A stretch of 64,000 bases of DNA from contig CAVOHX010000009.1 in assembly GCA_963695825.1 (NCBI GenBank), positions 133,168 to 197,167 of the forward strand. The letters run 5' to 3'. Made by a program: the position numbers and the translations under genes. The stretch's first letter is position 1. The number at the start of each line of letters is the position of its first letter. Below the pieces are notes generated by a model. The model was not told the origin of the DNA. It saw only the letters and a program-made list of their open reading frames with translations, and did no database searches. This DNA comes from an uncultured Chloroflexia bacterium (GTDB taxonomy: Bacteria > Chloroflexota > Anaerolineae > Promineifilales > UBA4811). This document shows positions 1 through 64,000 of the stretch, piece by piece.

Positions 1-314
1 CTGCGTTTGCCGGTCTCAGCGGCGCCATTTTTGCCACCAAGTTGGGTTCTACTTTTCCCCACAGCTTTAAACTGGAGGTCTCGATCTGGGTGCTCTGTCT
101 CATCATCGTCGGTGGGATGGGCAGCATCCCCGGAGTGGCGGTGGGCGCCCTGGCGATGATGGGGCTGCCCGAGTTGTTGCGCACCTTTGCCGAGTACCGG
201 TTGCTGTTCTATGGCGCCATCCTGGTGGTAATGATGCTGGTGCGGCCCGAGGGCCTGTGGCCTGAAGAATCGCGCCGCCGCGAGTTGCACACGCAAGACG
301 AGTTGGTTACCTGA
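1..314 (+). CDS. livM: Branched-chain amino acid ABC permease, C-terminal fragment (LivM-type). The 5' end lies outside the window.
   Basis: The frame is open from the window edge. The hydrophobic tail GGMGSIPGVAVGALAMMGLPELLR...LVRPEGLWP is typical of LivM C-termini. It is followed by livG and livF. Confidence 0.7.
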   Translation, partial: AFAGLSGAIFATKLGSTFPHSFKLEVSIWVLCLIIVGGMGSIPGVAVGALAMMGLPELLRTFAEYRLLFYGAILVVMMLVRPEGLWPEESRRRELHTQDELVT

Positions 315-324
315 GGGAGTAGTC

Positions 325-1179
325 ATGGCAATCCTATCTGCACGCCACGTCACCAAGCGGTTTGGCGGCGTCATTGCCGTCAACACCTTTGACATGGATA
401 TCCAAGAATACTCGATCTCGAGCCTGATCGGACCGAACGGCGCTGGCAAGACGACGTTTTTCAACTGTATCACCGGATTCTACCAGCCCGAGGAAGGCAA
501 GATCACCTTTGATACTGCCATCCGGCGCCGGACCAAGAGTAAAGACACAGGGGCGCCCACTAACGGCCAAAGCGACGGCCGGCTGCTGGTTGGGCTTTCA
601 CCCGATCGCGTCTGCCGTCTGGGCATCAGCCGAACCTATCAGAATGTGCGGCTCTTTCAGAACATGACGGCGATGGAGAACATCCTGGTCGGCCAACATC
701 CACGCATGCGAGCCAACCTGTTTGCCGCGATTTTGCACCTGCGATCGGCCATGGAAGAGGAAGAGCGGGTTCACGCGCGGGCGCGAGAGCTGATCAACTT
801 TGTTGGGTTAAAGGGCATGGGAGATGCTCTGGCCAAGAACCTGCCCTACGGCTATCAACGCCGATTAGAGATCGCACGAGCGTTAGCGAGCGACCCTACC
901 TTGTTGTTGCTGGACGAGCCGACGGCCGGCATGAACCCCGGCGAGACGGAGGAGCTGATCGCCTTTATCCGGCGCTTGCGCGACGACCTGGGGTTGACCG
1001 TCTTTCTGATCGAGCATGACATGAAGGTGGTGATGAGCATCTCCGACCGGGTCACAGTCATGGATTTCGGGCAAAAGATCTCCGAGGGAACCCCGGCCGA
1101 GGTACAGCAGGACCCCAAGGTGATCGAGGCCTACCTGGGCAGGCAACACAAGATGATTCGCCGGCGAGGGGAGGACTAG
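325..1179 (+). CDS. livG: Branched-chain amino acid ABC transporter ATP-binding protein (LivG-type), with an extra roughly 25-residue insert after the Walker A region.
   Basis: Walker A GPNGAGKTT, the motif YGYQRRLEIARALASDP, Walker B LLLLDEPTAGMNP, and the LivG-specific C-terminal KVIEAYLG. Confidence 0.9.
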   Translation: MAILSARHVTKRFGGVIAVNTFDMDIQEYSISSLIGPNGAGKTTFFNCITGFYQPEEGKITFDTAIRRRTKSKDTGAPTNGQSDGRLLVGLSPDRVCRLGISRTYQNVRLFQNMTAMENILVGQHPRMRANLFAAILHLRSAMEEEERVHARARELINFVGLKGMGDALAKNLPYGYQRRLEIARALASDPTLLLLDEPTAGMNPGETEELIAFIRRLRDDLGLTVFLIEHDMKVVMSISDRVTVMDFGQKISEGTPAEVQQDPKVIEAYLGRQHKMIRRRGED

Positions 1180-1180
1180 G

Positions 1181-1896
1181 ATGGCGCTGCTGGAGTTAAA
1201 GGACGTCCATACCTATTACGGCAAGATCCATGCGCTCAAAGGCGTGTCCTTGCACGTGGAAGAAGGCGAGATCGTGACCCTCATTGGCGCCAACGGCGCC
1301 GGCAAGAGCACCACGCTGAACACCATCTGTGGCATCACCCCGCCGCGCGTGGGCGAGGTCTGGCTCGATGGGCAAGCGCATCGATGGGCGTCAAAGCCAA
1401 CCTGATCACCGAGCAGGGCGTAACGCAGGCCCCCGAGGGGCGCCGTGTGTTCGACCGCATGTCGGTTCGCGACAACCTCGAGATGGGGGCGTTTGCCCGC
1501 AAGGATCGGGATGCTATCGGCCGCGACCTGGAGTGGGTCTATGAGCTCTTTCCGCGCCTCAAGGAGCGGGAGCGGCAAAAAGGTGGCACACTCAGTGGCG
1601 GAGAGCAGCAGATGTTGGCCATTGCCCGCGCGTTGATGGGCCGGCCGCGAATCCTGTTGTTGGACGAGCCCTCGATGGGGTTGGCGCCCCTGTTGGTGGA
1701 GACCATCTTTGAGACGGTGGAAAAGCTGAACCAGGAGGGGGTTACCATCTTGTTGGTGGAGCAGAACGCGCTAATCGCGCTCTCTGTTGCCAGTCGTGGC
1801 TATGTGATGCAGACTGGCGAGATTGTGTTGGCCGATACGGCCGAAGCCTTGCGCGAGGATGAAATGGTGCGCAAGGTCTATCTTGGCGAGGCATGA
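1181..1896 (+). CDS. livF: Branched-chain amino acid ABC transporter ATP-binding protein (LivF-type), interrupted by two +1 indels near 1370 and 1386.
   Basis: ORFs 1181-1405 and 1384-1896 join through a third frame (GKRIDG). This restores ...VWLDGKRIDGVKANLITEQGVTQAPEGRRVF, which is collinear with E. coli LivF. Motifs present: GANGAGKST, LSGGEQQMLAIARAL, LLLDEPSMGLAP. Confidence 0.85.
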
Positions 1897-1985
1897 GTGG
1901 AGCATCTCGGAAAGGAGGTGATATCGCGATCGAGATAATGCACGGTCCCCCACACAACGATTTCGGTTCATTTTAAGGAGGAGAG

Positions 1986-4505
1986 ATGTCAGCCTATAAA
2001 AAGTTTAGCCTGTTGTTAAGCGTCCTGATCGTCTTGTCGATGATCCTGGCGGCTTGCGGCGGCGAGGACCCGACCGCCACGCCCAAGCCGCCCGAGCCGA
2101 CGGAGGAGACGCACGAAGAGACGGCCGAAGAGACGACCGAGGAAGCCGGAGACCTGCTCGACCAGGTGATGGCGGCCGGCAAGCTGGTCGTCTCTACCGA
2201 TCCCAACTATGCTCCGCAGAGCTTTCTGAACGATGCCGGCGAGCTGGATGGGTTTGATGTAGAAGTCGCCGAAGAAGTCGCCAAGCGCCTGGGCGTGGAT
2301 ATCGAGTTCACGACCCCGGACTGGGACCTGCTAACCGGCGGCAACTGGGGCGGCCGATGGGATCTCAGCATCGGTTCCATGACCCCGACCGAGCCACGCG
2401 TCGAGGTGCTCTGGTTCACCGACGCCTATTATTTCACGCCTGCGTCCTTTGCGGTGCACAAGGACAACACCTCCATCGGCTCGGTGGGCGATCTGGCGGG
2501 CACTACCCTGGGGTTGGGCACCGCCACCACCTATGAAGCCTACCTGGATGGTTCACTGGCCATCATTGGCGGCGAGGTCCTGTACGATCCGCCTTCGGGC
2601 ATTGAGGTCAAGCCCTACTCGACCGACGCCGAGGCGATTCAGGATCTGGCCCTGGGCGACGGCGTCCGACTGGACGCGGTGATGTCGGCACAGCCGACGA
2701 TTCAGAACGCCATTGACCAAGGTATCCCGCTCAAGTATGTGGGCACGCCAGCCTTTTACGAGCCGCTGGCCTTTGCGTTGGACAAGAGCCGCGGCCCGTC
2801 GGACCACATGGTGGCCAAACTGAACGAGATCATCGCGGCGATGCACGGTGACGGCACCTTGTCGGAACTCTCGATCAAGTGGTACGGCATCGACATCACC
2901 AAACTCGTCGCTCCGGGAGAAGAAGCAGCCGTGGAAGTCTGCACCATGGTCGATGGCCTGATGGTTTGCGAGGCGCCCAATTGCGACTATGGCGGCCAGA
3001 TGCTCAAGATGGAAGCGGTGGACGAGATGACTGTCCAGTTCACCCTGTGTGCACCGGATGTGGCTTTCCCGTCCAAGGTCGCCTTTTCGGCGTTTGCCAT
3101 CCACCCCTCGGAGTATCTCGAATTCACCGGCGGAGGGGGTCAACTGGTAGACAATCCTGTCGGGACTGGCCCCTACATGCTCCAGGAGTGGCGTCGCGGC
3201 GAGCAGATCATCATGGTCAGGAACCCTGACTACTGGGGCACGCCGGCTATCGCCGATACGCTGGTCTTCCGCTGGAGCACCGAGGGCGCGCAGCGACTGG
3301 TCGAGCTCCAGTCGGGCAGCGTTGACGGCATCGACAACCCGAGCCCTGATGATTTCCCCACCATCGAGGCGGATTCGAACCTGACGCTCTACCGACGTGA
3401 GGCGCTCAACATCTTTTACCTGGGGATGAACAACTTTTTCCCGCCGTTTGACAATGAAGTGGTGCGCCAGGCCGTTGCCATGGGCATCGATCGCCAGCGT
3501 ATCGTGGATAACTTTTATCCCGAGGGCTCGGAGGTTGCGTCCCACTTTGTGCCCTGCACAATCCCCGGCGGCTGCGAGGGTGAGGAGTGGTACGAGTTTG
3601 ACGTGGACGCTGCCAAGGCGCTGCTGGCTGAAGCGGGTTTCCCCGACGGCTTTGAGACCAAGATCAGCTATCGCGACGTTTTTCGCAGTTACCTGCCGGA
3701 GCCTGGCCTGGTGGCTCAGGATCTTCAGGCGCAGTTAAAGGCCAATCTCAACATCGATGCCGAGATCGTCGTCATGGAGTCGGGCGAGTTCATCGACGCC
3801 GCCGACGCGGGCGAGTTGGAGGGCTTTCACCTGCTGGGCTGGGGCGCCGACTATCCTGACTGCACCAACTTTCTCGACTATCACTTTGGCGCGGGTGCGT
3901 CGGACCAGTTTGGTGACGGCTTTGAGGACATCTGGGATGCGTTGCGACGCGCTGGTTCGCTGTCCATCCAGGCGGAGCGTAACCCGATCTACGGCGAGGC
4001 CAACGACCTGATCCGGCAACACGTGCCCATGATCCCGGTGGCACACGGAGGCTCGGCGACGGCTTTCCGCGCCGACGTTGCTGGCGCGCATTCCAGCCCG
4101 CTGGGCAACGAGAGCTTCAAGGTGACAGACCCCGGTGGGCGTGACACCATGATCTGGATGCAGAACGCCGAGCCGATCGGCCTCTACTGCGCCGACGAGT
4201 CCGATGGCGAATCGCTGCGGGCTTGCGAGCAGATCAACGAATCGCTGCTGGCCTACATGGTGGCAGGCACCGCCGTCGAGCCATCGCTGGCCGAACGCTA
4301 CGAGGCAAATGAAGAGTTGACAGTGTGGACGTTCTACCTGCGGCCGGGCGTCAAGTTCCACGACGGCACCGATCTGGACGCGAACGACGTGATCCTGTCG
4401 TTGGTGCTTCAGTGGGATGCCGAGCACCCGCTGCATGTGGGTCGTGATGGTTCGTTCACCTACTGGCCAGGTCTCTTTGGCCCGTTCCTGAACGCGCCCG
4501 AGTAG
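1986..4505 (+). CDS. Lipoprotein with an SBP family 3 (polar amino acid-binding) domain fused to a circularly permuted SBP family 5 (Dpp/Opp-type) domain.
   Basis: Lipobox LAAC follows a hydrophobic signal peptide. The SBP3-like block runs from LVVSTDPNYAPQSF to DGFDVEVAEEVAKRLG. The SBP5 core starts at MEAVDEMTVQFTL and includes PVGTGPYMLQEWRRGEQIIMVRNPDYWG. The canonical SBP5 N-terminal block (TVWTFYLRPGVKFHDGTDLDANDV...SFTYWPGLFG) sits at the extreme C-terminus. Confidence 0.85.
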   Translation: MSAYKKFSLLLSVLIVLSMILAACGGEDPTATPKPPEPTEETHEETAEETTEEAGDLLDQVMAAGKLVVSTDPNYAPQSFLNDAGELDGFDVEVAEEVAKRLGVDIEFTTPDWDLLTGGNWGGRWDLSIGSMTPTEPRVEVLWFTDAYYFTPASFAVHKDNTSIGSVGDLAGTTLGLGTATTYEAYLDGSLAIIGGEVLYDPPSGIEVKPYSTDAEAIQDLALGDGVRLDAVMSAQPTIQNAIDQGIPLKYVGTPAFYEPLAFALDKSRGPSDHMVAKLNEIIAAMHGDGTLSELSIKWYGIDITKLVAPGEEAAVEVCTMVDGLMVCEAPNCDYGGQMLKMEAVDEMTVQFTLCAPDVAFPSKVAFSAFAIHPSEYLEFTGGGGQLVDNPVGTGPYMLQEWRRGEQIIMVRNPDYWGTPAIADTLVFRWSTEGAQRLVELQSGSVDGIDNPSPDDFPTIEADSNLTLYRREALNIFYLGMNNFFPPFDNEVVRQAVAMGIDRQRIVDNFYPEGSEVASHFVPCTIPGGCEGEEWYEFDVDAAKALLAEAGFPDGFETKISYRDVFRSYLPEPGLVAQDLQAQLKANLNIDAEIVVMESGEFIDAADAGELEGFHLLGWGADYPDCTNFLDYHFGAGASDQFGDGFEDIWDALRRAGSLSIQAERNPIYGEANDLIRQHVPMIPVAHGGSATAFRADVAGAHSSPLGNESFKVTDPGGRDTMIWMQNAEPIGLYCADESDGESLRACEQINESLLAYMVAGTAVEPSLAERYEANEELTVWTFYLRPGVKFHDGTDLDANDVILSLVLQWDAEHPLHVGRDGSFTYWPGLFGPFLNAPE

Positions 4506-4530
4506 TTCTGTCCCCGGACAGATTGATGCA

Positions 4531-4586
4531 CCGAGACAGAGGATACGGCGAAGGTCCGGATTCGGACATCCCGGCCTCTGTCTCGG
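4531..4586 (+). promoter_or_regulatory. Intercistronic stem-loop between the binding-protein gene and the permease genes, with a perfect 12-bp stem.
   Basis: ccgagacagagg (4531-4542) pairs perfectly with cctctgtctcgg (4575-4586). An inner stem gtccg/cggac is also present. There is no strong U-tract downstream. Confidence 0.5.
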
Positions 4587-4604
4587 TTGCAGAGTGTTTG
4601 CCCA

Positions 4605-4668
4605 GGGGGATGGGGGTGAACGGCGGCAGGTCGCTAACCGACCCGAGTACCAGACACCCACATCCCCC
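4605..4668 (+). promoter_or_regulatory. Second long intercistronic stem-loop (14-bp stem with one mismatch).
   Basis: gggggatgggggtg (4605-4618) pairs with cacccacatccccc (4655-4668). Function unknown. Confidence 0.4.
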
Positions 4669-4703
4669 TCGCCTTTCCCAGACAGTGTAGACAGGCCGAC
4701 CTC

Positions 4704-5777
4704 ATGACGGGTTACGTGTTTCGCAGGCTACTCTTGGCCATCCCCGTGCTGTTGGGCATTGTCTTTGTCGTGTTTGCGCTGGTGCGCATGATCCCGGGCG
4801 ACCCCTGCCGGGCCGCGCTGGGCGAGCGCGCCACCGACGAGATTTGCGATGCCTATATCGCGCGGCGCGGGCTTGACCAGCCGATTCCGGTCCAATTCTT
4901 CCGCTACCTGGGCGAATTGGTTCGGTTTGACTTGGGCGATTCGTTCCGGCAGGGTCGGCCGGTCACCGAAATGCTGACCGAAAAACTCCCGGTCACGATT
5001 GAATTGAGCATGTCGGCCTTGCTCTTTGCCGTGGCCGTGGGTATGCCGCTGGGCATCGTCTCGGCTTACCGGCACAACTCGACGCTTGATGTGGTGACAA
5101 TGGTCATCGCCAACGTCGGCGTGTCGATGCCGGTCTTTTGGCTTGGGTTGATGCTCCAGTACGTTTTTGCCGTCCTGCTGCGTGACACGGCGTGGCAACT
5201 GCCTCCCTCCGGCCGGCTGGCGGCCGGGCTCACGATTGCACCGCTGTACGATACCTGGGGCTGGGAGGTGAGCGGGGTTGCCAAGAGTCTCACCGAGTTT
5301 ATTTCAAATATGCACATCGTGAACGCGTTGGTGACCGGCAATTGGAAGGTCCTCGGGGATGCGCTCAAGCATATGGTTCTGCCGGCAATTGCCTTGGGCA
5401 CGATTCCCATGTCGATCATCGCCCGCATGACCCGTTCCAGCCTGTTGGAGGTCATGGGGCTGGAGTACATCCGGACAGCCCGCGCCAAAGGGCTGCGCGA
5501 ACAGGCGGTGATTCTGCGCCATGGCCTGCGCAACGCCATGTTGCCGGTCGTCACAGTAATCGGCCTCCAGTTTGGGTTGCTCCTGGCTGGAGCGGTGCTC
5601 ACCGAGACCATCTTTGGCCTCTCGGGGATTGGTCGCACGCTGTATGATGCCATTACCGGCCGCGACTATCGCGTGGTTGAAGGCTTTACCCTGGTGATTG
5701 CGGTCATCTTTATCGGCGTCAACATGGTGGTGGACGTCTCGTACGCCTACCTGGACCCGCGGGTGCGTCTGGACTAG
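4704..5777 (+). CDS. Peptide/nickel-type ABC transporter permease (DppB/OppB family).
   Basis: N-terminal MTGYVFRRLLLAIPVLLGIVFVVF. The family-typical motif YIRTARAKGLRE and the tail VVDVSYAYLDPRVR are present. Confidence 0.9.
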   Translation: MTGYVFRRLLLAIPVLLGIVFVVFALVRMIPGDPCRAALGERATDEICDAYIARRGLDQPIPVQFFRYLGELVRFDLGDSFRQGRPVTEMLTEKLPVTIELSMSALLFAVAVGMPLGIVSAYRHNSTLDVVTMVIANVGVSMPVFWLGLMLQYVFAVLLRDTAWQLPPSGRLAAGLTIAPLYDTWGWEVSGVAKSLTEFISNMHIVNALVTGNWKVLGDALKHMVLPAIALGTIPMSIIARMTRSSLLEVMGLEYIRTARAKGLREQAVILRHGLRNAMLPVVTVIGLQFGLLLAGAVLTETIFGLSGIGRTLYDAITGRDYRVVEGFTLVIAVIFIGVNMVVDVSYAYLDPRVRLD

Positions 5778-5802
5778 CCAGAGGCGGCTACGGATAGAAG
5801 AG

Positions 5803-6801
5803 ATGCCGACTCCCGAGAACCAAGATACCCGATCTGGCGATCGACCAGTGGACCTTTTGGACCATGACCTGGCGACCATGGACGAGGTGCTGCGACATGC
5901 GCCCAGCAGCCTCTGGCGGGATGCGCTGCGGCACGTTTTTCGCAAGCGATCCGCCATTGTGGGGATGACTATCCTGGGTGTGCTGGTATTGATCGCCATC
6001 TTTCATCCGCTGCTGGCTACCCACGATCCCAGCATCCCCATGTTGGATATCCCGGAGGAGGTGGCGGCCGGGGTTCGCAAACGAACTCCGCCGTGTATCC
6101 ATCTGCTGGGCTGCCCCGAAGAGCAGCCGCAGCACATCCTGGGCCTGGATGGGAATGTGCGGGACTTTTTCAGTCGCATGATGTACGGCTCCAAGTGGTC
6201 GCTGATCATTGGCTTTACCACGGTTACCTTTGCCATCATCGTGGGTACCATCCTGGGTGCGGTGGCGGGCTATGCCGGCGGATGGGTGGACAATGTCATC
6301 ATGCGGCTGATGGATGTCCTGCTTGCGTTTCCGTCGTTGATTCTCGCCATCGCCATTGTGACTGTGCTGGGGCCCGGCCTGGTTAACGCTCTGCTGGCGA
6401 TCGGCATTGTGTCGATACCGGTCTACGCCCGGATCATGCGGGCCAGCGTGCTGTCGGTCAAGGAGACGGATTACGTCGAGGCGGACCGCGCCCTTGGGGT
6501 TGGCTCGACGCGTTTGCTGTTTCATCGAATCCTGCCCAATGCTCTGACGCCGCTGATTGTCCAGGGGACCCTGGGGATCGCAACCGCTATCCTGGACGCG
6601 GCCGCCCTATCGTTTCTGGGTCTGGGAGCGCAACCGCCGATGCCCGAGTGGGGGTCCATGCTAGGCGCTGAACGCAACCAGGTTTTCAGCGCCCCACACC
6701 TGGTTTTCTTTCCCGGCATCGCCATCATGCTGACGGTCTTGAGCTTTAACCTGCTGGGCGACGGGTTGCGCGATGCGCTGGACCCGCGTCTGAATCGGTG
6801 A
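5803..6801 (+). CDS. Peptide/nickel-type ABC transporter permease (DppC/OppC family).
   Basis: ATG at 5803 lies downstream of the dppB-like stop. Motifs DYVEADRALGVGSTRLLFHRILPN and LGDGLRDALDPR are present. Confidence 0.9.
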   Translation: MPTPENQDTRSGDRPVDLLDHDLATMDEVLRHAPSSLWRDALRHVFRKRSAIVGMTILGVLVLIAIFHPLLATHDPSIPMLDIPEEVAAGVRKRTPPCIHLLGCPEEQPQHILGLDGNVRDFFSRMMYGSKWSLIIGFTTVTFAIIVGTILGAVAGYAGGWVDNVIMRLMDVLLAFPSLILAIAIVTVLGPGLVNALLAIGIVSIPVYARIMRASVLSVKETDYVEADRALGVGSTRLLFHRILPNALTPLIVQGTLGIATAILDAAALSFLGLGAQPPMPEWGSMLGAERNQVFSAPHLVFFPGIAIMLTVLSFNLLGDGLRDALDPRLNR

Positions 6802-6812
6802 AAGGACCAGCG

Positions 6813-7846
6813 ATGGCGATGGCAGATGGCGTCCAGAACCAGGCTGCAGTAGCCGATCAGCGGCCGGCGGCCGACGACATCCTGCTCGATGTGCGTGATT
6901 TGAGGACTCACTTTCACACGCTGGATGGTGTGGTCAAGGCAGTGGATGGGGTGGATTTGGCCGTGCGACGGGGGGAGGTTGTTGGGCTGGTCGGTGAATC
7001 GGGCTGCGGCAAAAGCGTGACGTCGTTCTCAGTGCTACGCCTGATCGCTCATCCCGGCCGGATTGAATCGGGTGAGGTCTGGTTTGATGGGACTAACCTG
7101 CTTGAACTTCCCATCAAAGAGATGACCCGCATCCGCGGCCGCCGTATCTCGATGATCTTTCAGCAGCCGACCGCCTGTTTGAACCCGGTCTACAACACGG
7201 AGTACCAACTGGCTGAGGTCTATCGCATTCACCAGAACCTGAGCCGCAAAGTCGGCCGCCAGCGTGCGCTGGAACTACTGCAAAAGGTCGGCATTCCAGA
7301 TCCCAAGCGTCGCTTGAAGGCGTTTCCGCACGAGCTCTCGGGCGGAATGGCGCAGCGGGTGATGATTGCCATGGCGCTCGCCTGCAACCCGACTTGCTCA
7401 TCGCCGATGAGCCGACCACGGCTCTGGATGTGACGATTCAGGCCCAGATTCTGGACCTGATGCGTGAACTTCAGGCCGAGCTGGGCGCGGCGATTGTCCT
7501 GATCACCCACGACCTGGGTGTTGTGGCCGAGATGGCTTCGCGCATTGCCGTCATGTACGCTGGCCAGATCGTAGAAGAGACCGACATCCGCAGCCTTTAT
7601 CGGTCACCCCAGCACCCATATACGATCGGTCTCATCGGATCGATCCCGGTGCTGGGCCAGATCAAGACCGAGCTTGACGTGATCCCGGGGACGGTGCCGA
7701 ACCTGATCGAGCTGCCCCCGGGCTGTCGGTTTGCCCCTCGATGCCGGGCGCGGGTAGAGAGGCAACTCGATATCTGCCTGCACGAGATCCCGCCATTGGA
7801 TCAGACTGCACCCGGTCACCTGGTCCGTTGCTGGCTTTATTCTTAA
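6813..7846 (+). CDS. Peptide ABC transporter ATP-binding protein (DppD/OppD family), with one frame break near 7390.
   Basis: ORFs 6798-7433 and 7394-7846 join as ...[10 protein letters not shown]|[21 protein letters not shown]. Motifs: [17 protein letters not shown], and the oligopeptide C-terminal motif GCRFAPRC. Confidence 0.85.
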
Positions 7847-7851
7847 CCGCC

Positions 7852-8875
7852 ATGTCCGTCGAACTCGATTGGTTGGTCCAAGAGTCGGAAAGTACTGTGG
7901 AGAACCTGATAGAAGTCCAGGATCTGGTAAAGCATTTCCCGGTCAAGGGAGGCTTGCTTCAACGTGTTCAGGGGTGGGTCAAGGCGGTCGATGGGGTCAG
8001 CTTTGCCATCCGCAGAGGTGAGACGCTGGGCTTGGTGGGCGAGTCGGGCTGTGGCAAGACAACGGTCGGGCGTACCTTGTTGAGACTGATCGAGCCCACC
8101 GCCGGAAAGGTCTTTTTCGAAGGGCGGAATCTCACCCAGTTGACCGCAGAGGAGATCAAACCGCTGCGGCGTGAGATGCAGTTGATCTTTCAGGATCCCT
8201 TTTCGTCGCTGGACCCTCGCTCACAGATTGCCGACGTCATCGGCGAGGGGCTCTATGTCCACGGTCGAGAAGGACGGCAATGAGCGGCGAAGGCAGGTAC
8301 TGGAGATTATGCGCCGGGTGGGGCTGGCAGAGGATCATTTGCGCCGCTATCCGCACGAGTTCTCGGGCGGACAGCGACAGCGCATTGGCATCGCGCGGGC
8401 ATTGATCCTGCGCCCCAAGTTCATCGTGTGTGACGAGCCGGTCTCGGCACTGGATGTGTCAATACAGGCTCAGGTCCTCAACCTATTGCGGAAGCTCCAG
8501 CGCGATTTTGACCTGACCTACCTGTTTATCGCCCACAACATGAGCGTGGTCGAGCACATCAGCGACCGGGTTGCTGTTATGTACCTGGGCAAAATCGTCG
8601 AGATTGCCGGGCAACGCAGTCTCTACAGCAACCCACTTCACCCCTACACCCAGGCCCTGCTGTCAGCGATTCCGGTGGCTGACCCCGACCGCAAGCGACA
8701 GCGGGAAATACTCACCGGCGATGTTCCCAGCCCGCTGAACCCGCCCTCTGGCTGCCGCTTCCACCCTCGCTGTCCCATCGCCAGCACGGATTGCTCGTCG
8801 ATTCAGCCGGAGCTGCGCTCACTGGCGCCTGATCATCAGGTGGCATGTCACTATGCGGAGCAGTTCCTGGTGTAG
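7852..8875 (+). CDS. Peptide ABC transporter ATP-binding protein (DppF/OppF family), with one frame break near 8265.
   Basis: ATG at 7852 lies 6 nt after the dppD-like stop. ORFs 7741-8283 and 8228-8875 join. Motifs: [33 protein letters not shown]. Confidence 0.85.
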
Positions 8876-9041
8876 GTCGGGACACGGCCGGTTGTAGCTG
8901 TTGTCTCTGGTCGGAGGATTGCAGACAGGAGGAGGTGGCCTTGGCTGAGGCGAGCGATGTACTCGACAGCCAGCCAACCCCCAAGCTGCCGGCCGACTGA
9001 TGGCACGCGCGCGTTCAGGCGCTCATGAGGAGGAAACCAAT

Positions 9042-11186
9042 ATGGAGATGCCTGCCGCTTCACAGGAGAAATCGGACCACAAGCTGGTCAGATGGTTGTT
9101 GAATCTGGTCGCCATCACGGTGGCCCTGAGCCTGCTGTATGCTGTACTGTTTTACCTCGGCGGGCCGGTCCGCTTGGCAGTGGTCACCGAGGTGTTGGAC
9201 CTGGCGTTTAAGACTGACGGCGAGCAGCTAGCGGTTGCAGCGCAGGACGGCACGGTCTGGCTCTACGATGTGAGCCGAGACTGGGCGGCAACCGCGCTCT
9301 CTGATCACGAGGCGCCGGTCATCGACGTAGCGATATCCCCTGATGGCTCTTCCCTGGTGTCCGTCGATCAAGAGGGTGAGGTCCGAATCTGGCAGGTTCC
9401 CGGGGGCCGGGTTGAGAAAGCGTTCAGCACCGGGGGCCCAGTGAGTCAGGCAGCCGTTGCGGCCGACGGATCGGTGTTGGCGACCTTGGGCGGCGATGAT
9501 ATCATCCGCACCTGGGAATTGCCCTCCGGTGATCAGCTTCAGTCCATTGGTCCCGAGGAGGGGGTTGGCCTATCGGTCGCGGTGAGTGCAGACGGCTCGC
9601 TGGTGGCGGCCGGCGTGGACGACAAGATCGGCCTCTGGGACTCGCACACCGGGGCGTTGGTGCGCACCCTGGAGGGCTATTGGGAGGATGAAACCCAAGA
9701 GGATTGGCTCGGGCACGACGAGGAAGTCACGGCGCTCGCCTTTAGTCCGGACGGGGAGATGCTCGCCTCGGGCAGCGCGGACACGACGATCAACTTTTGG
9801 GGAGTGGACACGGGCGAGGTGATTTGGCCGTCCGAGGGACACTGGGGGACAGTGACCAAGCTGGTGTTCAACGCCGAAGGCGATCTACTTCTTTCGGGCG
9901 GCAAGGACAACAAGGTCCGGAGTTTCCGGGTAGCCGGCGGTAGAAGCACCGCGCTGTACGAGGGGCACGTGGGTACCATCAATGGCGTCGCCTTTGGACC
10001 TACGCCCGATACCATTCTCACGGCCGCCAACGATGGCTCGGTGCGTCTCTGGGAGACAGCCAACCAGAAGGTCCAACACATCGAGTGGCCTCGGTATGGC
10101 CTGCAATCGGTGTGGGGCGACCTCTTTGGCATCTGGACACTCGTCAGCGGCGTTCTCGGCGCGATATGCCTGGTTGGCCTGCGCCGACGCAAGACATGGA
10201 GCCATCTGGTAACACTGGCGCTGTTCCTGGTGGGACCCATCGTGGTGCTTGGTCTTCCTCTGCTCGAGGCGCTATCGTATCCGATATCGACTGGTATCAA
10301 ACTGCAAATTGGTTGGCCCTTGGTGTTGCTCGCTGCCTGGTATTCGGCGTTGGTGGTGTTGCTAATGCGGGACAGCGTCGTGGCCGTGTATGAGGCTCCG
10401 CGTGATGTGCCGTTGGCCGACCGCTTGGTGATCAGCCAACGCACCGCCAAATCCCGTTTTGGGATCTTTGGTTTGGGGACGTGGATGCTGGTGTTGGTGC
10501 TGCTCTATTCCGTGCTGCGACGCTTTAACCTCGACATCGCGTTCATGGGCCACTTTTTCTCCTTTATCATGCAGGGGAGCTGGATCACGCTGCGCATCTC
10601 GGCCATCTCTATCCTGCTGGCGGTGGTCCTGGCCCTGGTGGGCGCCTTGGGGCGTCTGTCCAAGAACCCGGCTGCGAACGGCTTGGCCAGCTTTTATGTG
10701 TCGCTCATTCGTGGCACACCGCTCCTGGTGCAGGTGTACATTTGGTACCTGGGTTTGCCGCGGTTGGACATTGTGCTTCCCGGAGAGCTAGCCGGCATAT
10801 TGGCGCTCGGGGTGAACTATGGCGCCTATATGTCAGAAACCTTTCGCGCGGGGATTCAGGCGATTGGCAAGGGGCAGTACGAAGCGGCGCAGGCGTTGGG
10901 GATGACGCGAGGGCAGACGTTTCGCAGGATCGTTCTACCACAGGCCTTCCGTATTGTGATTCCACCGATTGGCAACGATTTCATCGCCATGATGAAGGAC
11001 TCGTCGCTGGTGTCGGTGATGGCCATCTGGGAGCTGACGTATCGGGCGCAAAAGATCGGCCGGCAGAACTTTCGCAACATGGAGACCTTTATCATCGCCG
11101 CCGCGTTCTACTGGCTGCTGACGGTGGTATTCCAATTCCTTCAGGGCAAGCTGGAGGATTACATGGCTCGCGGCGAAAGGAGGTAA
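9042..11186 (+). CDS. Seven-bladed WD40 beta-propeller fused, through extra TM helices, to a HisM/GlnP-type polar amino acid ABC permease.
   Basis: AGGAGG lies 8 nt before the ATG at 9042. One N-terminal TM helix precedes seven WD-like repeats ending WLYDV, RIWQV, RTWEL, GLWDS, NFWGV, RSFRV and RLWE. About four TM helices follow. A complete permease domain ends the protein (GTPLLVQVYIWYLGLP, AAQALGMTRGQTFRRIVLPQA). Confidence 0.85.
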   Translation: MEMPAASQEKSDHKLVRWLLNLVAITVALSLLYAVLFYLGGPVRLAVVTEVLDLAFKTDGEQLAVAAQDGTVWLYDVSRDWAATALSDHEAPVIDVAISPDGSSLVSVDQEGEVRIWQVPGGRVEKAFSTGGPVSQAAVAADGSVLATLGGDDIIRTWELPSGDQLQSIGPEEGVGLSVAVSADGSLVAAGVDDKIGLWDSHTGALVRTLEGYWEDETQEDWLGHDEEVTALAFSPDGEMLASGSADTTINFWGVDTGEVIWPSEGHWGTVTKLVFNAEGDLLLSGGKDNKVRSFRVAGGRSTALYEGHVGTINGVAFGPTPDTILTAANDGSVRLWETANQKVQHIEWPRYGLQSVWGDLFGIWTLVSGVLGAICLVGLRRRKTWSHLVTLALFLVGPIVVLGLPLLEALSYPISTGIKLQIGWPLVLLAAWYSALVVLLMRDSVVAVYEAPRDVPLADRLVISQRTAKSRFGIFGLGTWMLVLVLLYSVLRRFNLDIAFMGHFFSFIMQGSWITLRISAISILLAVVLALVGALGRLSKNPAANGLASFYVSLIRGTPLLVQVYIWYLGLPRLDIVLPGELAGILALGVNYGAYMSETFRAGIQAIGKGQYEAAQALGMTRGQTFRRIVLPQAFRIVIPPIGNDFIAMMKDSSLVSVMAIWELTYRAQKIGRQNFRNMETFIIAAAFYWLLTVVFQFLQGKLEDYMARGERR

Positions 11187-11190
11187 TCCG

Positions 11191-11967
11191 ATGACTGAAG
11201 AGCGACAGACTCGAGAGTCCAAGACGATGATCAAGGTACGCGACCTGCACAAGTTCTTTGGACCTCTGCACGTCATCAGAGGGGTGGACCTGGAGGTGGC
11301 GCAGCGCGAGGTCGTGGTAATCATTGGGCCATCAGGCGGCGGCAAGAGCACGTTTTTGCGCTGCTTGAACTTTCTTGAAGAGCCGTCGGCCGGCACGATC
11401 GAGGTAGATGGGGTGGAGATCAGGGCGCGCGAGCCGGCCCGCGAGCAGCGCAAGCACATACGGGAGATCCGGCAAAAAGCGGGCATGGTGTTTCAGCAAT
11501 TCAACCTGTTTCCACACATGACGGCGATTGGCAACATTATCGAAGCGCCGCTCACGGTAAAGAAAATGTCCCGGCCGGAGGCCGTGGCCAAGGGTGAGGA
11601 GCTGTTGAGGTGGGTTGGCCTATCGGAGAAACGGGACGAGTTCCCCTCCCGGCTCTCGGGCGGCCAGCAGCAGCGCGTCGCGATCGCTCGGGCGTTGGCG
11701 ATGGAGCCCAAGATTATGCTATTCGACGAACCTACCTCGGCGCTCGATCCGGAGCTGATCGGCGAGGTGGTAGAGGTGATGGAGCGCATGGCGGACGAGG
11801 GCATGACCATGGTGGTGGTGACCCATGAGCTGCATTTCGCCCGTGACGTGGCTGATCGCGTGATTCTGATGGCCGACGGCGTGTGGGGAGAAATGGCTCC
11901 CCCCGACGTGTTTTTTACGAACCCCAAGGAGGAGCGTACGCGCCAGTTTCTGGCTCACATCTTGTGA
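11191..11967 (+). CDS. Polar amino acid ABC transporter ATP-binding protein (GlnQ/HisP family).
   Basis: AAGGAGG RBS. Motifs: GPSGGGKST, LSGGQQQRVAIARALAMEP, IMLFDEPTSALDPE, VVTHELHFARDVADRV. Confidence 0.9.
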   Translation: MTEERQTRESKTMIKVRDLHKFFGPLHVIRGVDLEVAQREVVVIIGPSGGGKSTFLRCLNFLEEPSAGTIEVDGVEIRAREPAREQRKHIREIRQKAGMVFQQFNLFPHMTAIGNIIEAPLTVKKMSRPEAVAKGEELLRWVGLSEKRDEFPSRLSGGQQQRVAIARALAMEPKIMLFDEPTSALDPELIGEVVEVMERMADEGMTMVVVTHELHFARDVADRVILMADGVWGEMAPPDVFFTNPKEERTRQFLAHIL

Positions 11968-12250
11968 GTTCAGGCGCCGTCGTGTAACGCGGGTATTGAG
12001 GAGAGGAACGATGTTCACTGGTATGGGGTGGCCAAATCTCGCCAGTGGCCTCTAATCCATAGCCCCAGGTGGGCAGATGCGACTGGCTCAAGCGGGCGGC
12101 AAGGGGCCGCTTTGTCTTGTGCCGGCGGCCGTGGGCGGCGTTCAACGCGGCTATCCTCCGCTCTGCCCGTTCCCCATGTGAAAACTAAAGGCAGGTTGCC
12201 GTCTCGCCTGCCGAGATGAACAGACCGTGAATATCAAGGAGAAAAGCGTC

Positions 12251-13716
12251 ATGAGACCGAAACTGAACATACTCGGCGACGAACTGGTTGAGCAGATCAT
12301 CGCTGAAGGATTCGAGTTGCTGATGGACCCGGGCGTCCGGGTCCACAATGCCGAAGCGCTCCGGTTGCTAGCAGAGGCCGGTGCCGCAAGTGCACATGGA
12401 CACGATGATCGCTCACATACCGCAGGCGTTGGTACGAAAGGCGCTAGAGACGCGCCCATCCGAGTTTTATCTCTACGATCTGGACGGCGAGCGGTGGTGC
12501 ATTACGGGGGCGACAGCGTGCAGTTTGACCCCGGCTCGGCCGCCATCACCATCCTGGACAGCGAAACCCAGGAGCAGCGCGTCCCGGTGACGGCCGACTT
12601 TGTCAAGTTTGTCAAGCTGGTGGAGATGATCCCCCAGTTGGACGCCCAGAGCACGGCGATGATCTGCGTCGACGTCCCGGAAGAGGTCGGCGACCTGTAC
12701 CGCCTCTACCTGGCGCTCAACTATATGCGCAAGCCCATCATCACCGGCGCGTTCCGCAAGGACACCTGGTGGACCATGAAGGACATGCTGGTGGCGATGG
12801 TGGGCAGCGAAGAGGCGCTGGCGGCCAAGCCAATCGCCGTGTTCGATGTCTGCCCGTCGCCGCCTTTGCTGTGGAGCGATCTGACCTGCCAGAACATGAT
12901 CGACTGCGGCGCGCTATGGCATCCCGTCGGAGCTGGTCTCGATGCCGCTCGCGGGCGCCACGGCGCCGGTCACCCTGGCGGCCGCGGTTGTCCAGCACAC
13001 GGCCGAGTGCATGAGCGGCGTGACCATCTGCCAATTGGCGCAGGAGGGTGCGCCCATCGTGTGGGGCGGCTCGCCGGCTGCCTTTGACATGCGCGAAGGC
13101 ACCACCCCGATGGGAGCGGTTGGCACCTGGATGATTGACTGCGCCTACACTCAGGTCGGCAAGGCGCTGAACATGCCGACCCACGCCTACCTGGGCATGT
13201 CGCGATGCCAAAGTCGTTGACGCCCAGTGTGGACTCGAGTCGGCCGGCGGCACGATCATGGCGGCGCTGGCGGGCGTCAACATGGTGTCCGGCGCCGGCA
13301 TGATGGACTTTGAGAGCTGCCAGAGTTTCGAAAAGCTGGTGATCGACGCCGAGATCATCGGCATGGCCAAGCGGCTCATCGCCGGTGTCGAGGCGCGCGA
13401 ACAGCCGATTGCGCTGGGTCTGATGCGCAAGCTCCAGCACCGGGCAGACTACCTGGCCCAACCGCATACCCTCAAGTGGTTCAACAAAGAGCTGTACATC
13501 CCGTCGTCGGTGATCGACCGCGCCTCCCTGGATGGCTGGAAGAAAAAGGGCGCCAAAACGACGTGGGAGCGCGCCCAAGACCGCGTGAAGCAGTTGCTGG
13601 CAGCCTATACGCCGCCCGCGGTGTCGGCCGACTTGCGCGCCGAACTGCGGAATATTGCGACCAGTGCGGCGAGCAAATTCGGCATGGACGAATTGCCGCC
13701 GCTCGCTTTTGACTAA
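12251..13716 (+). pseudogene. MttB-superfamily (trimethylamine methyltransferase-like, non-Pyl) methyltransferase, broken by at least 4 frame shifts near 12388, 12491, 12910 and 13202.
   Basis: AAGGAG precedes the ATG at 12251. Fragments in three frames join collinearly: ...AEAGA|VHMDTMIAHIPQALVRKALETRPSEFYLYDLDGER|VVHYGGDSVQFDP...NMIDC|ARYGIPSELVSMPLAGATAPVTLAAAVVQHTAE...AYLGMS|DAKVVDAQCGLESAGG...GAGMMDFES. No in-frame TAG is needed. The breaks may be sequencing indels rather than true decay. Confidence 0.75.
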
Positions 13717-13747
13717 CACCCACCAATCAAGCCTAAGGAGCGCAGAG

Positions 13748-14392
13748 ATGTCAGATGATCTGTATAAACAAATGGTCGCCAGCATTATTGAGGGCGATCC
13801 GGATGTCACGGTAGAGCTGACCAAACAGGGGATTCAAGCCGGTCTTGAGCCGCTTGATATCGTTAACCGGGGCCTGGTGCCGGGGATGGATGTCGTTGGG
13901 GAAAAGTTCCAGACCGGAGAGTACTTTTTGCCCCATCTGATCATCGCTGCTTCGGCCATGCAGCAGGCGATGGCGTTGCTGGAGCCCGAGTTGCAGGCAC
14001 GGCAGCAGGTGGTGGAGGTGGTGGGTACGGTGGTAATCGGCACCGTCGAGGGCGACATCCACGAGATTGGCAAGTCGCTGGTGGCGACCATGTTGTCCGC
14101 GCACGGCTTTCAGGTGTACGATCTGGGAATCGACGTGGCGACCGAGACCTTTGTGGCTGCGGTAAGGGAAAAAGGCGCCAATCTACTGGGGTTGTCAGCG
14201 CTTCTGACCACTACCATGACGGCCCAGCGCAAGGTGATCGAGGCGCTGGACGAGGCGGGCATTCGCGACCAGGTCAAGGTCCTCGTCGGCGGCGCGCCGG
14301 TCAGCCAGGAGTGGGCCAACACAATCGGCGCTGATGGGTATGCGGAGGATGCGATTGGCGCGGTGGAGGTGGCCCGCCAACTGGCAGCCTAG
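13748..14392 (+). CDS. Corrinoid (cobalamin-binding) protein of the methyltransferase system (MtbC/MttC/MtgC-like).
   Basis: An N-terminal B12-binding_2-like helical cap is followed by the DxHxxG motif in GTVEGDIHEIGKSLV. The Rossmann-like segment LLGLSALLTTTM...VLVGGAP is also present. Confidence 0.9.
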   Translation: MSDDLYKQMVASIIEGDPDVTVELTKQGIQAGLEPLDIVNRGLVPGMDVVGEKFQTGEYFLPHLIIAASAMQQAMALLEPELQARQQVVEVVGTVVIGTVEGDIHEIGKSLVATMLSAHGFQVYDLGIDVATETFVAAVREKGANLLGLSALLTTTMTAQRKVIEALDEAGIRDQVKVLVGGAPVSQEWANTIGADGYAEDAIGAVEVARQLAA

Positions 14393-14591
14393 TTAACGGC
14401 GAGAGACTGGACCCGCGACGCGGCGAGCTACGCCGTTCTCCAGCCGCGGTCCAGCCTCGTGATGGAATCGAGTGGCAGGCCCTGCGCTGTTAGGCAGGGC
14501 CTGCTGCAGATTAGGCAGCAGCGAACGAAATCGATGTGCTGAAGGCATGCTGCGCCGTGGATCAACGGACAAACAGAGAAAGGAGTACGTC

Positions 14592-16055
14592 ATGGCAGGC
14601 TCGATCAAAGCCATCACCGACCCCCGATTCAAGCTGGCGGTGCTCAGCGCCGAGGATGTTGAGACGCTCCACACTGCCACGCTGGATGTAATCGAGAATG
14701 TCGGAGTGCGGTTTCCCAGCACGCGTGCCCTCGATATCTGGGAGTCCCACGGCGCGCTGGTTGACCGGGACAGTATGATTGTCCGCGCCCGTGGGGAGCT
14801 GATCCAAGACGCCCTTAAACAAGCGCCACCCCTCTACACGCTGGCGGCGCGCGATTCTGCGTTGGACCTGGCTCTGGATGGGAATCACGCCTACGTGGGC
14901 ACCGACGGTTGTGGGGTGCAGGTGGTCGATATCGAAACTGGAGAGCGCAGGCAGTCCCGTCTGCAGGACGTGGTCGAGATCGCGCGGGTTGCAGATGCGT
15001 TAGAGCAGGTGGCTTTTCATTGGGTAGCGGTCTCGGCTCAAGACTGTCCCCCAGAGACACGCGGCCTGTACGAGATCAAGGCAATCTGGGAAAACTCGAC
15101 CAAGCACGTGCAGACCGAGAGTATCTACTCGGAGCACGAAGCACGGGCAGCAATCGAGATGGCAGCGGCGATCGCCGGCGGCCGTGATGTGCTGCGCCAG
15201 CGGCCGGTCCTGTCCATCATGCAGTGCACGCTGTCCCCGCTGGGCCAGGACGGCGGCAGTCTGGACGCGGCCTTGATCGGCGCCGAGGCCGGCCTACCGG
15301 TGGGCTTTATGACGATGGCTTCCTGCGTGACCACCGGCCCCGCCACACCGGCAGGGAATCTGGTGGTGGGCAACGCAGAGGTGGTAAGCGCCACAGCCTT
15401 GATCCAGCTTGCGCATCCCGGCGCGCCGGTTTTCTACGCGGCGGCTCAGACGGCGGCCGATCTGCGGACCGGGGCCTACACCGGGGGCGGCCCCGAGGAT
15501 TTCCTGTTTGGCGCGGCGACCAACCAGTTGGCCGATTATTATGACATTCCGCTTTCAATGGGCGCGTTTGCCACCGGGGCCAAAGAGCCCGATTGGCAAG
15601 CAGGTGTCGAGAACAGCCTCTCCTGCCTGATGGCGTCGGCCGTGATGTCCGATATGATGTTGGGGATAGGTTTGCTGCACGGCAGCCGTATCTGGTCATA
15701 CGAGCAGATGCTCATGGATTGTGAGGTGTTTGACATCGTTCACGGCATGATGCAGGGGATCGTCGTGAACGATGACACACTGGCACTGGACGTGATCCGG
15801 CAGGTGGGGCCAGGCGGCAACTTTCTCGCCCAAAAGCACACCCTGCAGAACATGGGCGGACTCTGGGTACCCAAATACATGGATCGGCGGCCGTACCAGG
15901 TGTGGGAAACCAAGCGGGACGGCGCCCGGGATTGGGCCAGGAGCGAGGCGCAACGAATCCTGCGCAATCATCAGCCCGAGCCTCTGGAGACGGGCCTGGC
16001 GGCCGAGCTTGCCAGCATCATCGCCTCGACCGAGCGCAGGATCAAGCGCCAGTAG
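14592..16055 (+). CDS. MttB-superfamily methyltransferase, intact, with no amber codon (non-pyrrolysine type, substrate unknown).
   Basis: GAAAGGAG RBS precedes the ATG at 14592. The 487-codon ORF is uninterrupted. Family-typical blocks are present: LSAEDVETLHTATLDVIENVGVRF, GPATPAGNLVVGNAEV, GGNFLAQKHT. Confidence 0.88.
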   Translation: MAGSIKAITDPRFKLAVLSAEDVETLHTATLDVIENVGVRFPSTRALDIWESHGALVDRDSMIVRARGELIQDALKQAPPLYTLAARDSALDLALDGNHAYVGTDGCGVQVVDIETGERRQSRLQDVVEIARVADALEQVAFHWVAVSAQDCPPETRGLYEIKAIWENSTKHVQTESIYSEHEARAAIEMAAAIAGGRDVLRQRPVLSIMQCTLSPLGQDGGSLDAALIGAEAGLPVGFMTMASCVTTGPATPAGNLVVGNAEVVSATALIQLAHPGAPVFYAAAQTAADLRTGAYTGGGPEDFLFGAATNQLADYYDIPLSMGAFATGAKEPDWQAGVENSLSCLMASAVMSDMMLGIGLLHGSRIWSYEQMLMDCEVFDIVHGMMQGIVVNDDTLALDVIRQVGPGGNFLAQKHTLQNMGGLWVPKYMDRRPYQVWETKRDGARDWARSEAQRILRNHQPEPLETGLAAELASIIASTERRIKRQ

Positions 16056-16153
16056 AGCGTCAGGGGCGGGCGCTCGATTTGACCACCCACGCTTTGCAGT
16101 TAGAATTCTGAGGCGGGTGTGACTGCCCGCAAAGGATAAACTCGGAGAGCTGA

Positions 16154-18631
16154 ATGCTGACAAGGCGACCATTGCTGTGGCTTGCGCCGGTGGTGCTGAT
16201 ACTGCTGATCTCTGGCTGTTCCCGCGCCGACGAACCGGCCGGAACACTGGTCCCGGCCGAGGCTACACCGGAGCAAGCGAGCGAGCCTGAACCGACCCCG
16301 CTGCCCGAGATAACGATCGTCGAGCGCGAGCAGTTGGTGGTGGGCGTCGATGCGGCGTTCCCACCCTTTGTGGATCTCAATCGGGATGGCGAGTATATCG
16401 GCATCGAGGTTGATCTATTTGCCGCCATCGCTGATCTCGCCGGCCTGGACTATCAGCTTCAGAGCGCCGACTGGGACGCAGTTTTCGACGACCTGATTAG
16501 TGGGCGGTTCAACATGGTGTTTGGAGGGCTGGTGCAAGACAATGCGCCAGCCGCCCTGGTCGAGCTCACAGAGCCCTACTTTGAGTTGGGCCAGGTGGCG
16601 GTCACGCGGGGGAATAGAGAAGACATCACGGCTCTGGAAGACCTGGCGGGCGCCACCGTTGGCGTCGTTCCTCTCTCCTGGGGAGAATATGCCGTCACGG
16701 GCCAGTCGTCCTCCTTGCCAGGAGGCTACCAGGTGCCGCCAGGCAACATCCGGCATTATGACACCGCCGAGAAGCTGGTGGAAGCGCTCTTTGCTGACTA
16801 TGTGGATGTCATTGTCACCGATCACACGGTGATCGAGAGCTTTCTCGCCGTCAACCCAGACGATATGCGCGTTCTGCGGCCGCGGGGCCAGGAGGGAGAA
16901 GGGGCGGGCTCCGACGCATGGCTGGCGGCTCATCGTTTTCACATCGCGGTCCCCAAGGGGGCCGACGAGTTGCTCGCCTCACTGAACGCAGCCATTGAGC
17001 AGGCCCGGTCCGAGGGCCAGATTGCGGCGGTAATGGAGGGGTGGGGCTTTGTACCCGAGTTTGTCGAACGCCCCCGATTCGTCCAGGACGCCGGGGCATC
17101 CTCGCTGATTGCGGGCGTCGAAAAGGTGGACGATATGACGGTTCGATTCGTCCTCAACCGACCGGACCCCAACTTTGATTACAAAATGGCGGTCCCGGCG
17201 ATGGCCATCCATAGCCCGGCGAACCTAGAGCTGTACGCCGGCGGGGACCTCGGTCTGAACCCGGTTGGCACCGGTCCATATGGTCTGGCTGGATGGGAGC
17301 CAGGCCAGGCGCTCACGCTGACCGCCAGTCCCAGCTATTGGGGAGTGGCGCCGCTGATTGACACGATTCTGGTGCGGACGGTCCCGGACGCGGCCGAACG
17401 ATTTCGATTGTTAAAGGCCGGCGAGGTTCAGTTGGTGGACAGCCTGGGGCCAGAGGACTTGGCGGCGCTCGAAGAAGAGGAAGATGAAAAGATCGTCGTC
17501 TATCCCCGGGCGCCGGTCAACATCGCTTACCTGGGTATGAATCGTGATACGGCGCCGTTTGACGAGCGCCTGGTTCGGTTGGCGGTAGCCACGTGTATCG
17601 ATCAACCGGCGCTGGTAGAGACGGTGTATCCGACGGGCACGCTGGTGGCGCACCAGTTCGTGCCGCCTAACACTTTTGGCTTTTCCCCAGGATTGCTGTG
17701 GTACGATCAGGACAGTGAAGGCGCCGCGGCATTGCTCGCGGATGCCGGGTATTCTGCGGAGCTTGCACTGACCTTGAGCTTTGCCAATGTGCCCAGCGAC
17801 TACCTGCCTGAACCGAGGTTGATCGCCGAGGCGATCCGGGGCCAGCTTGGCGCCTGTGGGATCACGACCACATTGGAGAGCCTCGACGCCGACACGTATG
17901 TTGAACGCCTGGAGGCAGGCGAGCTGCCGTTGCATCTGGGTGGCTGGTCGGCCGATTATCCCGGCCCGATCAGTTTTTTGAACACCCATTTCACCGGCGT
18001 GGGGACCGGTCTGCAATTCGGCGCCCCTTTTCCGGAGGTAGTTGAGCGGCTCGAGCAGGCGGCCGAGAGTTCAGATCGTACGCTTCGCCAGGAGCTATAC
18101 AATCAGGTGAATCAGTTGCTTAAGGAAAAGGTCGTTTTCGTGCCCTTGGCGCATGGTAGCTCGGCGCTGGCTGCCCGATCCACGCTGAACGGTGTCGTCA
18201 CCAACCCTGTGCGGCGGGAATCACTGACCCGGGTGGGACCCTTTACGGACACAGCGACGATCACCACTTTTGTCTATGCCGTGCGCAGCGATCCGCTCTC
18301 CTTGGATCCGACCGACGAATGGGATGATGCAACATTCGAGATAACCAGCCAGGTTTATGACACGTTGGTCGATTTCGAGCCGGCGACGACAGTGCTCACG
18401 CAGGGGCTGGCGATCGAGTGGTCCTCCAACGAGAGCTATGATGTCTGGGAATTCACCCTGCGGCCGGGGGTGCGTTTCCAGGACGGAACGCCGCTAACTG
18501 CCGACGCCGTTATCGTGAACTTTGAACGGCTGTGGGATCCAGAACACCCGTGGCGCAACGGTCGCACAGGGGCATTTCGGTATTTTCGGGCGCTTTTTGG
18601 GGGCTTTAAGGAACCTCAAGGGCGACAGTAG
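16154..18631 (+). CDS. Second lipoprotein with an SBP family 3 domain fused to a circularly permuted SBP family 5 domain (paralog of 1986-4505).
   Basis: Lipobox ISGC. SBP3 block LVVGVDAAFPPFVDLN...GIEVDLFAAIADLAG. The SBP5 core starts at VEKVDDMTVRFVL and includes PVGTGPYGLAGWEPGQALTLTASPSYWG. The canonical SBP5 N-terminal block (FVYAVRSDPLSLDP...WEFTLRPGVRFQDGTPLTADAV...AFRYFRALFGG) sits at the C-terminus. Confidence 0.85.
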   Translation: MLTRRPLLWLAPVVLILLISGCSRADEPAGTLVPAEATPEQASEPEPTPLPEITIVEREQLVVGVDAAFPPFVDLNRDGEYIGIEVDLFAAIADLAGLDYQLQSADWDAVFDDLISGRFNMVFGGLVQDNAPAALVELTEPYFELGQVAVTRGNREDITALEDLAGATVGVVPLSWGEYAVTGQSSSLPGGYQVPPGNIRHYDTAEKLVEALFADYVDVIVTDHTVIESFLAVNPDDMRVLRPRGQEGEGAGSDAWLAAHRFHIAVPKGADELLASLNAAIEQARSEGQIAAVMEGWGFVPEFVERPRFVQDAGASSLIAGVEKVDDMTVRFVLNRPDPNFDYKMAVPAMAIHSPANLELYAGGDLGLNPVGTGPYGLAGWEPGQALTLTASPSYWGVAPLIDTILVRTVPDAAERFRLLKAGEVQLVDSLGPEDLAALEEEEDEKIVVYPRAPVNIAYLGMNRDTAPFDERLVRLAVATCIDQPALVETVYPTGTLVAHQFVPPNTFGFSPGLLWYDQDSEGAAALLADAGYSAELALTLSFANVPSDYLPEPRLIAEAIRGQLGACGITTTLESLDADTYVERLEAGELPLHLGGWSADYPGPISFLNTHFTGVGTGLQFGAPFPEVVERLEQAAESSDRTLRQELYNQVNQLLKEKVVFVPLAHGSSALAARSTLNGVVTNPVRRESLTRVGPFTDTATITTFVYAVRSDPLSLDPTDEWDDATFEITSQVYDTLVDFEPATTVLTQGLAIEWSSNESYDVWEFTLRPGVRFQDGTPLTADAVIVNFERLWDPEHPWRNGRTGAFRYFRALFGGFKEPQGRQ

Positions 18632-18718
18632 CAGGTGTTCAACGAGGATCGAGGTTTGCGGTGGAATCGCGCGCTTTATTTCTCACGTCTGCCCGCCCGA
18701 GCATCTCACCGGCTTGGG

Positions 18719-19385
18719 TCAGGGCCGGTGCTCTGAACTCTGGGTGCGCTGGCGTGCTTTGGCCCGTGGCCCCACCATCCGCTCAGTGCCGGCCCGCAAA
18801 CGTCGGATATTGGGCAACAACGCCAGCACGACAGATGTAGCGGTCAAGATGCCATAAAGCGGGTGAACCCAGGATCCATCCCCGACAGCGGCTCGTAGGG
18901 CAAATCCGACCGGTATGGAAATGGCAACGACCAGGGATGTCACCGACGCATAGCCGGTGAAGTAGGAAAACCGCCACTCCGGCGGGAATGAGCGAAAAAG
19001 CGAACCCGGGCCACAGCGCCATAGCCACTCCCACGTTGGGGCCAGTTCCGGCGCCGCCGCGCAGGCCCAGAAAAATGGACCAATTGTGTCCCACGACCGC
19101 GGCGGCACCCCCCAAGACTTCGGACCATGGGAGCACGGCAGAATCCTGAAACAGCGCACGGGCCACCCACACGGCGCCCGCGCCTTTGACGAGATCGCCA
19201 AGGGCCGTGAGGATGCCCACCACGGCGCCGGCGGCACGCATGGCGTTGGTGCCTCCGGTCCGACCACTGCCGTGCTGGCGCAGATCCTCCCCTTTGAATA
19301 GGAAAACCAGCAGATACCCGATTGGGAGTGAGCCGATCAGGTAGCCGATGGTTAGCGCCCCGGCGATGGCCAAAACGGAATTCAT
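18719..19385 (-). CDS. plsY: Glycerol-3-phosphate acyltransferase PlsY, with one frame break near 18965.
   Basis: ORFs 18783-19385 and 18719-19267 join as ...IPAGVAVFL|YFTGYASVTSL. Motifs: GSLPIGYL, HGSGRTGGTNAMR, GHNWSIFLGLRGGAG. Confidence 0.85.
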
Positions 19386-19463
19386 ACGGTGGTCCTTTCC
19401 ACGTGTGTCACTGATGATAACCCACGGGGGGAAAGTTGGTTACGGTTGGGGATCACGCCAGGC

Positions 19464-19493
19464 AAAAAAAGAGTGATCTACAAGATCACTCTT
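19464..19493 (-). terminator. Rho-independent terminator downstream of the ferredoxin gene.
   Basis: On the minus strand, the hairpin agagtgatc-ttgta-gatcactct is followed by TTTTTTT. Confidence 0.6.
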
Positions 19494-19558
19494 GGATACC
19501 AAATCCGCTCGTCTACCCAGCAGGGCGGGCGAGCGCCTCCTGTTGGTGAGAGCAGCGC

Positions 19559-19825
19559 TTAGGCTGCGCTGTAACCAGGCCCTTCGCTGAAAAAGCGAGC
19601 GTTCAACTCTGTGGCGTCGGCGTATTCATCGGGCACTTCGTCGTCCGTGAAAATGGCGTCAAACGGACACTCGGCCACGCATGCTCCACAGTCGATGCAT
19701 GTGTCGGGATCAATCATGTAGGTTGGCCATTCGTCCTCGGGTGCACCGGGAACGATGCATTCCACTGGACAGACGTCGACGCAAGCGCCATCTCGCTCGC
19801 AAAGTGCAGTAATTACATGTGTCAT
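19559..19825 (-). CDS. Small 2x[4Fe-4S]-type ferredoxin.
   Basis: GGAGG lies 6 nt before the ATG at 19825. Two cysteine clusters are present: CERDGACVDVCP and CIDCGACVAECP. Confidence 0.85.
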   Translation of the reverse strand: MTHVITALCERDGACVDVCPVECIVPGAPEDEWPTYMIDPDTCIDCGACVAECPFDAIFTDDEVPDEYADATELNARFFSEGPGYSAA

Positions 19826-19876
19826 CAAATTCCTCCTGATTCAAGATTGATTATCTGGCTGCCTGTTCCGCTGCGC

Positions 19877-19905
19877 TTGACCTTTGATGGGGTCAATGTT
19901 AAGAT
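19877..19905 (+). promoter_or_regulatory. Candidate sigma70-type promoter (TTGACC-17 nt-TAAGAT). An inverted repeat TTGACC/GGTCAA overlaps the -35 box and spacer.
   Basis: The hexamers and 17-nt spacing were read directly. The site lies about 145 nt upstream of the small zinc-ribbon ORF. Confidence 0.4.
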
Positions 19906-20050
19906 GGACAGACAGCCTGTCCTGGACAGTTCAAACGACATTCTAGTCTCAATCACCGCCTTTGTCAAGCGGTTTGGGGGTGGATGTGGGTCTCAACAGG
20001 GCAGGTTTAGTATTCAAGCAACCGAGTGGGTGGGGGAGAAGGAAAACAGG

Positions 20051-20266
20051 ATGCAGATTCGATGTCAGAGATGCGGTTGGAGTTCAAACGTCGGCCGGGA
20101 TTGGATCGCAGCAGCGATAGAAGAAGCTGACGAAAAGAAGCTCAAGTACACTCAGATCGAGTGCGGCAAATGCCGCCATAACATCAAGGTCCCAATCCGC
20201 CAAATACGACGCTTTGCTCCTCGATCGGTCACTGAGGGTGAAGACGACGCTCAAGTCGACGGCTAG
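20051..20266 (+). CDS. Small zinc-ribbon protein (71 aa), hypothetical.
   Basis: A purine-rich RBS (ggggagaaggaaaacagg) precedes the ATG at 20051. A CxxC...CxxC pair is present (CQRCGW...CGKCRH). I recognise no family. Confidence 0.45.
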   Translation: MQIRCQRCGWSSNVGRDWIAAAIEEADEKKLKYTQIECGKCRHNIKVPIRQIRRFAPRSVTEGEDDAQVDG

Positions 20267-20285
20267 CTGGGTCAGATGTTCGCAC

Positions 20286-21152
20286 TCAGAGCGTCAGCAA
20301 CCTGACACACAACTCGATGAGTTGAAAGCTGGTCGCCAGGCCGGTTCCATCCGGGTCGTGCGTTGGATCAAAACCCGTGACGGTCAACGCAGCCACGTGG
20401 CCGGCCGCAGTGACTGACTCGATGCCAGCCGCCACCGTCTCGATGGCAAGCCCGCCCGGCGCCGGGTACTCCACAGCCGGCATGGATTCTGGGTCCAGGA
20501 CATCCAGGTCAATGTGTAGATAGACCGGGGGCCACTCTTCTAACTCTCTCCCAAGATCCTGGGCGCCGGCCTGGTGCAAGTCGGTAGCGTGCCAGATTGC
20601 CACGTTCGAATCCTCGAGGGCTCGCTTTTCTTCTGGATCGAGCGAGCGCGGTCCGGCAAGCAGGATGTGCCATTCGGGTACGGCCTGCCGAAGGCCAACG
20701 GCGCGAGCCAGGTTCAACGTATCCCGGCCGGCCAGCATCGCCAGCGGCATGCCGACCAACAACCCGCTGGGGGAAGTGGTGGGGGTGTTGAAATCCCCGT
20801 GGGCGTCGAACCAGGCTACCGCCGGAAAGATGCCGGCCAATTGCAGACCCGCCACAACCCCAAGCGACGTTGTAAAGCAATCTCCACCCAACACCAAAGG
20901 GAGATAGCCGGCCGCCACCACAGATTGCACGGTGTCGGCCAACTGCCGCCCCAGGCCGATCACGCGCTCCACGGCAGGCTGATCCGCCGCCGGCGGGGGA
21001 AGGCTGACCCAGAGGGCACGCTCCACCTGGCGAGCAACGAGTTCCACCAGGCCCGCCTGTTGCCACACCGAGGCGGCAGCGTGGCTGACCAGGCTCAGTT
21101 CGTGCGCAGACTGCGCCAGTGCATAGGGTACGCTGATCACCACCAGGTTCAT
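20286..21152 (-). CDS. Arginase/agmatinase/formiminoglutamase-family ureohydrolase. The start could also be the GTG at 21185.
   Basis: Metal-binding motifs WFDAHGDFNTP and HIDLDVLDP are present. The first motif reads GGDCF instead of the canonical GGDHS. Confidence 0.75.
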   Translation of the reverse strand: MNLVVISVPYALAQSAHELSLVSHAAASVWQQAGLVELVARQVERALWVSLPPPAADQPAVERVIGLGRQLADTVQSVVAAGYLPLVLGGDCFTTSLGVVAGLQLAGIFPAVAWFDAHGDFNTPTTSPSGLLVGMPLAMLAGRDTLNLARAVGLRQAVPEWHILLAGPRSLDPEEKRALEDSNVAIWHATDLHQAGAQDLGRELEEWPPVYLHIDLDVLDPESMPAVEYPAPGGLAIETVAAGIESVTAAGHVAALTVTGFDPTHDPDGTGLATSFQLIELCVRLLTL

Positions 21153-21207
21153 CGTGGAGAAACCGGACCGCCCCCCGTGCTGCACGCATCACGGGGGGCG
21201 GCGGTCA

Positions 21208-22332
21208 TCAATACCGCAGGAGCGCGCCTATGCCGCCGGCCGCGTCCAGCGCCTCTTTTTGTTCAACGATCTCGATACCGCCTCCCTGTTCCGTGACCCG
21301 TTGAATGGCCATTTCCACCGCGTCTGGGATCTCGCTGACCTCGCCGGCGCAAAACGGGCAGGCGCTCAGTTGCTGCGAGGTAATGTACGCGCAGCTGCTT
21401 GCAGCGATACCCTGGGGCGTGGTAGCCGTCACTGACGATTAGGGTCTTTACCCGACCCTCATAGACCGCGCCCAACGTGTCGTCGAGCCGGATGACCCCA
21501 TTGCTGCCCTTGGCGGCCGCCGTGACCACAGTCGAAACGAGCGCCGCCTCGCGCTCCTGATCAGCCACCTGGACTATCTCGAGCGATCGCTCCATCACTT
21601 CGTTCTCGTTGGCTATCATGTCGATCGAAAAACTACCCACTACCGCGTCCTGGACTGGTTTTGGCAGCAGTTCTTGAAACTGGGCGACTATGGCGTCGGT
21701 GCCGGCAAGTAGCAGGTGTTGGAGTTTGCGATCCTGGAAAAACGTGTGGTTGCTTCCGCGACCTCGCGCAGGTTTTGGCTGGCGAGTTCACGCTCGCGCT
21801 GGGAACCTCCCCGGCCGCCGCTGCGACTTGCGATGCCTCCCCCTCTGGAAGACCCACCGCCCTTTTTGAGCCGGCGAATCTCTTCTCCCACATAACCGCC
21901 AGTCTCAACGAGCTGGCCCATGTGAAAGTCGAATAGCCGTGCGCCCTGCCGATCGACGATCACGACCCCATAACTACCATACAGGTCAAAGAGGTGGACC
22001 AGCGGTCGGATGAATGGCTTGGGGCCGATCTCCAGGCGGCTGCGGCCCAAGGGCACTGCGAGAGAATAGGTTCTCCACAGCCCGGCCGCCTGGTTGGAAA
22101 ATAGCACCACGCCCCGTCCGCTCCAATCATACTCGTGCTCAAAGAACTTGCTTATTGCCTCCAGATCAGCTTCCAATTCTGGTTGCTGAGCGTCCTTGAG
22201 GAGTCCACGCAACCGGAGTCGATAGGCGTCCACGGTCCTCTGCATGGGGTCAACATTGAGGTACAGGCTGACCACAGAGGTCTCTTGTGGTTCGTAGGCA
22301 GCCAATTCTTGAAGTTCCTTTTCGGTAATCAT
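21208..22332 (-). CDS. eRF1/Pelota-like (bacterial archaeo-eukaryotic release factor-type) protein with a C-terminal zinc ribbon. Two frame breaks near 21740 and 21399.
   Basis: TAAGGAGG RBS precedes the ATG at 22332. The three fragments join at a T5 run (...TTRFFQDRKLQHLLLAGTD...) and at GYRC|SSCAYITSQQLSACPFCAG. A Gly/Arg/Ser-rich loop is present (KKGGGSSRGGGIASRSGGRGG). Confidence 0.7.
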
Positions 22333-22349
22333 CGCATCGTACCTCCTTA

Positions 22350-23555
22350 TTAGTTGGATAAACACTCCACTTCTTGGACGGCGGTATCCAGGCCAGTCCA
22401 AGCCCTACACACCGCTGGTCTAACGGGGCATCTCTCCAGTTCTAGCGTGACCGTGATAGACTCGCCATCACGGATCACCATGAATTCTACCAGGTCACCT
22501 ATATGTTTTTCTTTTTCAAGCAAGAGGGTCAACTCGTCTCTGGTCTTGATGGATTGGCCGTCAGCCGCGACGATGACATCGCCGCCATTGAACACGATGC
22601 GGCGCCCCTGCCGCACGGCCTCGGCCGGGCGCAACCCGGCTCGATCGGCCGGACCACCTGGCGTGACCTCAATGATCAGCAAACCGTTTTCAGGACCTGA
22701 CTCGGAGGGCCTGAGTTCGAAGGAGAGCTCGTAGGAGGAAAAACCGGTCCAGGGGTGGGGAAAGTAACCGCGGCTGATCAACTCTGGCACCACCCGCATG
22801 ACGGTCTCGGCCGGGATGGCAAAGCCGATGCCGACGGACCCTCCGCTGGGAGAACGGATGGCGGTGTTGACGCCGACCACCCGGCCGGAGGCATCCAGCA
22901 GAGGTCCACCCGAGTTGCCGGGGTTGATGGCGGCGTCGGTTTGGATGACCTCGCCCAGCGCCTGTCCTCCCTCGGTTTCAATGGACCGTCCAAGCGCGCT
23001 GACCACGCCGCTCGTGAGGGTCCAGTCGAGGCCGAATGGATTCCCGATGGCGATGACGCGTTGACCGACGCGCAGCCCGGCTGCGCTACCCAGTTCAACG
23101 GGCACGATCAGCTCGGCCGGCGCCTCGATCCGCACCACCGCCAGGTCATTGTACGGATCGGCTCCCACCAACTCGGCCGGGTAGGCGGTTCCGTCCGTCA
23201 ACAGTACCTCGATCTCTTGCGCGTTCTCTATGACGTGGTAATTGGTGACAATGTGACCGCGCTCATCCAAAAAGAAACCCGAACCGCTGCCCTCGCTGGG
23301 AACCACGCCGCGCCAAAAATCGTACACCTCGGACCGGCTGGTGATGTGAACCACCGACGGGCTGACCCGTTCGTACAGGTTGATGATGCGCTCTTCTTCG
23401 CTTTGGACGACCCCCTCTCTAGCCTCGGCGGTGAACGGGGTGGGCGTAGCTACGATTATCCAGGGGGTGGACGTCGCAGCGGGCGCTGCCGTGGGCGCAG
23501 GAAGCGTGAACGAGCAGGCCAGCCCCGCGACGCCAAGTAGCGCTATTGCGAACAT
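22350..23555 (-). CDS. HtrA/DegP-family trypsin-like serine protease with a PDZ domain (copy 2). Lipoprotein-like signal peptide.
   Basis: Signal peptide MFAIALLGVAGLAC. Motifs: HVITS..., GSGSGFFLDERGHIVTNYHV, DLAVVRI, TDAAINPGNSGGPLLD, and a PDZ-like domain LLIIEVTPGGPADRAGLR. Confidence 0.85.
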   Translation of the reverse strand: MFAIALLGVAGLACSFTLPAPTAAPAATSTPWIIVATPTPFTAEAREGVVQSEEERIINLYERVSPSVVHITSRSEVYDFWRGVVPSEGSGSGFFLDERGHIVTNYHVIENAQEIEVLLTDGTAYPAELVGADPYNDLAVVRIEAPAELIVPVELGSAAGLRVGQRVIAIGNPFGLDWTLTSGVVSALGRSIETEGGQALGEVIQTDAAINPGNSGGPLLDASGRVVGVNTAIRSPSGGSVGIGFAIPAETVMRVVPELISRGYFPHPWTGFSSYELSFELRPSESGPENGLLIIEVTPGGPADRAGLRPAEAVRQGRRIVFNGGDVIVAADGQSIKTRDELTLLLEKEKHIGDLVEFMVIRDGESITVTLELERCPVRPAVCRAWTGLDTAVQEVECLSN

Positions 23556-23587
23556 GATGGATCGCAATGCGCGAACGGGAAGCAGCG

Positions 23588-24712
23588 TCAAGGGCGTACT
23601 CCCAGCGTCAACGGGACTTGGATCGTGTTGCCATCGCGAAACACGGTCAGATTGATGACCTGGCCCGGCTCTGTCTTGCCAACCAGGTAGCTTATCAGAT
23701 CGGGAAAAGTCGGTGAGTGACTGGCCGTCAACCTGGGTGATAAAGTCCCCCGCACGCAGGCCGGCATCCTCGGCCGGGCCGCCCGCGATCACCTCGGTAA
23801 CGTACACTCCACGGCTGTCAGGCAGTCCCAACTCTTCCACCGCGAACAGGTTGACTTCCTGCAGGCCGGTCATGCCCATCCACGAATAGGTGTAGGAACC
23901 ATCGCGAATCAGATGAGGGAGCAGTTTCTTGGCCGTGTTGATAGGGGAGGCAAACCCGACGCCGGTGTTTACGCCCGTGTCAGAGCGGATGGCGGTGTTG
24001 ATTCCGATGACCCGACCTCTCATGTCCAGCAGCGGCCCGCCCGAGTTGCCTGGGTTGATCGCGGCGTCAGTCTGGATTATGTCGGGGTTGGAGTATCCGG
24101 CCCCGGTGGGGTCGCGGTCGCGCTGGGATTCGAGCCTGCGCCCCAAGCCACTGACAATGCCTACGGTCATGGTGCTCTGGAGTCCAAAGGGGTTGCCGAT
24201 GGCAATTACCTGCTGGCCTACCTGAACTACCTCCGAGTCGCCAAGTTCCAACGGAGCGACGCCGGCCGGTATCGAATCGAGCTCGAGAACCGCAAGGTCG
24301 GCGTCCAGGTCCGAGCCGATTACGTGACCGCGCGTCCGGCTCGAATCCCAAAAGATGATCTCGATATCCTCTCCCTGCAGAACAACATGGTTGTTCGTAA
24401 GAACGTGTTTTTCATTATCGATCAAGAAACCGGACCCGCTGCCCAGGGGGATTCCGCTGGCATATATCTGGATGTGGACCACCGCCGGGTTAACCTGCTG
24501 GTACAAAGGAATCAGGCTGTCGCTCTGGTCAGAGACGATGACGGGTTGAGCCGGGGTGGGTTCCGGCGCCGCCCTCCGTCGGTTGGGTCTCTCGGGTGGG
24601 GGCTATCAGCGGTGTTGGTGTAGCCAGCGCCGGGCTCAAACAAGCGACGGCCAGTCAACGATAGCACGATGATCAGCAGCCCGACCCATCGGATAGGGTG
24701 TGAACGCGTCAT
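23588..24712 (-). CDS. HtrA/DegP-family serine protease with a PDZ domain (copy 1). Frame breaks near 24600 (C5 run) and 23703 (C3 run).
   Basis: An N-terminal anchor ORF (24512-24712) joins the protease body (GSGSGFLIDNEKHVLTNNHV, DLAVLEL, TDAAINPGNSGGPLLD). Removing one C restores the PDZ tail ...DFSDLISYLVGKTEPGQVINLTVFRDGNTIQVPLTLGVRP and a stop at 23588. The 718-aa ORF in the track is a read-through artefact. Confidence 0.8.
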
Positions 24713-24716
24713 TGGT

Positions 24717-25665
24717 TTACCTTTTGCGCAAAGCAGCTAGTTCATTAAAGAGTTTTTGTTCCCGGTCGGTCAGATTGGTTGGAATCTGGATCACCACACG
24801 GGCATATAGATCGCCGCGTCCGGCTCCACGCAATTTCGGCATCCCTTTACCCCTCAGCCGAAAAAGCTGGTTGCTTTGGGTGCCAGCAGGAATCTTGAGG
24901 GTAAGGTCTCCGCCCAAGGTCTCTACAATGGTTTCGCCTTCCAGGACGGCCGCAAAGAGATCCACTGGCACATCGACGTGCAGGTCGTCGCCTTTACGTT
25001 GGTAGCGGGCGTGGGCAGCCACGGCGACCTTGAGATAGAGATCGCCTGTGATATCGCCCGACCCGGGGTACGCCTGACCTGCCGCCGGATCCTATTGGTT
25101 CCAGTGGCGGCGCCGGGAGGGATTGTGGCGCGCAAGCGGTTCCCGCTTCGTTCCAACATGCGCGTCGTGCCGTGGTAGGCTTCTTCAAGGGTGATCTGGA
25201 CGGGCTGTTCCACGTCGCGCCCACGAGTCACCCGCCCTGCACCGCGACGTGAACCTGCACCGGGCACGCCGCCAAAGAGGTCGCGTCGAAAAAGTCCGAA
25301 AACCCTCCGGCGCCTGCGCCGCGACCAAACAGATCACCGAGGTCGGAGAACTCGACTCGCACGCCACCGCGGGGAGCGCCGCCCGAGGACACCCACTGCG
25401 ACCAGTCAAAGTCAGAAGGGCTGCGGCCGGACCGTTGCCATTGTTGCCAGTTGGATCCCAATTGATCGTATTTGGACCGTTTGCCCGGATCGCTCAGGAC
25501 CTGGTAGGCTTCGTTTATCTCCTTGAAACGGTCCTCGGCCGACTTGTCGTCGGGTTTCAGATCCGGGTGGTGCTCGCGCGCCAATTTCCGGTAGGCGCGC
25601 TTGATGTCGGCCGGGCTGGCATTCCGGTCAACGCCCAGCACCTGGTAATAGTCCTTATAGTCCAT
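24717..25665 (-). CDS. cbpA: J-domain co-chaperone lacking the zinc finger (CbpA/DnaJ class II-like). Two frame breaks near 25281 and 25085.
   Basis: J domain [31 protein letters not shown]. Three fragments join to give the C-terminal substrate-binding repeats ([14 protein letters not shown]..., [28 protein letters not shown]..., [12 protein letters not shown]). Confidence 0.8.
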
Positions 25666-25707
25666 AGTCTAGCACAGTCTTACAAATCGGCCGTCCGGGC
25701 TGATTCC

Positions 25708-25737
25708 ATTCTAAGGCTTTTCGATCTGGGATGTCAA
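25708..25737 (-). promoter_or_regulatory. Candidate sigma70-type promoter for the cbpA-htrA-htrA-eRF1-like gene string (TTGACA-18 nt-TAGAAT on the minus strand).
   Basis: The hexamers were read on the reverse complement. The site lies in an AT-rich spacer about 40 nt upstream of the cbpA ATG. A small palindrome AATCTT-N4-AAGATT sits just upstream. Confidence 0.5.
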
Positions 25738-25768
25738 GGCCATTTGATTGAATCTTATAAAAGATTTA

Positions 25769-26653
25769 TCATTCTTCATACTGCACCGAGTATACCAGGA
25801 TAGTATTGCATCCCTCGTCGTGCCAATCACCCCGGTACTGACCGTCAGGTTCATAGATCTTGATCTTGCTGATTTCCTGCCCCGTGATACGCACCTGGTT
25901 TCCACTTTCAATGGATTTGAGCTGCTGGAAAACCTCCTCGTTGGCAGGAACTGTGTGAAGCAGGTTTATGCGGCCGTCGGGCCGGGCGGACGCCTCCGAG
26001 TACCAAGTGAAGCGATGGTTGCTGACGCTGGTGCTGACCACCTTTGGGTCGGCGTACTCGCCCGCCGTGACCAAAATGTCATGGGTAAGGATGCGAAGAT
26101 TGCCAATGCGGATTGGTGAAGCATGGCGCACCAGGCCGGCGAATGTTGACTCGTCTCGGCGCTCAAAGATGATTTCCCAATTATAATCGTCCGATTGGAC
26201 CTGATCAAATGATTCCGAGATGGTCAGACTGTCAAAATCTGGACCGCGTAGCCCAAAAAAGTTACTGCGCGGAAGGGAATAGACCAGAGTTCCGACCATG
26301 ATCACCACCACCAGCGCCGCAAACAACCAGGTGGCGGTCGCTACGCAACTCTGCCCGCTGGAGGCGCGTCCATGCCGGCCGCCGCCGGCCGGCGGCTCGC
26401 CAGCACCTCCGAGCATGCGGTCGAGCGTGATCCTGGCGTCCTGATCATCGGGATTGATCCGAAGGATATGCTGCAGGCAACGGATCTTTTCCTCGCGAGA
26501 CTCGGCAATCTCACATGCCCAATTCCAGGCTGCCAGATTATCGGGGTCAGCCCGCACTATCTGGGACAAAAGCGCACGCGCCCGGCCGCGGTCGCCCTGT
26601 TGCAGCGAAGCGATAGCGGCCGGTAGTTGCGGGGAGCTATCTCGAGCTTTCAT
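25769..26653 (-). CDS. Hypothetical single-pass membrane protein with an N-terminal TPR-like segment, one TM helix and an uncharacterised C-terminal domain.
   Basis: The ATG at 26653 overlaps the upstream stop (ATGA). TPR-like segment LQQGDRGRARALLSQIVRADPDNLAAWNWACE. TM helix WLFAALVVVIMVGTLVYSL. Confidence 0.6.
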   Translation of the reverse strand: MKARDSSPQLPAAIASLQQGDRGRARALLSQIVRADPDNLAAWNWACEIAESREEKIRCLQHILRINPDDQDARITLDRMLGGAGEPPAGGGRHGRASSGQSCVATATWLFAALVVVIMVGTLVYSLPRSNFFGLRGPDFDSLTISESFDQVQSDDYNWEIIFERRDESTFAGLVRHASPIRIGNLRILTHDILVTAGEYADPKVVSTSVSNHRFTWYSEASARPDGRINLLHTVPANEEVFQQLKSIESGNQVRITGQEISKIKIYEPDGQYRGDWHDEGCNTILVYSVQYEE

Positions 26654-27399
26654 CCACCCGCCTCTTGATCTTGGCGTTGAGTCCAACCGGAGGTCCGCTC
26701 CACGGCTCGAAACAGGTTGACCTGAGCGCGGGGGGCTATCTTTTTGGCGTTGCGGAGCAGTTGCTTGATCTGGCTGCGCTTTGAGTGGTCGGCGTGGGGG
26801 CAGCAGGATGCGGCGCGCCAGAAACTGGCCGCGCGTGCATAGTACACGATGTCCTTTTCCTCAATCAGGGCGAGCGGCCGGATTATCGTGATCATCCCAT
26901 CGAATACTCTTTGCCGCGGCGCGATGGCTTCGAACCGGCCGTGGAAAAAAGGTTGAGCAGGGTGGTTTCCGCAATGTCGTCCGCGTGGTGTCCCAGCGCA
27001 ACTTTGTTGCAGCCAAGCTCTACTGCGGCTGTGAACAGCGCCTTGCGCCGGTTCCGACTGCAGCGAAAGCAAACCAACGACGCCACTTCTTCTGGCGCCA
27101 ACTCGAGAGGAGGAATGGCGTGTTGCAGATCGAGGCCCTGGAAAAGCGTTTCCATCAAAACACAGGTATCGGCCGCTTCAGGCCACGCGGACTCGATGTT
27201 CACGTGCACCGCTGATAGGTCGTAGTGGAAAGTGGCAAATGAATACCACCGGTGAAGCAAGCGCAAGAGGGTCTGGCTGTCCTTGCCCTCCCGAGACGCC
27301 CACCGCGATGCGATCCCCATCCTCAATCAGCCCATAGGTCCGATTGGCCTTGCGCACACTCTTGAGCATAAAGCCGGCAATGCGCTCAGGTTTTTGCAT
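26650..27399 (-). CDS. ttcA: PP-loop ATPase of the TtcA/tRNA 2-thiocytidine biosynthesis type. Two frame breaks near 27287 and 26947.
   Basis: Removing a G restores the PP-loop VGVSGGKDSQTLL. Adding a T to a T6 run restores LLNLFFHGRFEAIAPRQ. Motifs also include CFRCSRNRRKALF, GHHADDIAET and a CCPH cysteine motif. Confidence 0.78.
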
Positions 27400-27674
27400 T
27401 GGGTCATTTATACATCGCCTGGCGGTTCCTGACAACTGACGGCCGGCGCCTCTTACAGCGGCGGCTGGGGGTCATGCTAGTGTTACTGCTTCAGACTCGC
27501 TGCGCACCGGCTATCTTACTTGGACAAAGTAGCGCGACCACAGCGGCGGCGCTATTTGCCGGCCGACGGCGACGGAGGTATAAAGGTATGGTGCTGTCCC
27601 ATGCGCGAGGGCTTGAGCTCCGGTCGGGCGGTCCGACCGTCGAGCTGGCGCCAGATGACGTGAAAGGAAGCGAG

Positions 27675-28820
27675 ATGTCGACGCTGACGGCCGAGGCGAC
27701 AAAAGATGTGCTGACAATGTTCCTGCAGCCGTGGCACGAGTCGCTGGCTGATCCGGCCGCAACTCAGGGTCAGGTACTGGAGCGCCTACTCGAGGGGTAC
27801 CGGATGACCGAGTACGGTGAGCGATGCGGTGCCTCGGCCGTGCAGACGGTCCAAGATTATCGGCGCGCGTTCCCCGCCACGACCTACGAAGGATACCGAC
27901 CGCTCATTCAGGAGGCGATGGAGACCGGTCAGGGGGCGCTGTTGTACGAGGCGCCGTTGGCGTGGGCCATTACCCGCGGCACCACCAAAGGGGAGTCCAA
28001 GTTCATCCCCATGACGCCAACGGATGTGAGGATGCGAACCAGCGCCGGCCGAGCGATCATGAACTATGTGCTCCGGACCTCCAAGTACGAGGTGCTCCAG
28101 GGGGTGAACCTGAATCTGAACTTTCCCTCCGTGGTCGGGACCATGCAGGTTGGAGATAAAGAGATCGAGTACGGCTATAGTTCTGGCATCTACCTCAAGC
28201 ACACTACGTCGTCGCTCATTCGCTCGGTGCCCACCCAGGACGAGATTGATGGGTTGGGCGGCGGCAAGAGCATCGCCGACTGGGAGTGCCGCTTTGAGCT
28301 CGCGTATGCCAAGGGCGAACACGAACCGGTCACCTTTGTCGGAGGGGTGGCGCCGACTGCCGTCTCTTTTGGTCGATATCTTTATCAGGCCCACAAGGTC
28401 TATCCCAAGGACTGTTGGGGGATTTACGTGATGACTCTGGGCAGCGTGCCGGGCATCAACACCCGGTACGCGGCTGTTCTTCGCGCCCTGTACGGACCCA
28501 AGGTGGATGTGGTCGAGATCTATGGCGCCACCGAGGGGATGTTTGGGCAGCAGATGGACGACAAGCGGGCCTGGGCGCCAAATTACGACCTGTTTTTCTT
28601 TGAAGTGGAGACGCGCCGAGGGGTCATCATGCTCCACGAGATGCGGCCGGGCGAGGTGGGCAGCCTGATTGTCTCCACCCCGATCTTGCCGCGCTACAAG
28701 ATAGGCGACCTGATCCGCGCGTTCCAGCCGCCGTACTTTCGCTGTATTGGGCGTGACCAGCCCTTCACCCGGCTGCGCTATTGGTGGGACACGCTGGTGA
28801 TGTGGGACTTTCGGTTGTGA
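27675..28820 (+). CDS. GH3-family-like (adenylate-forming) protein, shorter than typical family members.
   Basis: GAAAGGAAG RBS precedes the ATG at 27675. GH3-like blocks are present: ITRGTTKGESKFIPMT, YSSGIY, IYGATEGMFG. Confidence 0.6.
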   Translation: MSTLTAEATKDVLTMFLQPWHESLADPAATQGQVLERLLEGYRMTEYGERCGASAVQTVQDYRRAFPATTYEGYRPLIQEAMETGQGALLYEAPLAWAITRGTTKGESKFIPMTPTDVRMRTSAGRAIMNYVLRTSKYEVLQGVNLNLNFPSVVGTMQVGDKEIEYGYSSGIYLKHTTSSLIRSVPTQDEIDGLGGGKSIADWECRFELAYAKGEHEPVTFVGGVAPTAVSFGRYLYQAHKVYPKDCWGIYVMTLGSVPGINTRYAAVLRALYGPKVDVVEIYGATEGMFGQQMDDKRAWAPNYDLFFFEVETRRGVIMLHEMRPGEVGSLIVSTPILPRYKIGDLIRAFQPPYFRCIGRDQPFTRLRYWWDTLVMWDFRL

Positions 28821-28838
28821 TCAACCAATAGTCGATGG

Positions 28839-29273
28839 TCAGCGCGGCCGCTGAAAAAAGGCCTGAAACAGGATCGAAAATCCTACCGCGATCAGGATTA
28901 GAGGCCACAGCATCACATCCGTCAGGGCGCTGATGCCAAGGATTATCAAGATGGTCGCCAGGACGATCCGGCCGCGCAAGGGTTGCGCATGAGAGGGCAC
29001 GAGCAGCCGGATGACAATCTCGGCCCCGATCAACACGCCGGCGCCCAGCAGGATGGCGCCCCACACGTTGCCCCAATCGAGCCAATCCAAGAACGTCAGG
29101 TCGAGGGTCACCAGGAGAAACATGGCGCCGGCCCAGATCAGGATCAGCGCCCAAATGCTCCCCCCAAGCGCATCGCGACGCCAGTCTTTTTCACCCCATC
29201 CTTTTTCTTCGGGGCCCTTTTCCGCCCGTTTTTCTTCTTGCTTTTCCTCTGCTTTTTCGTCTTGGTACGCCAT
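28839..29273 (-). CDS. Hypothetical membrane protein (144 aa) with a charged Lys/Glu-rich N-terminus and 3-4 TM helices.
   Basis: AGGAAAGGAG precedes the ATG at 29273. The hydrophobic segments were read directly. I recognise no family. Confidence 0.5.
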   Translation of the reverse strand: MAYQDEKAEEKQEEKRAEKGPEEKGWGEKDWRRDALGGSIWALILIWAGAMFLLVTLDLTFLDWLDWGNVWGAILLGAGVLIGAEIVIRLLVPSHAQPLRGRIVLATILIILGISALTDVMLWPLILIAVGFSILFQAFFQRPR

Positions 29274-29445
29274 GTCGTCTCCTTTCCTGCTCACGATCAC
29301 CCGTCCCATTATACTCGATTTTCTGAAACTGATGACATTCGTCCCGCCGAGTCCGGAGTCATGACAATTACCCGGCGGTGGGTTCCGGATGAGAATACCC
29401 GCACACGATCGTGATTCACCTGGTGCAACTGCAGAAGGAACCGTG

Positions 29446-30645
29446 ATGAACTCGCGAGAACTCATCGCCTTGGAAAACCAATATGGTGCTCAGAACTACC
29501 GTCCCCTGGATGTGGTCATCGACCGCGCGGAAGGGGTGTGGGTCTATGATGTGGATGGGAAGCGATACCTCGACTGTTTGAGCGCCTACTCGGCCGTCAA
29601 CCAGGGGCACTGCCACCCGCGCATCGTGCGCGCCCTCCAGGAGCAGGCTGAGAGGGTGACGCTGACGTCGAGAGCCTATCGCAATGCCCAATTGGGCCTG
29701 TTCGAAAAAGAGCTTTGCGAGCTGACCGGATACGAGATGGCGTTGCCAATGAACTCGGGCGCTGAAGCGGTAGAGACGGCCCTCAAGGCGGCGCGAAAAT
29801 GGGGTTATCGCGTCAAAGGGGTGCCGATCGATCAGGCGGAGATCATTGTATGCGAGGGCAACTTTCACGGCCGGACGATCACTGTTGTTGGTTTCTCGTC
29901 CAATCCCGAATACCGGAATGGGTTTGGCCCCTTTACTCCCGGCTTTAGAATGGTCCCATTTGGGGACGCAGAGGCGTTGAGAGCGACCATCACGCCCAAT
30001 ACGGTAGCCTTTCTCGTAGAACCCATCCAGGGAGAAGGGGGCGTGATTGTGCCGCCTGATGGTTACCTTTGGGAGGCGGCTGAACTCGCCCGCGAGCACC
30101 AGTTTCTGCTCATGACGGACGAGATCCAATCCGGGCTCGGTCGTGCGGGTAAACTGTTCGCGCATCATTATGACAACGTGCGCCCTGACGTGGTGATGTT
30201 GGGCAAGGCGTTGACTGGTGGCGTCTATCCCGTATCAGCGGTGGTGTCGGATCGCCAAGTGCTTGGCCTCTTTACTCCAGGTGAACACGGCAGCACCTTT
30301 GGCGGCAACCCGCTGGGGGCGGCCGTGGCGCGCGAGGCGCTGCGTGTGCTGGTGGAGGAAGGGCTATTCGAGCGCTCGGCCGATCTGGGAGCCTATTTCT
30401 TGGGCAGGTTGCAGAGACTCGAGAGTCCCTTGATCAAGGAGGTGCGCGGGCGGGGGCTCTTTATTGGGCTGGAACTTGATCCCCAAGCTGGCGGCGCGCG
30501 GCGCTATTGCGAGTTGCTGAGCGACCGCGGTCTGCTATGCAAGGAGACCCGAGTGCACACCATCCGCCTGACCCCGCCCCTGGTAATCACCAGGGAAGAG
30601 ATCGACTGGGCGATGCAGCGGATCGCTGACGTGCTAGACGGGTAG
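29446..30645 (+). CDS. rocD: Ornithine--oxo-acid aminotransferase (class III PLP aminotransferase).
   Basis: N-terminal [61 protein letters not shown] and LGKALTGG (PLP lysine) are collinear with RocD/OAT. Confidence 0.88.
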
Positions 30646-31596
30646 TCTGTCCGTGTTGCCTTGCCCCTGGCCCCGTACCTGGGCTTGGTCGCCTTGATGT
30701 TTCAACAGTTCTGAGAGAGGGAGCGCGTTCCCGCCCACCCACACATGCGGGTCGATGGAGCGCTGCTTGATCGGCCGCAACGGGACAAAGCTCTCCACCT
30801 CGGCTATTGGTGGGTGCTCCAGCTTATTGAACAGCGCAGTGATGCGTGCATCACCAGACCCCCGTAGTTTGCGCTCTACCTCGTCGTCCGTCCCCATCAG
30901 ATCATCACGATCGATCACACCGCTTTCCAGGCCAATCTCGATGGCTTGGGCCAGCGACTCGTACAAGTAATTCTCCAACTGGCTGGCCCACCAGGTGTCG
31001 TTCATGTGCTGGAACAGCGTGCCAAAGCGGCCGCCGGCCGCCGGTGACTGCATCACGATCTTGCCCTTGTGAACGAGCAGATCATCAAGGATTCCCTGGG
31101 CTCCGGCGGCCGAGATCTCGCCGACGGCGATCGCATCGCGCAACGAATAGTCGATACGATCGGCGCAGAGCGCGGGCAGGGGCTGCTCCAGCAGGGTGTA
31201 CTGGTGCTCTGCCAGCATGTCTGGGACAGCGTACCCCAATTCCTCTATCGCCGTGCGGATATCGGGCCGGAGCAAAAAGCGCTCCTTGAGTTGTTCGTGA
31301 AGATCCTGCTCTTGCGAATACCAAACAATGTCCACCACGTGGGAAAAGGCCAGGTGGCTGATATCGTGCAGCAGCCCGGCGATTTGCTCTTGCTCGGAGG
31401 CCTGGAGACGTCGCAGCAGCAGGTAGACGCCAAGCGAGTGTTCGAAACGGGTGACGGTCTTGCAGAGGTGGGCGTACTTGGAGGCGCCTGACTGGCTGAT
31501 ACCGCGCAGGCGCTGAAAGGTGGGACACTCCACCAGCCGGTTGACCCGAGGGTCAAGAGTCCAGGCGCCGTAAAGAGAGTCGTTGTAGGTGTGCAC
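30634..31596 (-). CDS. HD-domain phosphohydrolase of the SAMHD1/COG1078 dNTP triphosphohydrolase-like type.
   Basis: Motifs present: [31 protein letters not shown]. Confidence 0.7.
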
Positions 31597-31619
31597 CGGC
31601 GGCCCGAGTCAGCGCCCCG

Positions 31620-32504
31620 CTAGAGCTTGGGAAGCACGATTTCCTGTTGGCGCTGGTACTTGCCCTTTTTGTCCGCGTACGAGACGCTGCACTCTTGGTC
31701 GGCCACAAAAAAGAGCACCTGGGCAATTCCCTCGTTGGCGTAAATCTTGGCCGGCAACGGGGTGGTGTTTGAGATCTCGAGGGTGACAAAACCCTCCCAT
31801 TCGGGTTCGAACGGCGTGACATTGACGATGATGCCACAGCGCGCGTAGGTGCTCTTGCCGACGCAGACTGTGAGCACGCTGCGCGGGATGCGAAAATACT
31901 CGATGGTCCGGGCCAGGGCAAAAGAGTTGGGTGGGATGATGCACTCGATTCCGCGAAAATCGACAAACGATTGCGGGTCAAAGTTCTTGGGGTCCACGAT
32001 GATCGACTTGGTCGATTTCAGGTGATCCAGCACGGCCGCGGCCGCGCTCTGTTTGTCGGTCAGGTAGGGAAAGACCTGGGACAGGATGTACTGGATGTCG
32101 GCCGGACGGGAAACGAGCAGCTCATAGTGGGTTTTTGCGCCCAGCGGCTGTTCGCTAATCCGGCCCGTGCCCACCACCGCACGGACGTTTTCGAGCAGCG
32201 GCCGGTTGGCGCTACCAAACGCGAGCCGCGCAGTCTGAAACCCCTCTGGAGTGGGCGGCATGACGCCGACATAGCCCTGCCCGTCGATCAGCCCGGCGAC
32301 ATAGCCGCGCTGCATGTCCGAGAGCTTGGCGGCCGTAATCTCGGGTTGAAAGATCTTGAATTCATCTGCCACGCGGATGTCATAGCCATAGGAAGACACC
32401 CCGTACGAGATTACGCCATCCCGAATCTGTCCCTCCACAAAGGGTTCGATCATGCCGTGCTCCAACGCCATCTCTCTTATCCAGCGATCTGGTTGCAGTC
32501 CCAT
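31620..32504 (-). CDS. dcd: dCTP deaminase with an in-frame insertion of about 108 residues that has a LAGLIDADG-endonuclease fold.
   Basis: The flanks match short-form Dcd almost residue for residue: [15 protein letters not shown]...[15 protein letters not shown] on one side, and [15 protein letters not shown]...[51 protein letters not shown]...YADKKGKYQ on the other. The insert contains [11 protein letters not shown]. Confidence 0.85.
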
Positions 32505-32559
32505 GTTGCTCCATTCAGGTGTGTGTAGGGTGGTAGGCAGTGCGCCTGCGCTTGGCAGG

Positions 32560-34252
32560 CTACATGCGATCTGGTGCGTTCATTCCCATCAGGTTCAGCG
32601 TGCGAGCGAGGATGATCTGGGCCGCCTGTACCAGCCTGAGGCGGACGGCCGTCTCCCCGGCCTTCACCCCGGGCTCCCCGCTCTTGCGCGGCAGGACCCG
32701 GCAATCGCGGTAAAAGATGCTGAAATGGTTGGCCAATTCCTGCGCGTAATAGGTGAGGTGGTGGGGCGCGAGGTTGACGGCCGCCATCTCGATCACCGCG
32801 CTCAGGTCCACCATCTTGCGAATGAGTGCAAGCTCGGCCGGGTGAGTCGAGCAAGCTCACGTCACCTCCCTCGGCGCTGTACCCACGCTCCATTGCCTCG
32901 CGCAGGATGCTTGCGATGCGCGCGTGGGCGTACTGGACATAGTAGACTGGGTTACGATCCGACTGCTCTTTGGCAAGCTCGACGTCAAACTCCATCTGGC
33001 TGTCGGCCGCGCGTGAGAGCAGGGTAAAGCGGACGGCGTCGGCGCCTACTTCGTCGATCAGCTCACGCAGCTCGACGATGGTTCCTGCTCGTCGTGACAG
33101 CCTGAGGTCCTCACCACCCATCTTGATGGTCACCAGTTGGTACACGATTAGCGTCAGCCGGTCTGGATCCAGTCCCAGCGCCTGCATCATCGCCTTCATC
33201 CGTGGAACGTGGCCCTGGTGATCAGCTCCCCAGACGTCGATCACCCAATGGTGGCCCCGCTCGACAAACTTGTTGTAGTGGTAGGCAATGTCAGAGGCAA
33301 AATAGCCCGGTTGGCCGTTTGAGCGGATGATCACCTCGTCCTTGAGTTGATCGTCGTATTTTGAGGCGGTGAACCAAATGGCGCCGTCCCGCTCAACCAG
33401 CGCATTCCTTAGGCGGAGGATGGACATAATGGTCTCGAACTGACCTTCCTGGTAAAGACTCGTCTCGTGGAACCAGTTGTCATAATCGATCCCAAGATCC
33501 GCACAGTCCTTGCGGGCCCGTGAAAGCACCTTGTCCTCCAGGCCGATATTCCTGATCGCCTTGAGCGCCTCGTCGCGCGGCGTCTCCAGATAGGTCCGGT
33601 CGTGCTCGGCGGCGATCTCTTGTCCCCATTGGACCAGGTAATCGCCCTGATAACCGCCGTCTGGCACCTGAACATCGTGGCCCAAGGCCTGAGCATAGCG
33701 GGCAAAGATGCTCTCAGCCAACAGGTCCATCTGGTTTCCAGCATCATTGACATAATACTCCCGCTGCACCTGGTATCCGGCGGCCGCCAACACGTTGGCA
33801 ATGCCGTCGCCCAAAACCAGGTTGCGCCCGGTGCCCATGTGCAAAGGACCTGTCGGGTTGGCGCTGCCATACTCGACCTGGACCCGTTTGTCATCCCCCA
33901 GATTGATGTCCGCATAGGTACCGCCCTGGTCCAGGACTGCGTTCACCTGCGTCTGCAACCAATCGGTTGCCAGGGTCAGGTTGATAAACCCAGGATGTGA
34001 GACGGTGATCTCCCCAATATAGTCGGTAGGGGGGAAGCGTTTTACCACCTGGGCCGCGATGTCCATGGGGGGCATCTTGGCCAGGCGCGCCATGGCAAGG
34101 CAGACGGGGGTGGCATAGTCTCCGAACTCGGCCGATTTTGGTCGCTCGATGACTATCTCGGGGATATCGAACCGCGGCAGGTCTTTTTTCTTTTGCGCCT
34201 TGCGGATGGCCTGATGGATCTGCTGCGAAAGATCATGTTGGATTCGAGGCAT
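32560..34252 (-). CDS. argS: Arginine--tRNA ligase, with one frame break near 32848.
   Basis: The class I motif region includes [11 protein letters not shown]. The anticodon-binding tail ORF (32560-32814) ends ...NAPDRM. The join reads ...LLDSP|[12 protein letters not shown]. Confidence 0.9.
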
Positions 34253-34296
34253 GATCGCTCCTTGAACGATTGGCCGCCAGCAGCGGGTGGCTGGTT

Positions 34297-35568
34297 TTAA
34301 TCACCGCTTCGCCGTCTGGCGGCCGACCGATGGACTTGGGACACTCGGCATGGGCGCCGCTGCGCGTCAGAGGGCCCTTGGTCGTCCAGTGCGGCTACGC
34401 CGGGCAGGGTTTTGCCTTCCAGGAACTCGAGGCTGGCGCCGCCGCCGGTCGATATGTGGGACATGGCGGATGCGAGCCCTAGTTGGGCCACGGCGGCGGC
34501 CGAGTCGCCGCCACCGATGATGGTCACGCCGCCGGCCGCGGTGATGTCGGCGAGCAGTTGGGCAATGGCCAGCGTGCCGGCCGCAAATCGGGGGAACTCG
34601 AAAACGCCCATGGGGCCGTTCCAGACAACCGTCCGCGCACCCGCCAGCGCCCGAGCGAAACGTTCGACGGTGGCGTTGCCGATGTCCATGATGCGCCATC
34701 CAGGTGGAATCTCGCTGGCCGGCACCGTCATCGCGTCGGCCGAGGCATCGAACGCGTCGGCAATGACGACGTCGTCTGGCAGCACCAGCTTTTCGCCAGC
34801 GCGCCCCAGCAGTTCGCTCGCCATCTCCACCCGATCATCCTCGACCAGCGAGTCGCCGACCTCCAGACCTTGCGCCTTGAGGAAGGTGTTTGCCATGCCG
34901 CCGCCGACCAGCAGGCGGTCCACCCGGCCGAGCAAACTCTCCATGACGTCAATCTTGCCCGAAACCTTGGCGCCGCCGATGATGGCGACAAAGGGGCGCT
35001 CCGGGCTTTCCAAGGCGCTGCCCAGATAGGTCAGCTCCTTTTCCATTAGGAACCCGGCTACCGCTGGTCTCCCCTTGGCTCTCATTACCCGCGCCACCCC
35101 TTCGGTGCTGGCGTGGGCGCGGTGGGCCGAACCAAAGGCGTCATTGACATAAACGTCGGCAAGCGCCGCCAGTTGCGCCGCCAGCTCGGGATGGTTCTTT
35201 GTCTCGCCGCTCTCAAAGCGGGTGTTCTCGAGCAAAAGCACCTGGCCCGGCTTGAGCGCCGCCGTCGCGGCGGTCGCCTCTGGGCCGGCGACCGTATTTG
35301 CCATGATGACCGGCCGATCCAACAGCTCGCCCAGGCAGTTGGCTACGGGGTCTAGAGATAACGCCGGATCGATTCCTTTTGGCCGGCCGAGGTGAGAACA
35401 GAGGATCAATGCCGCTCCTCGATCAAGCAGGTAGTTGAGCGTCGGCAGGGCGGCAACGATGCGCGTATCGTCAGAGACCCGGCCGTCCTGGAGCGGCACG
35501 TTGAAATCGACGCGCACGAGCACCCGTTGCCCTTGGACGTTGAGGTCGCGGATAGTCTGTTTCAGCAT
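34297..35568 (-). CDS. pgk: Phosphoglycerate kinase. It carries an atypical C-terminal extension of about 28 residues that could be an undetected indel artefact.
   Basis: [33 protein letters not shown] and [20 protein letters not shown] are present. A non-conserved tail follows. Confidence 0.9.
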
Positions 35569-35632
35569 GTTGTCACCAATTGACATAAACGAGGAGCAGG
35601 AGCCTGCATGCCGCTCTCTATGACCGCCGGAA

Positions 35633-36652
<1,020 letters not shown>

Positions 36653-36677
36653 TCATCGCTCCTTGTGATGCATAGCG

Positions 36678-38039
36678 TTAATAGTCGGGGCTCGGCGCCC
36701 GCTTGATGTGGGTGCGAGCCAAAGGCAGCAGCCTCTGGGTCAGCTTGTCACTATCGTGGCGCCACGGGTACTGCTCGTCTATCAGATCGTCCGCGATCAG
36801 TGGCATTCGATCCAGTGTTCCCAACTCGACAAACTCGGTGTTGCCTCGCTCGTGGTCGGCGAGAAACCGGTTGTTCACCACCATGACGTCGATCATGTCC
36901 TCACCGATGTGGCGTTTGAGCGCCCGACTGAAATCGTCCGTCGTAAAGTTGTCCGTCTCGCCTGGTTGGTTGGCCACGTTGCAAACGTACACGACCGGCG
37001 CCTCTGTGGTTCGCAGCGCTTGCTGAATTCCCCGCACCAGCAGGTTGGGCATGACACTGGTATAGAGGCTGCCTGGGCCCAACACAACCAGATCAGCGGT
37101 GAGGATCGCCCGCACCGCGGCCGGGTATGCCGGCGCGCCCTCGGGCATCAAGTAGACCCGCTCGATCACCCCGTTGACCTGAGGGATGCGGGACTCACCC
37201 TGGACCCGATGGATGCCTGGACGGACGACGTCCGGGTCGGGGTCGTCTATTGGTTGTTTACGAACGTCGCCGACAAGTGTAACATCTGCCAGAGTGGATG
37301 GCAAGATGTCCCCCTGGATCGCCAACACCTGGCTGGAGCGCTCCAAGCCACGCTCAAAGCTGCCGGTGACGCCGGTCATGGCAGCAATAAAGAGGTTGCC
37401 GAAACTGTGACCAGAGAGCTCGCCGCTCTCGGCGCCCTCGTGGGAGGGTAGGCCAAACCGATACTGAAATAGTTGCGTGACCAAAGATTCATCGTCCGCC
37501 AGCGCGGCGATGCAATTTCGAAAGTCACCCGGCGGCGGCACGCCCAACTCGCGTCGCAGGCGCCCCGAGCTTCCGCCGTCGTCAGCCACCGTGATGATTG
37601 CGGTGATGTTGTTGGTGTGCCGTTTGAGCCCACGCAGGAGGGTAGCCAGCCCGGTTCCTCCACCGATGGCAACAACCTGCGGTCCCTTATCTCGCTGGCG
37701 GAGGCGATAAACGGCGTCCGCCAGTGGAATCCCACCTGTTTGGATAAAGGGGCTCAGCACCGATTGGTTCAGGCGGTGCAGGGCCAGGGCAACGGCGGCC
37801 GTCCCTACCGCGACTGCCAACGCCATTCGGGCCAACGGCGGCAGGAATTGCAGAGTGAGCGCTGTGTACCACGAGGCAGGCAACACCCCGGCGGTGTTCA
37901 AGGAGACCAGGGCCAGGGCAGCGCCCAACCCGAGGATCGCCACTCCGATGCCGAGCAGCCCCAGCCAGCGCTTAACGCCAATGCCTGGAATGAGCCACAT
38001 GAGGTTTGTGAACGGCGACGGCCGGCCCGTAGATCGCAT
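36678..38039 (-). CDS. yvcK: YvcK/CofD-family (gluconeogenesis factor-like) protein with an N-terminal membrane extension of about 110 residues.
   Basis: VVAIGGGTGLATLLRGLK...ITAIITVADDGGSSGRLRRELGVPPPGDFRNC is preceded by 2-3 predicted TM helices. Confidence 0.82.
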   Translation of the reverse strand: MRSTGRPSPFTNLMWLIPGIGVKRWLGLLGIGVAILGLGAALALVSLNTAGVLPASWYTALTLQFLPPLARMALAVAVGTAAVALALHRLNQSVLSPFIQTGGIPLADAVYRLRQRDKGPQVVAIGGGTGLATLLRGLKRHTNNITAIITVADDGGSSGRLRRELGVPPPGDFRNCIAALADDESLVTQLFQYRFGLPSHEGAESGELSGHSFGNLFIAAMTGVTGSFERGLERSSQVLAIQGDILPSTLADVTLVGDVRKQPIDDPDPDVVRPGIHRVQGESRIPQVNGVIERVYLMPEGAPAYPAAVRAILTADLVVLGPGSLYTSVMPNLLVRGIQQALRTTEAPVVYVCNVANQPGETDNFTTDDFSRALKRHIGEDMIDVMVVNNRFLADHERGNTEFVELGTLDRMPLIADDLIDEQYPWRHDSDKLTQRLLPLARTHIKRAPSPDY

Positions 38040-38060
38040 GGTTGAGGTGGGGCGCCTCCC

Positions 38061-39089
38061 CTACTCGATGGCGTGGATCCTTTTTATCTCTGCAATCCGG
38101 TTGTCGATGGGGGTCTCCTGGTACGGTGAACGTCCAATAGGGTCCAGGAGAGTCGAGTCGCCGAGCAGAGCAAAGCAGGTGTTGCACACTGCGTTCGAGA
38201 GCACGGCCGGGTCATAGCCGCCCTCTAGCACAAAGACCAACCGACCGTCGCACAACTCGCCGGAAAGAGAGACGAGTTCGCGGGCCAGGTGGGCATAGCC
38301 GGGCAACGAAAGACCCATCATGGCTAACGGGTCGCTCCAATGAGCATCAAACCCGGCCGAGACCAGGATGAGCTGGGGGTCGTAGCGGTGCGCCAGCGGG
38401 CGCACGATCTGTTCCATGATCTCGCCAAAGCCCACATCACCAACCCCCGGCGACAACGGCACGTTGACAACCGTTCCGGCGCCCTCGCCGTGGCCGCCCT
38501 CGCCCACACTCCCGGTGCCGGGATAGTACGGGTATTGATGGGTGGAGATGAACAACACGTCAGGCGCAGCGGCGAACGCGTCCTGGGTACCGTTGCCATG
38601 GTGCACATCGAAATCAAAGATCATGACCCGCTCCACATCGGGACGGGCGAGGGCGTCGCGGGCGGCGACCGCGATGTTGTTAAAGAGGCAAAAGCCCATT
38701 CCGCGGCCGGGGGTGGCATGGTGGCCCGGCGGCCGCACGAGTGCAAACCCGTTATCTGCCTCGCCTTCAAGCACCGCTCGCACCAAGGCGAGCACGCCGC
38801 CGGCCGCCAACCGGGCGGTCTCAAAAGAGTGGGCGTTCATATAGGTATCCGGGTCCAGGTGCCCGCCACCTCTTTCTGCCACACGGCGTACCTGCTCCAT
38901 GTAGGATCGTGTGTGGACCCGGGTGATCTCCTCTTGGGTCGCTGCAACCACTTTTATCGGTGCGAGTTGGGCAAGCAGACCGTTGTGCTCCAAGCCGGCC
39001 ACGATGGCCTTGAGCCGGCCGGCGTTTTCCGGATGACCGGGGTAGTCGTGCAGTAGAAAGCGATCGTCGTAGCAATAGGCAGTGGTCAT
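38061..39089 (-). CDS. Histone deacetylase/acetoin utilisation (AcuC)-family deacetylase.
   Basis: The ATG at 39089 has an AGGGGAG RBS. Motifs: RPPGHHA, DFDVHHGNGTQ, EGGY. Confidence 0.85.
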   Translation of the reverse strand: MTTAYCYDDRFLLHDYPGHPENAGRLKAIVAGLEHNGLLAQLAPIKVVAATQEEITRVHTRSYMEQVRRVAERGGGHLDPDTYMNAHSFETARLAAGGVLALVRAVLEGEADNGFALVRPPGHHATPGRGMGFCLFNNIAVAARDALARPDVERVMIFDFDVHHGNGTQDAFAAAPDVLFISTHQYPYYPGTGSVGEGGHGEGAGTVVNVPLSPGVGDVGFGEIMEQIVRPLAHRYDPQLILVSAGFDAHWSDPLAMMGLSLPGYAHLARELVSLSGELCDGRLVFVLEGGYDPAVLSNAVCNTCFALLGDSTLLDPIGRSPYQETPIDNRIAEIKRIHAIE

Positions 39090-39142
39090 GACGCTCCCCT
39101 TGGCTGTACTGCGAACAGTATAGCAGTTTTGGAGGGGGGTGG

Positions 39143-39180
39143 CAAAAAGAAAACCGCCCTGGTCATCATGACCAGGGCGG
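39143..39180 (-). terminator. Rho-independent terminator downstream of hppA.
   Basis: On the minus strand, a perfect 13-bp stem (ccgccctggtcat/atgaccagggcgg) is followed by TTTTCTTTTT. Confidence 0.65.
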
Positions 39181-39204
39181 CTCAAGAGCGAAAAAGAACC
39201 GGGA

Positions 39205-41464
39205 TTACCCCAGACCCTCCTGTACATCGCGTTTGCTCTGGCGGACCGACCAGATGAGCAGCGCCGACAGCACGACGATGGCAGTGATCACGCCGGCCGT
39301 CTGGTTCCTGACCTGAGCTTGTACGATCACCGGCGCCGCCAGCAGGCTGACCAGGTTGACCACCTTGATCATCGGGTTGAGAGCCGGACCGGCGGTGTCC
39401 TTGAGGGGGTCGCCCACCGTGTCACCGACCACGCCGGCCGTGTGGGCCTCAGAGCCCTTGCCGCCCAGGTTGCCGTCCTCAATGAACTTTTTGGCGTTGT
39501 CCATGGCGCCGCCGGCGATCGCCATAAAGACCGCCAGCAATTGCCCGGAGAGAATGACCCCGGCCAAAAAGGCGCCCAGCGCCTCGATCTGAAAGATCAA
39601 CCCCACCAGCAGCGGCACTGTGACCGACAGGATGACCAGGCTGACCAGTTCCTTCTGGGCCGCGGCCGTGGTGATGCCGACCACCCTTTGATAGTCAGGC
39701 TTGACCGTGCCCTCCATAACCCCCTCAACCTTGAACTGGCGCCGGACCTCTTCGACCACCAGGCCAGCGCCGCGCGATACCGCCCGCAGCGAAAAGGCGG
39801 AAAAGAGAAAAGGCAGGGCGCCGCCGATCAGAAAGCCGATGGTCCCCTCGAGGGTTGACACGCGAATCGTTCGGATGATATCGGCCGCCGCCACCCCCAA
39901 GCGCTGCTGAACGAGGCCGACGTCGGTGACAAAAGCAAAGAACAAGCTGGTCGCCGCAATTACGGCCGAGGCGATCGCAATCTGTTTGGTAATGGCTTTG
40001 GTCGTGTTGCCCACGGCGTCCAACTCGGCCATGATCTTCCATGCCTTTTTATCGACGCCGGTCAATTCGCCGATGCCGTTGGCATTGTCGGCAATTGGGC
40101 CAAACGAGTCCATCGCTACATTGTTGCCGGTGTGCGAGAGCATGCCAATGCCGATCATGGCCACGCCGTAGAGGCCATAGATGGCCGGCTGGTCGCGGTA
40201 GATCAAAAAGCTGGTACCCAGGACGGCGGCAACGGCGAGCAGACTCCACACACTGGCCTCCATGCCCACCGCCAGCCCAGAAAGGACAGTAGTGGCCGAG
40301 CCTGTCTTGGTGACTCTCGACGATCTCTTGGACTGGTTTATGCCTGGTGGCGGTAAAGTAGGCGGTGAGCGGGTTAAAGATCACCGCCAGGCCGACGCCG
40401 ATGGCGTTAAGCAACGCCAACTGCCATTCGTGGGCGTAGAACCAGGAAAAGAGAAACGCAAAGACGACCGTGTTGATGCTCGAAACCTCGTAAGAGTGGA
40501 ACATGGCGTCTTCGGCATTCTTGGCCCGCAGGAACTTGACCGGAAAGTTCTCCCAGATGGGAACGGTAAAGGTGCCCAGGATGGACGAGATGACGCCGAT
40601 GGCGCGGACGATAAGCGGGTAGACGATCCAGACGGTGTCGCCAGTCATGTGGTAGAGCACGATGCCCAGGATGAGGGTCGAGACGATCGTCACCTCGTAG
40701 GATTCAAAGATGTCGGCCGCCATTCCGGCGCAGTCGCCCACATTGTCTCCGACCAGGTCAGCGATGACGGCCGCGTTGCGCGGATCGTCCTCGGGCAAAC
40801 CCGCCTCTACCTTGCCCACCAGGTCGGCGCCCACGTCGGCCGCTTTGGTATAAATGCCGCCGCCGATCCGCATAAAGAGCGCGACCAGGGTGCCGCCAAA
40901 GCCAAAACCGAGCAGCGCATCCGGCGCCGCCTTGCCAAAGATCATGAAAATAGCTGTGCCGCCCAAAAGCCCTAAACCGTCGGTCAACATTCCGGTGAAT
41001 GTGCCGGCCCGGTAGGCGACGGTGAGCGCTCCGTTATAGTTGTCATCCACCGCCTGCGCTGTGACCCGGATATTGCCTTCGATGGCCACGCGCATGCCCA
41101 ATTGCCCTACGATCGTAGAGAATGATGCGCCCAGAATAAAGGCGACCGTTCGGCCGATGGCGATGATGATCCGGGCGTCATCCCCGTAGAGGCGTTGCGC
41201 CTCCTCTGTGGGGGGCACCACATATACGCTCAAAAACATGCCCACTGTCAGGATCAGCAAGATGGGCAGCATGGTTTTGAGCTGCTGTCCGAGGTATGCC
41301 TCGGCGCCTGCCTTGATAGCCGCCCAGACCTCTTTCATCTTCTTGCTGCCTGTGCCGCGCCTCAGCGTGTCGCGCCACAACCACCATGCGTAAGCCAGGC
41401 TGATAAAAGCAACCGCAACGACTCCCCACATCATTGCCTGTTCCGTAAAGTTTAATTCTTGCAT
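39205..41464 (-). CDS. hppA: Membrane-bound proton-translocating pyrophosphatase, with one frame break near 40312.
   Basis: ORFs 40049-41464 and 39205-40269 join as ...VQEIVES|TKTGSATTVLSGLAVGMEA. Motifs: GGGIYTKAADVGADLVGKVE, DNVGDCAGMAADIFESY, GDTVGDPLKDTAGPALNP. Confidence 0.9.
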
Positions 41465-41506
41465 AGATCCTCCTTCCTCGCGACTAATCCCAAGTACTCA
41501 GCAGGC

Positions 41507-41546
41507 AGAAAAGACAAAAGGCTGGCGGTGACAGTGTCCCGCCAGC
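41507..41546 (-). terminator. Candidate rho-independent terminator between ppk2 and hppA.
   Basis: On the minus strand, the stem ggctggcgg/ccgccagcc (9 bp) is followed by TTTTGTCTTTTC. Confidence 0.5.
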
Positions 41547-41705
41547 CCTATTCTTCTTCAGGATGCGGATGGGAACGGGGCACGCATGAAAAAGCCTATC
41601 GAAATTGCCTTGGTGTCTGTTCAGGGGCAATAGTCTACTCGGGATTGGGCAAATGGTCAAATCGCGTTGTCCGAAAAACCCGCGCCGAATCTCTTGCCGT
41701 GTGCC

Positions 41706-42515
41706 TCAATCGGGTATGACGACCTGGTCCAGATCTGGCTCGCCTGGGGGGTAGTGCATGTCGAGCGACTCCATCGCTTCGACCAGAACCCGCGATATGA
41801 CCAGATTGCGGTACCATTTATGGTTGGCAGGGATGACGTACCAGGGGGCATCTTTTGTGCTGCAGCGGGAGAGCGCCTCCTCGTACGCGGATATATAGTC
41901 AGGCCACAGTGCGCGCTCGCGCAGGTCACCTCGGGAGAATTTCCAATTCTTGCGCGGGTTGAGCAGGCGTTTTTCAAAGCGTTCCTTCTGCTCCTCTTTG
42001 GATATGTGCAGAAAGAACTTACGGATGGTCACGCCGCTGTCGGACAACAGGCGCTCAAAGGCATTAATGTGGTCGTAGCGCGGCCGCCACACCGATTCAG
42101 GTACCAGGCTGTGCACCCGTACAACCAACACGTCTTCATAGTGAGAGCGGTTGAAAATCGAAATCTCCCCCCGTCCAGGCGTGTGCTGGTGAATGCGCCA
42201 GAGGAAATCGTGGGCCAACTCGCGCGAGGTTGGGACTTTGAAACTGGCGACGTGGACGCCCTGAGGATTGAGCCCTCCCATCACGTGGCGGATGGTGCCA
42301 TCCTTGCCGCCGGCGTCCATCGCCTGCAAGACAAAAAGCAGGGCGTGCTTGCCTTCAGCATAGAGAACGTTCTGCAGGTCCTTGAGCCGCTCGACATTTG
42401 CCTCCAGCTCTTCTTCAGCGTCGTCCCGGTCGCGGAATCCACCAATGTCATCAGGGTCGTGGTCCGCCATATTAACCAGAGTATTGGGTGGGATCCGGTA
42501 GGATGTTGTCTCCAT
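41706..42515 (-). CDS. ppk2: Polyphosphate kinase 2 family protein.
   Basis: AAGGAG lies 8 nt before the ATG at 42515. Motifs: VLQAMDAGGKDGTI, FLWRIHQHTPGRGEISIFNRSHYEDV. Confidence 0.85.
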   Translation of the reverse strand: METTSYRIPPNTLVNMADHDPDDIGGFRDRDDAEEELEANVERLKDLQNVLYAEGKHALLFVLQAMDAGGKDGTIRHVMGGLNPQGVHVASFKVPTSRELAHDFLWRIHQHTPGRGEISIFNRSHYEDVLVVRVHSLVPESVWRPRYDHINAFERLLSDSGVTIRKFFLHISKEEQKERFEKRLLNPRKNWKFSRGDLRERALWPDYISAYEEALSRCSTKDAPWYVIPANHKWYRNLVISRVLVEAMESLDMHYPPGEPDLDQVVIPD

Positions 42516-42677
42516 CGTCGCTGCTCCTTTCATTTCTAGGGGGTCTTGCCGCCAGCCGCAGCGTCCATTATACCTCATGCTCAATGGGTAGCCACTCGCG
42601 CTCGGCTACCCAAGGCGCGGATCGTGTATGCCTGGGCCACGCAGGATCACGCCGGCGGCACGAAACCCTCACCCTCA

Positions 42678-43466
42678 TCAAGCGTTGGGCAGTCGCCGCA
42701 GTTTGAGCGCGCGGGTGGCAACAAAGCCCGGCATAAATCTTGAGAGCAGTTCCTCGGGGTCAGCGTCCTCGTAGAAACCGGCGATCAATAGCCCGGCCTC
42801 CAGTTGCCCGCCGATCTGATCCTCCAGGAGGTGCCCGAACTCGAGGGGCGTCCCAGCCTCCTGGCAGCGAGCCTGCTCGGCCGGACTGAGGCTCTGCAGG
42901 TCGGAATAGGGCAGCGAGTGTTTCGGCTGCAAAACCCCCTGCTCGTATAGCTCCAAGTCAAAGATATAGATGGTCGGGTTGCTAAAGCCGGCGAGCAACG
43001 AGCCGCCAGGGCGCAGTACGCGATACGCTTCGCGCCAGACCGGCCGCACATCGGGCACAAAGACGTTCGAGACCGGATGAAAGATCAGATCGAACGATTC
43101 ATCAGCGAACATGGACAGATCAGCCATATCGCCTTCCACGGTGCGGATGGCGAGCGACTCTCTGGCGGCGACCATCTCATCCTGGGCTAGTTGGTGCGGC
43201 GAGTTGTCCAGGATGGTCACCTTGGCGCCGGCCGCAGCCAGGATGGGTCCCTGTTGACCACCGGCGGACGCCAGACCAAGCACGTCAAGCCCTTCCAGGT
43301 CCGGGAACCAATCACCAGGCACCGGTTTGGTCGGCGTCAGCAAGAGCTGCCAGTCGCCCTCCCGCGCTCGGGAAATCGCTTCCGGCGACACGGGCACCGT
43401 CCAGCGGTTGCCGAATTCTACCTGGCGGTTCCAGGCGCGCTTGTTGTGTTCGAGCACATTGGTCAC
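42678..43466 (-). CDS. Class I SAM-dependent methyltransferase.
   Basis: A GTG at 43466 has a GGAGGAG RBS. Motif I-like [34 protein letters not shown] is present. Confidence 0.72.
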
Positions 43467-43580
43467 AGTCGTTCTCCTCCCTATGGGCCGATAACGGGTC
43501 AGGGTAGCCTTGCGCCGGCCGTGGTGGAGGTACAATGCCCCTTTAGGTTGCGCCGGACCTGACAGATGCCAACCCCAAAG

Positions 43581-46500
43581 CTAGTCGCCGCTGCTCGGCA
43601 GCGCCCCGGTCACCTCGTTGCGCACGATAAACCGGCTTTGCACGGTGGCGCCATCGGGCAGCACCAGCTTGTCACCCAACTCGAGTTTGTCGGCGTCCTT
43701 GCCGGCCGGGATCGAACGGGGCAGGGTGATGATCTGTAGGGGCGTGCCCTCTTGATTGGCGTTCTTTTTACAGTACGCCAGGCCGGTGAGGTAGCCGTCG
43801 CGGTCGATGGAGCAGCTTGTGACATAGCCGATGACCTGCCCGCGGCGGTCGGCGACCGGATCGCCGGTTTTGGGCACACGCACCCCCTTGTCGTTCATGC
43901 GAAAGCGGAGCACCTCCCGGGTGCGTTTGCCCTCCACCGCCAGCAGTGCATCCCGACCAATAAAGAAAGGCTTGTGATACTTGACATAACCGGGAAAGCC
44001 GGCCTCGATTGGGTCGATGTTCCAGGTCCCGGCAAGCTCGTGGCCATAGAGCGGCAACCCAAACTCGGTGCGGGTGCTGTCGCGCGCCGCCAGACCGGCC
44101 GGCTTGACCCCATGAGGCGCGCCCTTTGTCAGGATCAGGGTCCAGAGTTCGGCCGCCCGGTCGGGGTGGACGAAAATCTCATAGCCAATGTCCTCGCCGG
44201 TATAGCCGGTGCGAGCGATCACCAGCGGAATGCCGGACAGCTCGACCGAGATCAAGTCGGTTCGGCGCAGCCGCTTTAGAGCCGCCTTTACTTTGGGGTC
44301 GTCCGTCATGTCCTGCAGGGTCGGCAGTGCGGCCGCGCCCTGAAAGGCAATGTCCACCTTGCAGTCGGGGCCGTTGGTTGGGTCCTTGAGGTCGCGGATC
44401 ACGGCGTGCACGCCCACCTCGGTTCCCGGCCGTTCCCGGTTGATGATCACCCGGCCGTCGTTGACGGCGTTGAGCCAATCCCAGTCCTTTTCGGCGTTGG
44501 CGGCGTTGACCACCATCAGGTAGCGGTCGCGGGCCAGGCAATAGACAAAAATGTCGTCGATTACATCCCCGTCCGGATCGAGCAGGTACGAATAGCAGGA
44601 TTGACCCGGGTCGAGCCAGGCAATATAGTTGCTTGCCACCACGTCCAGGAAGCGGGTAGCGTGGGGCCCCGATACCTCGAAAACGCCCATGTGGGCGACG
44701 TCAAATAGCCCGGCCGTCTGGCGCACCGCCAGGTGCTCTTCCATCACACTGGTGGCGTAGCGGACAGGCATCTCCCAGCCGGCAAAGGGTACCATGCGAC
44801 CCCCAGACTGGTGATGGATGGCGTTCAGCGGGGTCTGGCGCAGTGGCAAGTCCGGCTCCTGCCACGTCCAAGAGAGCTTGGCGTCCGCGGCGGGCAGGTT
44901 GGCGGCTAGCGCAGCCATCCCCACAAAGTAGGGCTTGTTGAGATCAAACAGCTCCGGGAACCCAGCACAGAGCTCGGCCGCGGCCGGTGGTGTATCACGA
45001 TAGCGGACGCCAGTTTCAGCGCCTGCGACCTTGGCAAGCTCATAGTCCTGTACCTCTTGTATAACGGCCGGTCCCTGTACCTTTCGATAGAGGTCATCCC
45101 GGTCAAACAGGATGTATCCATCGGCCAGGCCGCGCAACCAGGCCGCCACCCCGTTGGAGCGCTCGGGATGGACTGCCATCCGAAACTGGGCGCGCCCACG
45201 GCCGTCGTCCTGCAACCGCATCACGGTGACCTGATCGATCAGCTTGCCGTGACGGTCCAGAAGAAAGGTGGGCGTGCTGGCGCCCGGGGTCAACCCCGCC
45301 AGGCGCCCTGTGCACACTTCGTCCAGGAACTGCGCTGCGCGCCACCCGCTGATCTCCAAAACGACCGGCTGATCGCTCGCCCCGCGGAACTCGGCCGCGG
45401 GCGGGATGTCAAAGTGCGGATAGGCTGACTGGGGGCCGTCATATTCCGCGGCCGCCTGGTCACACAGGTCCGCCACGCCACGCTTGACCTGGCCCAAGAC
45501 GTCCAGGTCGATCTTGCCGCGTGGCAGCACGCCGGCCAGCCCATGGTAGGCGAACGGCTCTATGTTGGTGACCACATCGTGAATCAAACCGGCTAGAGTG
45601 TCCATCTCTGGCTCCCGCAGGCCGCGTTGGGTCACCCAGGGGGTTCCCAGCCGCACACCGCTGGCGAGCGCAGTGAGATCATCCCCGGGTATGGTGTTCT
45701 TGTTGGCCACGATGCCGGCGATGTCCAGGAGGCGCACTGCCACCTCACCGCGGAGCGGAAAACCGGTCTTGGTGGGGATGGCGCCCACGTCCAGTAGCAG
45801 AAGGTGGGTGTCGGTGCCGCCGTACGCCAGCTTGAGCCCGCGCCGCACCAGACCGCCGGCTAGCGCGGCCGCGTTCTTGACAATCTGTCGCTGCAACTCG
45901 GCAAACGAGTCGGTCTGGGCGAGTTTCATAGCGACGCATATCGCGGCAAACTTGTTGGTGTGGGGCCCGCCCTGTGCGCCGGGAAAGACTGCCAGATCGA
46001 GTTTGAGACCGACCTCCTCGTTGGTGGTCATCACGACCGCGCCGCGCGGGCCGCAGAGGGTTTTGTGGGTGGTATAGGTGATCACATCCGCGATTCCGAC
46101 CGGTGTGGGATGGACGCCCGCCACCACCATGCCGGCCGTGTGGCTGATGTCCGCCATTAGGTAGGCCCCGACCGCGTCGGCAATCTCCCGGAACCGCGCC
46201 CAGTCGGGCGACCAGGGGTAGGAGGTGAATCCACCGATGATGAGCTTGGGCCGGTGTTCCTGCGCCAGTTCCAACATGGCGTCGTAATCCAGTTTGCCGG
46301 TTGCCGGATCGACGCCATAAGAGACCACGTGATAGCGTTTGCCCGAGAGGTTGAACTCGCTGCCGTGGGTGAGATGCCCGCCCTGGAACAGATCCATGCC
46401 CATGAGCGTGTCACCCGCGTCTAGCAGCGTGTCATAGACTGCCAGGTTGGCGGCCGAGCCGGACAACGCCTGCACATTGACATAAATATCTTCCGGCGCC

Positions 46501-46863
46501 ACGCTGTCGGTGGCAAAGGCCTGCGCAGCTCGACGCTGGGCCAGCGTCTCGATAAAGTGGACGTAATCGACGCCTTTGTAAAAGCGCCGATCCGCGTAAC
46601 GGCGATAGTAAACCAACTGGTGCGCCTGGTCCAGCAACAAATCCTCGTCGTCGCGGGTCATGCGCAGCGGGGGATATCCCTCGGCATAGATGTTCTGAAA
46701 GACCGAGCCCAGAGCTTGCCGGACGGCGCGGCGGCGCATAGCTCTCGGAGGGGATCATGATGAGTTTGCGCGCTTGGCGCTCGGCTTCGCGCTCGATCAA
46801 CCCGGCAATGTCGGGGGCGGCCGCGGTAATGTCGTCTCGAAGTATATGGTCGGCGTGAGGCAT
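43581..46863 (-). CDS. Fusion protein of about 1,094 residues: an N-terminal serine hydroxymethyltransferase and a C-terminal GcvT-type (aminomethyltransferase, folate-binding) domain. One frame break near 46730.
   Basis: AAGGAG precedes the ATG at 46863. SHMT blocks: LIMIPSESYAP|AVRQALGSVFQNIYAEGYP, HLTHGS, TYTTHKTLCGPRG. GcvT blocks: MVPFAGWEMPVRY, AGLFDVAHMGVFEVSG, ARTGYTGEDIGYEIF, RDSTRTEFGLPLYGHEL. Confidence 0.85.
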
Positions 46864-47018
46864 TGTGTGTTGCTCCTTGTCGGAATCCAGTTTCTGACGC
46901 GGAATATATTTGGAATATTCTACAAGCGACTCATGGTCGGCCCAATGGAGAAACGGCATAACAAGACGTGATGGTTGTCACCGGTGCGCTTCACAACGTT
47001 GTCAGCCGCGTTATCCGA

Positions 47019-48470
47019 CTAGCCCTTCATGACGCCTAGCGGCCGCATACGGGCCACCTTGCGCGCCAGGCCGGCGCTGTGCACCACCTCTACGACCATG
47101 TCCACATCCTTGTAGGCCACTGGAGCTTCCTCGGCCAATCCCGCCATGCTTCCGGCGCGCACCTGGATGCCTTGAGCTTCGAGCTGTTCGCGCAACTCGC
47201 CGCCCCAAACAGTCTTTTTCGCCTGCGAGCGGCTCATGGTGCGACCTGCACCATGGCATGAACTGCCAAAGCTCTGTTGCATCGAGAGTTCGGTTCCCAC
47301 CAGCACCCAGGAGGCGGTACCCATGCTGCCAGGTACCAGCACCGGTTGCCCGACAGCGCGGTACTCGGGCGACAGTTCTTCGAATCCCGGCCCAAACGCG
47401 CGCGTGGCGCCCTTGCGGTGGACACAGAGTTTGGTCAGCGCCCCCTCGATCGAGTGCGTCTCGACCTTGGCAATGTTGTGCGCGATGTCATAGACTTGAT
47501 GCAGGTCGGATCGCTTGGTAACCGGCGCCAGCACTTGCTCAAAGCTCTGGCGTACCCAATGGGTCAGCAATTGGCGATTGGCAAAGGCATAGTTGGCGGC
47601 CGCGCACATGGCCCCGAAATAGTCCTGCCCTTCGCGGGAGTCAAAGGGTGCGCAAACCAGTTCGCGATCCGGCAACTGAATGCCATACTTGTGCACCGCC
47701 TGCTGGAAGGATTTGACATAGTCTGACGCCACTTGATGGCCCAAACCACGTGAGCCGGTGTGGATCTGGACCACAATCTGCCCCGGCCGGAGCCCGAACG
47801 CGTCCGCTGCGACCGGGTCAAACACCTCCTCCACCACATCCACTTCGATAAAGTGGTTGCCAGCGCCCAGGGTGCCGAGCTGGGGTTGACCGCGTTTCTT
47901 GGCTCGTGGGCTCAACTTGGAGGGGTCGGCGCCGGGAATGCGACCGTTGGATTCGGTCCGCTGCAAGTCCTCCTTTCGCGCATAGCCCTTGCCCAGCGCC
48001 CACCCGGCGCCATCGGTCAGCAGCCGGTCCATCTCGCGGTCGCTGATCTTGAGCGTCCCGCCCTTGCCGACGCCGCTCGGGCAATTGCGGTTGATGCTGG
48101 TCATGAGATCCGAGATGTGGTCGGCGATCTCTACCTGGTCGAGATCGGACCGCAGCAGCCGGACCCCGCAGTTGATGTCGTATCCCACGCCGCCTGGCGA
48201 TATCACCCCCTTGGGGAGCTCGGTTGCCAGCACGCCGCCGATACAAAAGCCATATCCCTGGTGGGCGTCGGGCATGGCGGCTGCCCAACCCACTGCACCG
48301 GGTAGGGTGGTCATGTTGACCAGTTGTTCGGCCGTGCGATCGGATAGCGTCGCGTCCAACATCTGCCGGCTGGCAAAAAGCCGCGCCGGTACGCGCATAT
48401 CGTGGCGGTAGTTGGCTGGCACCTCCCACACCATCTCTTGGATCTGATGGAAATCTTTTTTCTGCACCAT
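47019..48470 (-). CDS. rtcB: RtcB RNA 3'-phosphate/2',3'-cyclic phosphate ligase.
   Basis: GGAGG RBS precedes the ATG at 48470. Motifs: [43 protein letters not shown]. Confidence 0.9.
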
Positions 48471-48581
48471 GTTGACCTCCTTGACGGTAGATGTCACGGT
48501 CTTGGCTAGTAGCAACGGCTTTCAGTGGATAGTGAATCAGGGCAGTCGGCCGGGAGCTGGATGAACCGGCCGCTTGCCGGG

Positions 48582-48977
48582 CTATACGTCGAATACTATA
48601 GACGTCTCATACCCGCCGGCGATGGGGCGGATCGCCAGGTTGTGAAAGGTCACCGCTTTGATCAGCTTTTCAATACCGTTCGCGGGGCTGATCACCAGCC
48701 TGGCCGTGAGCGAGTTTGGTGCCAGAGTGACCTGAGTGAAAACGTGAACCATTGCACCCTCGGTTTCCAACCACAGCGACAGTTCCTCCAGCCATGTGAC
48801 CAGCAGGGTCTCCAGATCGGGCGCCTCGAGCGTCACTTGCCTGTCAGCGTGCGGTTGGGTTGGGTTCGCACCTGTCAAGGCGTACATGCCTCGGGCAGCT
48901 TCGATGAACAGCTCCGACAGGTCTCTGCCCCGGACGCGGATCGCATAATCAGCGGTGTGATCGATCTCCTCGAACAT
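48582..48977 (-). CDS. Archease (RtcB activator).
   Basis: FEEIDHTADYAIRVRG...KAVTFHNLAI is present. The gene lies immediately upstream of rtcB on the same strand. Confidence 0.85.
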   Translation of the reverse strand: MFEEIDHTADYAIRVRGRDLSELFIEAARGMYALTGANPTQPHADRQVTLEAPDLETLLVTWLEELSLWLETEGAMVHVFTQVTLAPNSLTARLVISPANGIEKLIKAVTFHNLAIRPIAGGYETSIVFDV

Positions 48978-49028
48978 CGCGACTCCTAATCGTCAGTATA
49001 GCGTATTGAAGGCGGTGCCGCAAGACGA

Positions 49029-49057
49029 TTGACCCACTCTGGTGCATCGGCTATAAT
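49029..49057 (+). promoter_or_regulatory. Near-consensus sigma70 promoter (TTGACC-17 nt-TATAAT). It ends 6 nt before the GTG start of the FHA gene, so a leaderless mRNA is likely.
   Basis: The hexamers and spacing were read directly. The GTG at 49064 starts a protein whose N-terminus (LSRFERMAQRLVEGSLGRLF) matches FhaA-type N-termini, so the start cannot be far downstream. Confidence 0.6.
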
Positions 49058-49063
49058 CGCGGC

Positions 49064-49843
49064 GTGCGAAATTCTCTTTCCCGGTTTGAACGTATGGCTC
49101 AGCGACTCGTTGAGGGGTCGCTGGGGCGGCTGTTTGACGGCCGTTTGCGGGTGCAAGAGGTCGTGGCCCAGCTTACCCGGGCGCTTGAGGATGGCGCAGA
49201 GGGCAGCCACGCGCCCGACCATTATACTGTGATGCTGAACCCTGAGGACCACGCAGTGTTGCTGGGCGCCCATCCAGACCTGGCAGTCTATCTGGCGGAC
49301 CAGGTGCTCAAGCTAACACAGCAGGCGGGCCTGGAGCTATCCCACGCCCCAATGCTCAGGTTGCAGCCGGCGCTAGATCTGCCTGCCGGGTCTCTCCGTG
49401 TCAAGGCCGAGGTGAGTGAGCATGTCAGGGAGCAGACTCAGGCGTTAAGGCCGGCGGACGTCGCCAGCAGCCTCCGCCAGGACGAGCCGGATGGCGATGT
49501 CTATTTGATCATTGACGGGCATCGTCACGTCGTGCTCGACCAACCGGTGTACACGTTGGGCAGGCGACTGGACTGCGATGTGGTGCTGAGTGACCCGCGC
49601 GTGTCGCGCCGCCACGTCCAGTTGCGCTGGCGCTTCGGACGGTACATCCTGTATGACCTCGGCAGCACGGGCGGCACCATGCTTAACGGGCATCCGGTGA
49701 TCGAGGCCGTGCTGGAACCCGGCGATGTCTTTTCCTTGGGCGGAGTGGACGTTATCTACGGCCGGGAACCGGGCGATGACCTACCGCCGACGGCCGGAGA
49801 TACAACTAACACCTGGGTGCGCCCGGTTCTTCCATCCGAGTGA
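49064..49843 (+). CDS. FhaA-like protein with an N-terminal DUF3662-type domain and a C-terminal FHA domain.
   Basis: An RFER...LVEG...RLF start is followed by the FHA signature YTLGRRLDCDVVLSDPRVSRRHVQL...YDLGSTGGTMLNG. Confidence 0.8.
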   Translation: MRNSLSRFERMAQRLVEGSLGRLFDGRLRVQEVVAQLTRALEDGAEGSHAPDHYTVMLNPEDHAVLLGAHPDLAVYLADQVLKLTQQAGLELSHAPMLRLQPALDLPAGSLRVKAEVSEHVREQTQALRPADVASSLRQDEPDGDVYLIIDGHRHVVLDQPVYTLGRRLDCDVVLSDPRVSRRHVQLRWRFGRYILYDLGSTGGTMLNGHPVIEAVLEPGDVFSLGGVDVIYGREPGDDLPPTAGDTTNTWVRPVLPSE

Positions 49844-50283
49844 CCGTGACTCCCGAGACCGTTGTCCTGGCGCTGCGGCTGGTCGGTGGGCTGCTATTGT
49901 TCACCTTTGTGGCTGCACTGCTCATCGTGATTCGCCGCGATATGGCGCTGGCGGCGGCTCAGGTAGCCGCCCGTGAGCGCAAGCATGGCGATCTGGTAGT
50001 GGTCGCGGTCGAGGGGGTGGACGTCCCCATAGGCAGCACCTACCCTCTGCTGCCTATCACCACTCTTGGCCGAGCGCCAACCAACACGGTCCACTTGGCG
50101 GACACTTTTGCGTCTTACCATCACGCCTTGTTGACCCTGCGTACCGGGCGCTGGTGGCTGGAGGATCGCGACAGCAGAAATGGCACCACCTTGAACGGGC
50201 AACCGGTGGAGGTCCCCACCGTGGTGGATGCCGGAGACGTCATTGGTGTGGGCCGAGTGGAGTTCAAGATCGAGTTGGCGTAG
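49840..50283 (+). CDS. FhaB-like membrane-anchored FHA-domain protein.
   Basis: The GTG overlaps the upstream stop (GTGA). An N-terminal TM helix is followed by TTLGRAPTNTVHLADTFASYHHALL...EDRDSRNGTTLNG. Confidence 0.8.
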   Translation: MTVTPETVVLALRLVGGLLLFTFVAALLIVIRRDMALAAAQVAARERKHGDLVVVAVEGVDVPIGSTYPLLPITTLGRAPTNTVHLADTFASYHHALLTLRTGRWWLEDRDSRNGTTLNGQPVEVPTVVDAGDVIGVGRVEFKIELA

Positions 50284-50349
50284 AACTGTGGGCGGTCCGC
50301 CAGGATTAGGCTGTAAAGGTGGGCCCCTTTTTATTACTAGGAGGCACCA

Positions 50350-51142
50350 ATGGATCTAGGTCTTGTAGGCAAGGTAGCGCTGGTGACTGCATCCAGCCAG
50401 GGATTAGGCGCGGCCGTCGCATCGCTTTTTGCACAAGAGGGTGCGCAGGTAGTCATCTGCTCGCGCGACAAGGGGCGGATTGAGAAGCGCGCAACTCTGA
50501 TCCGGCAAGAGACCGGGGTGGACGTTCGGCCGGTGGTGGCGGACGTGACGCGCGCCGATGACGTGGAAAACCTGGTCCACACCACAATCGCCGAGTACGG
50601 CCGCCTGGACATTCTCATCACCAACGCAGGGGGGCCGCCGGCGGCTCGAACTTTATCGATCTCACTCCAGAGGATTTCGAGACTGCATTCCAGGTTAATA
50701 TGATGAGCGCGGTGCGACTCTGCTACGCGGCGGTGCCGCACATGATCAGGCAGGGGGGCGGCAGCATCGTCACCATCACCTCGTTGTCAGTCAAGCAACC
50801 CATCGAAAACCTGGTGCTCTCGAACAGCATACGGCTGGGCGTCATCGGCCTGACCAAGACGCTGGCCAACGAGCTTGGTCCACGGGGGATACGGGTAACA
50901 GCGTTCTCCCCGGCTGGACGCGTACATTGCATATGGAAGAGTTGCTCGAGCGCAAGGCAGAGATCAACCACACAACGGTGGCCGCCGAGGCGGAGCGGAT
51001 GGTGGGCTCATTTCCGCTGAGAAGAATGGCAGAACCCGACGAGTTTGCCCGGGTGACTGTTTTCCTGGCCTCTCCGGCCGCCAGCTATGTACACGGGGTG
51101 GCGTTGCAGGTGGACGGTGGGGCCTACCAGGGGGCCTTGTAA
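50350..51142 (+). CDS. Short-chain dehydrogenase/reductase (SDR). Two frame breaks near 50653 and 50898.
   Basis: AGGAGG RBS. Motifs: GKVALVTASSQGLG, NAGGPP. The fragments join to give ...NFIDLTPEDFETAFQVNMMSAV... and ...GIRVNSVLPGWTRT.... The C-terminal is GVALQVDGG. Confidence 0.8.
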
Positions 51143-51151
51143 GGAGGCGGG

Positions 51152-52019
51152 ATGAAAGAGGTTCAAGTTGCCGTGATCGGCGGCAGCGGCCTATACGGCA
51201 TGCGGGAACTCGATCAGGTCGAGGAACACCGGGTTGACACACCGTTCGGCGAACCGTCGGACGTTATCCACATCGGGGTGCTGCGAGGAGTGCGCGTGGC
51301 TTTTCTGGCTCGTCATGGCCGAGGCCATCTGCACACGCCCAGTCAGGTGCCTTACCTCGCCAACATCTATGCCCTCAAAACCTTGGGGGTCGAGCAGGTC
51401 ATCTCGGTCAGCGCCTGTGGCAGCCTACGGGAGCACCTGCACCCGGGCGAGATCGTGGTTCCAGATCAGCTCTATGACAATACAAAGTTCCGCGTGAACA
51501 CCTTTTTTGGGAACGGGCTGGCGGCGCACATCGGGGTGGCGGATCCGTTCTGCCCGCATCTGAGCGGTCACTTGGTTGACGCTGTCGAGGCGGCCGGCGG
51601 CGTGGTACATCGTGGCGGCACCGTGATCACGATTGAGGGACCTCGCTTTAGCACCAAGGGTGAGTACTCATACGTTCCGGCGCTGGGGGATGGACCTGAT
51701 CAACATGACCACTTGCCCTGAGGCGTTCCTGGCTCGGGAGGCCGAAATGTGTTACGCGGTCATGAATCACATTAGCGATTACGACGTCTGGCATGAGAGT
51801 GAAGAGCCGGTGACGGTAGAGGCCGTCATCGAGATACTCCATCGAAATGCCATTCTCGCTCAGATAGCGCTCGCAAACGTCGTGGGGCGGCTGGCAGGGG
51901 CAGATCGGACTGCGTGTGGTTGCGGAGACGCATTGGGCCAAGCCCTGATCACCCAGCGCGATCGGGTTCCGCCCGCCACGGTCGCCAAGCTCGGCCCCCT
52001 GGTGGAGCGTTATTTGTGA
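51152..52019 (+). CDS. mtnP: S-methyl-5'-thioadenosine phosphorylase, with one frame break near 51665.
   Basis: Motifs: VAVIGGSGLY, FLARHGRGH, GPRFSTKGE|..FRRWGMDLINMTTCPEAFLAREAEMCYA. Confidence 0.85.
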
Positions 52020-52082
52020 TCGACGGCCCCACGATCTGCGGCCGCCGACGAGCGACAACTTTTTTCTGGGTCAGACAGGCCC

Positions 52083-53456
52083 GTGTCGATGGTCGTTCCG
52101 GCTGAGCAACTGTACCATCTGGAGGAGCGCGGCCTAGATTCTCGTCGTCGCGAGCGCGCTCTGTTGGCGTTGGCGGCCGCCTTTGTTGCTGTAACCGCCG
52201 TCGCGCACAGTCTGGTGGTTGACGGCCGCCTTGCCTGGAGCCACCTGTGGCAGGCGCTTGTCTGGGGCGTCACCGTTCTCGTTGCCCATCTGCTCCTGAA
52301 TCGCCTTCAGCCGCTGCGGGATCCGTTGTTGTTTCCCTCTGTCAGCCTTTTGACTGGCTGGGGCGTGGTGCTCATCGACAGGCTGGCGCCACCCTTTGCG
52401 GCGCGGCAGGCGCTCTGGCTCGTGCTGGGAACAGCCGCCATGTTGGCCGTCGCGCTGTGGCCCGCCGGGCGACCCGGCGATCCGGCCGGGCTGCGCTGGT
52501 TGCGTCGTTATCGCTACACCTGGCTCATTCTCGGCATCCTGTTGTTGGCGCTCACGTTTCTCTTTGGCGTCAATCCATCGGGTCGGGGCCTGCGGTTCTG
52601 GCTGGGCGCCCACCTGCCTCTGATCGGCCCGGCCTATTTTCAGCCCTCGGAGCTGCTCAAACTGCTGGCAGTCATCTTTCTCGCCAGCTATATGGCAGAA
52701 AAGGAAGGGATGATCCGGTTGCGTTATCTGCAAATCGGGCGCTTTCGCATAGCACGGCCGCCCTTTGCATACCTGGCGCCACTGCTGGTCATGTGGGGGG
52801 TGAGCGTGGCCCTGCTCGTCTGGCAACGGGATTTGGGGGCAGCGACGCTGTTCTTTCTTGTTTTCGTCGTCATGTTGTACCTGGCGAGCGGCCGGTGGGA
52901 GGCTGTTGTCTCGGGCCTGGTTCTCTTGATTGCACTGGTGGCAATTGCCTACCTGCTGCCGTTAAGTGAGTTGGAGGTTGTGCGCCTGCGGCTGAGCACC
53001 TGGTGGGACCCCTGGAGGGATGCCCAGGGCAGTGGCTTTCAGATCGTCCAGGCCCTGTTGGCGCTGTCGGCGGGCGGCCTGGTAGGCCAGGGGGTTGGGC
53101 AGGGTTTCCCGACCTACATCCCGGTGGTGCACTCTGATTTCGCGTTCGCCGCTCTCGCCGAGGAGTGGGGTCTGGTGGGCACCATGGCAGTGCTGGCCTG
53201 CGTGCTGGTGTTGGTATCCCGCGGCATGCGCCTGGCGTTGCTGGCGCGCCATCCGTTTCTGACCTTTTTGGCGGCCGGCATCTCGGCTTTTGTTGGGATT
53301 CAAACCCTCATCATCGTGGGCGGCGTGACCAAACTGATTCCTCTGACCGGGGTCACCTTTCCGTTTCTGAGCTACGGAGGGAGTTCGTTGATGGTCAGTT
53401 TCCTGATGGTGGGATTGCTCATCAAGGTATCGGGTGAGGTGATGCGGGGTGATTGA
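52083..53456 (+). CDS. rodA: SEDS-family peptidoglycan polymerase (RodA/FtsW).
   Basis: About ten TM segments. Motifs: QPSELLKL, DLGAATLFF, HSDFAFAALAEEWGL, PLTGVTFPFLSYGGSS. Confidence 0.88.
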   Translation: MSMVVPAEQLYHLEERGLDSRRRERALLALAAAFVAVTAVAHSLVVDGRLAWSHLWQALVWGVTVLVAHLLLNRLQPLRDPLLFPSVSLLTGWGVVLIDRLAPPFAARQALWLVLGTAAMLAVALWPAGRPGDPAGLRWLRRYRYTWLILGILLLALTFLFGVNPSGRGLRFWLGAHLPLIGPAYFQPSELLKLLAVIFLASYMAEKEGMIRLRYLQIGRFRIARPPFAYLAPLLVMWGVSVALLVWQRDLGAATLFFLVFVVMLYLASGRWEAVVSGLVLLIALVAIAYLLPLSELEVVRLRLSTWWDPWRDAQGSGFQIVQALLALSAGGLVGQGVGQGFPTYIPVVHSDFAFAALAEEWGLVGTMAVLACVLVLVSRGMRLALLARHPFLTFLAAGISAFVGIQTLIIVGGVTKLIPLTGVTFPFLSYGGSSLMVSFLMVGLLIKVSGEVMRGD

Positions 53457-53489
53457 GATAGATTCGAGGGCCCCTGGCGGCCGTGGTGC

Positions 53490-54897
53490 GTGATGTCTGA
53501 TCGGCTGAGACGGATCAACACGGTTTATCTGCTGCTCATAGGCGTGCTATCCGCGGCCCTCATCTATTGGACCGTGCTGCGCGCCCCAGGTCTGTTGGCC
53601 CGCGACGACAATCCCCGGCTGGTGGAGGCCGAGTTGCGCGTCGCCCGAGGTCGAATTCTCGATCGTGGTGAGGTTGTGTTGGCTCGGACTGTGGGCGAGC
53701 CGGGTCAGTTTCGCGCGCCGCTACGACCTGCCAGACGTGCCCGCGATCGGCTACTATAGTCTGCGCCATGGGGTGGCTGGTGTGGAGGCTGCCTATGACC
53801 TTGCGCTGCGCGGCGGCCTGGGTAGCGCGTGGGCAGACCTTTGGGCCGAGTTTACGCACCGGCATCCGGTCGGCCGGGATGTGCAACTGACCCTGGAGGC
53901 CGACCTTCAAGCTGCCGCCAACGCCGCGTTGGCCGGCCGCGCCGGCGCCGCGGTGGTGTTGGATGCCCGCACCGGCGACATTTTGGCGCTCGCCAGCCAA
54001 CCCACCTACGATCCGAACCAATTGGATGAGCGATTCAACGATTATCAGAACGACGAGGGCGCTCCGTTGCTGAATCGAGCAACGCAAGCGCTGTACCAAC
54101 CCGGCGCGGCTATTTTCCCATTTTTGCTGGCGGCGGGGCTGGAATTCGATATCCTGTCACCCTCAACGCCGATCACGGATGGCAGATCAGCGAGCAACGG
54201 CCCGGTGTGGGGTGACTGTGCTCAAGCGCCGGCCAAAGGCGAGGCGATGCCCACAGAGATCAACCTCTCTGAAGCCATGGCGTACGGGTGCCCGGCCCCG
54301 TTTGTGGACTTGGTTGCCGCGTTGGGGCCGACCAAATTGATAGCTGGACTGTCTCGACTTGGACTGTTCGAGTTGGCGGATCTGCCCCTCGAGTTGGCGA
54401 CGACTGCAGTTCCTGATTTTGCCAACGGGGGACTGGACGCCGAGGCGGTGGGGCAGGGCCAGCTCACCATGAGCCCGCTGCACATGGCCTGGGCGGTGGC
54501 TGCCATCGCCGCCGAGGGCGTTCTGCCGCCTCTGCGGCTGGTCAGCCAGGTCCAGAGCGAGACCGGCGACTGGCAGGTTCAGGTTTCTCCCGCGCTGCCG
54601 GCCGAATTGGGTCTGTCGCCAGCGGCGGCCGAGGGCACCGGCACGGCGCTGGCAGCGGCGGTTCAAACTGGATCAACACAAGCGGCGCTGATTCAGGGCC
54701 AGCAAGCGGTCGGGTATGCCGCGACCGCCTTGACGGGGCCCGGCGAGTCACGCAATGCCTGGTTTCTCGGCTATCTCCACGGCCCCTCGAGCCGCTATGT
54801 GGTGGTGGTCCTGCTGGAGGATACAGACCGATCCGATACCGCTGCCCGGTCAGCGCGCGTTATCTTTCAGGCGCTGGTCGATTGGCAGTCCGGATAG
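53490..54897 (+). CDS. Class B penicillin-binding protein (PBP2/PbpA-like transpeptidase), with one frame break near 53710 (T run).
   Basis: The N-terminal anchor ORF (53490-53759) joins as ...GEPGQF|ARRYDLPDVPAIGYYS. The dimerisation and transpeptidase blocks are collinear with PbpA-type proteins. The gene is adjacent to rodA. Confidence 0.8.
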
Positions 54898-54908
54898 GCG
54901 GACTGGTG

Positions 54909-56894
54909 CTAAAGATCGACATAGCCATCGGGGATGGTCTGCACGGGGTTGATTTCATCGAATAGGTCCATCAACTCGGCGATGAGCGCTGCCTTGCGTT
55001 CAGCATCCCGGATAGACCAGGTTCGAGATTTGATCTCGACGAAATAGCTCTCCTTGGGTGGCTGTAGCAGTCGGTCCAGGTTGACGGCAAAGTCCGTGTC
55101 CTGGTAGCGAATGCGCCAGCGGCGGCGCTCCTTGTCAACCTGGCGGGTCGCCTTGGGTTGAAAATACTCGTGATAGAAGCGCAGACTCTTGTCGGCCGGG
55201 GCGAGATAGCGCGAGCGAGACAGCATGACTGCGCCCGGGAATTCGCGTTCGCTGGAGAGGCCGATGAGAGTGAGGCGGTTGCGGGCGTCCACCACCTCAC
55301 CGGCGGCACTGACGATCTGATCCTCGCGGAAGCGCAGCCGGTCTGCATCGGGATCGGTCTGGTCAAACAGGAAATAGGTGTCGTACTGCCGGTAGTGTGA
55401 TTGGTTGGTAATCGTGATCGCCGGATTTCCTAGCACCGCCTCAACATGGCGCAGCGCCGGCTCTCCCAGCACCCCTTTGACCTGCACCTCAAAGCTCTCT
55501 TCCTGCCTGACCCCGCCGATGACCAGCAGTTTGCTCAGCACGCTTTGTTCGCGCTCGATCAAAAAGGTATCAATCCGCTTGCCAAGCTGGCTCGCCTCTT
55601 GCAGGATTTCCTCCTGGTTCAAAGTAAGCAGGCGCCGGTCGCGCAGTAGCCAGCGGCCGTTGACCAGCACGTGCAACACATCAGTGCTCTTGGCGGCGTA
55701 GATGAGCTGCGCATAGACTGCGTCGGGGTCGCGGCCGAACCGGGGTGTGTTGTGCAGGCCGGTGAGCTCGACGACGGCAATGTCCGCCCGTTTGCCGGCT
55801 TCCAGGGAACCGATCTCGTCGACCAGGTGAATCGCGCGCGCCCCCTCAATGGTGGCAAGGGCCAGCGCCTGGCGCGCCGGCAATGCGGTCGGGTCGCCGC
55901 TGGTACCCTTGGCCAAAAAGGCCGCCAGCCGGATCTCGTCCAGCATGTCCAGGTCGTTGTTGCTGGCTGCGCCGTCGGTACCAATGCCCACGGTGAGGCC
56001 CAGCTCTAGCATGCGACGGACCGGGGCGATGCCGCTCGCCAGTTTCAGGTTGCTGGAGGGATTGTGGATCACCCCTGCTTTGTGGTTGCGCAAGAGCTGC
56101 ATTTCGCTGTCCCCCAAGTGGACGCAGTGCGCCGCAATTAGCTTGGTGTCCAGCAGCCCGTTCCTCTGCAGCCAGGGCACGACCGGCATGCCGTTTTCCC
56201 GCAGGCTGATCTCCACCTCCTCGGCGGTCTCGCTGATGTGGGTCAGCAGCGGGACATTGTGTTCGCGCGCCAGTTCGGCGCAGGCCCGCAGGATTTCGGT
56301 GGTGCAGGTATAGTGAGCGTGGGGACCTACGGCCGGGGTGACCAGCGGGTGTCCGATCCAATGGTCGATGAATTCATGGCAGCGGCGCAGGCTGGCGTCG
56401 TAGCTGTTGGCGTCAGGGGTTGGGTATTTGAGGATCGTCTCGGCGCACACGGCGCGCATGCCAGCGTCGGCCGCCGCCCCAGCCACGTATTCTTCAAAAT
56501 AATACATGTCTGCAAAGCAGGTCACACCGGCGCGGATCATTTCGGCGCACGCAAGCCGCGTGCCGAGGCGCACGAATTCCGGGCGCACAAACTCTCTCTC
56601 GACGGGCATGACGTAGCCGAGCAACCAGACATCCAGCCGGAGGTCGTCTGCCAGGCCGCGGAGCAGCGACATAGGCGCGTGCGTATGGCCGTTGATCAGG
56701 CCCGGCATGATGACCTTGCCGGCGCAGTCTATGGTTTCGGCGGCCGCAAATCTGCCCGCAAGCTGCTCGGCCGGCCCGACGGCAACGATGCGATCTTCCA
56801 GAATGGCCACCGAACCAGGCGCCACGTGGGAAAAGGCGCGATCCATAGTAAGCACCATCCCGTTTACCAGCATCAGATCGATAGGTTGAGCCAT
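54909..56894 (-). CDS. Fusion of an MtaD-type amidohydrolase (5-methylthioadenosine/S-adenosylhomocysteine deaminase family) with a C-terminal CYTH-like domain.
   Basis: Amidohydrolase motifs: PGLINGHTHAPMS, HISET, GTDGAASNN. The C-terminal region of about 215 residues has a CYTH-like strand pattern (FEVQVK..., RLRFRE, YFVEIKSR). Confidence 0.75.
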   Translation of the reverse strand: MAQPIDLMLVNGMVLTMDRAFSHVAPGSVAILEDRIVAVGPAEQLAGRFAAAETIDCAGKVIMPGLINGHTHAPMSLLRGLADDLRLDVWLLGYVMPVEREFVRPEFVRLGTRLACAEMIRAGVTCFADMYYFEEYVAGAAADAGMRAVCAETILKYPTPDANSYDASLRRCHEFIDHWIGHPLVTPAVGPHAHYTCTTEILRACAELAREHNVPLLTHISETAEEVEISLRENGMPVVPWLQRNGLLDTKLIAAHCVHLGDSEMQLLRNHKAGVIHNPSSNLKLASGIAPVRRMLELGLTVGIGTDGAASNNDLDMLDEIRLAAFLAKGTSGDPTALPARQALALATIEGARAIHLVDEIGSLEAGKRADIAVVELTGLHNTPRFGRDPDAVYAQLIYAAKSTDVLHVLVNGRWLLRDRRLLTLNQEEILQEASQLGKRIDTFLIEREQSVLSKLLVIGGVRQEESFEVQVKGVLGEPALRHVEAVLGNPAITITNQSHYRQYDTYFLFDQTDPDADRLRFREDQIVSAAGEVVDARNRLTLIGLSSEREFPGAVMLSRSRYLAPADKSLRFYHEYFQPKATRQVDKERRRWRIRYQDTDFAVNLDRLLQPPKESYFVEIKSRTWSIRDAERKAALIAELMDLFDEINPVQTIPDGYVDL

Positions 56895-56956
56895 GGGGCT
56901 TTCCTCGTGAATGGGGTTGCGATCACCAGTAACCTGGTGCGGGTATTATATGCGGC

Positions 56957-56985
56957 TTTCAGGGAGCAAGCAACCATGCTATAAT
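56957..56985 (+). promoter_or_regulatory. Candidate promoter (TTTCAG-17 nt-TATAAT) upstream of the class IV aminotransferase gene.
   Basis: The -10 box is a perfect TATAAT. The -35 box is weak. Confidence 0.35.
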
Positions 56986-57049
56986 CGCCGCCAACAATCA
57001 AGCGCCACGGCCGGCTTGCCTCCGGCAGCGGACGGGCGGAGAGGTCATC

Positions 57050-57946
57050 ATGTCTGGTTACTTGGTTCATTTGAACGGCCGGCTGATTCCGGAATCAGAG
57101 GCCGCGCTCTCTATCTGGGATCAGGGCTTTACCCGCGGCGACGCGGTATACGATACCACGCGTACCTTTCGCCACCAGCCGTTCAAACTCGAAGCGCATA
57201 TCGCCCGGCTCTACCGTTCGCTGCGATACGTCTATATTGATCCAGGGGTGACGCCCAGTGAGTTCCAGCGGGCGGCGCTGGCGACGTTGGAGGCAAATCA
57301 CGGTCTGATAGACGGCGAGGACGACATGAGTTTGGTTTTTCGCGTCTCCCGCGGCGTGCCGGGCCAGGGCGCCACGGTGCTGATCACGTGCCGGCCGATC
57401 GAGTTCGAACGCTTTGCGCATCTGTACGAGCCCGGGGTTGACCTGGTCACCCCAACGGTGAGGGCGATCTCGCGTGACATCATGGATCCAAGGGTCAAGA
57501 CTCAGAGCCGCATCGTCAGCGTGCTGGCCGAGATCCAGGCAACGGCCGCCAATCCAGGCGCCTGGCCCCTGCTTTGCAACAGCCACGGCATCATCACCGA
57601 GAGTTCACGCGCCAGTTTTTTGACGGTCCAGAATGGGGTGATCTTGACCCCAAAAGGGGGGCGGGTGCTCGCCGGTGTGACGGCCGCTGTCACCACTGGC
57701 TTGGCCGAGGGGCAGGGGTATCGCGTCGAGGAGCGTGACCTGACGCCCTATGACGTCTTGCTGGCAGACGAAGCGTTTGTCACCGCCACTAGCATCTGCG
57801 TGCTACCGGTGCGCAGCTTGAACGGCACACCTATCAACGGCCGCGGTAGCTTTCCGGGCCAGGTCACGGCTGCGCTGATAAACGCGTGGCGCGAGTTGAC
57901 CGGGGTGGATTTTGTGGTTCAGGCGAATAGATACGCTCGGCGCTGA
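57050..57946 (+). CDS. Class IV (branched-chain amino acid/D-amino acid/ADC lyase-type) aminotransferase.
   Basis: GGAGAGG RBS. A fold-type IV pattern is present: RGDAVYDTTRTF...KLEAHIARLYRS, EERDLTPYDVLLADEAFVTATS. Confidence 0.78.
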   Translation: MSGYLVHLNGRLIPESEAALSIWDQGFTRGDAVYDTTRTFRHQPFKLEAHIARLYRSLRYVYIDPGVTPSEFQRAALATLEANHGLIDGEDDMSLVFRVSRGVPGQGATVLITCRPIEFERFAHLYEPGVDLVTPTVRAISRDIMDPRVKTQSRIVSVLAEIQATAANPGAWPLLCNSHGIITESSRASFLTVQNGVILTPKGGRVLAGVTAAVTTGLAEGQGYRVEERDLTPYDVLLADEAFVTATSICVLPVRSLNGTPINGRGSFPGQVTAALINAWRELTGVDFVVQANRYARR

Positions 57947-57971
57947 TAGCACACTGAAAGAAGGGACAAAG

Positions 57972-59324
57972 ATGGTCGAGATTGTCATCGCCAACGGCAC
58001 GGTGATCACCGCCGGTGCCCAGTTTGGCGCCGATGTGGCGCTCCAAGGCGGCCGTATCGTGGCTGTCGGAGAACGACTCGAGGGCGGACGGGTGGTCGAT
58101 GCGACCGGGTGCTATGTCATTCCGGGTGGCGTTGACGTACACGTGCATCTCCAGATGCCGGCCGGCAAGTACACCAGCGCCGATGACTTTACCAGTGGTT
58201 CAATCGCCGCGGCTTGCGGGGGCACCACCACGCTGATGGACTTTGTCGAACCGGAGGGCGAGGAGCCCATGATGGCGGCGCTGGCGAAACGCCGCGCCGA
58301 GGCGAACGGCCGGGTTGCGATTGATTACGGGTTGCACATGACCATCCCGGCCTGGCACGCCGATCACGCGCTGAAGGAAATACGGGCCGTGATGGCGGCC
58401 GGTATCCGCTCGTTCAAGATGTACCAGGCGTACGGGGCGCTCTGCCTGAACGATGTGCAGCTCTTTAAGGCATTGCGCGCCCTGGGCCAGTCCGGCGCGC
58501 TGCCCATCCTGCACAGCGAGAACGGACCGGTGATCGACCAGTTGCGGGCTGACGCACTGGCGGCCGGGAACACCGCGCCCATCTGGCACGCGCGCACCCG
58601 GCCGGCCACACTCGAGGAGCAGGCGGTTCGTGGGGCGATCGAGCTGGCGCGGCAAGCGAACTCGCGCCTCTACGTGGTGCACGTCTCCTGCCCAGAGGCG
58701 CTACAGGCGATCCAGGTGGCCCGTGAACGAGGTCAGGCGGTCATGGGCGAGACCTGTCCCCAATATCTCTTTTTGTCAGAAGAGATGCTAGCAGGCCCGC
58801 ACGGTGAACGGTACGTCTGCGCTCCGCCACTGCGGCCGGCGGCAAACTGGGAGGCGATGTGGCGCGGGTTGGCGCTCGGGGACCTGCAGGTGATCAGCAC
58901 CGACCATTGCCCGTTCACGGCGGCCGAAAAGGCGGCCGAGCCCGATTTCACCAGGATTCCAGGTGGTCTGTCGTCGGTAGAATCGCGACTTGCGCTCGTC
59001 CACGATGCGGCGCGCCGCGGGAGGCTCAGCCTGCAAGGCTGGGTCGATGCGTGCTGCACTGCGCCGGCGAGGATCTTTGGCCTGTCGAACAAGGGGCACA
59101 TCGCACCCAACTTTGACGCCGACGTGGTGGTCTTTGACCCAAACAAACCGGTCGTCCTCTCGGCATCAAGTTTGCACGAGCGAGCAGATTGGAGTCCGTA
59201 CGAAGGATTCGAGCTGATGGGTTGGCCGCGAGACGTGTTCTCTCGTGGCAACCAGATCGTGCAGGACGGACAGTTTGTAGGCGCCACAGACCAGGGCCGG
59301 TTTCTGCCCGTCCGCGGCGGCTAG
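57972..59324 (+). CDS. Dihydropyrimidinase/D-hydantoinase (cyclic amidohydrolase).
   Basis: Motifs: PGGVDVHVHLQMP, the carboxylated-lysine context IRSFKMYQAY, HSENG, VVHVS, STDHCPF. Confidence 0.85.
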   Translation: MVEIVIANGTVITAGAQFGADVALQGGRIVAVGERLEGGRVVDATGCYVIPGGVDVHVHLQMPAGKYTSADDFTSGSIAAACGGTTTLMDFVEPEGEEPMMAALAKRRAEANGRVAIDYGLHMTIPAWHADHALKEIRAVMAAGIRSFKMYQAYGALCLNDVQLFKALRALGQSGALPILHSENGPVIDQLRADALAAGNTAPIWHARTRPATLEEQAVRGAIELARQANSRLYVVHVSCPEALQAIQVARERGQAVMGETCPQYLFLSEEMLAGPHGERYVCAPPLRPAANWEAMWRGLALGDLQVISTDHCPFTAAEKAAEPDFTRIPGGLSSVESRLALVHDAARRGRLSLQGWVDACCTAPARIFGLSNKGHIAPNFDADVVVFDPNKPVVLSASSLHERADWSPYEGFELMGWPRDVFSRGNQIVQDGQFVGATDQGRFLPVRGG

Positions 59325-59382
59325 GGTCTCGCGCTGTGGGGTCCCTGGCCTGGTGCTACCCTGCCAGCCCGTCGGCGGAAAG

Positions 59383-60048
59383 CTAGCCCGGTGTCGCCGC
59401 TCGCAGCGCGGCGATGCTATCGGCAATGGAAATGGATCGGCCAAAGATAGCCGAGCCGGCGACCAACACGGTAGCGCCGGCGGCGACGATCTCGGCCGCG
59501 TTTTCGGGGTTGACCCCGCCATCCACCTCGATCTCGACCTCGACCAAGCCTCGATCGTCCAGCGTCCGCCGCAGGCTGGCAATCTTGGCAGTGCTGGTCG
59601 GAATGTAGGACTGGCCCCCAAAGCCGGGGTTGACCGACATGATGAGCACCAGGTCGACATAAGGCAAGATCTCGTCCAGGGTGTGGAGAGGCGTCGCCGG
59701 ATTCAATGTGACGCCGGGCTGCACGCCAAGCTCGCGCAACGCTTGGATCGTGCGGTGCAAATGGGGACAGGTCTCCACATGGACGGTGATACGGTCCGCC
59801 CCCGCCCGAGCAAAGTCGGGGATGCGTCGATCTGGTCGCTCGATCATCAGGTGCACGTCCAGGGGGAGGTCGGTGACCGGGCGCAAGGCCCGCACGATGA
59901 GCGGCCCTACCGTGATGTCGGGCACAAAGTGGCCATCCATGACGTCGACGTGGATCCAATCGGCGCCGGCCGCTTCGGCCTCGCAGACCTGGTCTGCCAG
60001 CCGGGCAAAGTCGGCCGACAGGATCGAGGGGGCGATCACCACGCTCAC
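59383..60048 (-). CDS. rpe: Ribulose-phosphate 3-epimerase.
   Basis: Motifs: APSILSADFARL, HVDVMDGHFVPN-like, DVHLM, MSVNPGFGGQ, VDGG. Confidence 0.9.
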   Translation of the reverse strand: MSVVIAPSILSADFARLADQVCEAEAAGADWIHVDVMDGHFVPDITVGPLIVRALRPVTDLPLDVHLMIERPDRRIPDFARAGADRITVHVETCPHLHRTIQALRELGVQPGVTLNPATPLHTLDEILPYVDLVLIMSVNPGFGGQSYIPTSTAKIASLRRTLDDRGLVEVEIEVDGGVNPENAAEIVAAGATVLVAGSAIFGRSISIADSIAALRAATPG

Positions 60049-60050
60049 GG

Positions 60051-60763
60051 CTATCTGACCCTCTCCGGCCGCTCGAGAACCCGAACCCCGTCTCGGCCGG
60101 CGGCAATGACCGTGCCCGCCATGTCCAAAAAAAGGCCGTGCTCGATCACGCCCGGGCGCTGCTTCAGGCTCAATGCCAGGGCATAGGGGTCCGTGATGCC
60201 AGTCGGGAACCAGCAGCGGGCCAGATAGTTGCCGTGATCGGTCACGACGGGTTCACCGGTAGCTTCCTCCAACCACAGCTCGGCGCGGCAGCCCAGCGTG
60301 TTGAGCCAACCGACGTGGGCGTCAACTCCAAAGGGGATCAGCTCGACCGGCACTGGGCCTTGGTCCCCAACCGGCCCACCAGCTTGGACTCGTCAACGAC
60401 GATCAGCAAATGGCTGGCGTGCATCTCGACGATCTTTTCTCGCAGCAGCGCACGGCCGAGGCCCTTGATGAGGTCAAGCCTCGGATCCACCTCATCAGCG
60501 CCGTCGATCGCCAGGTCCAGGTGTGGTGCTGAGCCCAGCGTGACAAGTGGAATCCCCCGCCGCCTGGCATGGTTCGAGGTTCGGTCCGAGGTTGGCACCG
60601 CGACAATATCGCGCAGCGCGCCGCTATCCAGGCGGTCCCCCAACAGGTCGATGAAATGGGCGGTAGTCGATCCAGTGCCCAGGCCAAGCACCATGCCGCT
60701 CTGGACCCAGTCCAGGGCGTGCAAGGCAGCCCGCTGTTTTACGTCTGCGAGGGCGGAGGGCAT
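60051..60763 (-). CDS. rpiA: Ribose-5-phosphate isomerase A, with one frame break near 60358 (G run).
   Basis: GLGTGSTTAHFI and DGADEVDPRLDLIKGLGRALLREKIV are present. The join reads ...LGTKG|PVPVELIPFG. Confidence 0.85.
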
Positions 60764-60780
60764 GCTGCTCGTCTTTATGC

Positions 60781-61734
60781 CTAGCCGAAAAAGGCGTCTC
60801 GGACGGCCTTTAATCGGCCTGCGCTGCCCAGTTTCTCGTTCTTGTGGGCGATAAAGTCGGCATAAGCGGCCACAAAGATCTTGCCCGGACCGCGAAAGTC
60901 AAACTTGGCCGGTTGATCGCGAAAGAATTCGCGGTGGACGCGCGTCCATACCAGCCGGCCGTCAGTGTCGATGTTCACCTTGGTAACGCCGAGAGGAACC
61001 GCCTTGGCAAAATCGTCCTCGTCCACGCCGCGGGCCGACGGATCCAACGCGCCACCGGCCTGGTTGATTCGCTCCACTTCGTCACGGGGCACTGACGACG
61101 AGCCGTGCATCACCAATGGAAAACCAGGGAGCCGGCTCTGAATCTCGGCCAGCCGGCCAAAGTGAAGGCCCTGCCGGCCCGTGAATTTGTAGGCGCCGTG
61201 GCTGGTTCCGATTGCCACCGCCAAACTGTCACAGCCCGAGCGGCGCACAAACTCGGCCGCTTCGTCGGGGTCGGTGAGCAGGGCGTGTTTCTCGTCCACC
61301 TGGATGTCCTCTTCCACGCCGCCCAGCATCCCCAACTCGGCCTCGACACTGATGCCTTGGTCGTGGGCGCGATCCACCACCCGCCTGGTGATGGCAATGT
61401 TCTCCTCCAGGGGGTGGTGCGAGGCGTCGATCATCACCGAGCTGTAAAAACCGGATTCGATGCAGTCATAGGCGGTCTCTTCATCCCCGTGGTCCAGGTG
61501 GACTGCAAAGACCGTCTCGGGATACATCTCTTCAGCTGCTCGGATGATCGCTTCGATCATCTTGACGTTGGCGTACTCGCGAGAGCCCTTGGAGATCTGC
61601 ACGACAAAGGGCGCCTGAGATTGGAGGTTCCCCTGGAACAATCCCAATGCCTGTTCCATGTTGTTGATGTTATAGGCGCCGATGGCGAAACGGCCATAGG
61701 CCGTCTTGAATAGCTCATTGGTTGTAACGATCAT
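60781..61734 (-). CDS. fba: Class II fructose-bisphosphate aldolase.
   Basis: Motifs: YAIGAYNINN, HLDHG, SVMIDAS, ELG.LGG, GTSHGAYKF, MHGSS. Confidence 0.9.
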   Translation of the reverse strand: MIVTTNELFKTAYGRFAIGAYNINNMEQALGLFQGNLQSQAPFVVQISKGSREYANVKMIEAIIRAAEEMYPETVFAVHLDHGDEETAYDCIESGFYSSVMIDASHHPLEENIAITRRVVDRAHDQGISVEAELGMLGGVEEDIQVDEKHALLTDPDEAAEFVRRSGCDSLAVAIGTSHGAYKFTGRQGLHFGRLAEIQSRLPGFPLVMHGSSSVPRDEVERINQAGGALDPSARGVDEDDFAKAVPLGVTKVNIDTDGRLVWTRVHREFFRDQPAKFDFRGPGKIFVAAYADFIAHKNEKLGSAGRLKAVRDAFFG

Positions 61735-61803
61735 TGCACACTCCGATATGGGTTAATACACATAGGGGCCGGCACAGCCCACACCATTTTTACCATAAAA
61801 TAC

Positions 61804-63582
61804 TCAAAAAGAAAGCTCCCCCGCCTGCGAGAGTTTCAGATGCTGGAGCTGCCACATCTGATGATACAGCCCCTCGAGTTGAACCAGGTCGTGATGACGC
61901 CCTCGCTCAACCACCCGGCCGGCGCGCATTACCAGGATTTCATCCATCTCCTCCAGGCCCGCCAGGCGGTGGGTGATATAAAGTGTGGAGCGCTCGTGCA
62001 TCAGGGAATGCAGCGCCCGTATGACCTCCTGTTCGGTGATCGGGTCGAGGTTGGCGGTGGCTTCATCGAGGATCAACAGGCAAGGGTCCCGCAGGATAGC
62101 GCGGGCGATCGCTAGGCGTTGGCGCTCGCCGCCACTGAGAAGCAGGCCCTGTTCGCCGATCCAGGTGTCATAGCCATCCGGCAATGACTGGATGAACTCG
62201 TAGAGTTGGGCGCTCCGGGCGGCCGACTCGAGTTCGTCCAAGGTCGCCCCTGGCCGCGCCAGTAGCAGGTTCTCGCGCAGGGTGCCTGTGAATAGATGGG
62301 TGTTCTGTGAGACGACCCCAGTTATGGCTCGCATCGCCTCCTGCGAAAGGGTTCTGATCTCGTGCTTGCCGAGCCTGATGCTCCCCTCGTCGTAATCCCA
62401 AAAGCGTAGGATCAGATTGGCCAGGGTGGACTTGCCGGCGCCGCTGGGCCCGACGATCGCGACGCGACCTCGGGGGGCCACATACAGACTGATACGGTCG
62501 AGGGCCAATGGTTCGTCTGGCGCATATCTGAAGGAGAGGCCCTCCATCGTGAGCGATGCCTCGGGAGGCACTGGGATCGGGTCAGATGGATCGTGGACAG
62601 CGGGACTAGCGTCCACGATCTCGAACAGGCGCCGCCCGGCCGCCAGGTTGGTCTCCAGGTGCTGGAAGGCGGCCGGCAGCGGGAGCACTCCCTCGAAACT
62701 GGCGATCAAGCCTAACAGGATCACGGCTAGCATGACGCCGTCCAGAGCGCCCCGGTTAACCAGGGGAACGGCGACCAACAGCGCAGCCAGGACAGTCAGG
62801 TTTACCAACAGGGAAGAGAGGGCGGTGTGCAGGGCGGTGACGCGGGCCATCCGCGCCTGTACTTGGACCAATCGCCGCCCAAGATCGGTGATCAACGCCA
62901 GGTGGCGCTTCTCCTGACCCAGTGACAGCAGGTCGGCCAACCCCTGGACGTCATCGCCCAGGGCCACGTGCAGGCTCGACCGGACCTCGACCAGCGCGGC
63001 GCCGGGTTGCCGGCCGAGTTGCCTGGTGAGGAGCGGCAGCCCGACCCCAACCACGACCAGGCTGGCGAGCGCCCCCCAGGCGAGGGTCGGGTGTAAACTG
63101 CCCAACACCCACCAGACGAGCGCGCCGATTAGTGCCGCGACCAACGGCGGCGCCAGCACGCGGACGTACAGGTTCTCCAGGGTCTCGACGTCAGCCACGA
63201 TCCGGCTCAACAGATCGCCGCTGCGGAACCGGCCGAGGCGCGCGGGTGCGAGCGGCTCCAACGCCTGATAGAGCCACACGCGCAGGCGGGCGATGATCCG
63301 GAAATTGACCTCGTGCGAGAGGACTCGTTCCAGGTAGCGAAACACGCCGCGCGCGATGCCGAAAAAGCGAACACCGACGATAGCAACCTGAAGGCTGGCG
63401 ATAGAGGGGTGCAGCGCTGCCCGGGAGATGACATAGGCGGAGGTAGCCATCAGGCCGATACTGGCGCCCACGGTGGCAAAGCCCAGCGCGGCTGCCAGCA
63501 GAACGGCGTGCCAAAAGGGAACCGCCAAGCGCGCGAGCCTCCAGAGCACACGTGCGCTCTTCATGGCGAGAAGGCTCCCCAC
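61804..63582 (-). CDS. cydC: ABC exporter fused TMD-NBD subunit, CydC-like (thiol reductant exporter type).
   Basis: A six-TM N-terminal half is followed by [35 protein letters not shown] and THRLAGL. It overlaps the upstream paralog. Confidence 0.75.
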
Positions 63583-64000
63583 GCTACCGCCGGGTCGGCT
63601 CTATCCGGCCGGCCCCTGGCGGGATGGAACGCGCCGATCAGGCTCTGATAGAGGCCCTCCTCGGCCGACAATGTCTGGTGATTCCCAGATTGAACGACTC
63701 GACCGGCCTGCAGCACAAAGATCTGATCCGCATCCATTACAGTGTTGAGCCGATGGGCGATGACGAGCGCGGTGCGGCCGATCAGCAATCGTCGGAGCGA
63801 TTCCTGGATCATGCGCTCGGTAGCGGGGTCGAGGTTGGCGGTGGCTTCGTCCAGTACCAGCAGTGGAGCGTCTTTGAGAAAGGCGCGCGCCAGCGCGATG
63901 CGTTGTGCCTGTCCGCCGCTGAGACGGGCGCCCCGTTCGCCTATCGGGGTTGCATAGCCGGCCGGGAGCGCCATGATGAACTCGTGGGCATGCGCCTGTG
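63561..64000 (-). CDS. cydD: ABC exporter subunit, CydD-like. Only the C-terminal NBD fragment is present; the 5' end lies outside the window.
   Basis: [28 protein letters not shown] and IAHRL are present. The frame stays open to the window edge. Confidence 0.7.

What the first reader, a model, noticed from the sequence alone, without database searches (positions are those of the whole stretch)
16154..18631. A second, diverged copy of the SBP3 plus permuted-SBP5 lipoprotein closes the locus
The 825-residue paralog has the same order of parts: lipobox, SBP3, SBP5 core starting at VEKVDDMTVRFVL, then the displaced N-terminal block FVYAVRSDPLSLDP…WEFTLRPGVRFQDGTPLTADAV…AFRYFRALFGG. Its DNA sequence is clearly different from the first copy.

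Two independent copies with identical break points make an assembly artefact unlikely. They indicate a stable, duplicated architecture. The two copies flank the transporter and methyltransferase genes.
Basis: seen in the sequence. Interest (0 to 1): 0.6.

Follow-up and report, generated by a model that had tools for sequence, protein, structure and literature searches.

The report
Second two-headed lipoprotein with permuted peptide binder
This gene is real and encodes a membrane-anchored nutrient receptor that joins an amino-acid-type binding module to a peptide-type binding module whose chain order is naturally rearranged. It is an old paralogue of the first copy, sits next to one transporter for each module, and has lost the acid-group contacts in both binding pockets.

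Summary
Window 16154-18631 (+) is an intact 825-codon gene. It encodes a lipobox, an SBP_bac_3 domain (aa 58-298), and a circularly permuted DppA-like SBP_bac_5 domain. In that domain aa 314-690 match E. coli DppA 119-500 and aa 705-813 match DppA 2-117.

Copy 2 is collinear with the first copy (1986-4505) at 31% protein identity. The two share almost no DNA similarity, so neither is an assembly duplicate.

All proteins with this break point form one clade. The two copies therefore inherited the break, and they diverged early within a family found in about half of the sampled genomes of the class.

Across loci, the number of binding heads matches the number of neighbouring permease sets. This supports one head per ABC translocator: the SBP5 head for DppBC(DF) and the SBP3 head for the WD40-fused polar-amino-acid permease with its GlnQ-like ATPase.

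Copy 2 has its own conserved promoter. Its clade has replaced the carboxylate-binding Arg in both heads. MttB plus a corrinoid protein lie directly upstream in 5 of 9 syntenic loci, so the link is recurrent but not obligatory.

An earlier follow-up in this scan reached the same family-level reading for copy 1. No paper found describes this architecture.

The parts
16079..16106 (+). Promoter-like site TTGACC-16 nt-TAGAAT upstream of copy 2
   Evidence: It matches 10 of 12 consensus positions. Both hexamers, the GGAGA ribosome-binding site and the ATG are conserved upstream of the orthologues in L011 and L012.
16154..16219 (+). Signal peptide and lipobox (aa 1-22, LISGC; Cys22 is the predicted lipidation site)
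   Evidence: Read from the translation. Cys22 is conserved in at least 90% of 25 and of 90 aligned homologues. No signal-peptide predictor was run.
16220..16324 (+). Pro/Glu/Thr-rich flexible tether (aa 23-57)
   Evidence: pLDDT is below 50 for aa 17-47 in the model. The composition is low-complexity.
16325..17047 (+). SBP_bac_3 head (aa 58-298), cluster F polar-amino-acid type, with a non-canonical pocket (Pro132 in place of the carboxylate-binding Arg)
   Evidence: Pfam PF00497 scores 85 bits. The best solved matches are AncQR 4zv1 and ArtJ 2pvu.
17048..17092 (+). Inter-head linker (aa 299-313)
   Evidence: It lies between the two domain matches. pLDDT dips to about 80 there.
17093..18223 (+). 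Permuted SBP5 head, first part: aa 314-690 match DppA residues 119-500
   Evidence: phmmer alignment to 1dpe, 1dpp and 3m8u. Foldseek to DppA and GbpA gives rmsd 2.4-3.8 over about 390 columns.
18224..18265 (+). Junction joining the ancestral C-terminus to the ancestral N-terminus (aa 691-704)
   Evidence: It lies between the two DppA-aligned stretches. pLDDT is 80-87.
18266..18592 (+). Permuted SBP5 head, displaced N-terminal block: aa 705-813 match DppA residues 2-117
   Evidence: The block holds many invariant columns (for example D724, W765, R770, D777, W794, Y810). pLDDT is 87-98.
18593..18631 (+). C-terminal tail and stop codon
1986..4505 (+). Copy 1: paralogous SBP3 plus permuted SBP5 lipoprotein (839 aa)
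   Evidence: It retains the Arg/Asp pair of the DppA pocket.
4704..8875 (+). DppB, DppC and frame-broken DppD/DppF: the putative translocator for the SBP5 heads
   Evidence: Pfam and NCBIfam. DppD/F is split into four ORFs.
9000..11967 (+). WD40-fused polar-amino-acid-type permease and GlnQ-like ATPase: the putative translocator for the SBP3 heads
   Evidence: TIGR01726 and TcyN/GlnQ matches. It is the only such permease in the assembled genome.
12227..16055 (+). MttB-like gene (frame-broken), corrinoid protein, and an intact non-Pyl MttB-like gene, directly upstream of copy 2's promoter
   Evidence: The same slot holds MttB plus a corrinoid protein in L097, L098, L100 and L102.

Best explanation
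Copy 2 is a surface-tethered, two-headed substrate-binding lipoprotein of a Chloroflexota (Anaerolineae-type) bacterium.

Shown:
- It has a lipid anchor and a flexible tether.
- Next comes an SBP3 (cluster F) head.
- Last comes a complete DppA-like cluster C head. The first roughly 117 residues of that head have been moved to the C-terminus.
- This permutation arose once and is shared by a large family.

Inferred:
- Each head closes on its own ligand and docks on its own ABC translocator encoded in the locus.
- The permuted SBP5 head docks on DppBC(DF). The SBP3 head docks on the WD40-fused polar-amino-acid-type permease with its GlnQ-like ATPase.
- Copy 1 and copy 2 are alternative receptors for the same two importers, in the way several SBPs share one translocator elsewhere.
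- Copy 2 is transcribed from its own promoter.

The copy-2 clade has replaced the carboxylate-binding Arg in both heads but keeps the ammonium-binding Asp of the DppA pocket. It therefore probably captures ligands different from ordinary amino acids and dipeptides, possibly amine-type compounds without a free carboxylate.
For: Architecture and permutation. The model is confident (pLDDT 88.9, pTM 0.75) and its fold matches DppA, GbpA and SapA.

Family reality:
- 105 SBP3-plus-permuted-SBP5 proteins and 58 stand-alone permuted proteins were found among 389 fetched.
- 142 of 301 genomes of the class give a match of E 1e-60 or better. The listed matches are single segments, most of them spanning the ancestral C- to N-terminus junction.

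Heads match translocators:
- Stand-alone permuted SBP5 genes are followed by DppBC(DF) only (L014-L019, L021-L024, L026, L027, L054, L096).
- L013 has the unfused state: permuted SBP5, DppBC, SBP3, polar-amino-acid permease, GlnQ.
- SBP3-plus-permuted-SBP5 loci carry DppBC plus a polar-amino-acid permease plus GlnQ (window, L011, L012, L093/94, L097-L101; in L102 the contig ends before any Dpp genes).
- The three-headed SBP8+SBP3+permuted SBP5 protein (L095) also has two extra permeases upstream.

Own genome: it holds exactly two PF00497 domains (the two heads) and one TIGR01726 permease.

Own promoter: conserved in three genomes.

Pocket signature: the position of the canonical SBP3 Arg is Pro132 in 21 of 24 core copy-2 proteins, against Arg in 64 of 64 copy-1-type proteins. 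The DppA R355 equivalent is Ser/Thr548 followed by Asp549 in 24 of 24, against Arg-Gly in most copy-1-type proteins. Asp601 (DppA D408) is invariant.

In E. coli DppA, R383 and D436 (precursor numbering, the same two residues) bind the dipeptide carboxyl and amino groups, and the double charge-reversal mutant loses binding (PMC12136057).
Against: No biochemical data exist. Docking of each head on a given translocator is inferred from gene neighbourhood only.

Several relatives (L012, L093, L097, L099, L101) have DppBC but no DppD/F. In the window DppD/F are frame-broken, so the SBP5-head importer may lack its own ATPases or use ones encoded elsewhere.

The genome is only 57% complete, so a free SBP3 gene or a second permease could be unassembled.

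The altered pockets could mean loss of ligand binding in one head rather than a new specificity. Against that, the substituted residues are themselves conserved.

The relative orientation of the heads, and the position of the new termini relative to the docking face, could not be examined because no model coordinates were available.
Confidence: 0.65

Rival explanations
1. Copy 2 is a dedicated receptor for the substrate of the neighbouring MttB/corrinoid methyltransferase. It would capture a methylated or quaternary amine, which one of the two importers takes up for cytoplasmic demethylation. This refines the substrate rather than the mechanism.
For: MttB plus a corrinoid protein sit directly upstream of copy 2's promoter in 5 of 9 syntenic loci spanning 53-72% identity (window). 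They are absent from every locus examined that lacks a copy-2-type gene. Both copy-2 heads have lost their carboxylate-binding Arg but keep an acidic or ammonium-binding residue. The MttB-like protein is nearest to the glycine betaine and trimethylamine methyltransferases among solved structures.
Against: Four copy-2 loci lack MttB yet keep the same pocket signature. Characterised non-Pyl MttB substrates such as glycine betaine carry a carboxylate (my own knowledge). No aromatic cage typical of quaternary-amine binders was looked for or seen. Copy 2 has a separate promoter.
Confidence: 0.2
2. Only one head is a transport receptor. The other is a spacer, an anchor, a decayed remnant, or a sensor that signals rather than delivers cargo.
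For: Both copy-2 pockets deviate from the canonical residues. The permuted SBP5 module is also used as the extracellular part of Ser/Thr kinases (P0251, P0276, P0373, P0384), so it can act as a sensor. DppD/F are missing or broken in several loci.
Against: Both heads are under clear constraint, with many invariant columns and conserved substituted pocket residues. The number of heads tracks the number of adjacent permease sets. No signalling partner is present in the locus.
Confidence: 0.12
3. The gene is an assembly chimera, a pseudogene, or a truncated tandem SBP5 remnant without a complete fold.
For: The window has frequent frame breaks in neighbouring genes (DppD/F, the first MttB-like gene, a LivF-like gene).
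Against: The 825-codon frame is intact. About 26 orthologue-level proteins (37-65% identity) come from independent assemblies. Synteny holds in eight other contigs. The two DppA-aligned stretches together cover DppA residues 2-500 exactly once. The model is confident throughout.
Confidence: 0.02

Closest known systems
E. coli/Yersinia DppA and Haemophilus GbpA/HbpA (cluster C, SBP family 5; PDB 1DPP, 1DPE, 5F1Q, 3M8U; DppABCDF complex 8Z1Y/8Z1Z)
   Same: The two stretches together align with the whole of DppA (residues 2-117 and 119-500) at about 27% identity. The fold match has rmsd 2.4-3.8. The ammonium-binding Asp (D408 mature, D436 precursor) is conserved. DppB- and DppC-type permeases are adjacent.
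   Different: The chain starts at DppA residue 119 and ends with residues 2-117. It is fused behind an SBP3 domain and lipid-anchored. In copy 2 the carboxylate-binding Arg (R355/R383) is Ser, followed by Asp.
Treponema pallidum Tp0684 (MglB-2), proposed 'cluster Bc' circularly permuted glucose-binding lipoprotein (PMC4990184)
   Same: It is a natural circular permutation of an ABC substrate-binding protein that retains function. It occurs in tethered (lipoprotein) receptors. The authors proposed that the new topology may be an adaptation to tethering.
   Different: It belongs to a different structural cluster (B, sugar-binding), has a different break point, and has a single domain with no heterologous fusion.
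Lactococcus lactis GlnPQ with tandem substrate-binding domains (PDB 6H30, 4KPT, 4LA9)
   Same: Several cluster F binding domains with different specificities sit on one polypeptide and compete for or share a translocator. Copy 1's SBP3 head matches these domains best.
   Different: In GlnPQ the domains are of one family, are fused to the permease itself, and serve one translocator. Here the heads are of different families, sit on a separate lipoprotein, and appear to serve different translocators.
Copy 1 of this window (1986-4505) and its clade
   Same: Same order of parts and same break point. Both lie in the same locus and both are lipoproteins.
   Different: Protein identity is 31%. The SBP3 heads belong to different lineages. 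Copy 1 keeps Arg in both pockets and has a Cys pair (C.YGG...TLC) at the new N-terminus that copy 2 lacks. Copy 1's clade is very large, whereas copy 2's had about 27 members in the search.

Membership tests
SBP family 5 / cluster C (Pfam PF00496, DppA/OppA/NikA type) | Sequence match above the curated threshold | tested here: met
   266.6 bits against a cut-off of 32.4, in two stretches.
SBP family 5 / cluster C (Pfam PF00496, DppA/OppA/NikA type) | Canonical N-to-C order of the fold elements | tested here: not met
   Profile positions 62-364 precede positions 4-57. DppA 119-500 precedes DppA 2-117.
SBP family 5 / cluster C (Pfam PF00496, DppA/OppA/NikA type) | Bilobed cluster C fold | tested here: met
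   The AlphaFold2 model has pLDDT 88.9. Foldseek top hits are DppA, GbpA and SapA, with target-normalised TM 0.67-0.70 over the sequential part. The spatial position of the displaced block was not checked with a non-sequential alignment.
SBP family 5 / cluster C (Pfam PF00496, DppA/OppA/NikA type) | Dipeptide-type pocket pair: Arg (R355/R383) for the carboxylate and Asp (D408/D436) for the ammonium group | tested here: not met
   Asp601 is conserved, but the Arg position is Ser548 (Ser/Thr in 24 of 24 core copy-2 proteins). Copy 1 has both residues.
SBP family 5 / cluster C (Pfam PF00496, DppA/OppA/NikA type) | Genomic association with DppBC/OppBC-type permeases | tested here: met
   DppB and DppC lie at 4704-6801 and are present in every related locus with enough flank.
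SBP family 3 / cluster F polar amino acid binders (Pfam PF00497) | Sequence match above the curated threshold | tested here: met
   85.3 bits against a cut-off of 26.4, over aa 61-298.
SBP family 3 / cluster F polar amino acid binders (Pfam PF00497) | Conserved Thr/Arg motif (GMTIT.ER) that binds the alpha-carboxylate | tested here: not met
   P0001 has GLVQDNAP, with Pro132 at the Arg position (Pro in 21 of 24 core copy-2 proteins, Arg in 64 of 64 copy-1-type proteins).
SBP family 3 / cluster F polar amino acid binders (Pfam PF00497) | Asp that binds the alpha-ammonium group | tested here: inconclusive
   P0001 has Asp223, but the clade consensus is His (21 of 24). The assignment rests on sequence alignment only.
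SBP family 3 / cluster F polar amino acid binders (Pfam PF00497) | Association with a His/Glu/Gln/Arg/opine-type permease and a GlnQ-type ATPase | tested here: met
   TIGR01726 domain at 9000-11186 and TcyN/GlnQ-like ATPase at 11191-11967. They are the only such permease and the only SBP3 domains in the assembly.
Bacterial lipoprotein | Signal peptide ending in a lipobox [LVI][ASTVI][GAS]C | tested here: met
   MLTRRPLLWLAPVVLILLISGC, with Cys22 at least 90% conserved. This is by inspection; no predictor was run and lipidation is untested.
GlnPQ-type tandem substrate-binding domains | Binding domains fused to the permease, all of one family | tested here: not met
   Copy 2 is a separate gene with its own promoter, and its heads belong to two families.
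Cluster Bc (TpMglB-2-like permuted SBPs) | Permuted cluster B sugar-binding fold | tested here: not met
   The sequence and fold matches are to cluster C and cluster F proteins only. Only the principle is shared.

The most novel reading that the evidence does not exclude
The cluster C (SBP5) scaffold is a natural hot spot of circular permutation and modular reuse in Chloroflexota.

Besides the break at DppA 117/119 (one origin, found in about half of the class's sampled genomes), full-length lipoproteins exist with at least four other break points:
- at the lobe boundary (CAB order);
- at three different places inside the C-lobe (CABC order).

Some of these are nested in the permuted clade next to recent tandem duplicates. 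Others arose independently among canonical proteins.

The permuted module serves as a plug-in C-terminal head behind SBP3, SBP8+SBP3, LivK-type binders and Ser/Thr kinases. This creates multi-headed receptors, each head feeding its own ABC translocator.

The copy-2 clade in particular would be a receptor for carboxylate-free amines linked to corrinoid-dependent demethylation.
Probability: 0.3. Interest if true: 0.8.

Novelty: new variant of a known kind. Interest (0 to 1): 0.62.

Why it matters
Substrate-binding proteins are textbook examples of a conserved fold with a conserved chain topology. They are also the standard scaffolds for engineered biosensors, which are usually made by artificial circular permutation.

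This family gives a large set of natural, selected permutants of the peptide-binding (cluster C) scaffold, with several different break points.

It also gives natural heterotypic fusions in which the number of heads tracks the number of adjacent translocators. If each head really serves its own importer, this is a new way of organising ABC uptake at the surface of bacteria that use lipid-anchored receptors: one anchored protein supplying several transporters.

The copy studied here adds a clade whose two pockets have both lost their carboxylate contacts and which is repeatedly linked to MttB/corrinoid genes. That yields a concrete, testable lead to the unknown substrates of non-pyrrolysine MttB enzymes in Chloroflexota.

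Tried and rejected
- **Literature:** four full-text searches for permuted or heterotypically fused SBPs found no description of this architecture. The only precedents were TpMglB-2 and GlnPQ. The library is limited to open-access papers.
- **MttB as a late insertion:** I first read the MttB/corrinoid cassette as an insertion private to this genome, because L011 and L012 lack it. Four more loci with the cassette in the same slot overturned that.
- **Permutation needed for fusion:** I considered that the permutation might be required to fuse SBP3 in front. This is rejected. SBP3 plus canonical-order SBP5 fusions exist (P0319; L012:1587-3877), and so do stand-alone permuted proteins.
- **Simple whole-gene duplication:** this is not supported as the origin of the two copies. 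The SBP3 heads fall in different deep lineages, and copy 2's SBP5 module is sister to a LivK-fused protein.
- **Genome-contig scan:** Block order had to be re-derived by tblastn.
- **L078:** it looked like another permutant but is probably two adjacent canonical genes cut by the contig end.
- **MttB specificity:** it could not be assigned. The glycine betaine and trimethylamine enzymes score about equally.
Full report
**1. Observation**

Window 16154-18631 (+) is an uninterrupted 825-codon ORF. The product starts with a signal peptide ending in the lipobox LISGC (Cys22), followed by a Pro/Glu/Thr-rich stretch.

Pfam finds SBP_bac_3 at aa 61-298 (85 bits). It finds SBP_bac_5 in two stretches in swapped order. 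Profile positions 62-364 lie at aa 316-616, and positions 4-57 lie near the C-terminus.

Against solved structures the mapping is exact. Residues 705-813 align with residues 2-117 of mature E. coli DppA, and residues 314-690 align with DppA 119-500. The whole DppA chain is therefore present once, cut between residues 117 and 119. The old ends are joined by a 14-residue connector.

The first copy (1986-4505, 839 aa) has the same domain hits. It aligns collinearly with copy 2 over aa 60-818 at 31% identity. With block HMMs both proteins start and end the SBP5 blocks at the same positions.

At the DNA level the two genes share one weak 154-nt segment, and the longest exact word in common is 12 nt. 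Collapsed or duplicated assembly repeats are excluded without needing reads.

**2. Structure**

An AlphaFold2 model was built on a 90-sequence alignment. It is confident (mean pLDDT 88.9, pTM 0.75). Only the signal peptide and tether are disordered, and the displaced block scores 87-98.

Foldseek against the PDB ranks Yersinia and E. coli DppA, GbpA, SapA and the DppA chain of the DppABCDF complex first. The rmsd is 2.4-3.8 over about 390 columns, and the target-normalised TM-score is 0.67-0.70. That is what a sequence-order-dependent aligner should give when about 120 residues sit elsewhere in the chain.

I could not run a non-sequential superposition, so the exact packing of the displaced block is inferred, not shown.

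**3. The family**

Copy 2 has about 26 full-length relatives at 37-65% identity. All of them have SBP3 plus SBP5. Copy 1's clade is far larger, with thousands of hits.

I classified 389 fetched proteins with HMMs for four blocks:
- S = the SBP3 domain;
- A = DppA 2-117;
- B = DppA 119 to about 270;
- C = the rest of the SBP5 domain.

| Block order | Meaning | Count |
|---|---|---|
| ABC | canonical | 136 |
| SBCA | SBP3 plus permuted SBP5 | 105 |
| BCA | stand-alone permuted | 58 |
| BCABCA | tandem permuted | 2 |
| SABC | SBP3 plus canonical SBP5 | 1 |
| CAB | other break point | 3 |
| CABC | other break point | 5 |

A 186-residue query spanning the old-C to old-N junction found 690 cluster representatives at E 1e-10 or better among 1.84 billion. 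About half of the top 150 carry the junction as one contiguous stretch.

In 301 sampled genomes of the same class, 142 gave a match at E 1e-60 or better (113 of the 216 high-quality genomes, and 74 of 176 genera). The listed matches are single segments, most of them spanning the junction.

Named genomes with the permuted order are Chloroflexota: Anaerolineaceae, Ca. Epilinea, Limnocylindrales, Chloroflexia and Thermoflexales. One MAG labelled Devosiaceae also has it. All other phyla returned the canonical order.

NCBI and JGI name these proteins only as generic substrate-binding proteins.

**4. Evolution**

I cut the blocks, re-ordered them into a common register, and built a tree of 91 units.

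- All BCA-order proteins form one clade (SH-aLRT 94, and 99 for the clade without its earliest-branching member). The break at 117/119 therefore arose once, and both copies in the window inherited it.
- The copy-2 clade is monophyletic. Its sister is P0252, a LivK-type (Peripla_BP_6) plus permuted SBP5 fusion.
- Copy 1 sits in the large sister clade, interleaved with stand-alone, tandem and three-headed proteins.

A tree of the SBP3 heads shows at least three deep lineages attached to permuted SBP5. It also shows clear head swapping. P0141's SBP5 part is 86% identical to copy 1's, yet it carries a different SBP3 lineage.

The two copies are thus ancient paralogues of a modular family. A single duplication of an already fused gene is not required.

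This tree was a quick search with LG+G4, and the block HMMs were trained on permuted proteins. The deep branches deserve a more careful analysis.

**5. Context and mechanism**

The window reads as follows:
- copy 1;
- DppB and DppC;
- DppD and DppF, in four ORF pieces;
- a WD40-fused His/Glu/Gln/Arg/opine-type permease;
- a GlnQ/TcyN-like ATPase;
- a frame-broken MttB-like gene;
- a corrinoid protein;
- an intact non-Pyl MttB-like gene;
- copy 2;
- PlsY on the other strand.

Eight other contigs share this neighbourhood. Seven of them also share the downstream genes (Fer4, arginase, baeRF, two HtrA, DnaJ, and PlsY in most). L097 does not.

Across architectures the number of binding heads equals the number of permease sets next door:

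| Receptor | Neighbouring transport genes | Loci |
|---|---|---|
| Stand-alone permuted SBP5 | DppBC(DF) only | L014-L019, L021-L024, L026, L027, L054, L096 |
| Unfused permuted SBP5 and SBP3 | permuted SBP5, DppBC, SBP3, PAAT permease, GlnQ | L013 |
| SBP3 plus permuted SBP5 | DppBC plus PAAT permease plus GlnQ | window, L011, L012, L093/94, L097-L101 (L102 is cut before any Dpp genes) |
| SBP8+SBP3+permuted SBP5 (P0137) | two further permeases upstream, plus both other sets | L095 |

PAAT here means the polar-amino-acid type of permease.

The assembled genome is 57% complete. It contains exactly two PF00497 domains, which are the two heads, and exactly one TIGR01726 permease.

This is the basis for the proposed mechanism: a tethered receptor in which each head delivers to its own translocator, with copies 1 and 2 as alternative receptors. 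It is an inference from gene neighbourhood. No docking or transport has been shown.

**6. What is specific to copy 2**

(a) It has its own promoter-like site, TTGACC-16-TAGAAT, at 16079-16106, and a GGAGA ribosome-binding site. Both hexamers are conserved upstream of the orthologues in L011 and L012. There a terminator hairpin of the upstream operon precedes the site.

(b) Its clade has a conserved, non-canonical signature in both pockets.
- In the SBP3 head, the Arg of the GMTIT.ER motif is Pro132 in 21 of 24 core members. It is Arg in 64 of 64 copy-1-type proteins.
- The neighbouring Thr is Ala or Asp, and a T-H-H-T motif replaces V/S-D-x-P. P0001 itself has T-D-H-T.
- In the SBP5 head, the position of DppA R355 is Ser/Thr548 followed by an invariant Asp549. 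Copy-1-type proteins have Arg there, mostly followed by Gly.
- Asp601, the equivalent of DppA D408, is invariant throughout.

[quoted passage not shown] The double charge-reversal mutant no longer binds dipeptides (PMC12136057).

Copy 2 therefore probably does not bind ordinary dipeptides or alpha-amino acids in the canonical way. Because the substituted residues are themselves conserved, a changed specificity is more likely than decay. Ligands with an ammonium group but no free carboxylate are one possibility.

(c) MttB plus a corrinoid protein occupy the slot between the GlnQ-like ATPase and copy 2's promoter in 5 of 9 loci: the window, L097, L098, L100 and L102. They are absent in L011, L012, L099 and L101 (the last two are near-identical). 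None of the loci without a copy-2-type gene has them.

On the copy-2 gene tree, presence needs fewer changes if it is ancestral (two losses) than if it was gained (three or more gains). A gene tree is a weak guide for this.

The MttB-like protein scores about equally against the glycine betaine and trimethylamine methyltransferase structures, so its substrate stays open.

**7. Comparison with what is known**

The nearest characterised proteins are DppA and GbpA for the SBP5 head and AncQR, ArtJ and GlnH for the SBP3 head.

Natural circular permutation of an ABC binding protein has one described precedent that I could find. This is T. pallidum MglB-2, a tethered cluster B sugar binder. Its authors proposed the label 'cluster Bc' and suggested a link to tethering (PMC4990184).

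All permuted SBP5 proteins seen here are likewise tethered. They are lipoproteins, or they sit behind another extracellular module or a kinase with a membrane segment.

Tandem binding domains are known from GlnPQ. Those are of one family, fused to the permease, and serve one translocator.

Four full-text searches found no paper on a permuted SBP5 or on heterotypic SBP fusions.

An earlier follow-up in this scan, on copy 1 of the same window (e1-3619586), reached the same family-level conclusion. My tests were made independently and agree with it.

**8. Verdict**

The finding is real, and its interpretation is essentially right.

The protein is a new variant of known kinds: cluster C and cluster F binding proteins, permuted and fused. 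It belongs to a large family that has no description in the papers I could search.

What this copy adds:
- a distinct clade with altered pockets in both heads;
- its own promoter;
- a recurrent link to MttB/corrinoid genes.

The surrounding analysis adds evidence for one origin of this break point, several further break points elsewhere in the family, and frequent exchange of heads.

Confidence is about 0.95 for the architecture and about 0.65 for the one-head-per-translocator mechanism. The amine or MttB-substrate idea stands at about 0.2.

Noticed in passing
L027:1164-2930 (P0241); also P0340, P0375, P0305, P0330, P0273, P0082, P0087: Full-length SBP5 lipoproteins exist with other circular-permutation break points. 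Some break at the B/C lobe boundary (CAB order). Others break at three different places inside the C-lobe (CABC order). Most have a normal signal peptide and lipobox. P0241 and P0305 are nested in the BCA clade, while the others sit among canonical proteins, which suggests independent events.
   Followed up: partly
P0139, P0140 (about 1050-1100 aa): These are tandem permuted SBP5-SBP5 proteins whose two units are nearly identical (tree distance about 0.004-0.03). They are recent tandem duplications, the expected raw material for re-permutation by truncation.
   Followed up: partly
P0251, P0276, P0373, P0384; P0252, P0245, P0259: The permuted SBP5 module is also fused behind Ser/Thr protein kinase domains (receptor kinases) and behind LivK-type Peripla_BP_6 binding domains. 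It always sits at the C-terminal end.
   Followed up: partly
L012:1587-3877: In a syntenic relative the copy-1 slot holds an SBP3 head 84% identical to copy 1's, fused to a canonical-order SBP5 of another lineage. The gene carries frameshifts. The SBP5 module was exchanged while the head was kept.
   Followed up: partly
window 6798-8875; L012, L093, L097, L099, L101: DppD/DppF are split into four ORF pieces in the window. They are absent altogether from five related loci that keep intact DppB and DppC. Which ATPase powers DppBC there is unclear.
   Followed up: partly
window 12182-13716: The first MttB-like gene can only be read by joining pieces in three frames, with no amber codon involved. 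In four relatives the same slot holds an intact 487-489 aa MttB followed by a 214-aa corrinoid protein. The window's second, intact MttB copy is extra.
   Followed up: partly
L018:10001-11512 (MAG labelled Devosiaceae): A permuted SBP5 gene whose core is about 58% identical to copy 1's lies on a 1.26-Mb contig of a MAG labelled as an alphaproteobacterium, next to DppBCDF. This is either horizontal transfer or mis-binning or mislabelling.
   Followed up: no
L097:8451-9940 and 12721-13260: In the closest relative a Uma2-family gene and a DUF5647 gene sit between the corrinoid gene and copy 2. An IS1595-type zinc-ribbon gene follows copy 2 in place of PlsY. The slot around copy 2 is prone to insertions.
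   Followed up: no
G000:C19:36034-39237 and G000:C16:8050-12146: The same genome encodes canonical-order SBP5 domains at the end of very long open frames (about 1050-1070 aa) with large unidentified N-terminal parts. Fusion of SBP5 behind other modules is not limited to the permuted form.
   Followed up: no
window 2976-3100 (copy 1) and stand-alone relatives: Copy-1-type permuted heads carry a conserved Cys pair (C.YGG ... TLC.PD) right at the new N-terminus. It may be a disulfide stapling the new chain end. Copy 2 lacks it.
   Followed up: no

Follow-up and report, generated by a model that had tools for sequence, protein, structure and literature searches.

A LAGLIDADG domain of I-CreI type fixed in frame, apparently without splicing, within the dCTP deaminase of Anaerolineae

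From our analysis of the window, the whole 64,000-nucleotide stretch of DNA under study, the dCTP deaminase gene (dcd) was found to carry an in-frame insert with the fold of the LAGLIDADG homing endonucleases. The best explanation overall, to which we assign a probability of roughly 70%, is that this insert is a fixed, nuclease-dead domain of the I-CreI type, which originated from a mobile family and resides in dcd without being spliced. Other LAGLIDADG insertions occupy precisely this position of dcd, and together with the window insert, which forms one branch among them, they make up a family of splice-free, in-frame homing-endonuclease insertions that is apparently previously undescribed; all of the insert-bearing proteins are currently labelled in the databases simply as 'dCTP deaminase'.

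The gene (31620..32504, minus strand) was delimited from the ORF list and encodes a short-form dCTP deaminase of 294 aa, supported by TIGR02274, Pfam DCD and AlphaFold. The protein passes the NCBIfam equivalog TIGR02274 (143.4 bits against a cut-off of 92.8) and also matches Pfam DCD, each of the two matches being split in two by the insert. The N-terminal segment of the enzyme, aa 1-52 (32349..32504, minus strand), aligns residue for residue with the plain Dcd of three other loci (L036-L038) and with PDB 4DHK, and ends in the ...EFKIF strand (residues 40-52 in the AlphaFold model); the C-terminal segment, aa 168-294 (31623..32003, minus strand), could be aligned to plain Dcd and 4DHK as far as the closing LPKL. 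With the insert taken out, the protein matches 4DHK at E 7e-94, and the non-insert part of the AlphaFold model superposes on 4DHK with a TM score of 0.92 and an rmsd of 1.9 A, spanning the insert. These alignments bear out the initial annotation, made from the letters of the window, which had recognised short-form Dcd on both sides of an insertion. The sequence preserves both catalytic motifs of dCTP deaminase, GKSTYARCG and VTLEISNTT, and together with an omega of about 0.05 in the flanks this suggests that the insert-bearing Dcd is a working enzyme.

Alignment with insert-less Dcd delimits the insert as a segment of about 115 residues, aa 53-167 (32004..32348, minus strand), composed of an N-linker, a core and the C-linker KSTKS. 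Before ...VDPKNF it stands in place of the ancestral loop TNVYSA (6-7 residues after ...EFKIF), which gives a net gain of about 108 residues over a plain Dcd of 184-186 aa; the empty site, for example in the insert-less L036 or L040, reads ...GAGTTCAAGATCTTC|ACCAAT.... The same gain of about 108 residues had been noted initially, with the segment placed at 32025-32348 (aa 53-160); the aligned extra segment is longer and extends to aa 167. Within the core, HMM alignment to I-CreI locates the LAGLIDADG motif at aa 68-77 (32274..32303, minus strand) and sets Gln76 (codon 32277-32279) opposite the metal-binding D20 of I-CreI. The stretch aa 78-128 (32121..32273, minus strand) consists, according to DSSP of the models, of four beta strands in two hairpins that are separated by helix alpha2 (aa 101-111); it is the counterpart of the DNA-contact saddle in genuine LAGLIDADG enzymes and is where the insert varies, with a conserved Asn/Asp-Arg pair (aa 100-101) lying near the aligned position of I-CreI R51. 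Helices alpha3-alpha4 and the C-linker, aa 129-167 (32004..32120, minus strand), were assigned from the HMM alignment and from near-invariant columns, and K151 in this part aligns with the catalytic-pocket Lys98 (K98) of I-CreI. The block-by-block pairings with I-CreI and the replacement of the catalytic Asp by Gln, both proposed before any search was run, are the same in the HMMER alignment.

Searched alone, the window insert gives weak evidence of a LAGLIDADG identity, with Pfam LAGLIDADG_3 at E 0.079 (13.7 bits, below the cut-off of 22.5) and PDB 3e54 at E 0.46; such single-insert searches were marginal and a family profile was required. A phmmer search against 1.84 billion representatives returned 283 matches at E<=1e-3, of which the best non-Dcd ones (E 9e-14 to 3e-10) are Pfam-certified LAGLIDADG proteins. 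When a profile of 33 inserts was compared with the PDB, it covered I-CreI residues 12-108 and matched the homodimeric single-motif enzymes at E-values of 1e-16 to 1e-7, including single-chain I-CreI (7.6e-16), single-chain I-MsoI (7.1e-15) and I-CvuI (1.8e-10); rps3/homing endonuclease-like fusion proteins in the PDB were matched by the insert profile as well. Judged by these comparisons, the homology of the insert to LAGLIDADG proteins is far beyond chance. In two AlphaFold models the insert is predicted as an alpha-beta-beta-alpha-beta-beta-alpha-alpha domain with pLDDT of 84-95; a first run on a shallow, over-conserved alignment had left the Dcd part poor, which a more diverse alignment fixed. 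Foldseek placed I-CreI first among the LAGLIDADG matches (E 5.5e-8, rmsd of 1.6-2.0 A over 112 columns), and the order of the LAGLIDADG core fold (alpha-beta-beta-alpha-beta-beta-alpha) is present in the insert. The models show a separate, independently folding domain that is joined by two linkers to an otherwise intact Dcd fold. The initial annotation had claimed a LAGLIDADG-fold domain inside dCTP deaminase and had proposed Foldseek and a whole-protein AlphaFold model as checks; profiles, both models and Foldseek agree on this fold, with I-CreI as the top LAGLIDADG match.

A genome scan showed this insert, at an unchanged position, in at least 31 species-level Anaerolineae genomes, and a profile search showed it in at least 120 metagenomic protein clusters (at 90% identity); a first word-indexed protein search had found two relatives only, and it was the genome scan and the profile search that showed the family. 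The insert is kept across orders of Anaerolineae, and the identities of inserts and flanks correlate with a Spearman coefficient of 0.79. The arginyl-tRNA synthetase gene (ArgRS) lies upstream of dcd in nearly all of groups A and B, at two of the three scar loci described below and also at the native-like P0273 locus. The Dcd flanks (identities 0.83, 0.84 and 0.82) left the monophyly of A and B versus plain alleles unsettled, and synteny was used in place of flank identities to follow the inheritance of the two groups. The insert has long been fixed and has been co-inherited with the ArgRS-dcd synteny through a large Anaerolineae clade. Nested within this insert-bearing clade are three independent in-frame deletion scars in three lineages, and these viable deletions indicate that the domain is not indispensable. 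Scars of this kind are those of L031 and L033, the latter reading F52-Q-L-K-S-S-R-S-I-V.

Beyond this clade, insertions at the same dcd site occur in several divergent Dcd lineages (P0010, P0272/3, P0275, P0280/4, P0291 and P0293/5). The Pfam LAGLIDADG_3 cut-off is passed by P0010, P0272, P0275 and P0293, and an acidic metal-site residue is present in P0010, P0272/3, P0275 and P0293/5; native-like members carry a DGEG motif and hairpins rich in Lys and His. Two syntenic contigs, one with the insert (L039) and one without it (L040), are 85-94% identical on both sides, a presence/absence pair that argues for site-specific mobility, and the inserts of P0010 and P0272 share an identity of 0.58, far above the trend for their flank identity of 0.64. 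The native-like members, this one contig pair and the identity outliers point to site-specific mobility in other branches of the family. Evidence of co-conversion beside the P0010 insert is only suggestive and is not built upon, the putative tract being modest (75% versus 94% identity). An assignment of L039 and L040 to phage was dropped, since their neighbouring genes gave no PHROG, Pfam or phage-database match and the similarity of their Dcd to phage Dcd is unspecific. A viral contig scan and a phage tblastn with the insert gave no match, and of the 56 LAGLIDADG loci that came up in a metagenome scan with native-like insert queries none lies in dcd. The family shows in-frame read-through, a patchy site-specific distribution and no splicing element that we could find, from which last we infer the absence of splicing.

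In the course of events that we favour, a LAGLIDADG gene of the free-standing type would have homed into a conserved dcd site, where no splicing would be needed because the site is a tolerant loop; in the window lineage Gln stands in place of the metal-binding acid, the positive charge typical of DNA-binding relatives has been lost and the former DNA-contact sheet is drifting, and the insert would now be translated and kept as part of the mature Dcd. It is extremely improbable that the segment is instead removed before the enzyme functions, be it by a cryptic or atypical intein, by an intron or by proteolysis. Ser167 does follow the insert, and inteins do occur in Dcd: cyanophage CL131 Dcd carries a self-excising intein (PMC6293099), and P0285 shows an intein C-end before STYARCG. 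However, these known Dcd inteins sit elsewhere, at GK|STYARCG, and no Pfam match to a Hint/Intein_splicing domain was found in the window protein or in the 33 inserts. The junctions (F52|Q53 upstream and T165-K166|S167 downstream) have neither the intein junction residues nor a His-Asn, and the length of the insert is wholly used by the core resembling I-CreI 12-108 and by short linkers, without room for splicing blocks. For an intron RNA, Rfam gave no match at the gathering score nor at E<=1, and the reading frame runs on through the segment, where dN/dS is low and synonymous sites vary freely. The intein reading was rejected for want of a Hint domain and the intron reading for want of an Rfam match, as had been anticipated from the window sequence. 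Because the splicing apparatus is absent and the linkers are near-invariant, we infer that the insert persists in the mature protein. Very unlikely as well, though less so, is a window copy that still works as a homing endonuclease or as a sequence-specific DNA binder, serving mobility or dcd autoregulation. The fold is intact, the LAGLIDADG helix retains its small residues and the I-CreI K98 equivalent is conserved; moreover, I-CreI D20N binds DNA without cutting (title of PDB 1t9i). That the insert itself still binds DNA is doubtful. An acidic metal-binding residue of the I-CreI type is replaced by Gln76 in the window, and among 121 sequences position 76 is Q in 74, E in 21, R in 15, H in 5, K in 4 and D in 2; the acidic residue is thus kept in only 23 copies (19%), some of which could retain activity. 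The net charge of the insert is +1 in the window copy and about -1 on average in the clade, against a mean of +6.1 in 174 domains of the nearest free-standing relatives (94% of them positive), and the highest column entropies fall on the beta-sheet DNA-contact face (aa 78-128). Nothing in the insert corresponds to the C-terminal region of I-CreI (residues 109-153), which contains the C-terminal loop that the title of PDB entry 2o7m calls essential for binding and cleaving DNA, and descent within the clade is strictly host-correlated. Charge and conservation argue indirectly against DNA binding; the window insert would not be a nuclease and is probably not a DNA binder either.

A pure passenger or fossil, of the same origin and with no function for the host, is a possibility that we take seriously without thinking it probable. 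In that case the insert would be conserved only because a misfolded or partly deleted one wrecks an enzyme that is essential, and because it is rarely deleted cleanly in frame. The three viable deletions, the loss of the catalytic residue and of charge, and the free variation of the exposed sheet all speak for a passenger, and conserved core helices with a variable surface are what a folding constraint alone predicts; the strong constraint on the helices could stem from no more than the requirement that the domain fold and leave the essential enzyme undisturbed. Against this stands the pace of evolution, with omega of 0.057 in helices and linkers versus 0.050 in the Dcd flanks (the hairpin columns, aa 78-99 and 115-128, reach about 0.20, and the whole insert has 0.1-0.2 versus 0.04-0.06 for flanks), all of them values that are approximate because dS is near saturation for many pairs. 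Omega is alike in E-type and Q/K/R-type pairs. Y68, A70, G71 and D74 are invariant in the 121 sequences, in which invariance also exceeds 97% at many polar positions and in both linkers despite saturation of the synonymous sites, and the insert has been retained in all those clusters across Anaerolineae orders. Measured by such codon comparisons, purifying selection acts as strongly on the LAGLIDADG helix, alpha3-alpha4 and both linkers as on the enzyme. Profiles, structure prediction, family comparison and dN/dS fit the earlier description of a fossil or domesticated homing-endonuclease module, and we see about even odds between a structurally integrated module and a mere passenger. For the fixed domain that we favour, integration would most plausibly come about by pairing of the conserved LAGLIDADG helix between Dcd trimers or by packing of the insert on the enzyme. 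Tentatively, and with some doubt, the LAGLIDADG genes in the dcd loop can be read jointly as a living class of intron- and intein-free mobile genes, plus an exapted copy in Anaerolineae. Members of such a class may home directly in frame into a tolerant enzyme loop and be expressed as part of the enzyme, those with DGEG may still move between the dcd genes of bacteria and of phage-like elements, and the disarmed copy may have become a new structural or regulatory domain of Dcd, for example one that links trimers via the LAGLIDADG dimer interface.

To our knowledge, homing endonucleases are thought to persist in genes only via self-splicing introns or inteins, or else between genes, and the insert points to a third route of settling besides introns and inteins, which is splice-free and in frame. 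The homodimeric single-motif enzymes I-CreI, I-MsoI, I-CvuI and I-Vdi141I share with the insert the fold and the I-CreI 12-108 core, as well as the small residues of the LAGLIDADG helix and the lysine at K98 (Lys151); these enzymes are free-standing or intron-encoded, basic and have Asp or Glu at the metal site, whereas the insert lies within an enzyme, carries Gln at that site, is not basic and has shorter hairpins. WhiA and the intron maturases are domesticated, catalytically dead LAGLIDADG proteins whose fold remained selected after the catalytic acids were lost, and they resemble the insert in this retention of a fold under selection; they exist as proteins of their own, and their new roles, in transcription or RNA splicing, have been demonstrated. 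The rps3/LAGLIDADG fusions of fungal mitochondria (I-OnuI, I-LtrI) are likewise direct in-frame insertions without an intron or intein of their own; they are double-motif, appended or fused, and organellar, with the displaced host C-terminus duplicated, whereas the insert is an internal single-motif domain in a bacterial enzyme fold. LAGLIDADG inteins, including that of CL131 Dcd (PMC6293099), are also selfish in-frame insertions in a conserved gene, in this case of the same host enzyme family; unlike the insert, which sits in a loop, they have Hint blocks and double-motif endonucleases, occupy catalytic-motif sites (GK|S in Dcd) and are excised. The ShiLan domain in DNA methylases of actinophages is a further read-through homing insertion in frame with no detectable splicing, and for it, too, retention in the host protein as a loop has been proposed (PMC11855218). 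Its HNH endonuclease is encoded out of frame and the in-frame product is not the nuclease; its host is a non-essential phage gene, in which the element has not become fixed (PMC11855218). In dcd it is the nuclease fold that is read in frame, and it has become fixed in a clade of bacteria.

The Anaerolineae are an abundant class of bacteria, and in them a housekeeping enzyme has carried the LAGLIDADG fold as one of its internal domains for very long. The family comprises native-like, degenerate, dead-but-conserved and deleted (scar) copies, a series of stages that makes the fate of such elements after fixation (decay, loss or exaptation) directly testable. For protein engineering, it offers a natural case in which a trimeric enzyme tolerates a domain of 110 residues within a loop. 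A functional link of dcd with its HD-domain neighbour, which had been suggested for the window, was rejected because the adjacency is not conserved, being found only in the window and, more loosely, in one other locus (L001); the likeness of this neighbour to SAMHD1 did stand, its HD region being matched at E ~1e-9.

The dcd gene (31620-32504, minus strand) encodes a dCTP deaminase (Dcd) of 294 aa that scored 143.4 bits against TIGR02274, the NCBI dCTP deaminase equivalog (cut-off 92.8), and also matched Pfam DCD, each match being composed of two stretches with a gap. Alignment with insert-less relatives placed the insert at aa 53-167 (32004-32348, minus strand), with junctions at F52|Q53 and K166|S167, where it displaces the 6-7-residue loop TNVYSA of ordinary short-form Dcd; the initial annotation, which had put it at 32025-32348 (aa 53-160), was essentially right. 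With the insert swapped for the normal loop, the protein matched the Burkholderia thailandensis Dcd structure 4DHK over its whole length (E 7e-94). The non-insert part of the AlphaFold2 model superposed on 4DHK with a TM of 0.92 and an rmsd of 1.9 Å over 280 columns, so the two halves of Dcd make up a single intact fold spanning the insert. The whole-protein model built from a more diverse alignment had a mean pLDDT of 89.7, the lowest confidence being in the two linkers of the insert.

The insert and single-motif LAGLIDADG endonucleases are homologous. As a lone query, the insert was only marginal (Pfam LAGLIDADG_3, E 0.079; best PDB LAGLIDADG chain 3e54, E 0.46). When 1.84 billion representative proteins were searched exhaustively with phmmer, 283 matched at E<=1e-3, the best non-Dcd ones (E 9e-14 to 3e-10) being proteins of 100-400 aa with one or two matching stretches that exceed the Pfam LAGLIDADG_1 or LAGLIDADG_3 thresholds; LAGLIDADG_1 was present in 84 and LAGLIDADG_3 in 80 of the 147 matches scanned with Pfam. 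A profile of 33 inserts matched single-chain I-CreI (7.6e-16), single-chain I-MsoI (7.1e-15), I-CvuI (1.8e-10), and native I-CreI (~5e-7). Its alignment spans I-CreI residues 12-108, reproduces the block-by-block pairings with I-CreI proposed in the initial annotation, and sets Gln76 opposite the metal-binding Asp20, bearing out the predicted Asp-to-Gln replacement; the window copy thus lacks the catalytic residue of the family. The AlphaFold2 model of the insert is alpha-beta-beta-alpha-beta-beta-alpha-alpha (pLDDT 84-95). All of the top 50 Foldseek matches of the first model in the PDB were LAGLIDADG enzymes, led by I-CreI (E 5.5e-8, rmsd 1.6-2.0 Å, 112 columns), so the structural check that had been suggested also supports the fold; the I-CreI match persisted with the second model, from the more diverse alignment.

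Neither of the usual vehicles of such a domain accounts for the insert, as had been concluded earlier from the sequence. An intein was rejected because no Hint or intein-splicing family matched the window protein or any of the 33 inserts, His-Asn is absent from the insert junctions in the window protein, and the insert length is fully taken up by the endonuclease core and linkers of roughly ten and five residues. An intron was rejected because Rfam returned no intron or other RNA family at gathering scores across the window and no relevant match in 31400-32700 with the threshold relaxed to E<=1, and because the segment combines low dN/dS with free variation at synonymous sites, as expected of a translated protein rather than a ribozyme. 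Intein-bearing Dcd alleles do occur, but with the intein at the catalytic motif GK|STYARCG, in the metagenomic fragment P0285 and in cyanophage CL131, where self-excision has been shown experimentally (PMC6293099). P0285 (232 aa, 934-bp contig) joins an intein C-terminus ...GIVVHN to Dcd STYARCG, after which a second Dcd sequence oddly starts again at VVSYG. It is probably an assembly chimera; chimera or not, it shows that some dcd alleles carry a true intein at GK|S, as in CL131.

A homolog search, also suggested by the initial annotation, recovered the same insert at the same dcd site in 31 genomes (one genome scanned per species), with 39-86% identity to the window segment. Of these, 30 are MAGs of Anaerolineae-type Chloroflexota (Ardenticatenales, Anaerolineales, Thermoflexales), and the remaining one, a short contig, was binned as WOR-3. 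In a profile search, insert-bearing Dcd (280-312 aa) fell into at least 120 distinct clusters at 90% identity, all annotated merely as dCTP deaminase; the relatives all come from MAGs or metagenomic contigs. We divided the insert-bearing loci into group A (the window and L001-L004) and group B (the remainder). Insert identity follows flank identity (Spearman 0.79), and ArgRS lies directly upstream of dcd at almost every locus of groups A and B and at two of the three loci with deletion remnants (scars), and not in the plain Dcd loci L036-L038. This correlation and synteny argue strongly for vertical descent of the insert in the window clade.

The catalytic position in 121 sequences is occupied by Q (74), E (21), R (15), H (5), K (4), or D (2); in the nearest free-standing relatives it is nearly always Glu (consensus AGxxDGEG). 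The net charge of the insert averages about -1 (range -6 to +4), that of the nearest free-standing relatives +6.1 (94% positive, 174 aligned domains), and that of the I-CreI core is +7. By column entropy, the hairpins, which touch DNA in true enzymes, are the most variable part; the LAGLIDADG helix (Y68, A70, G71, and D74 invariant), helices alpha3-alpha4, the GTG turn, and the linkers vary least. Omega by Nei-Gojobori, for which dS is near saturation in many pairs, was 0.1-0.2 for the whole insert and 0.04-0.06 for the Dcd flanks; by region, the medians were 0.20 for hairpin (sheet) columns, 0.057 for helices and linkers, and 0.050 for the flanks. Omega was equal in E-type and Q/K/R-type pairs; therefore, nuclease activity is not what is selected. 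These patterns portray the window-clade insert as catalytically disarmed and under purifying selection.

Three genomes whose Dcd flanks nest in group B (identity 0.91-0.94) have lost the LAGLIDADG domain, each retaining a different linker remnant: FQ-LKSSRSIV-VDPK in L033 (5881-6438), FQPD-KSIV-VNPK in L035 (5881-6432), and one distinct from both in L031 (96-653), the ancestral sequence being FTNVYSAVVDPK. These scars are three independent in-frame deletions, natural 'delta-insert' variants, so the domain is dispensable to Dcd. Each has short sequence similarity at its junctions, e.g., CTC|TCGGAC ... GTC|GTGGAC in L031.

Starting from the divergent P0010, a wider-family search found LAGLIDADG inserts at exactly the same dcd site in P0272/P0273, P0275, P0280/P0284, P0291, and P0293/P0295, with flank identity to the window down to 0.62. 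Several of these lineages look native, having a DGEG motif, an NTNRELLE block, K/H-rich hairpins, and a net charge of +2 to +5, and P0010, P0272, P0275, and P0293 exceed the Pfam LAGLIDADG_3 gathering score. P0273 lies behind ArgRS, like the window dcd, and the contexts of P0275 and P0291 are ordinary bacterial. P0293 (JGI 3300047160) adjoins a 1192-aa class II ribonucleotide reductase whose Ribonuc_red_lgC match is interrupted and which may have its own insertion or intein. P0280/P0284 are 84-87% identical to P0272/P0273 in their flanks and only 35-44% identical in their inserts, have degenerate motifs (DSDS, DGQA), and in P0284 a net charge of -6; these two appear to show the native-like element decaying in a sister lineage.

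An extra N-terminal loop sets the P0010 subfamily apart; at the insertion site, the remaining members P0274, P0289, P0292, and P0296 show no scar but the pristine loop KNTHCAE. Contigs L039 (P0010) and L040/L041 (P0274) are syntenic and 85-94% identical on either side of the site; 80 bp of L040 are replaced by 434 bp in L039, so that a dcd with a native-like DGEG insert (L039:657-1613) faces a pristine-site dcd (L040:3001-3654, and L041). Furthermore, the P0010 and P0272 inserts are 58% identical with flanks only 64% identical, whereas other pairs at this flank distance have insert identities of 27-37%. Together, the presence-absence pair and the identity excess indicate site-specific lateral acquisition, i.e., homing, somewhere in the family, mainly on the strength of the one contig pair L039/L040. 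The tract directly 3' of the L039 insert, 75% identical with indels versus 94% further on, is a modest hint of co-conversion. L039 and L040/L041 differ by two further ~400-bp indels. The contigs (GC 64-67%) are rich in ORFans, their unidirectional small ORFs had no Pfam, PHROG, or phage-database match, and a phage-like element is conjectural. A homodimeric LAGLIDADG enzyme is expected to recognise a pseudo-palindromic site; the conserved Lys-Ile-Phe codons that abut the insertion point on its 5' side frequently form the 8-bp palindrome AAGATCTT (window 32350-32357), shared by L002, L006, L007, L031, L033, L037, and others.

The window dcd therefore contains a folded I-CreI-like domain in frame within a loop of an intact Dcd, devoid of splicing apparatus. 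Its probable origin is homing by a LAGLIDADG gene of the free-standing type into conserved dcd sequence around ...EFK(I/V)F|...VDPK, with linkers carried by that gene taking the place of the Dcd loop; no intron or intein would be needed, since an independently folding excursion is tolerated at this site. We infer that the domain is part of the mature Dcd and that in the window clade it no longer cuts DNA; on the indirect evidence of charge and conservation, it probably no longer binds DNA either. As to its retention, the helices and linkers may be structurally integrated into Dcd, to which we assign a probability of roughly 45%. In single-motif enzymes the LAGLIDADG helix normally lies buried in the interface of a two-fold dimer; given that its small residues do not vary here, the most concrete hypothesis is that Dcd trimers pair with one another. 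Alternatively, with a somewhat lower likelihood, the domain may be a passenger, retained because anything short of a clean deletion damages an essential enzyme. Among the nearest known arrangements are WhiA and maturases, in which dead LAGLIDADG folds are maintained for new roles, and the fungal mitochondrial rps3-LAGLIDADG proteins fused in frame (I-OnuI, I-LtrI). Another is the ShiLan insertion of actinophage methylases, read through in frame apparently without splicing, which differs in that its HNH nuclease is encoded out of frame (PMC11855218). The searchable literature contained no paper linking LAGLIDADG with dCTP deaminase.

Directly downstream of dcd is an HD-domain gene (30634-31596, minus strand). 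The SAMHD1 likeness noted initially holds for its first ~90 residues (E ~1e-9), and the protein also resembles Aquifex 2HEK (E 4e-14). The gene adjoins dcd only in the window and, ~1.8 kb off, in L001. The upstream ArgRS gene (32563-34228, minus strand) is split over two frames, with residues 9-480 in frame -1 and 483-569 in frame -2 and the break near 32838-32849; its L001 ortholog is single-frame, and the break reflects either an assembly error of one base or a true frameshift in this essential gene.
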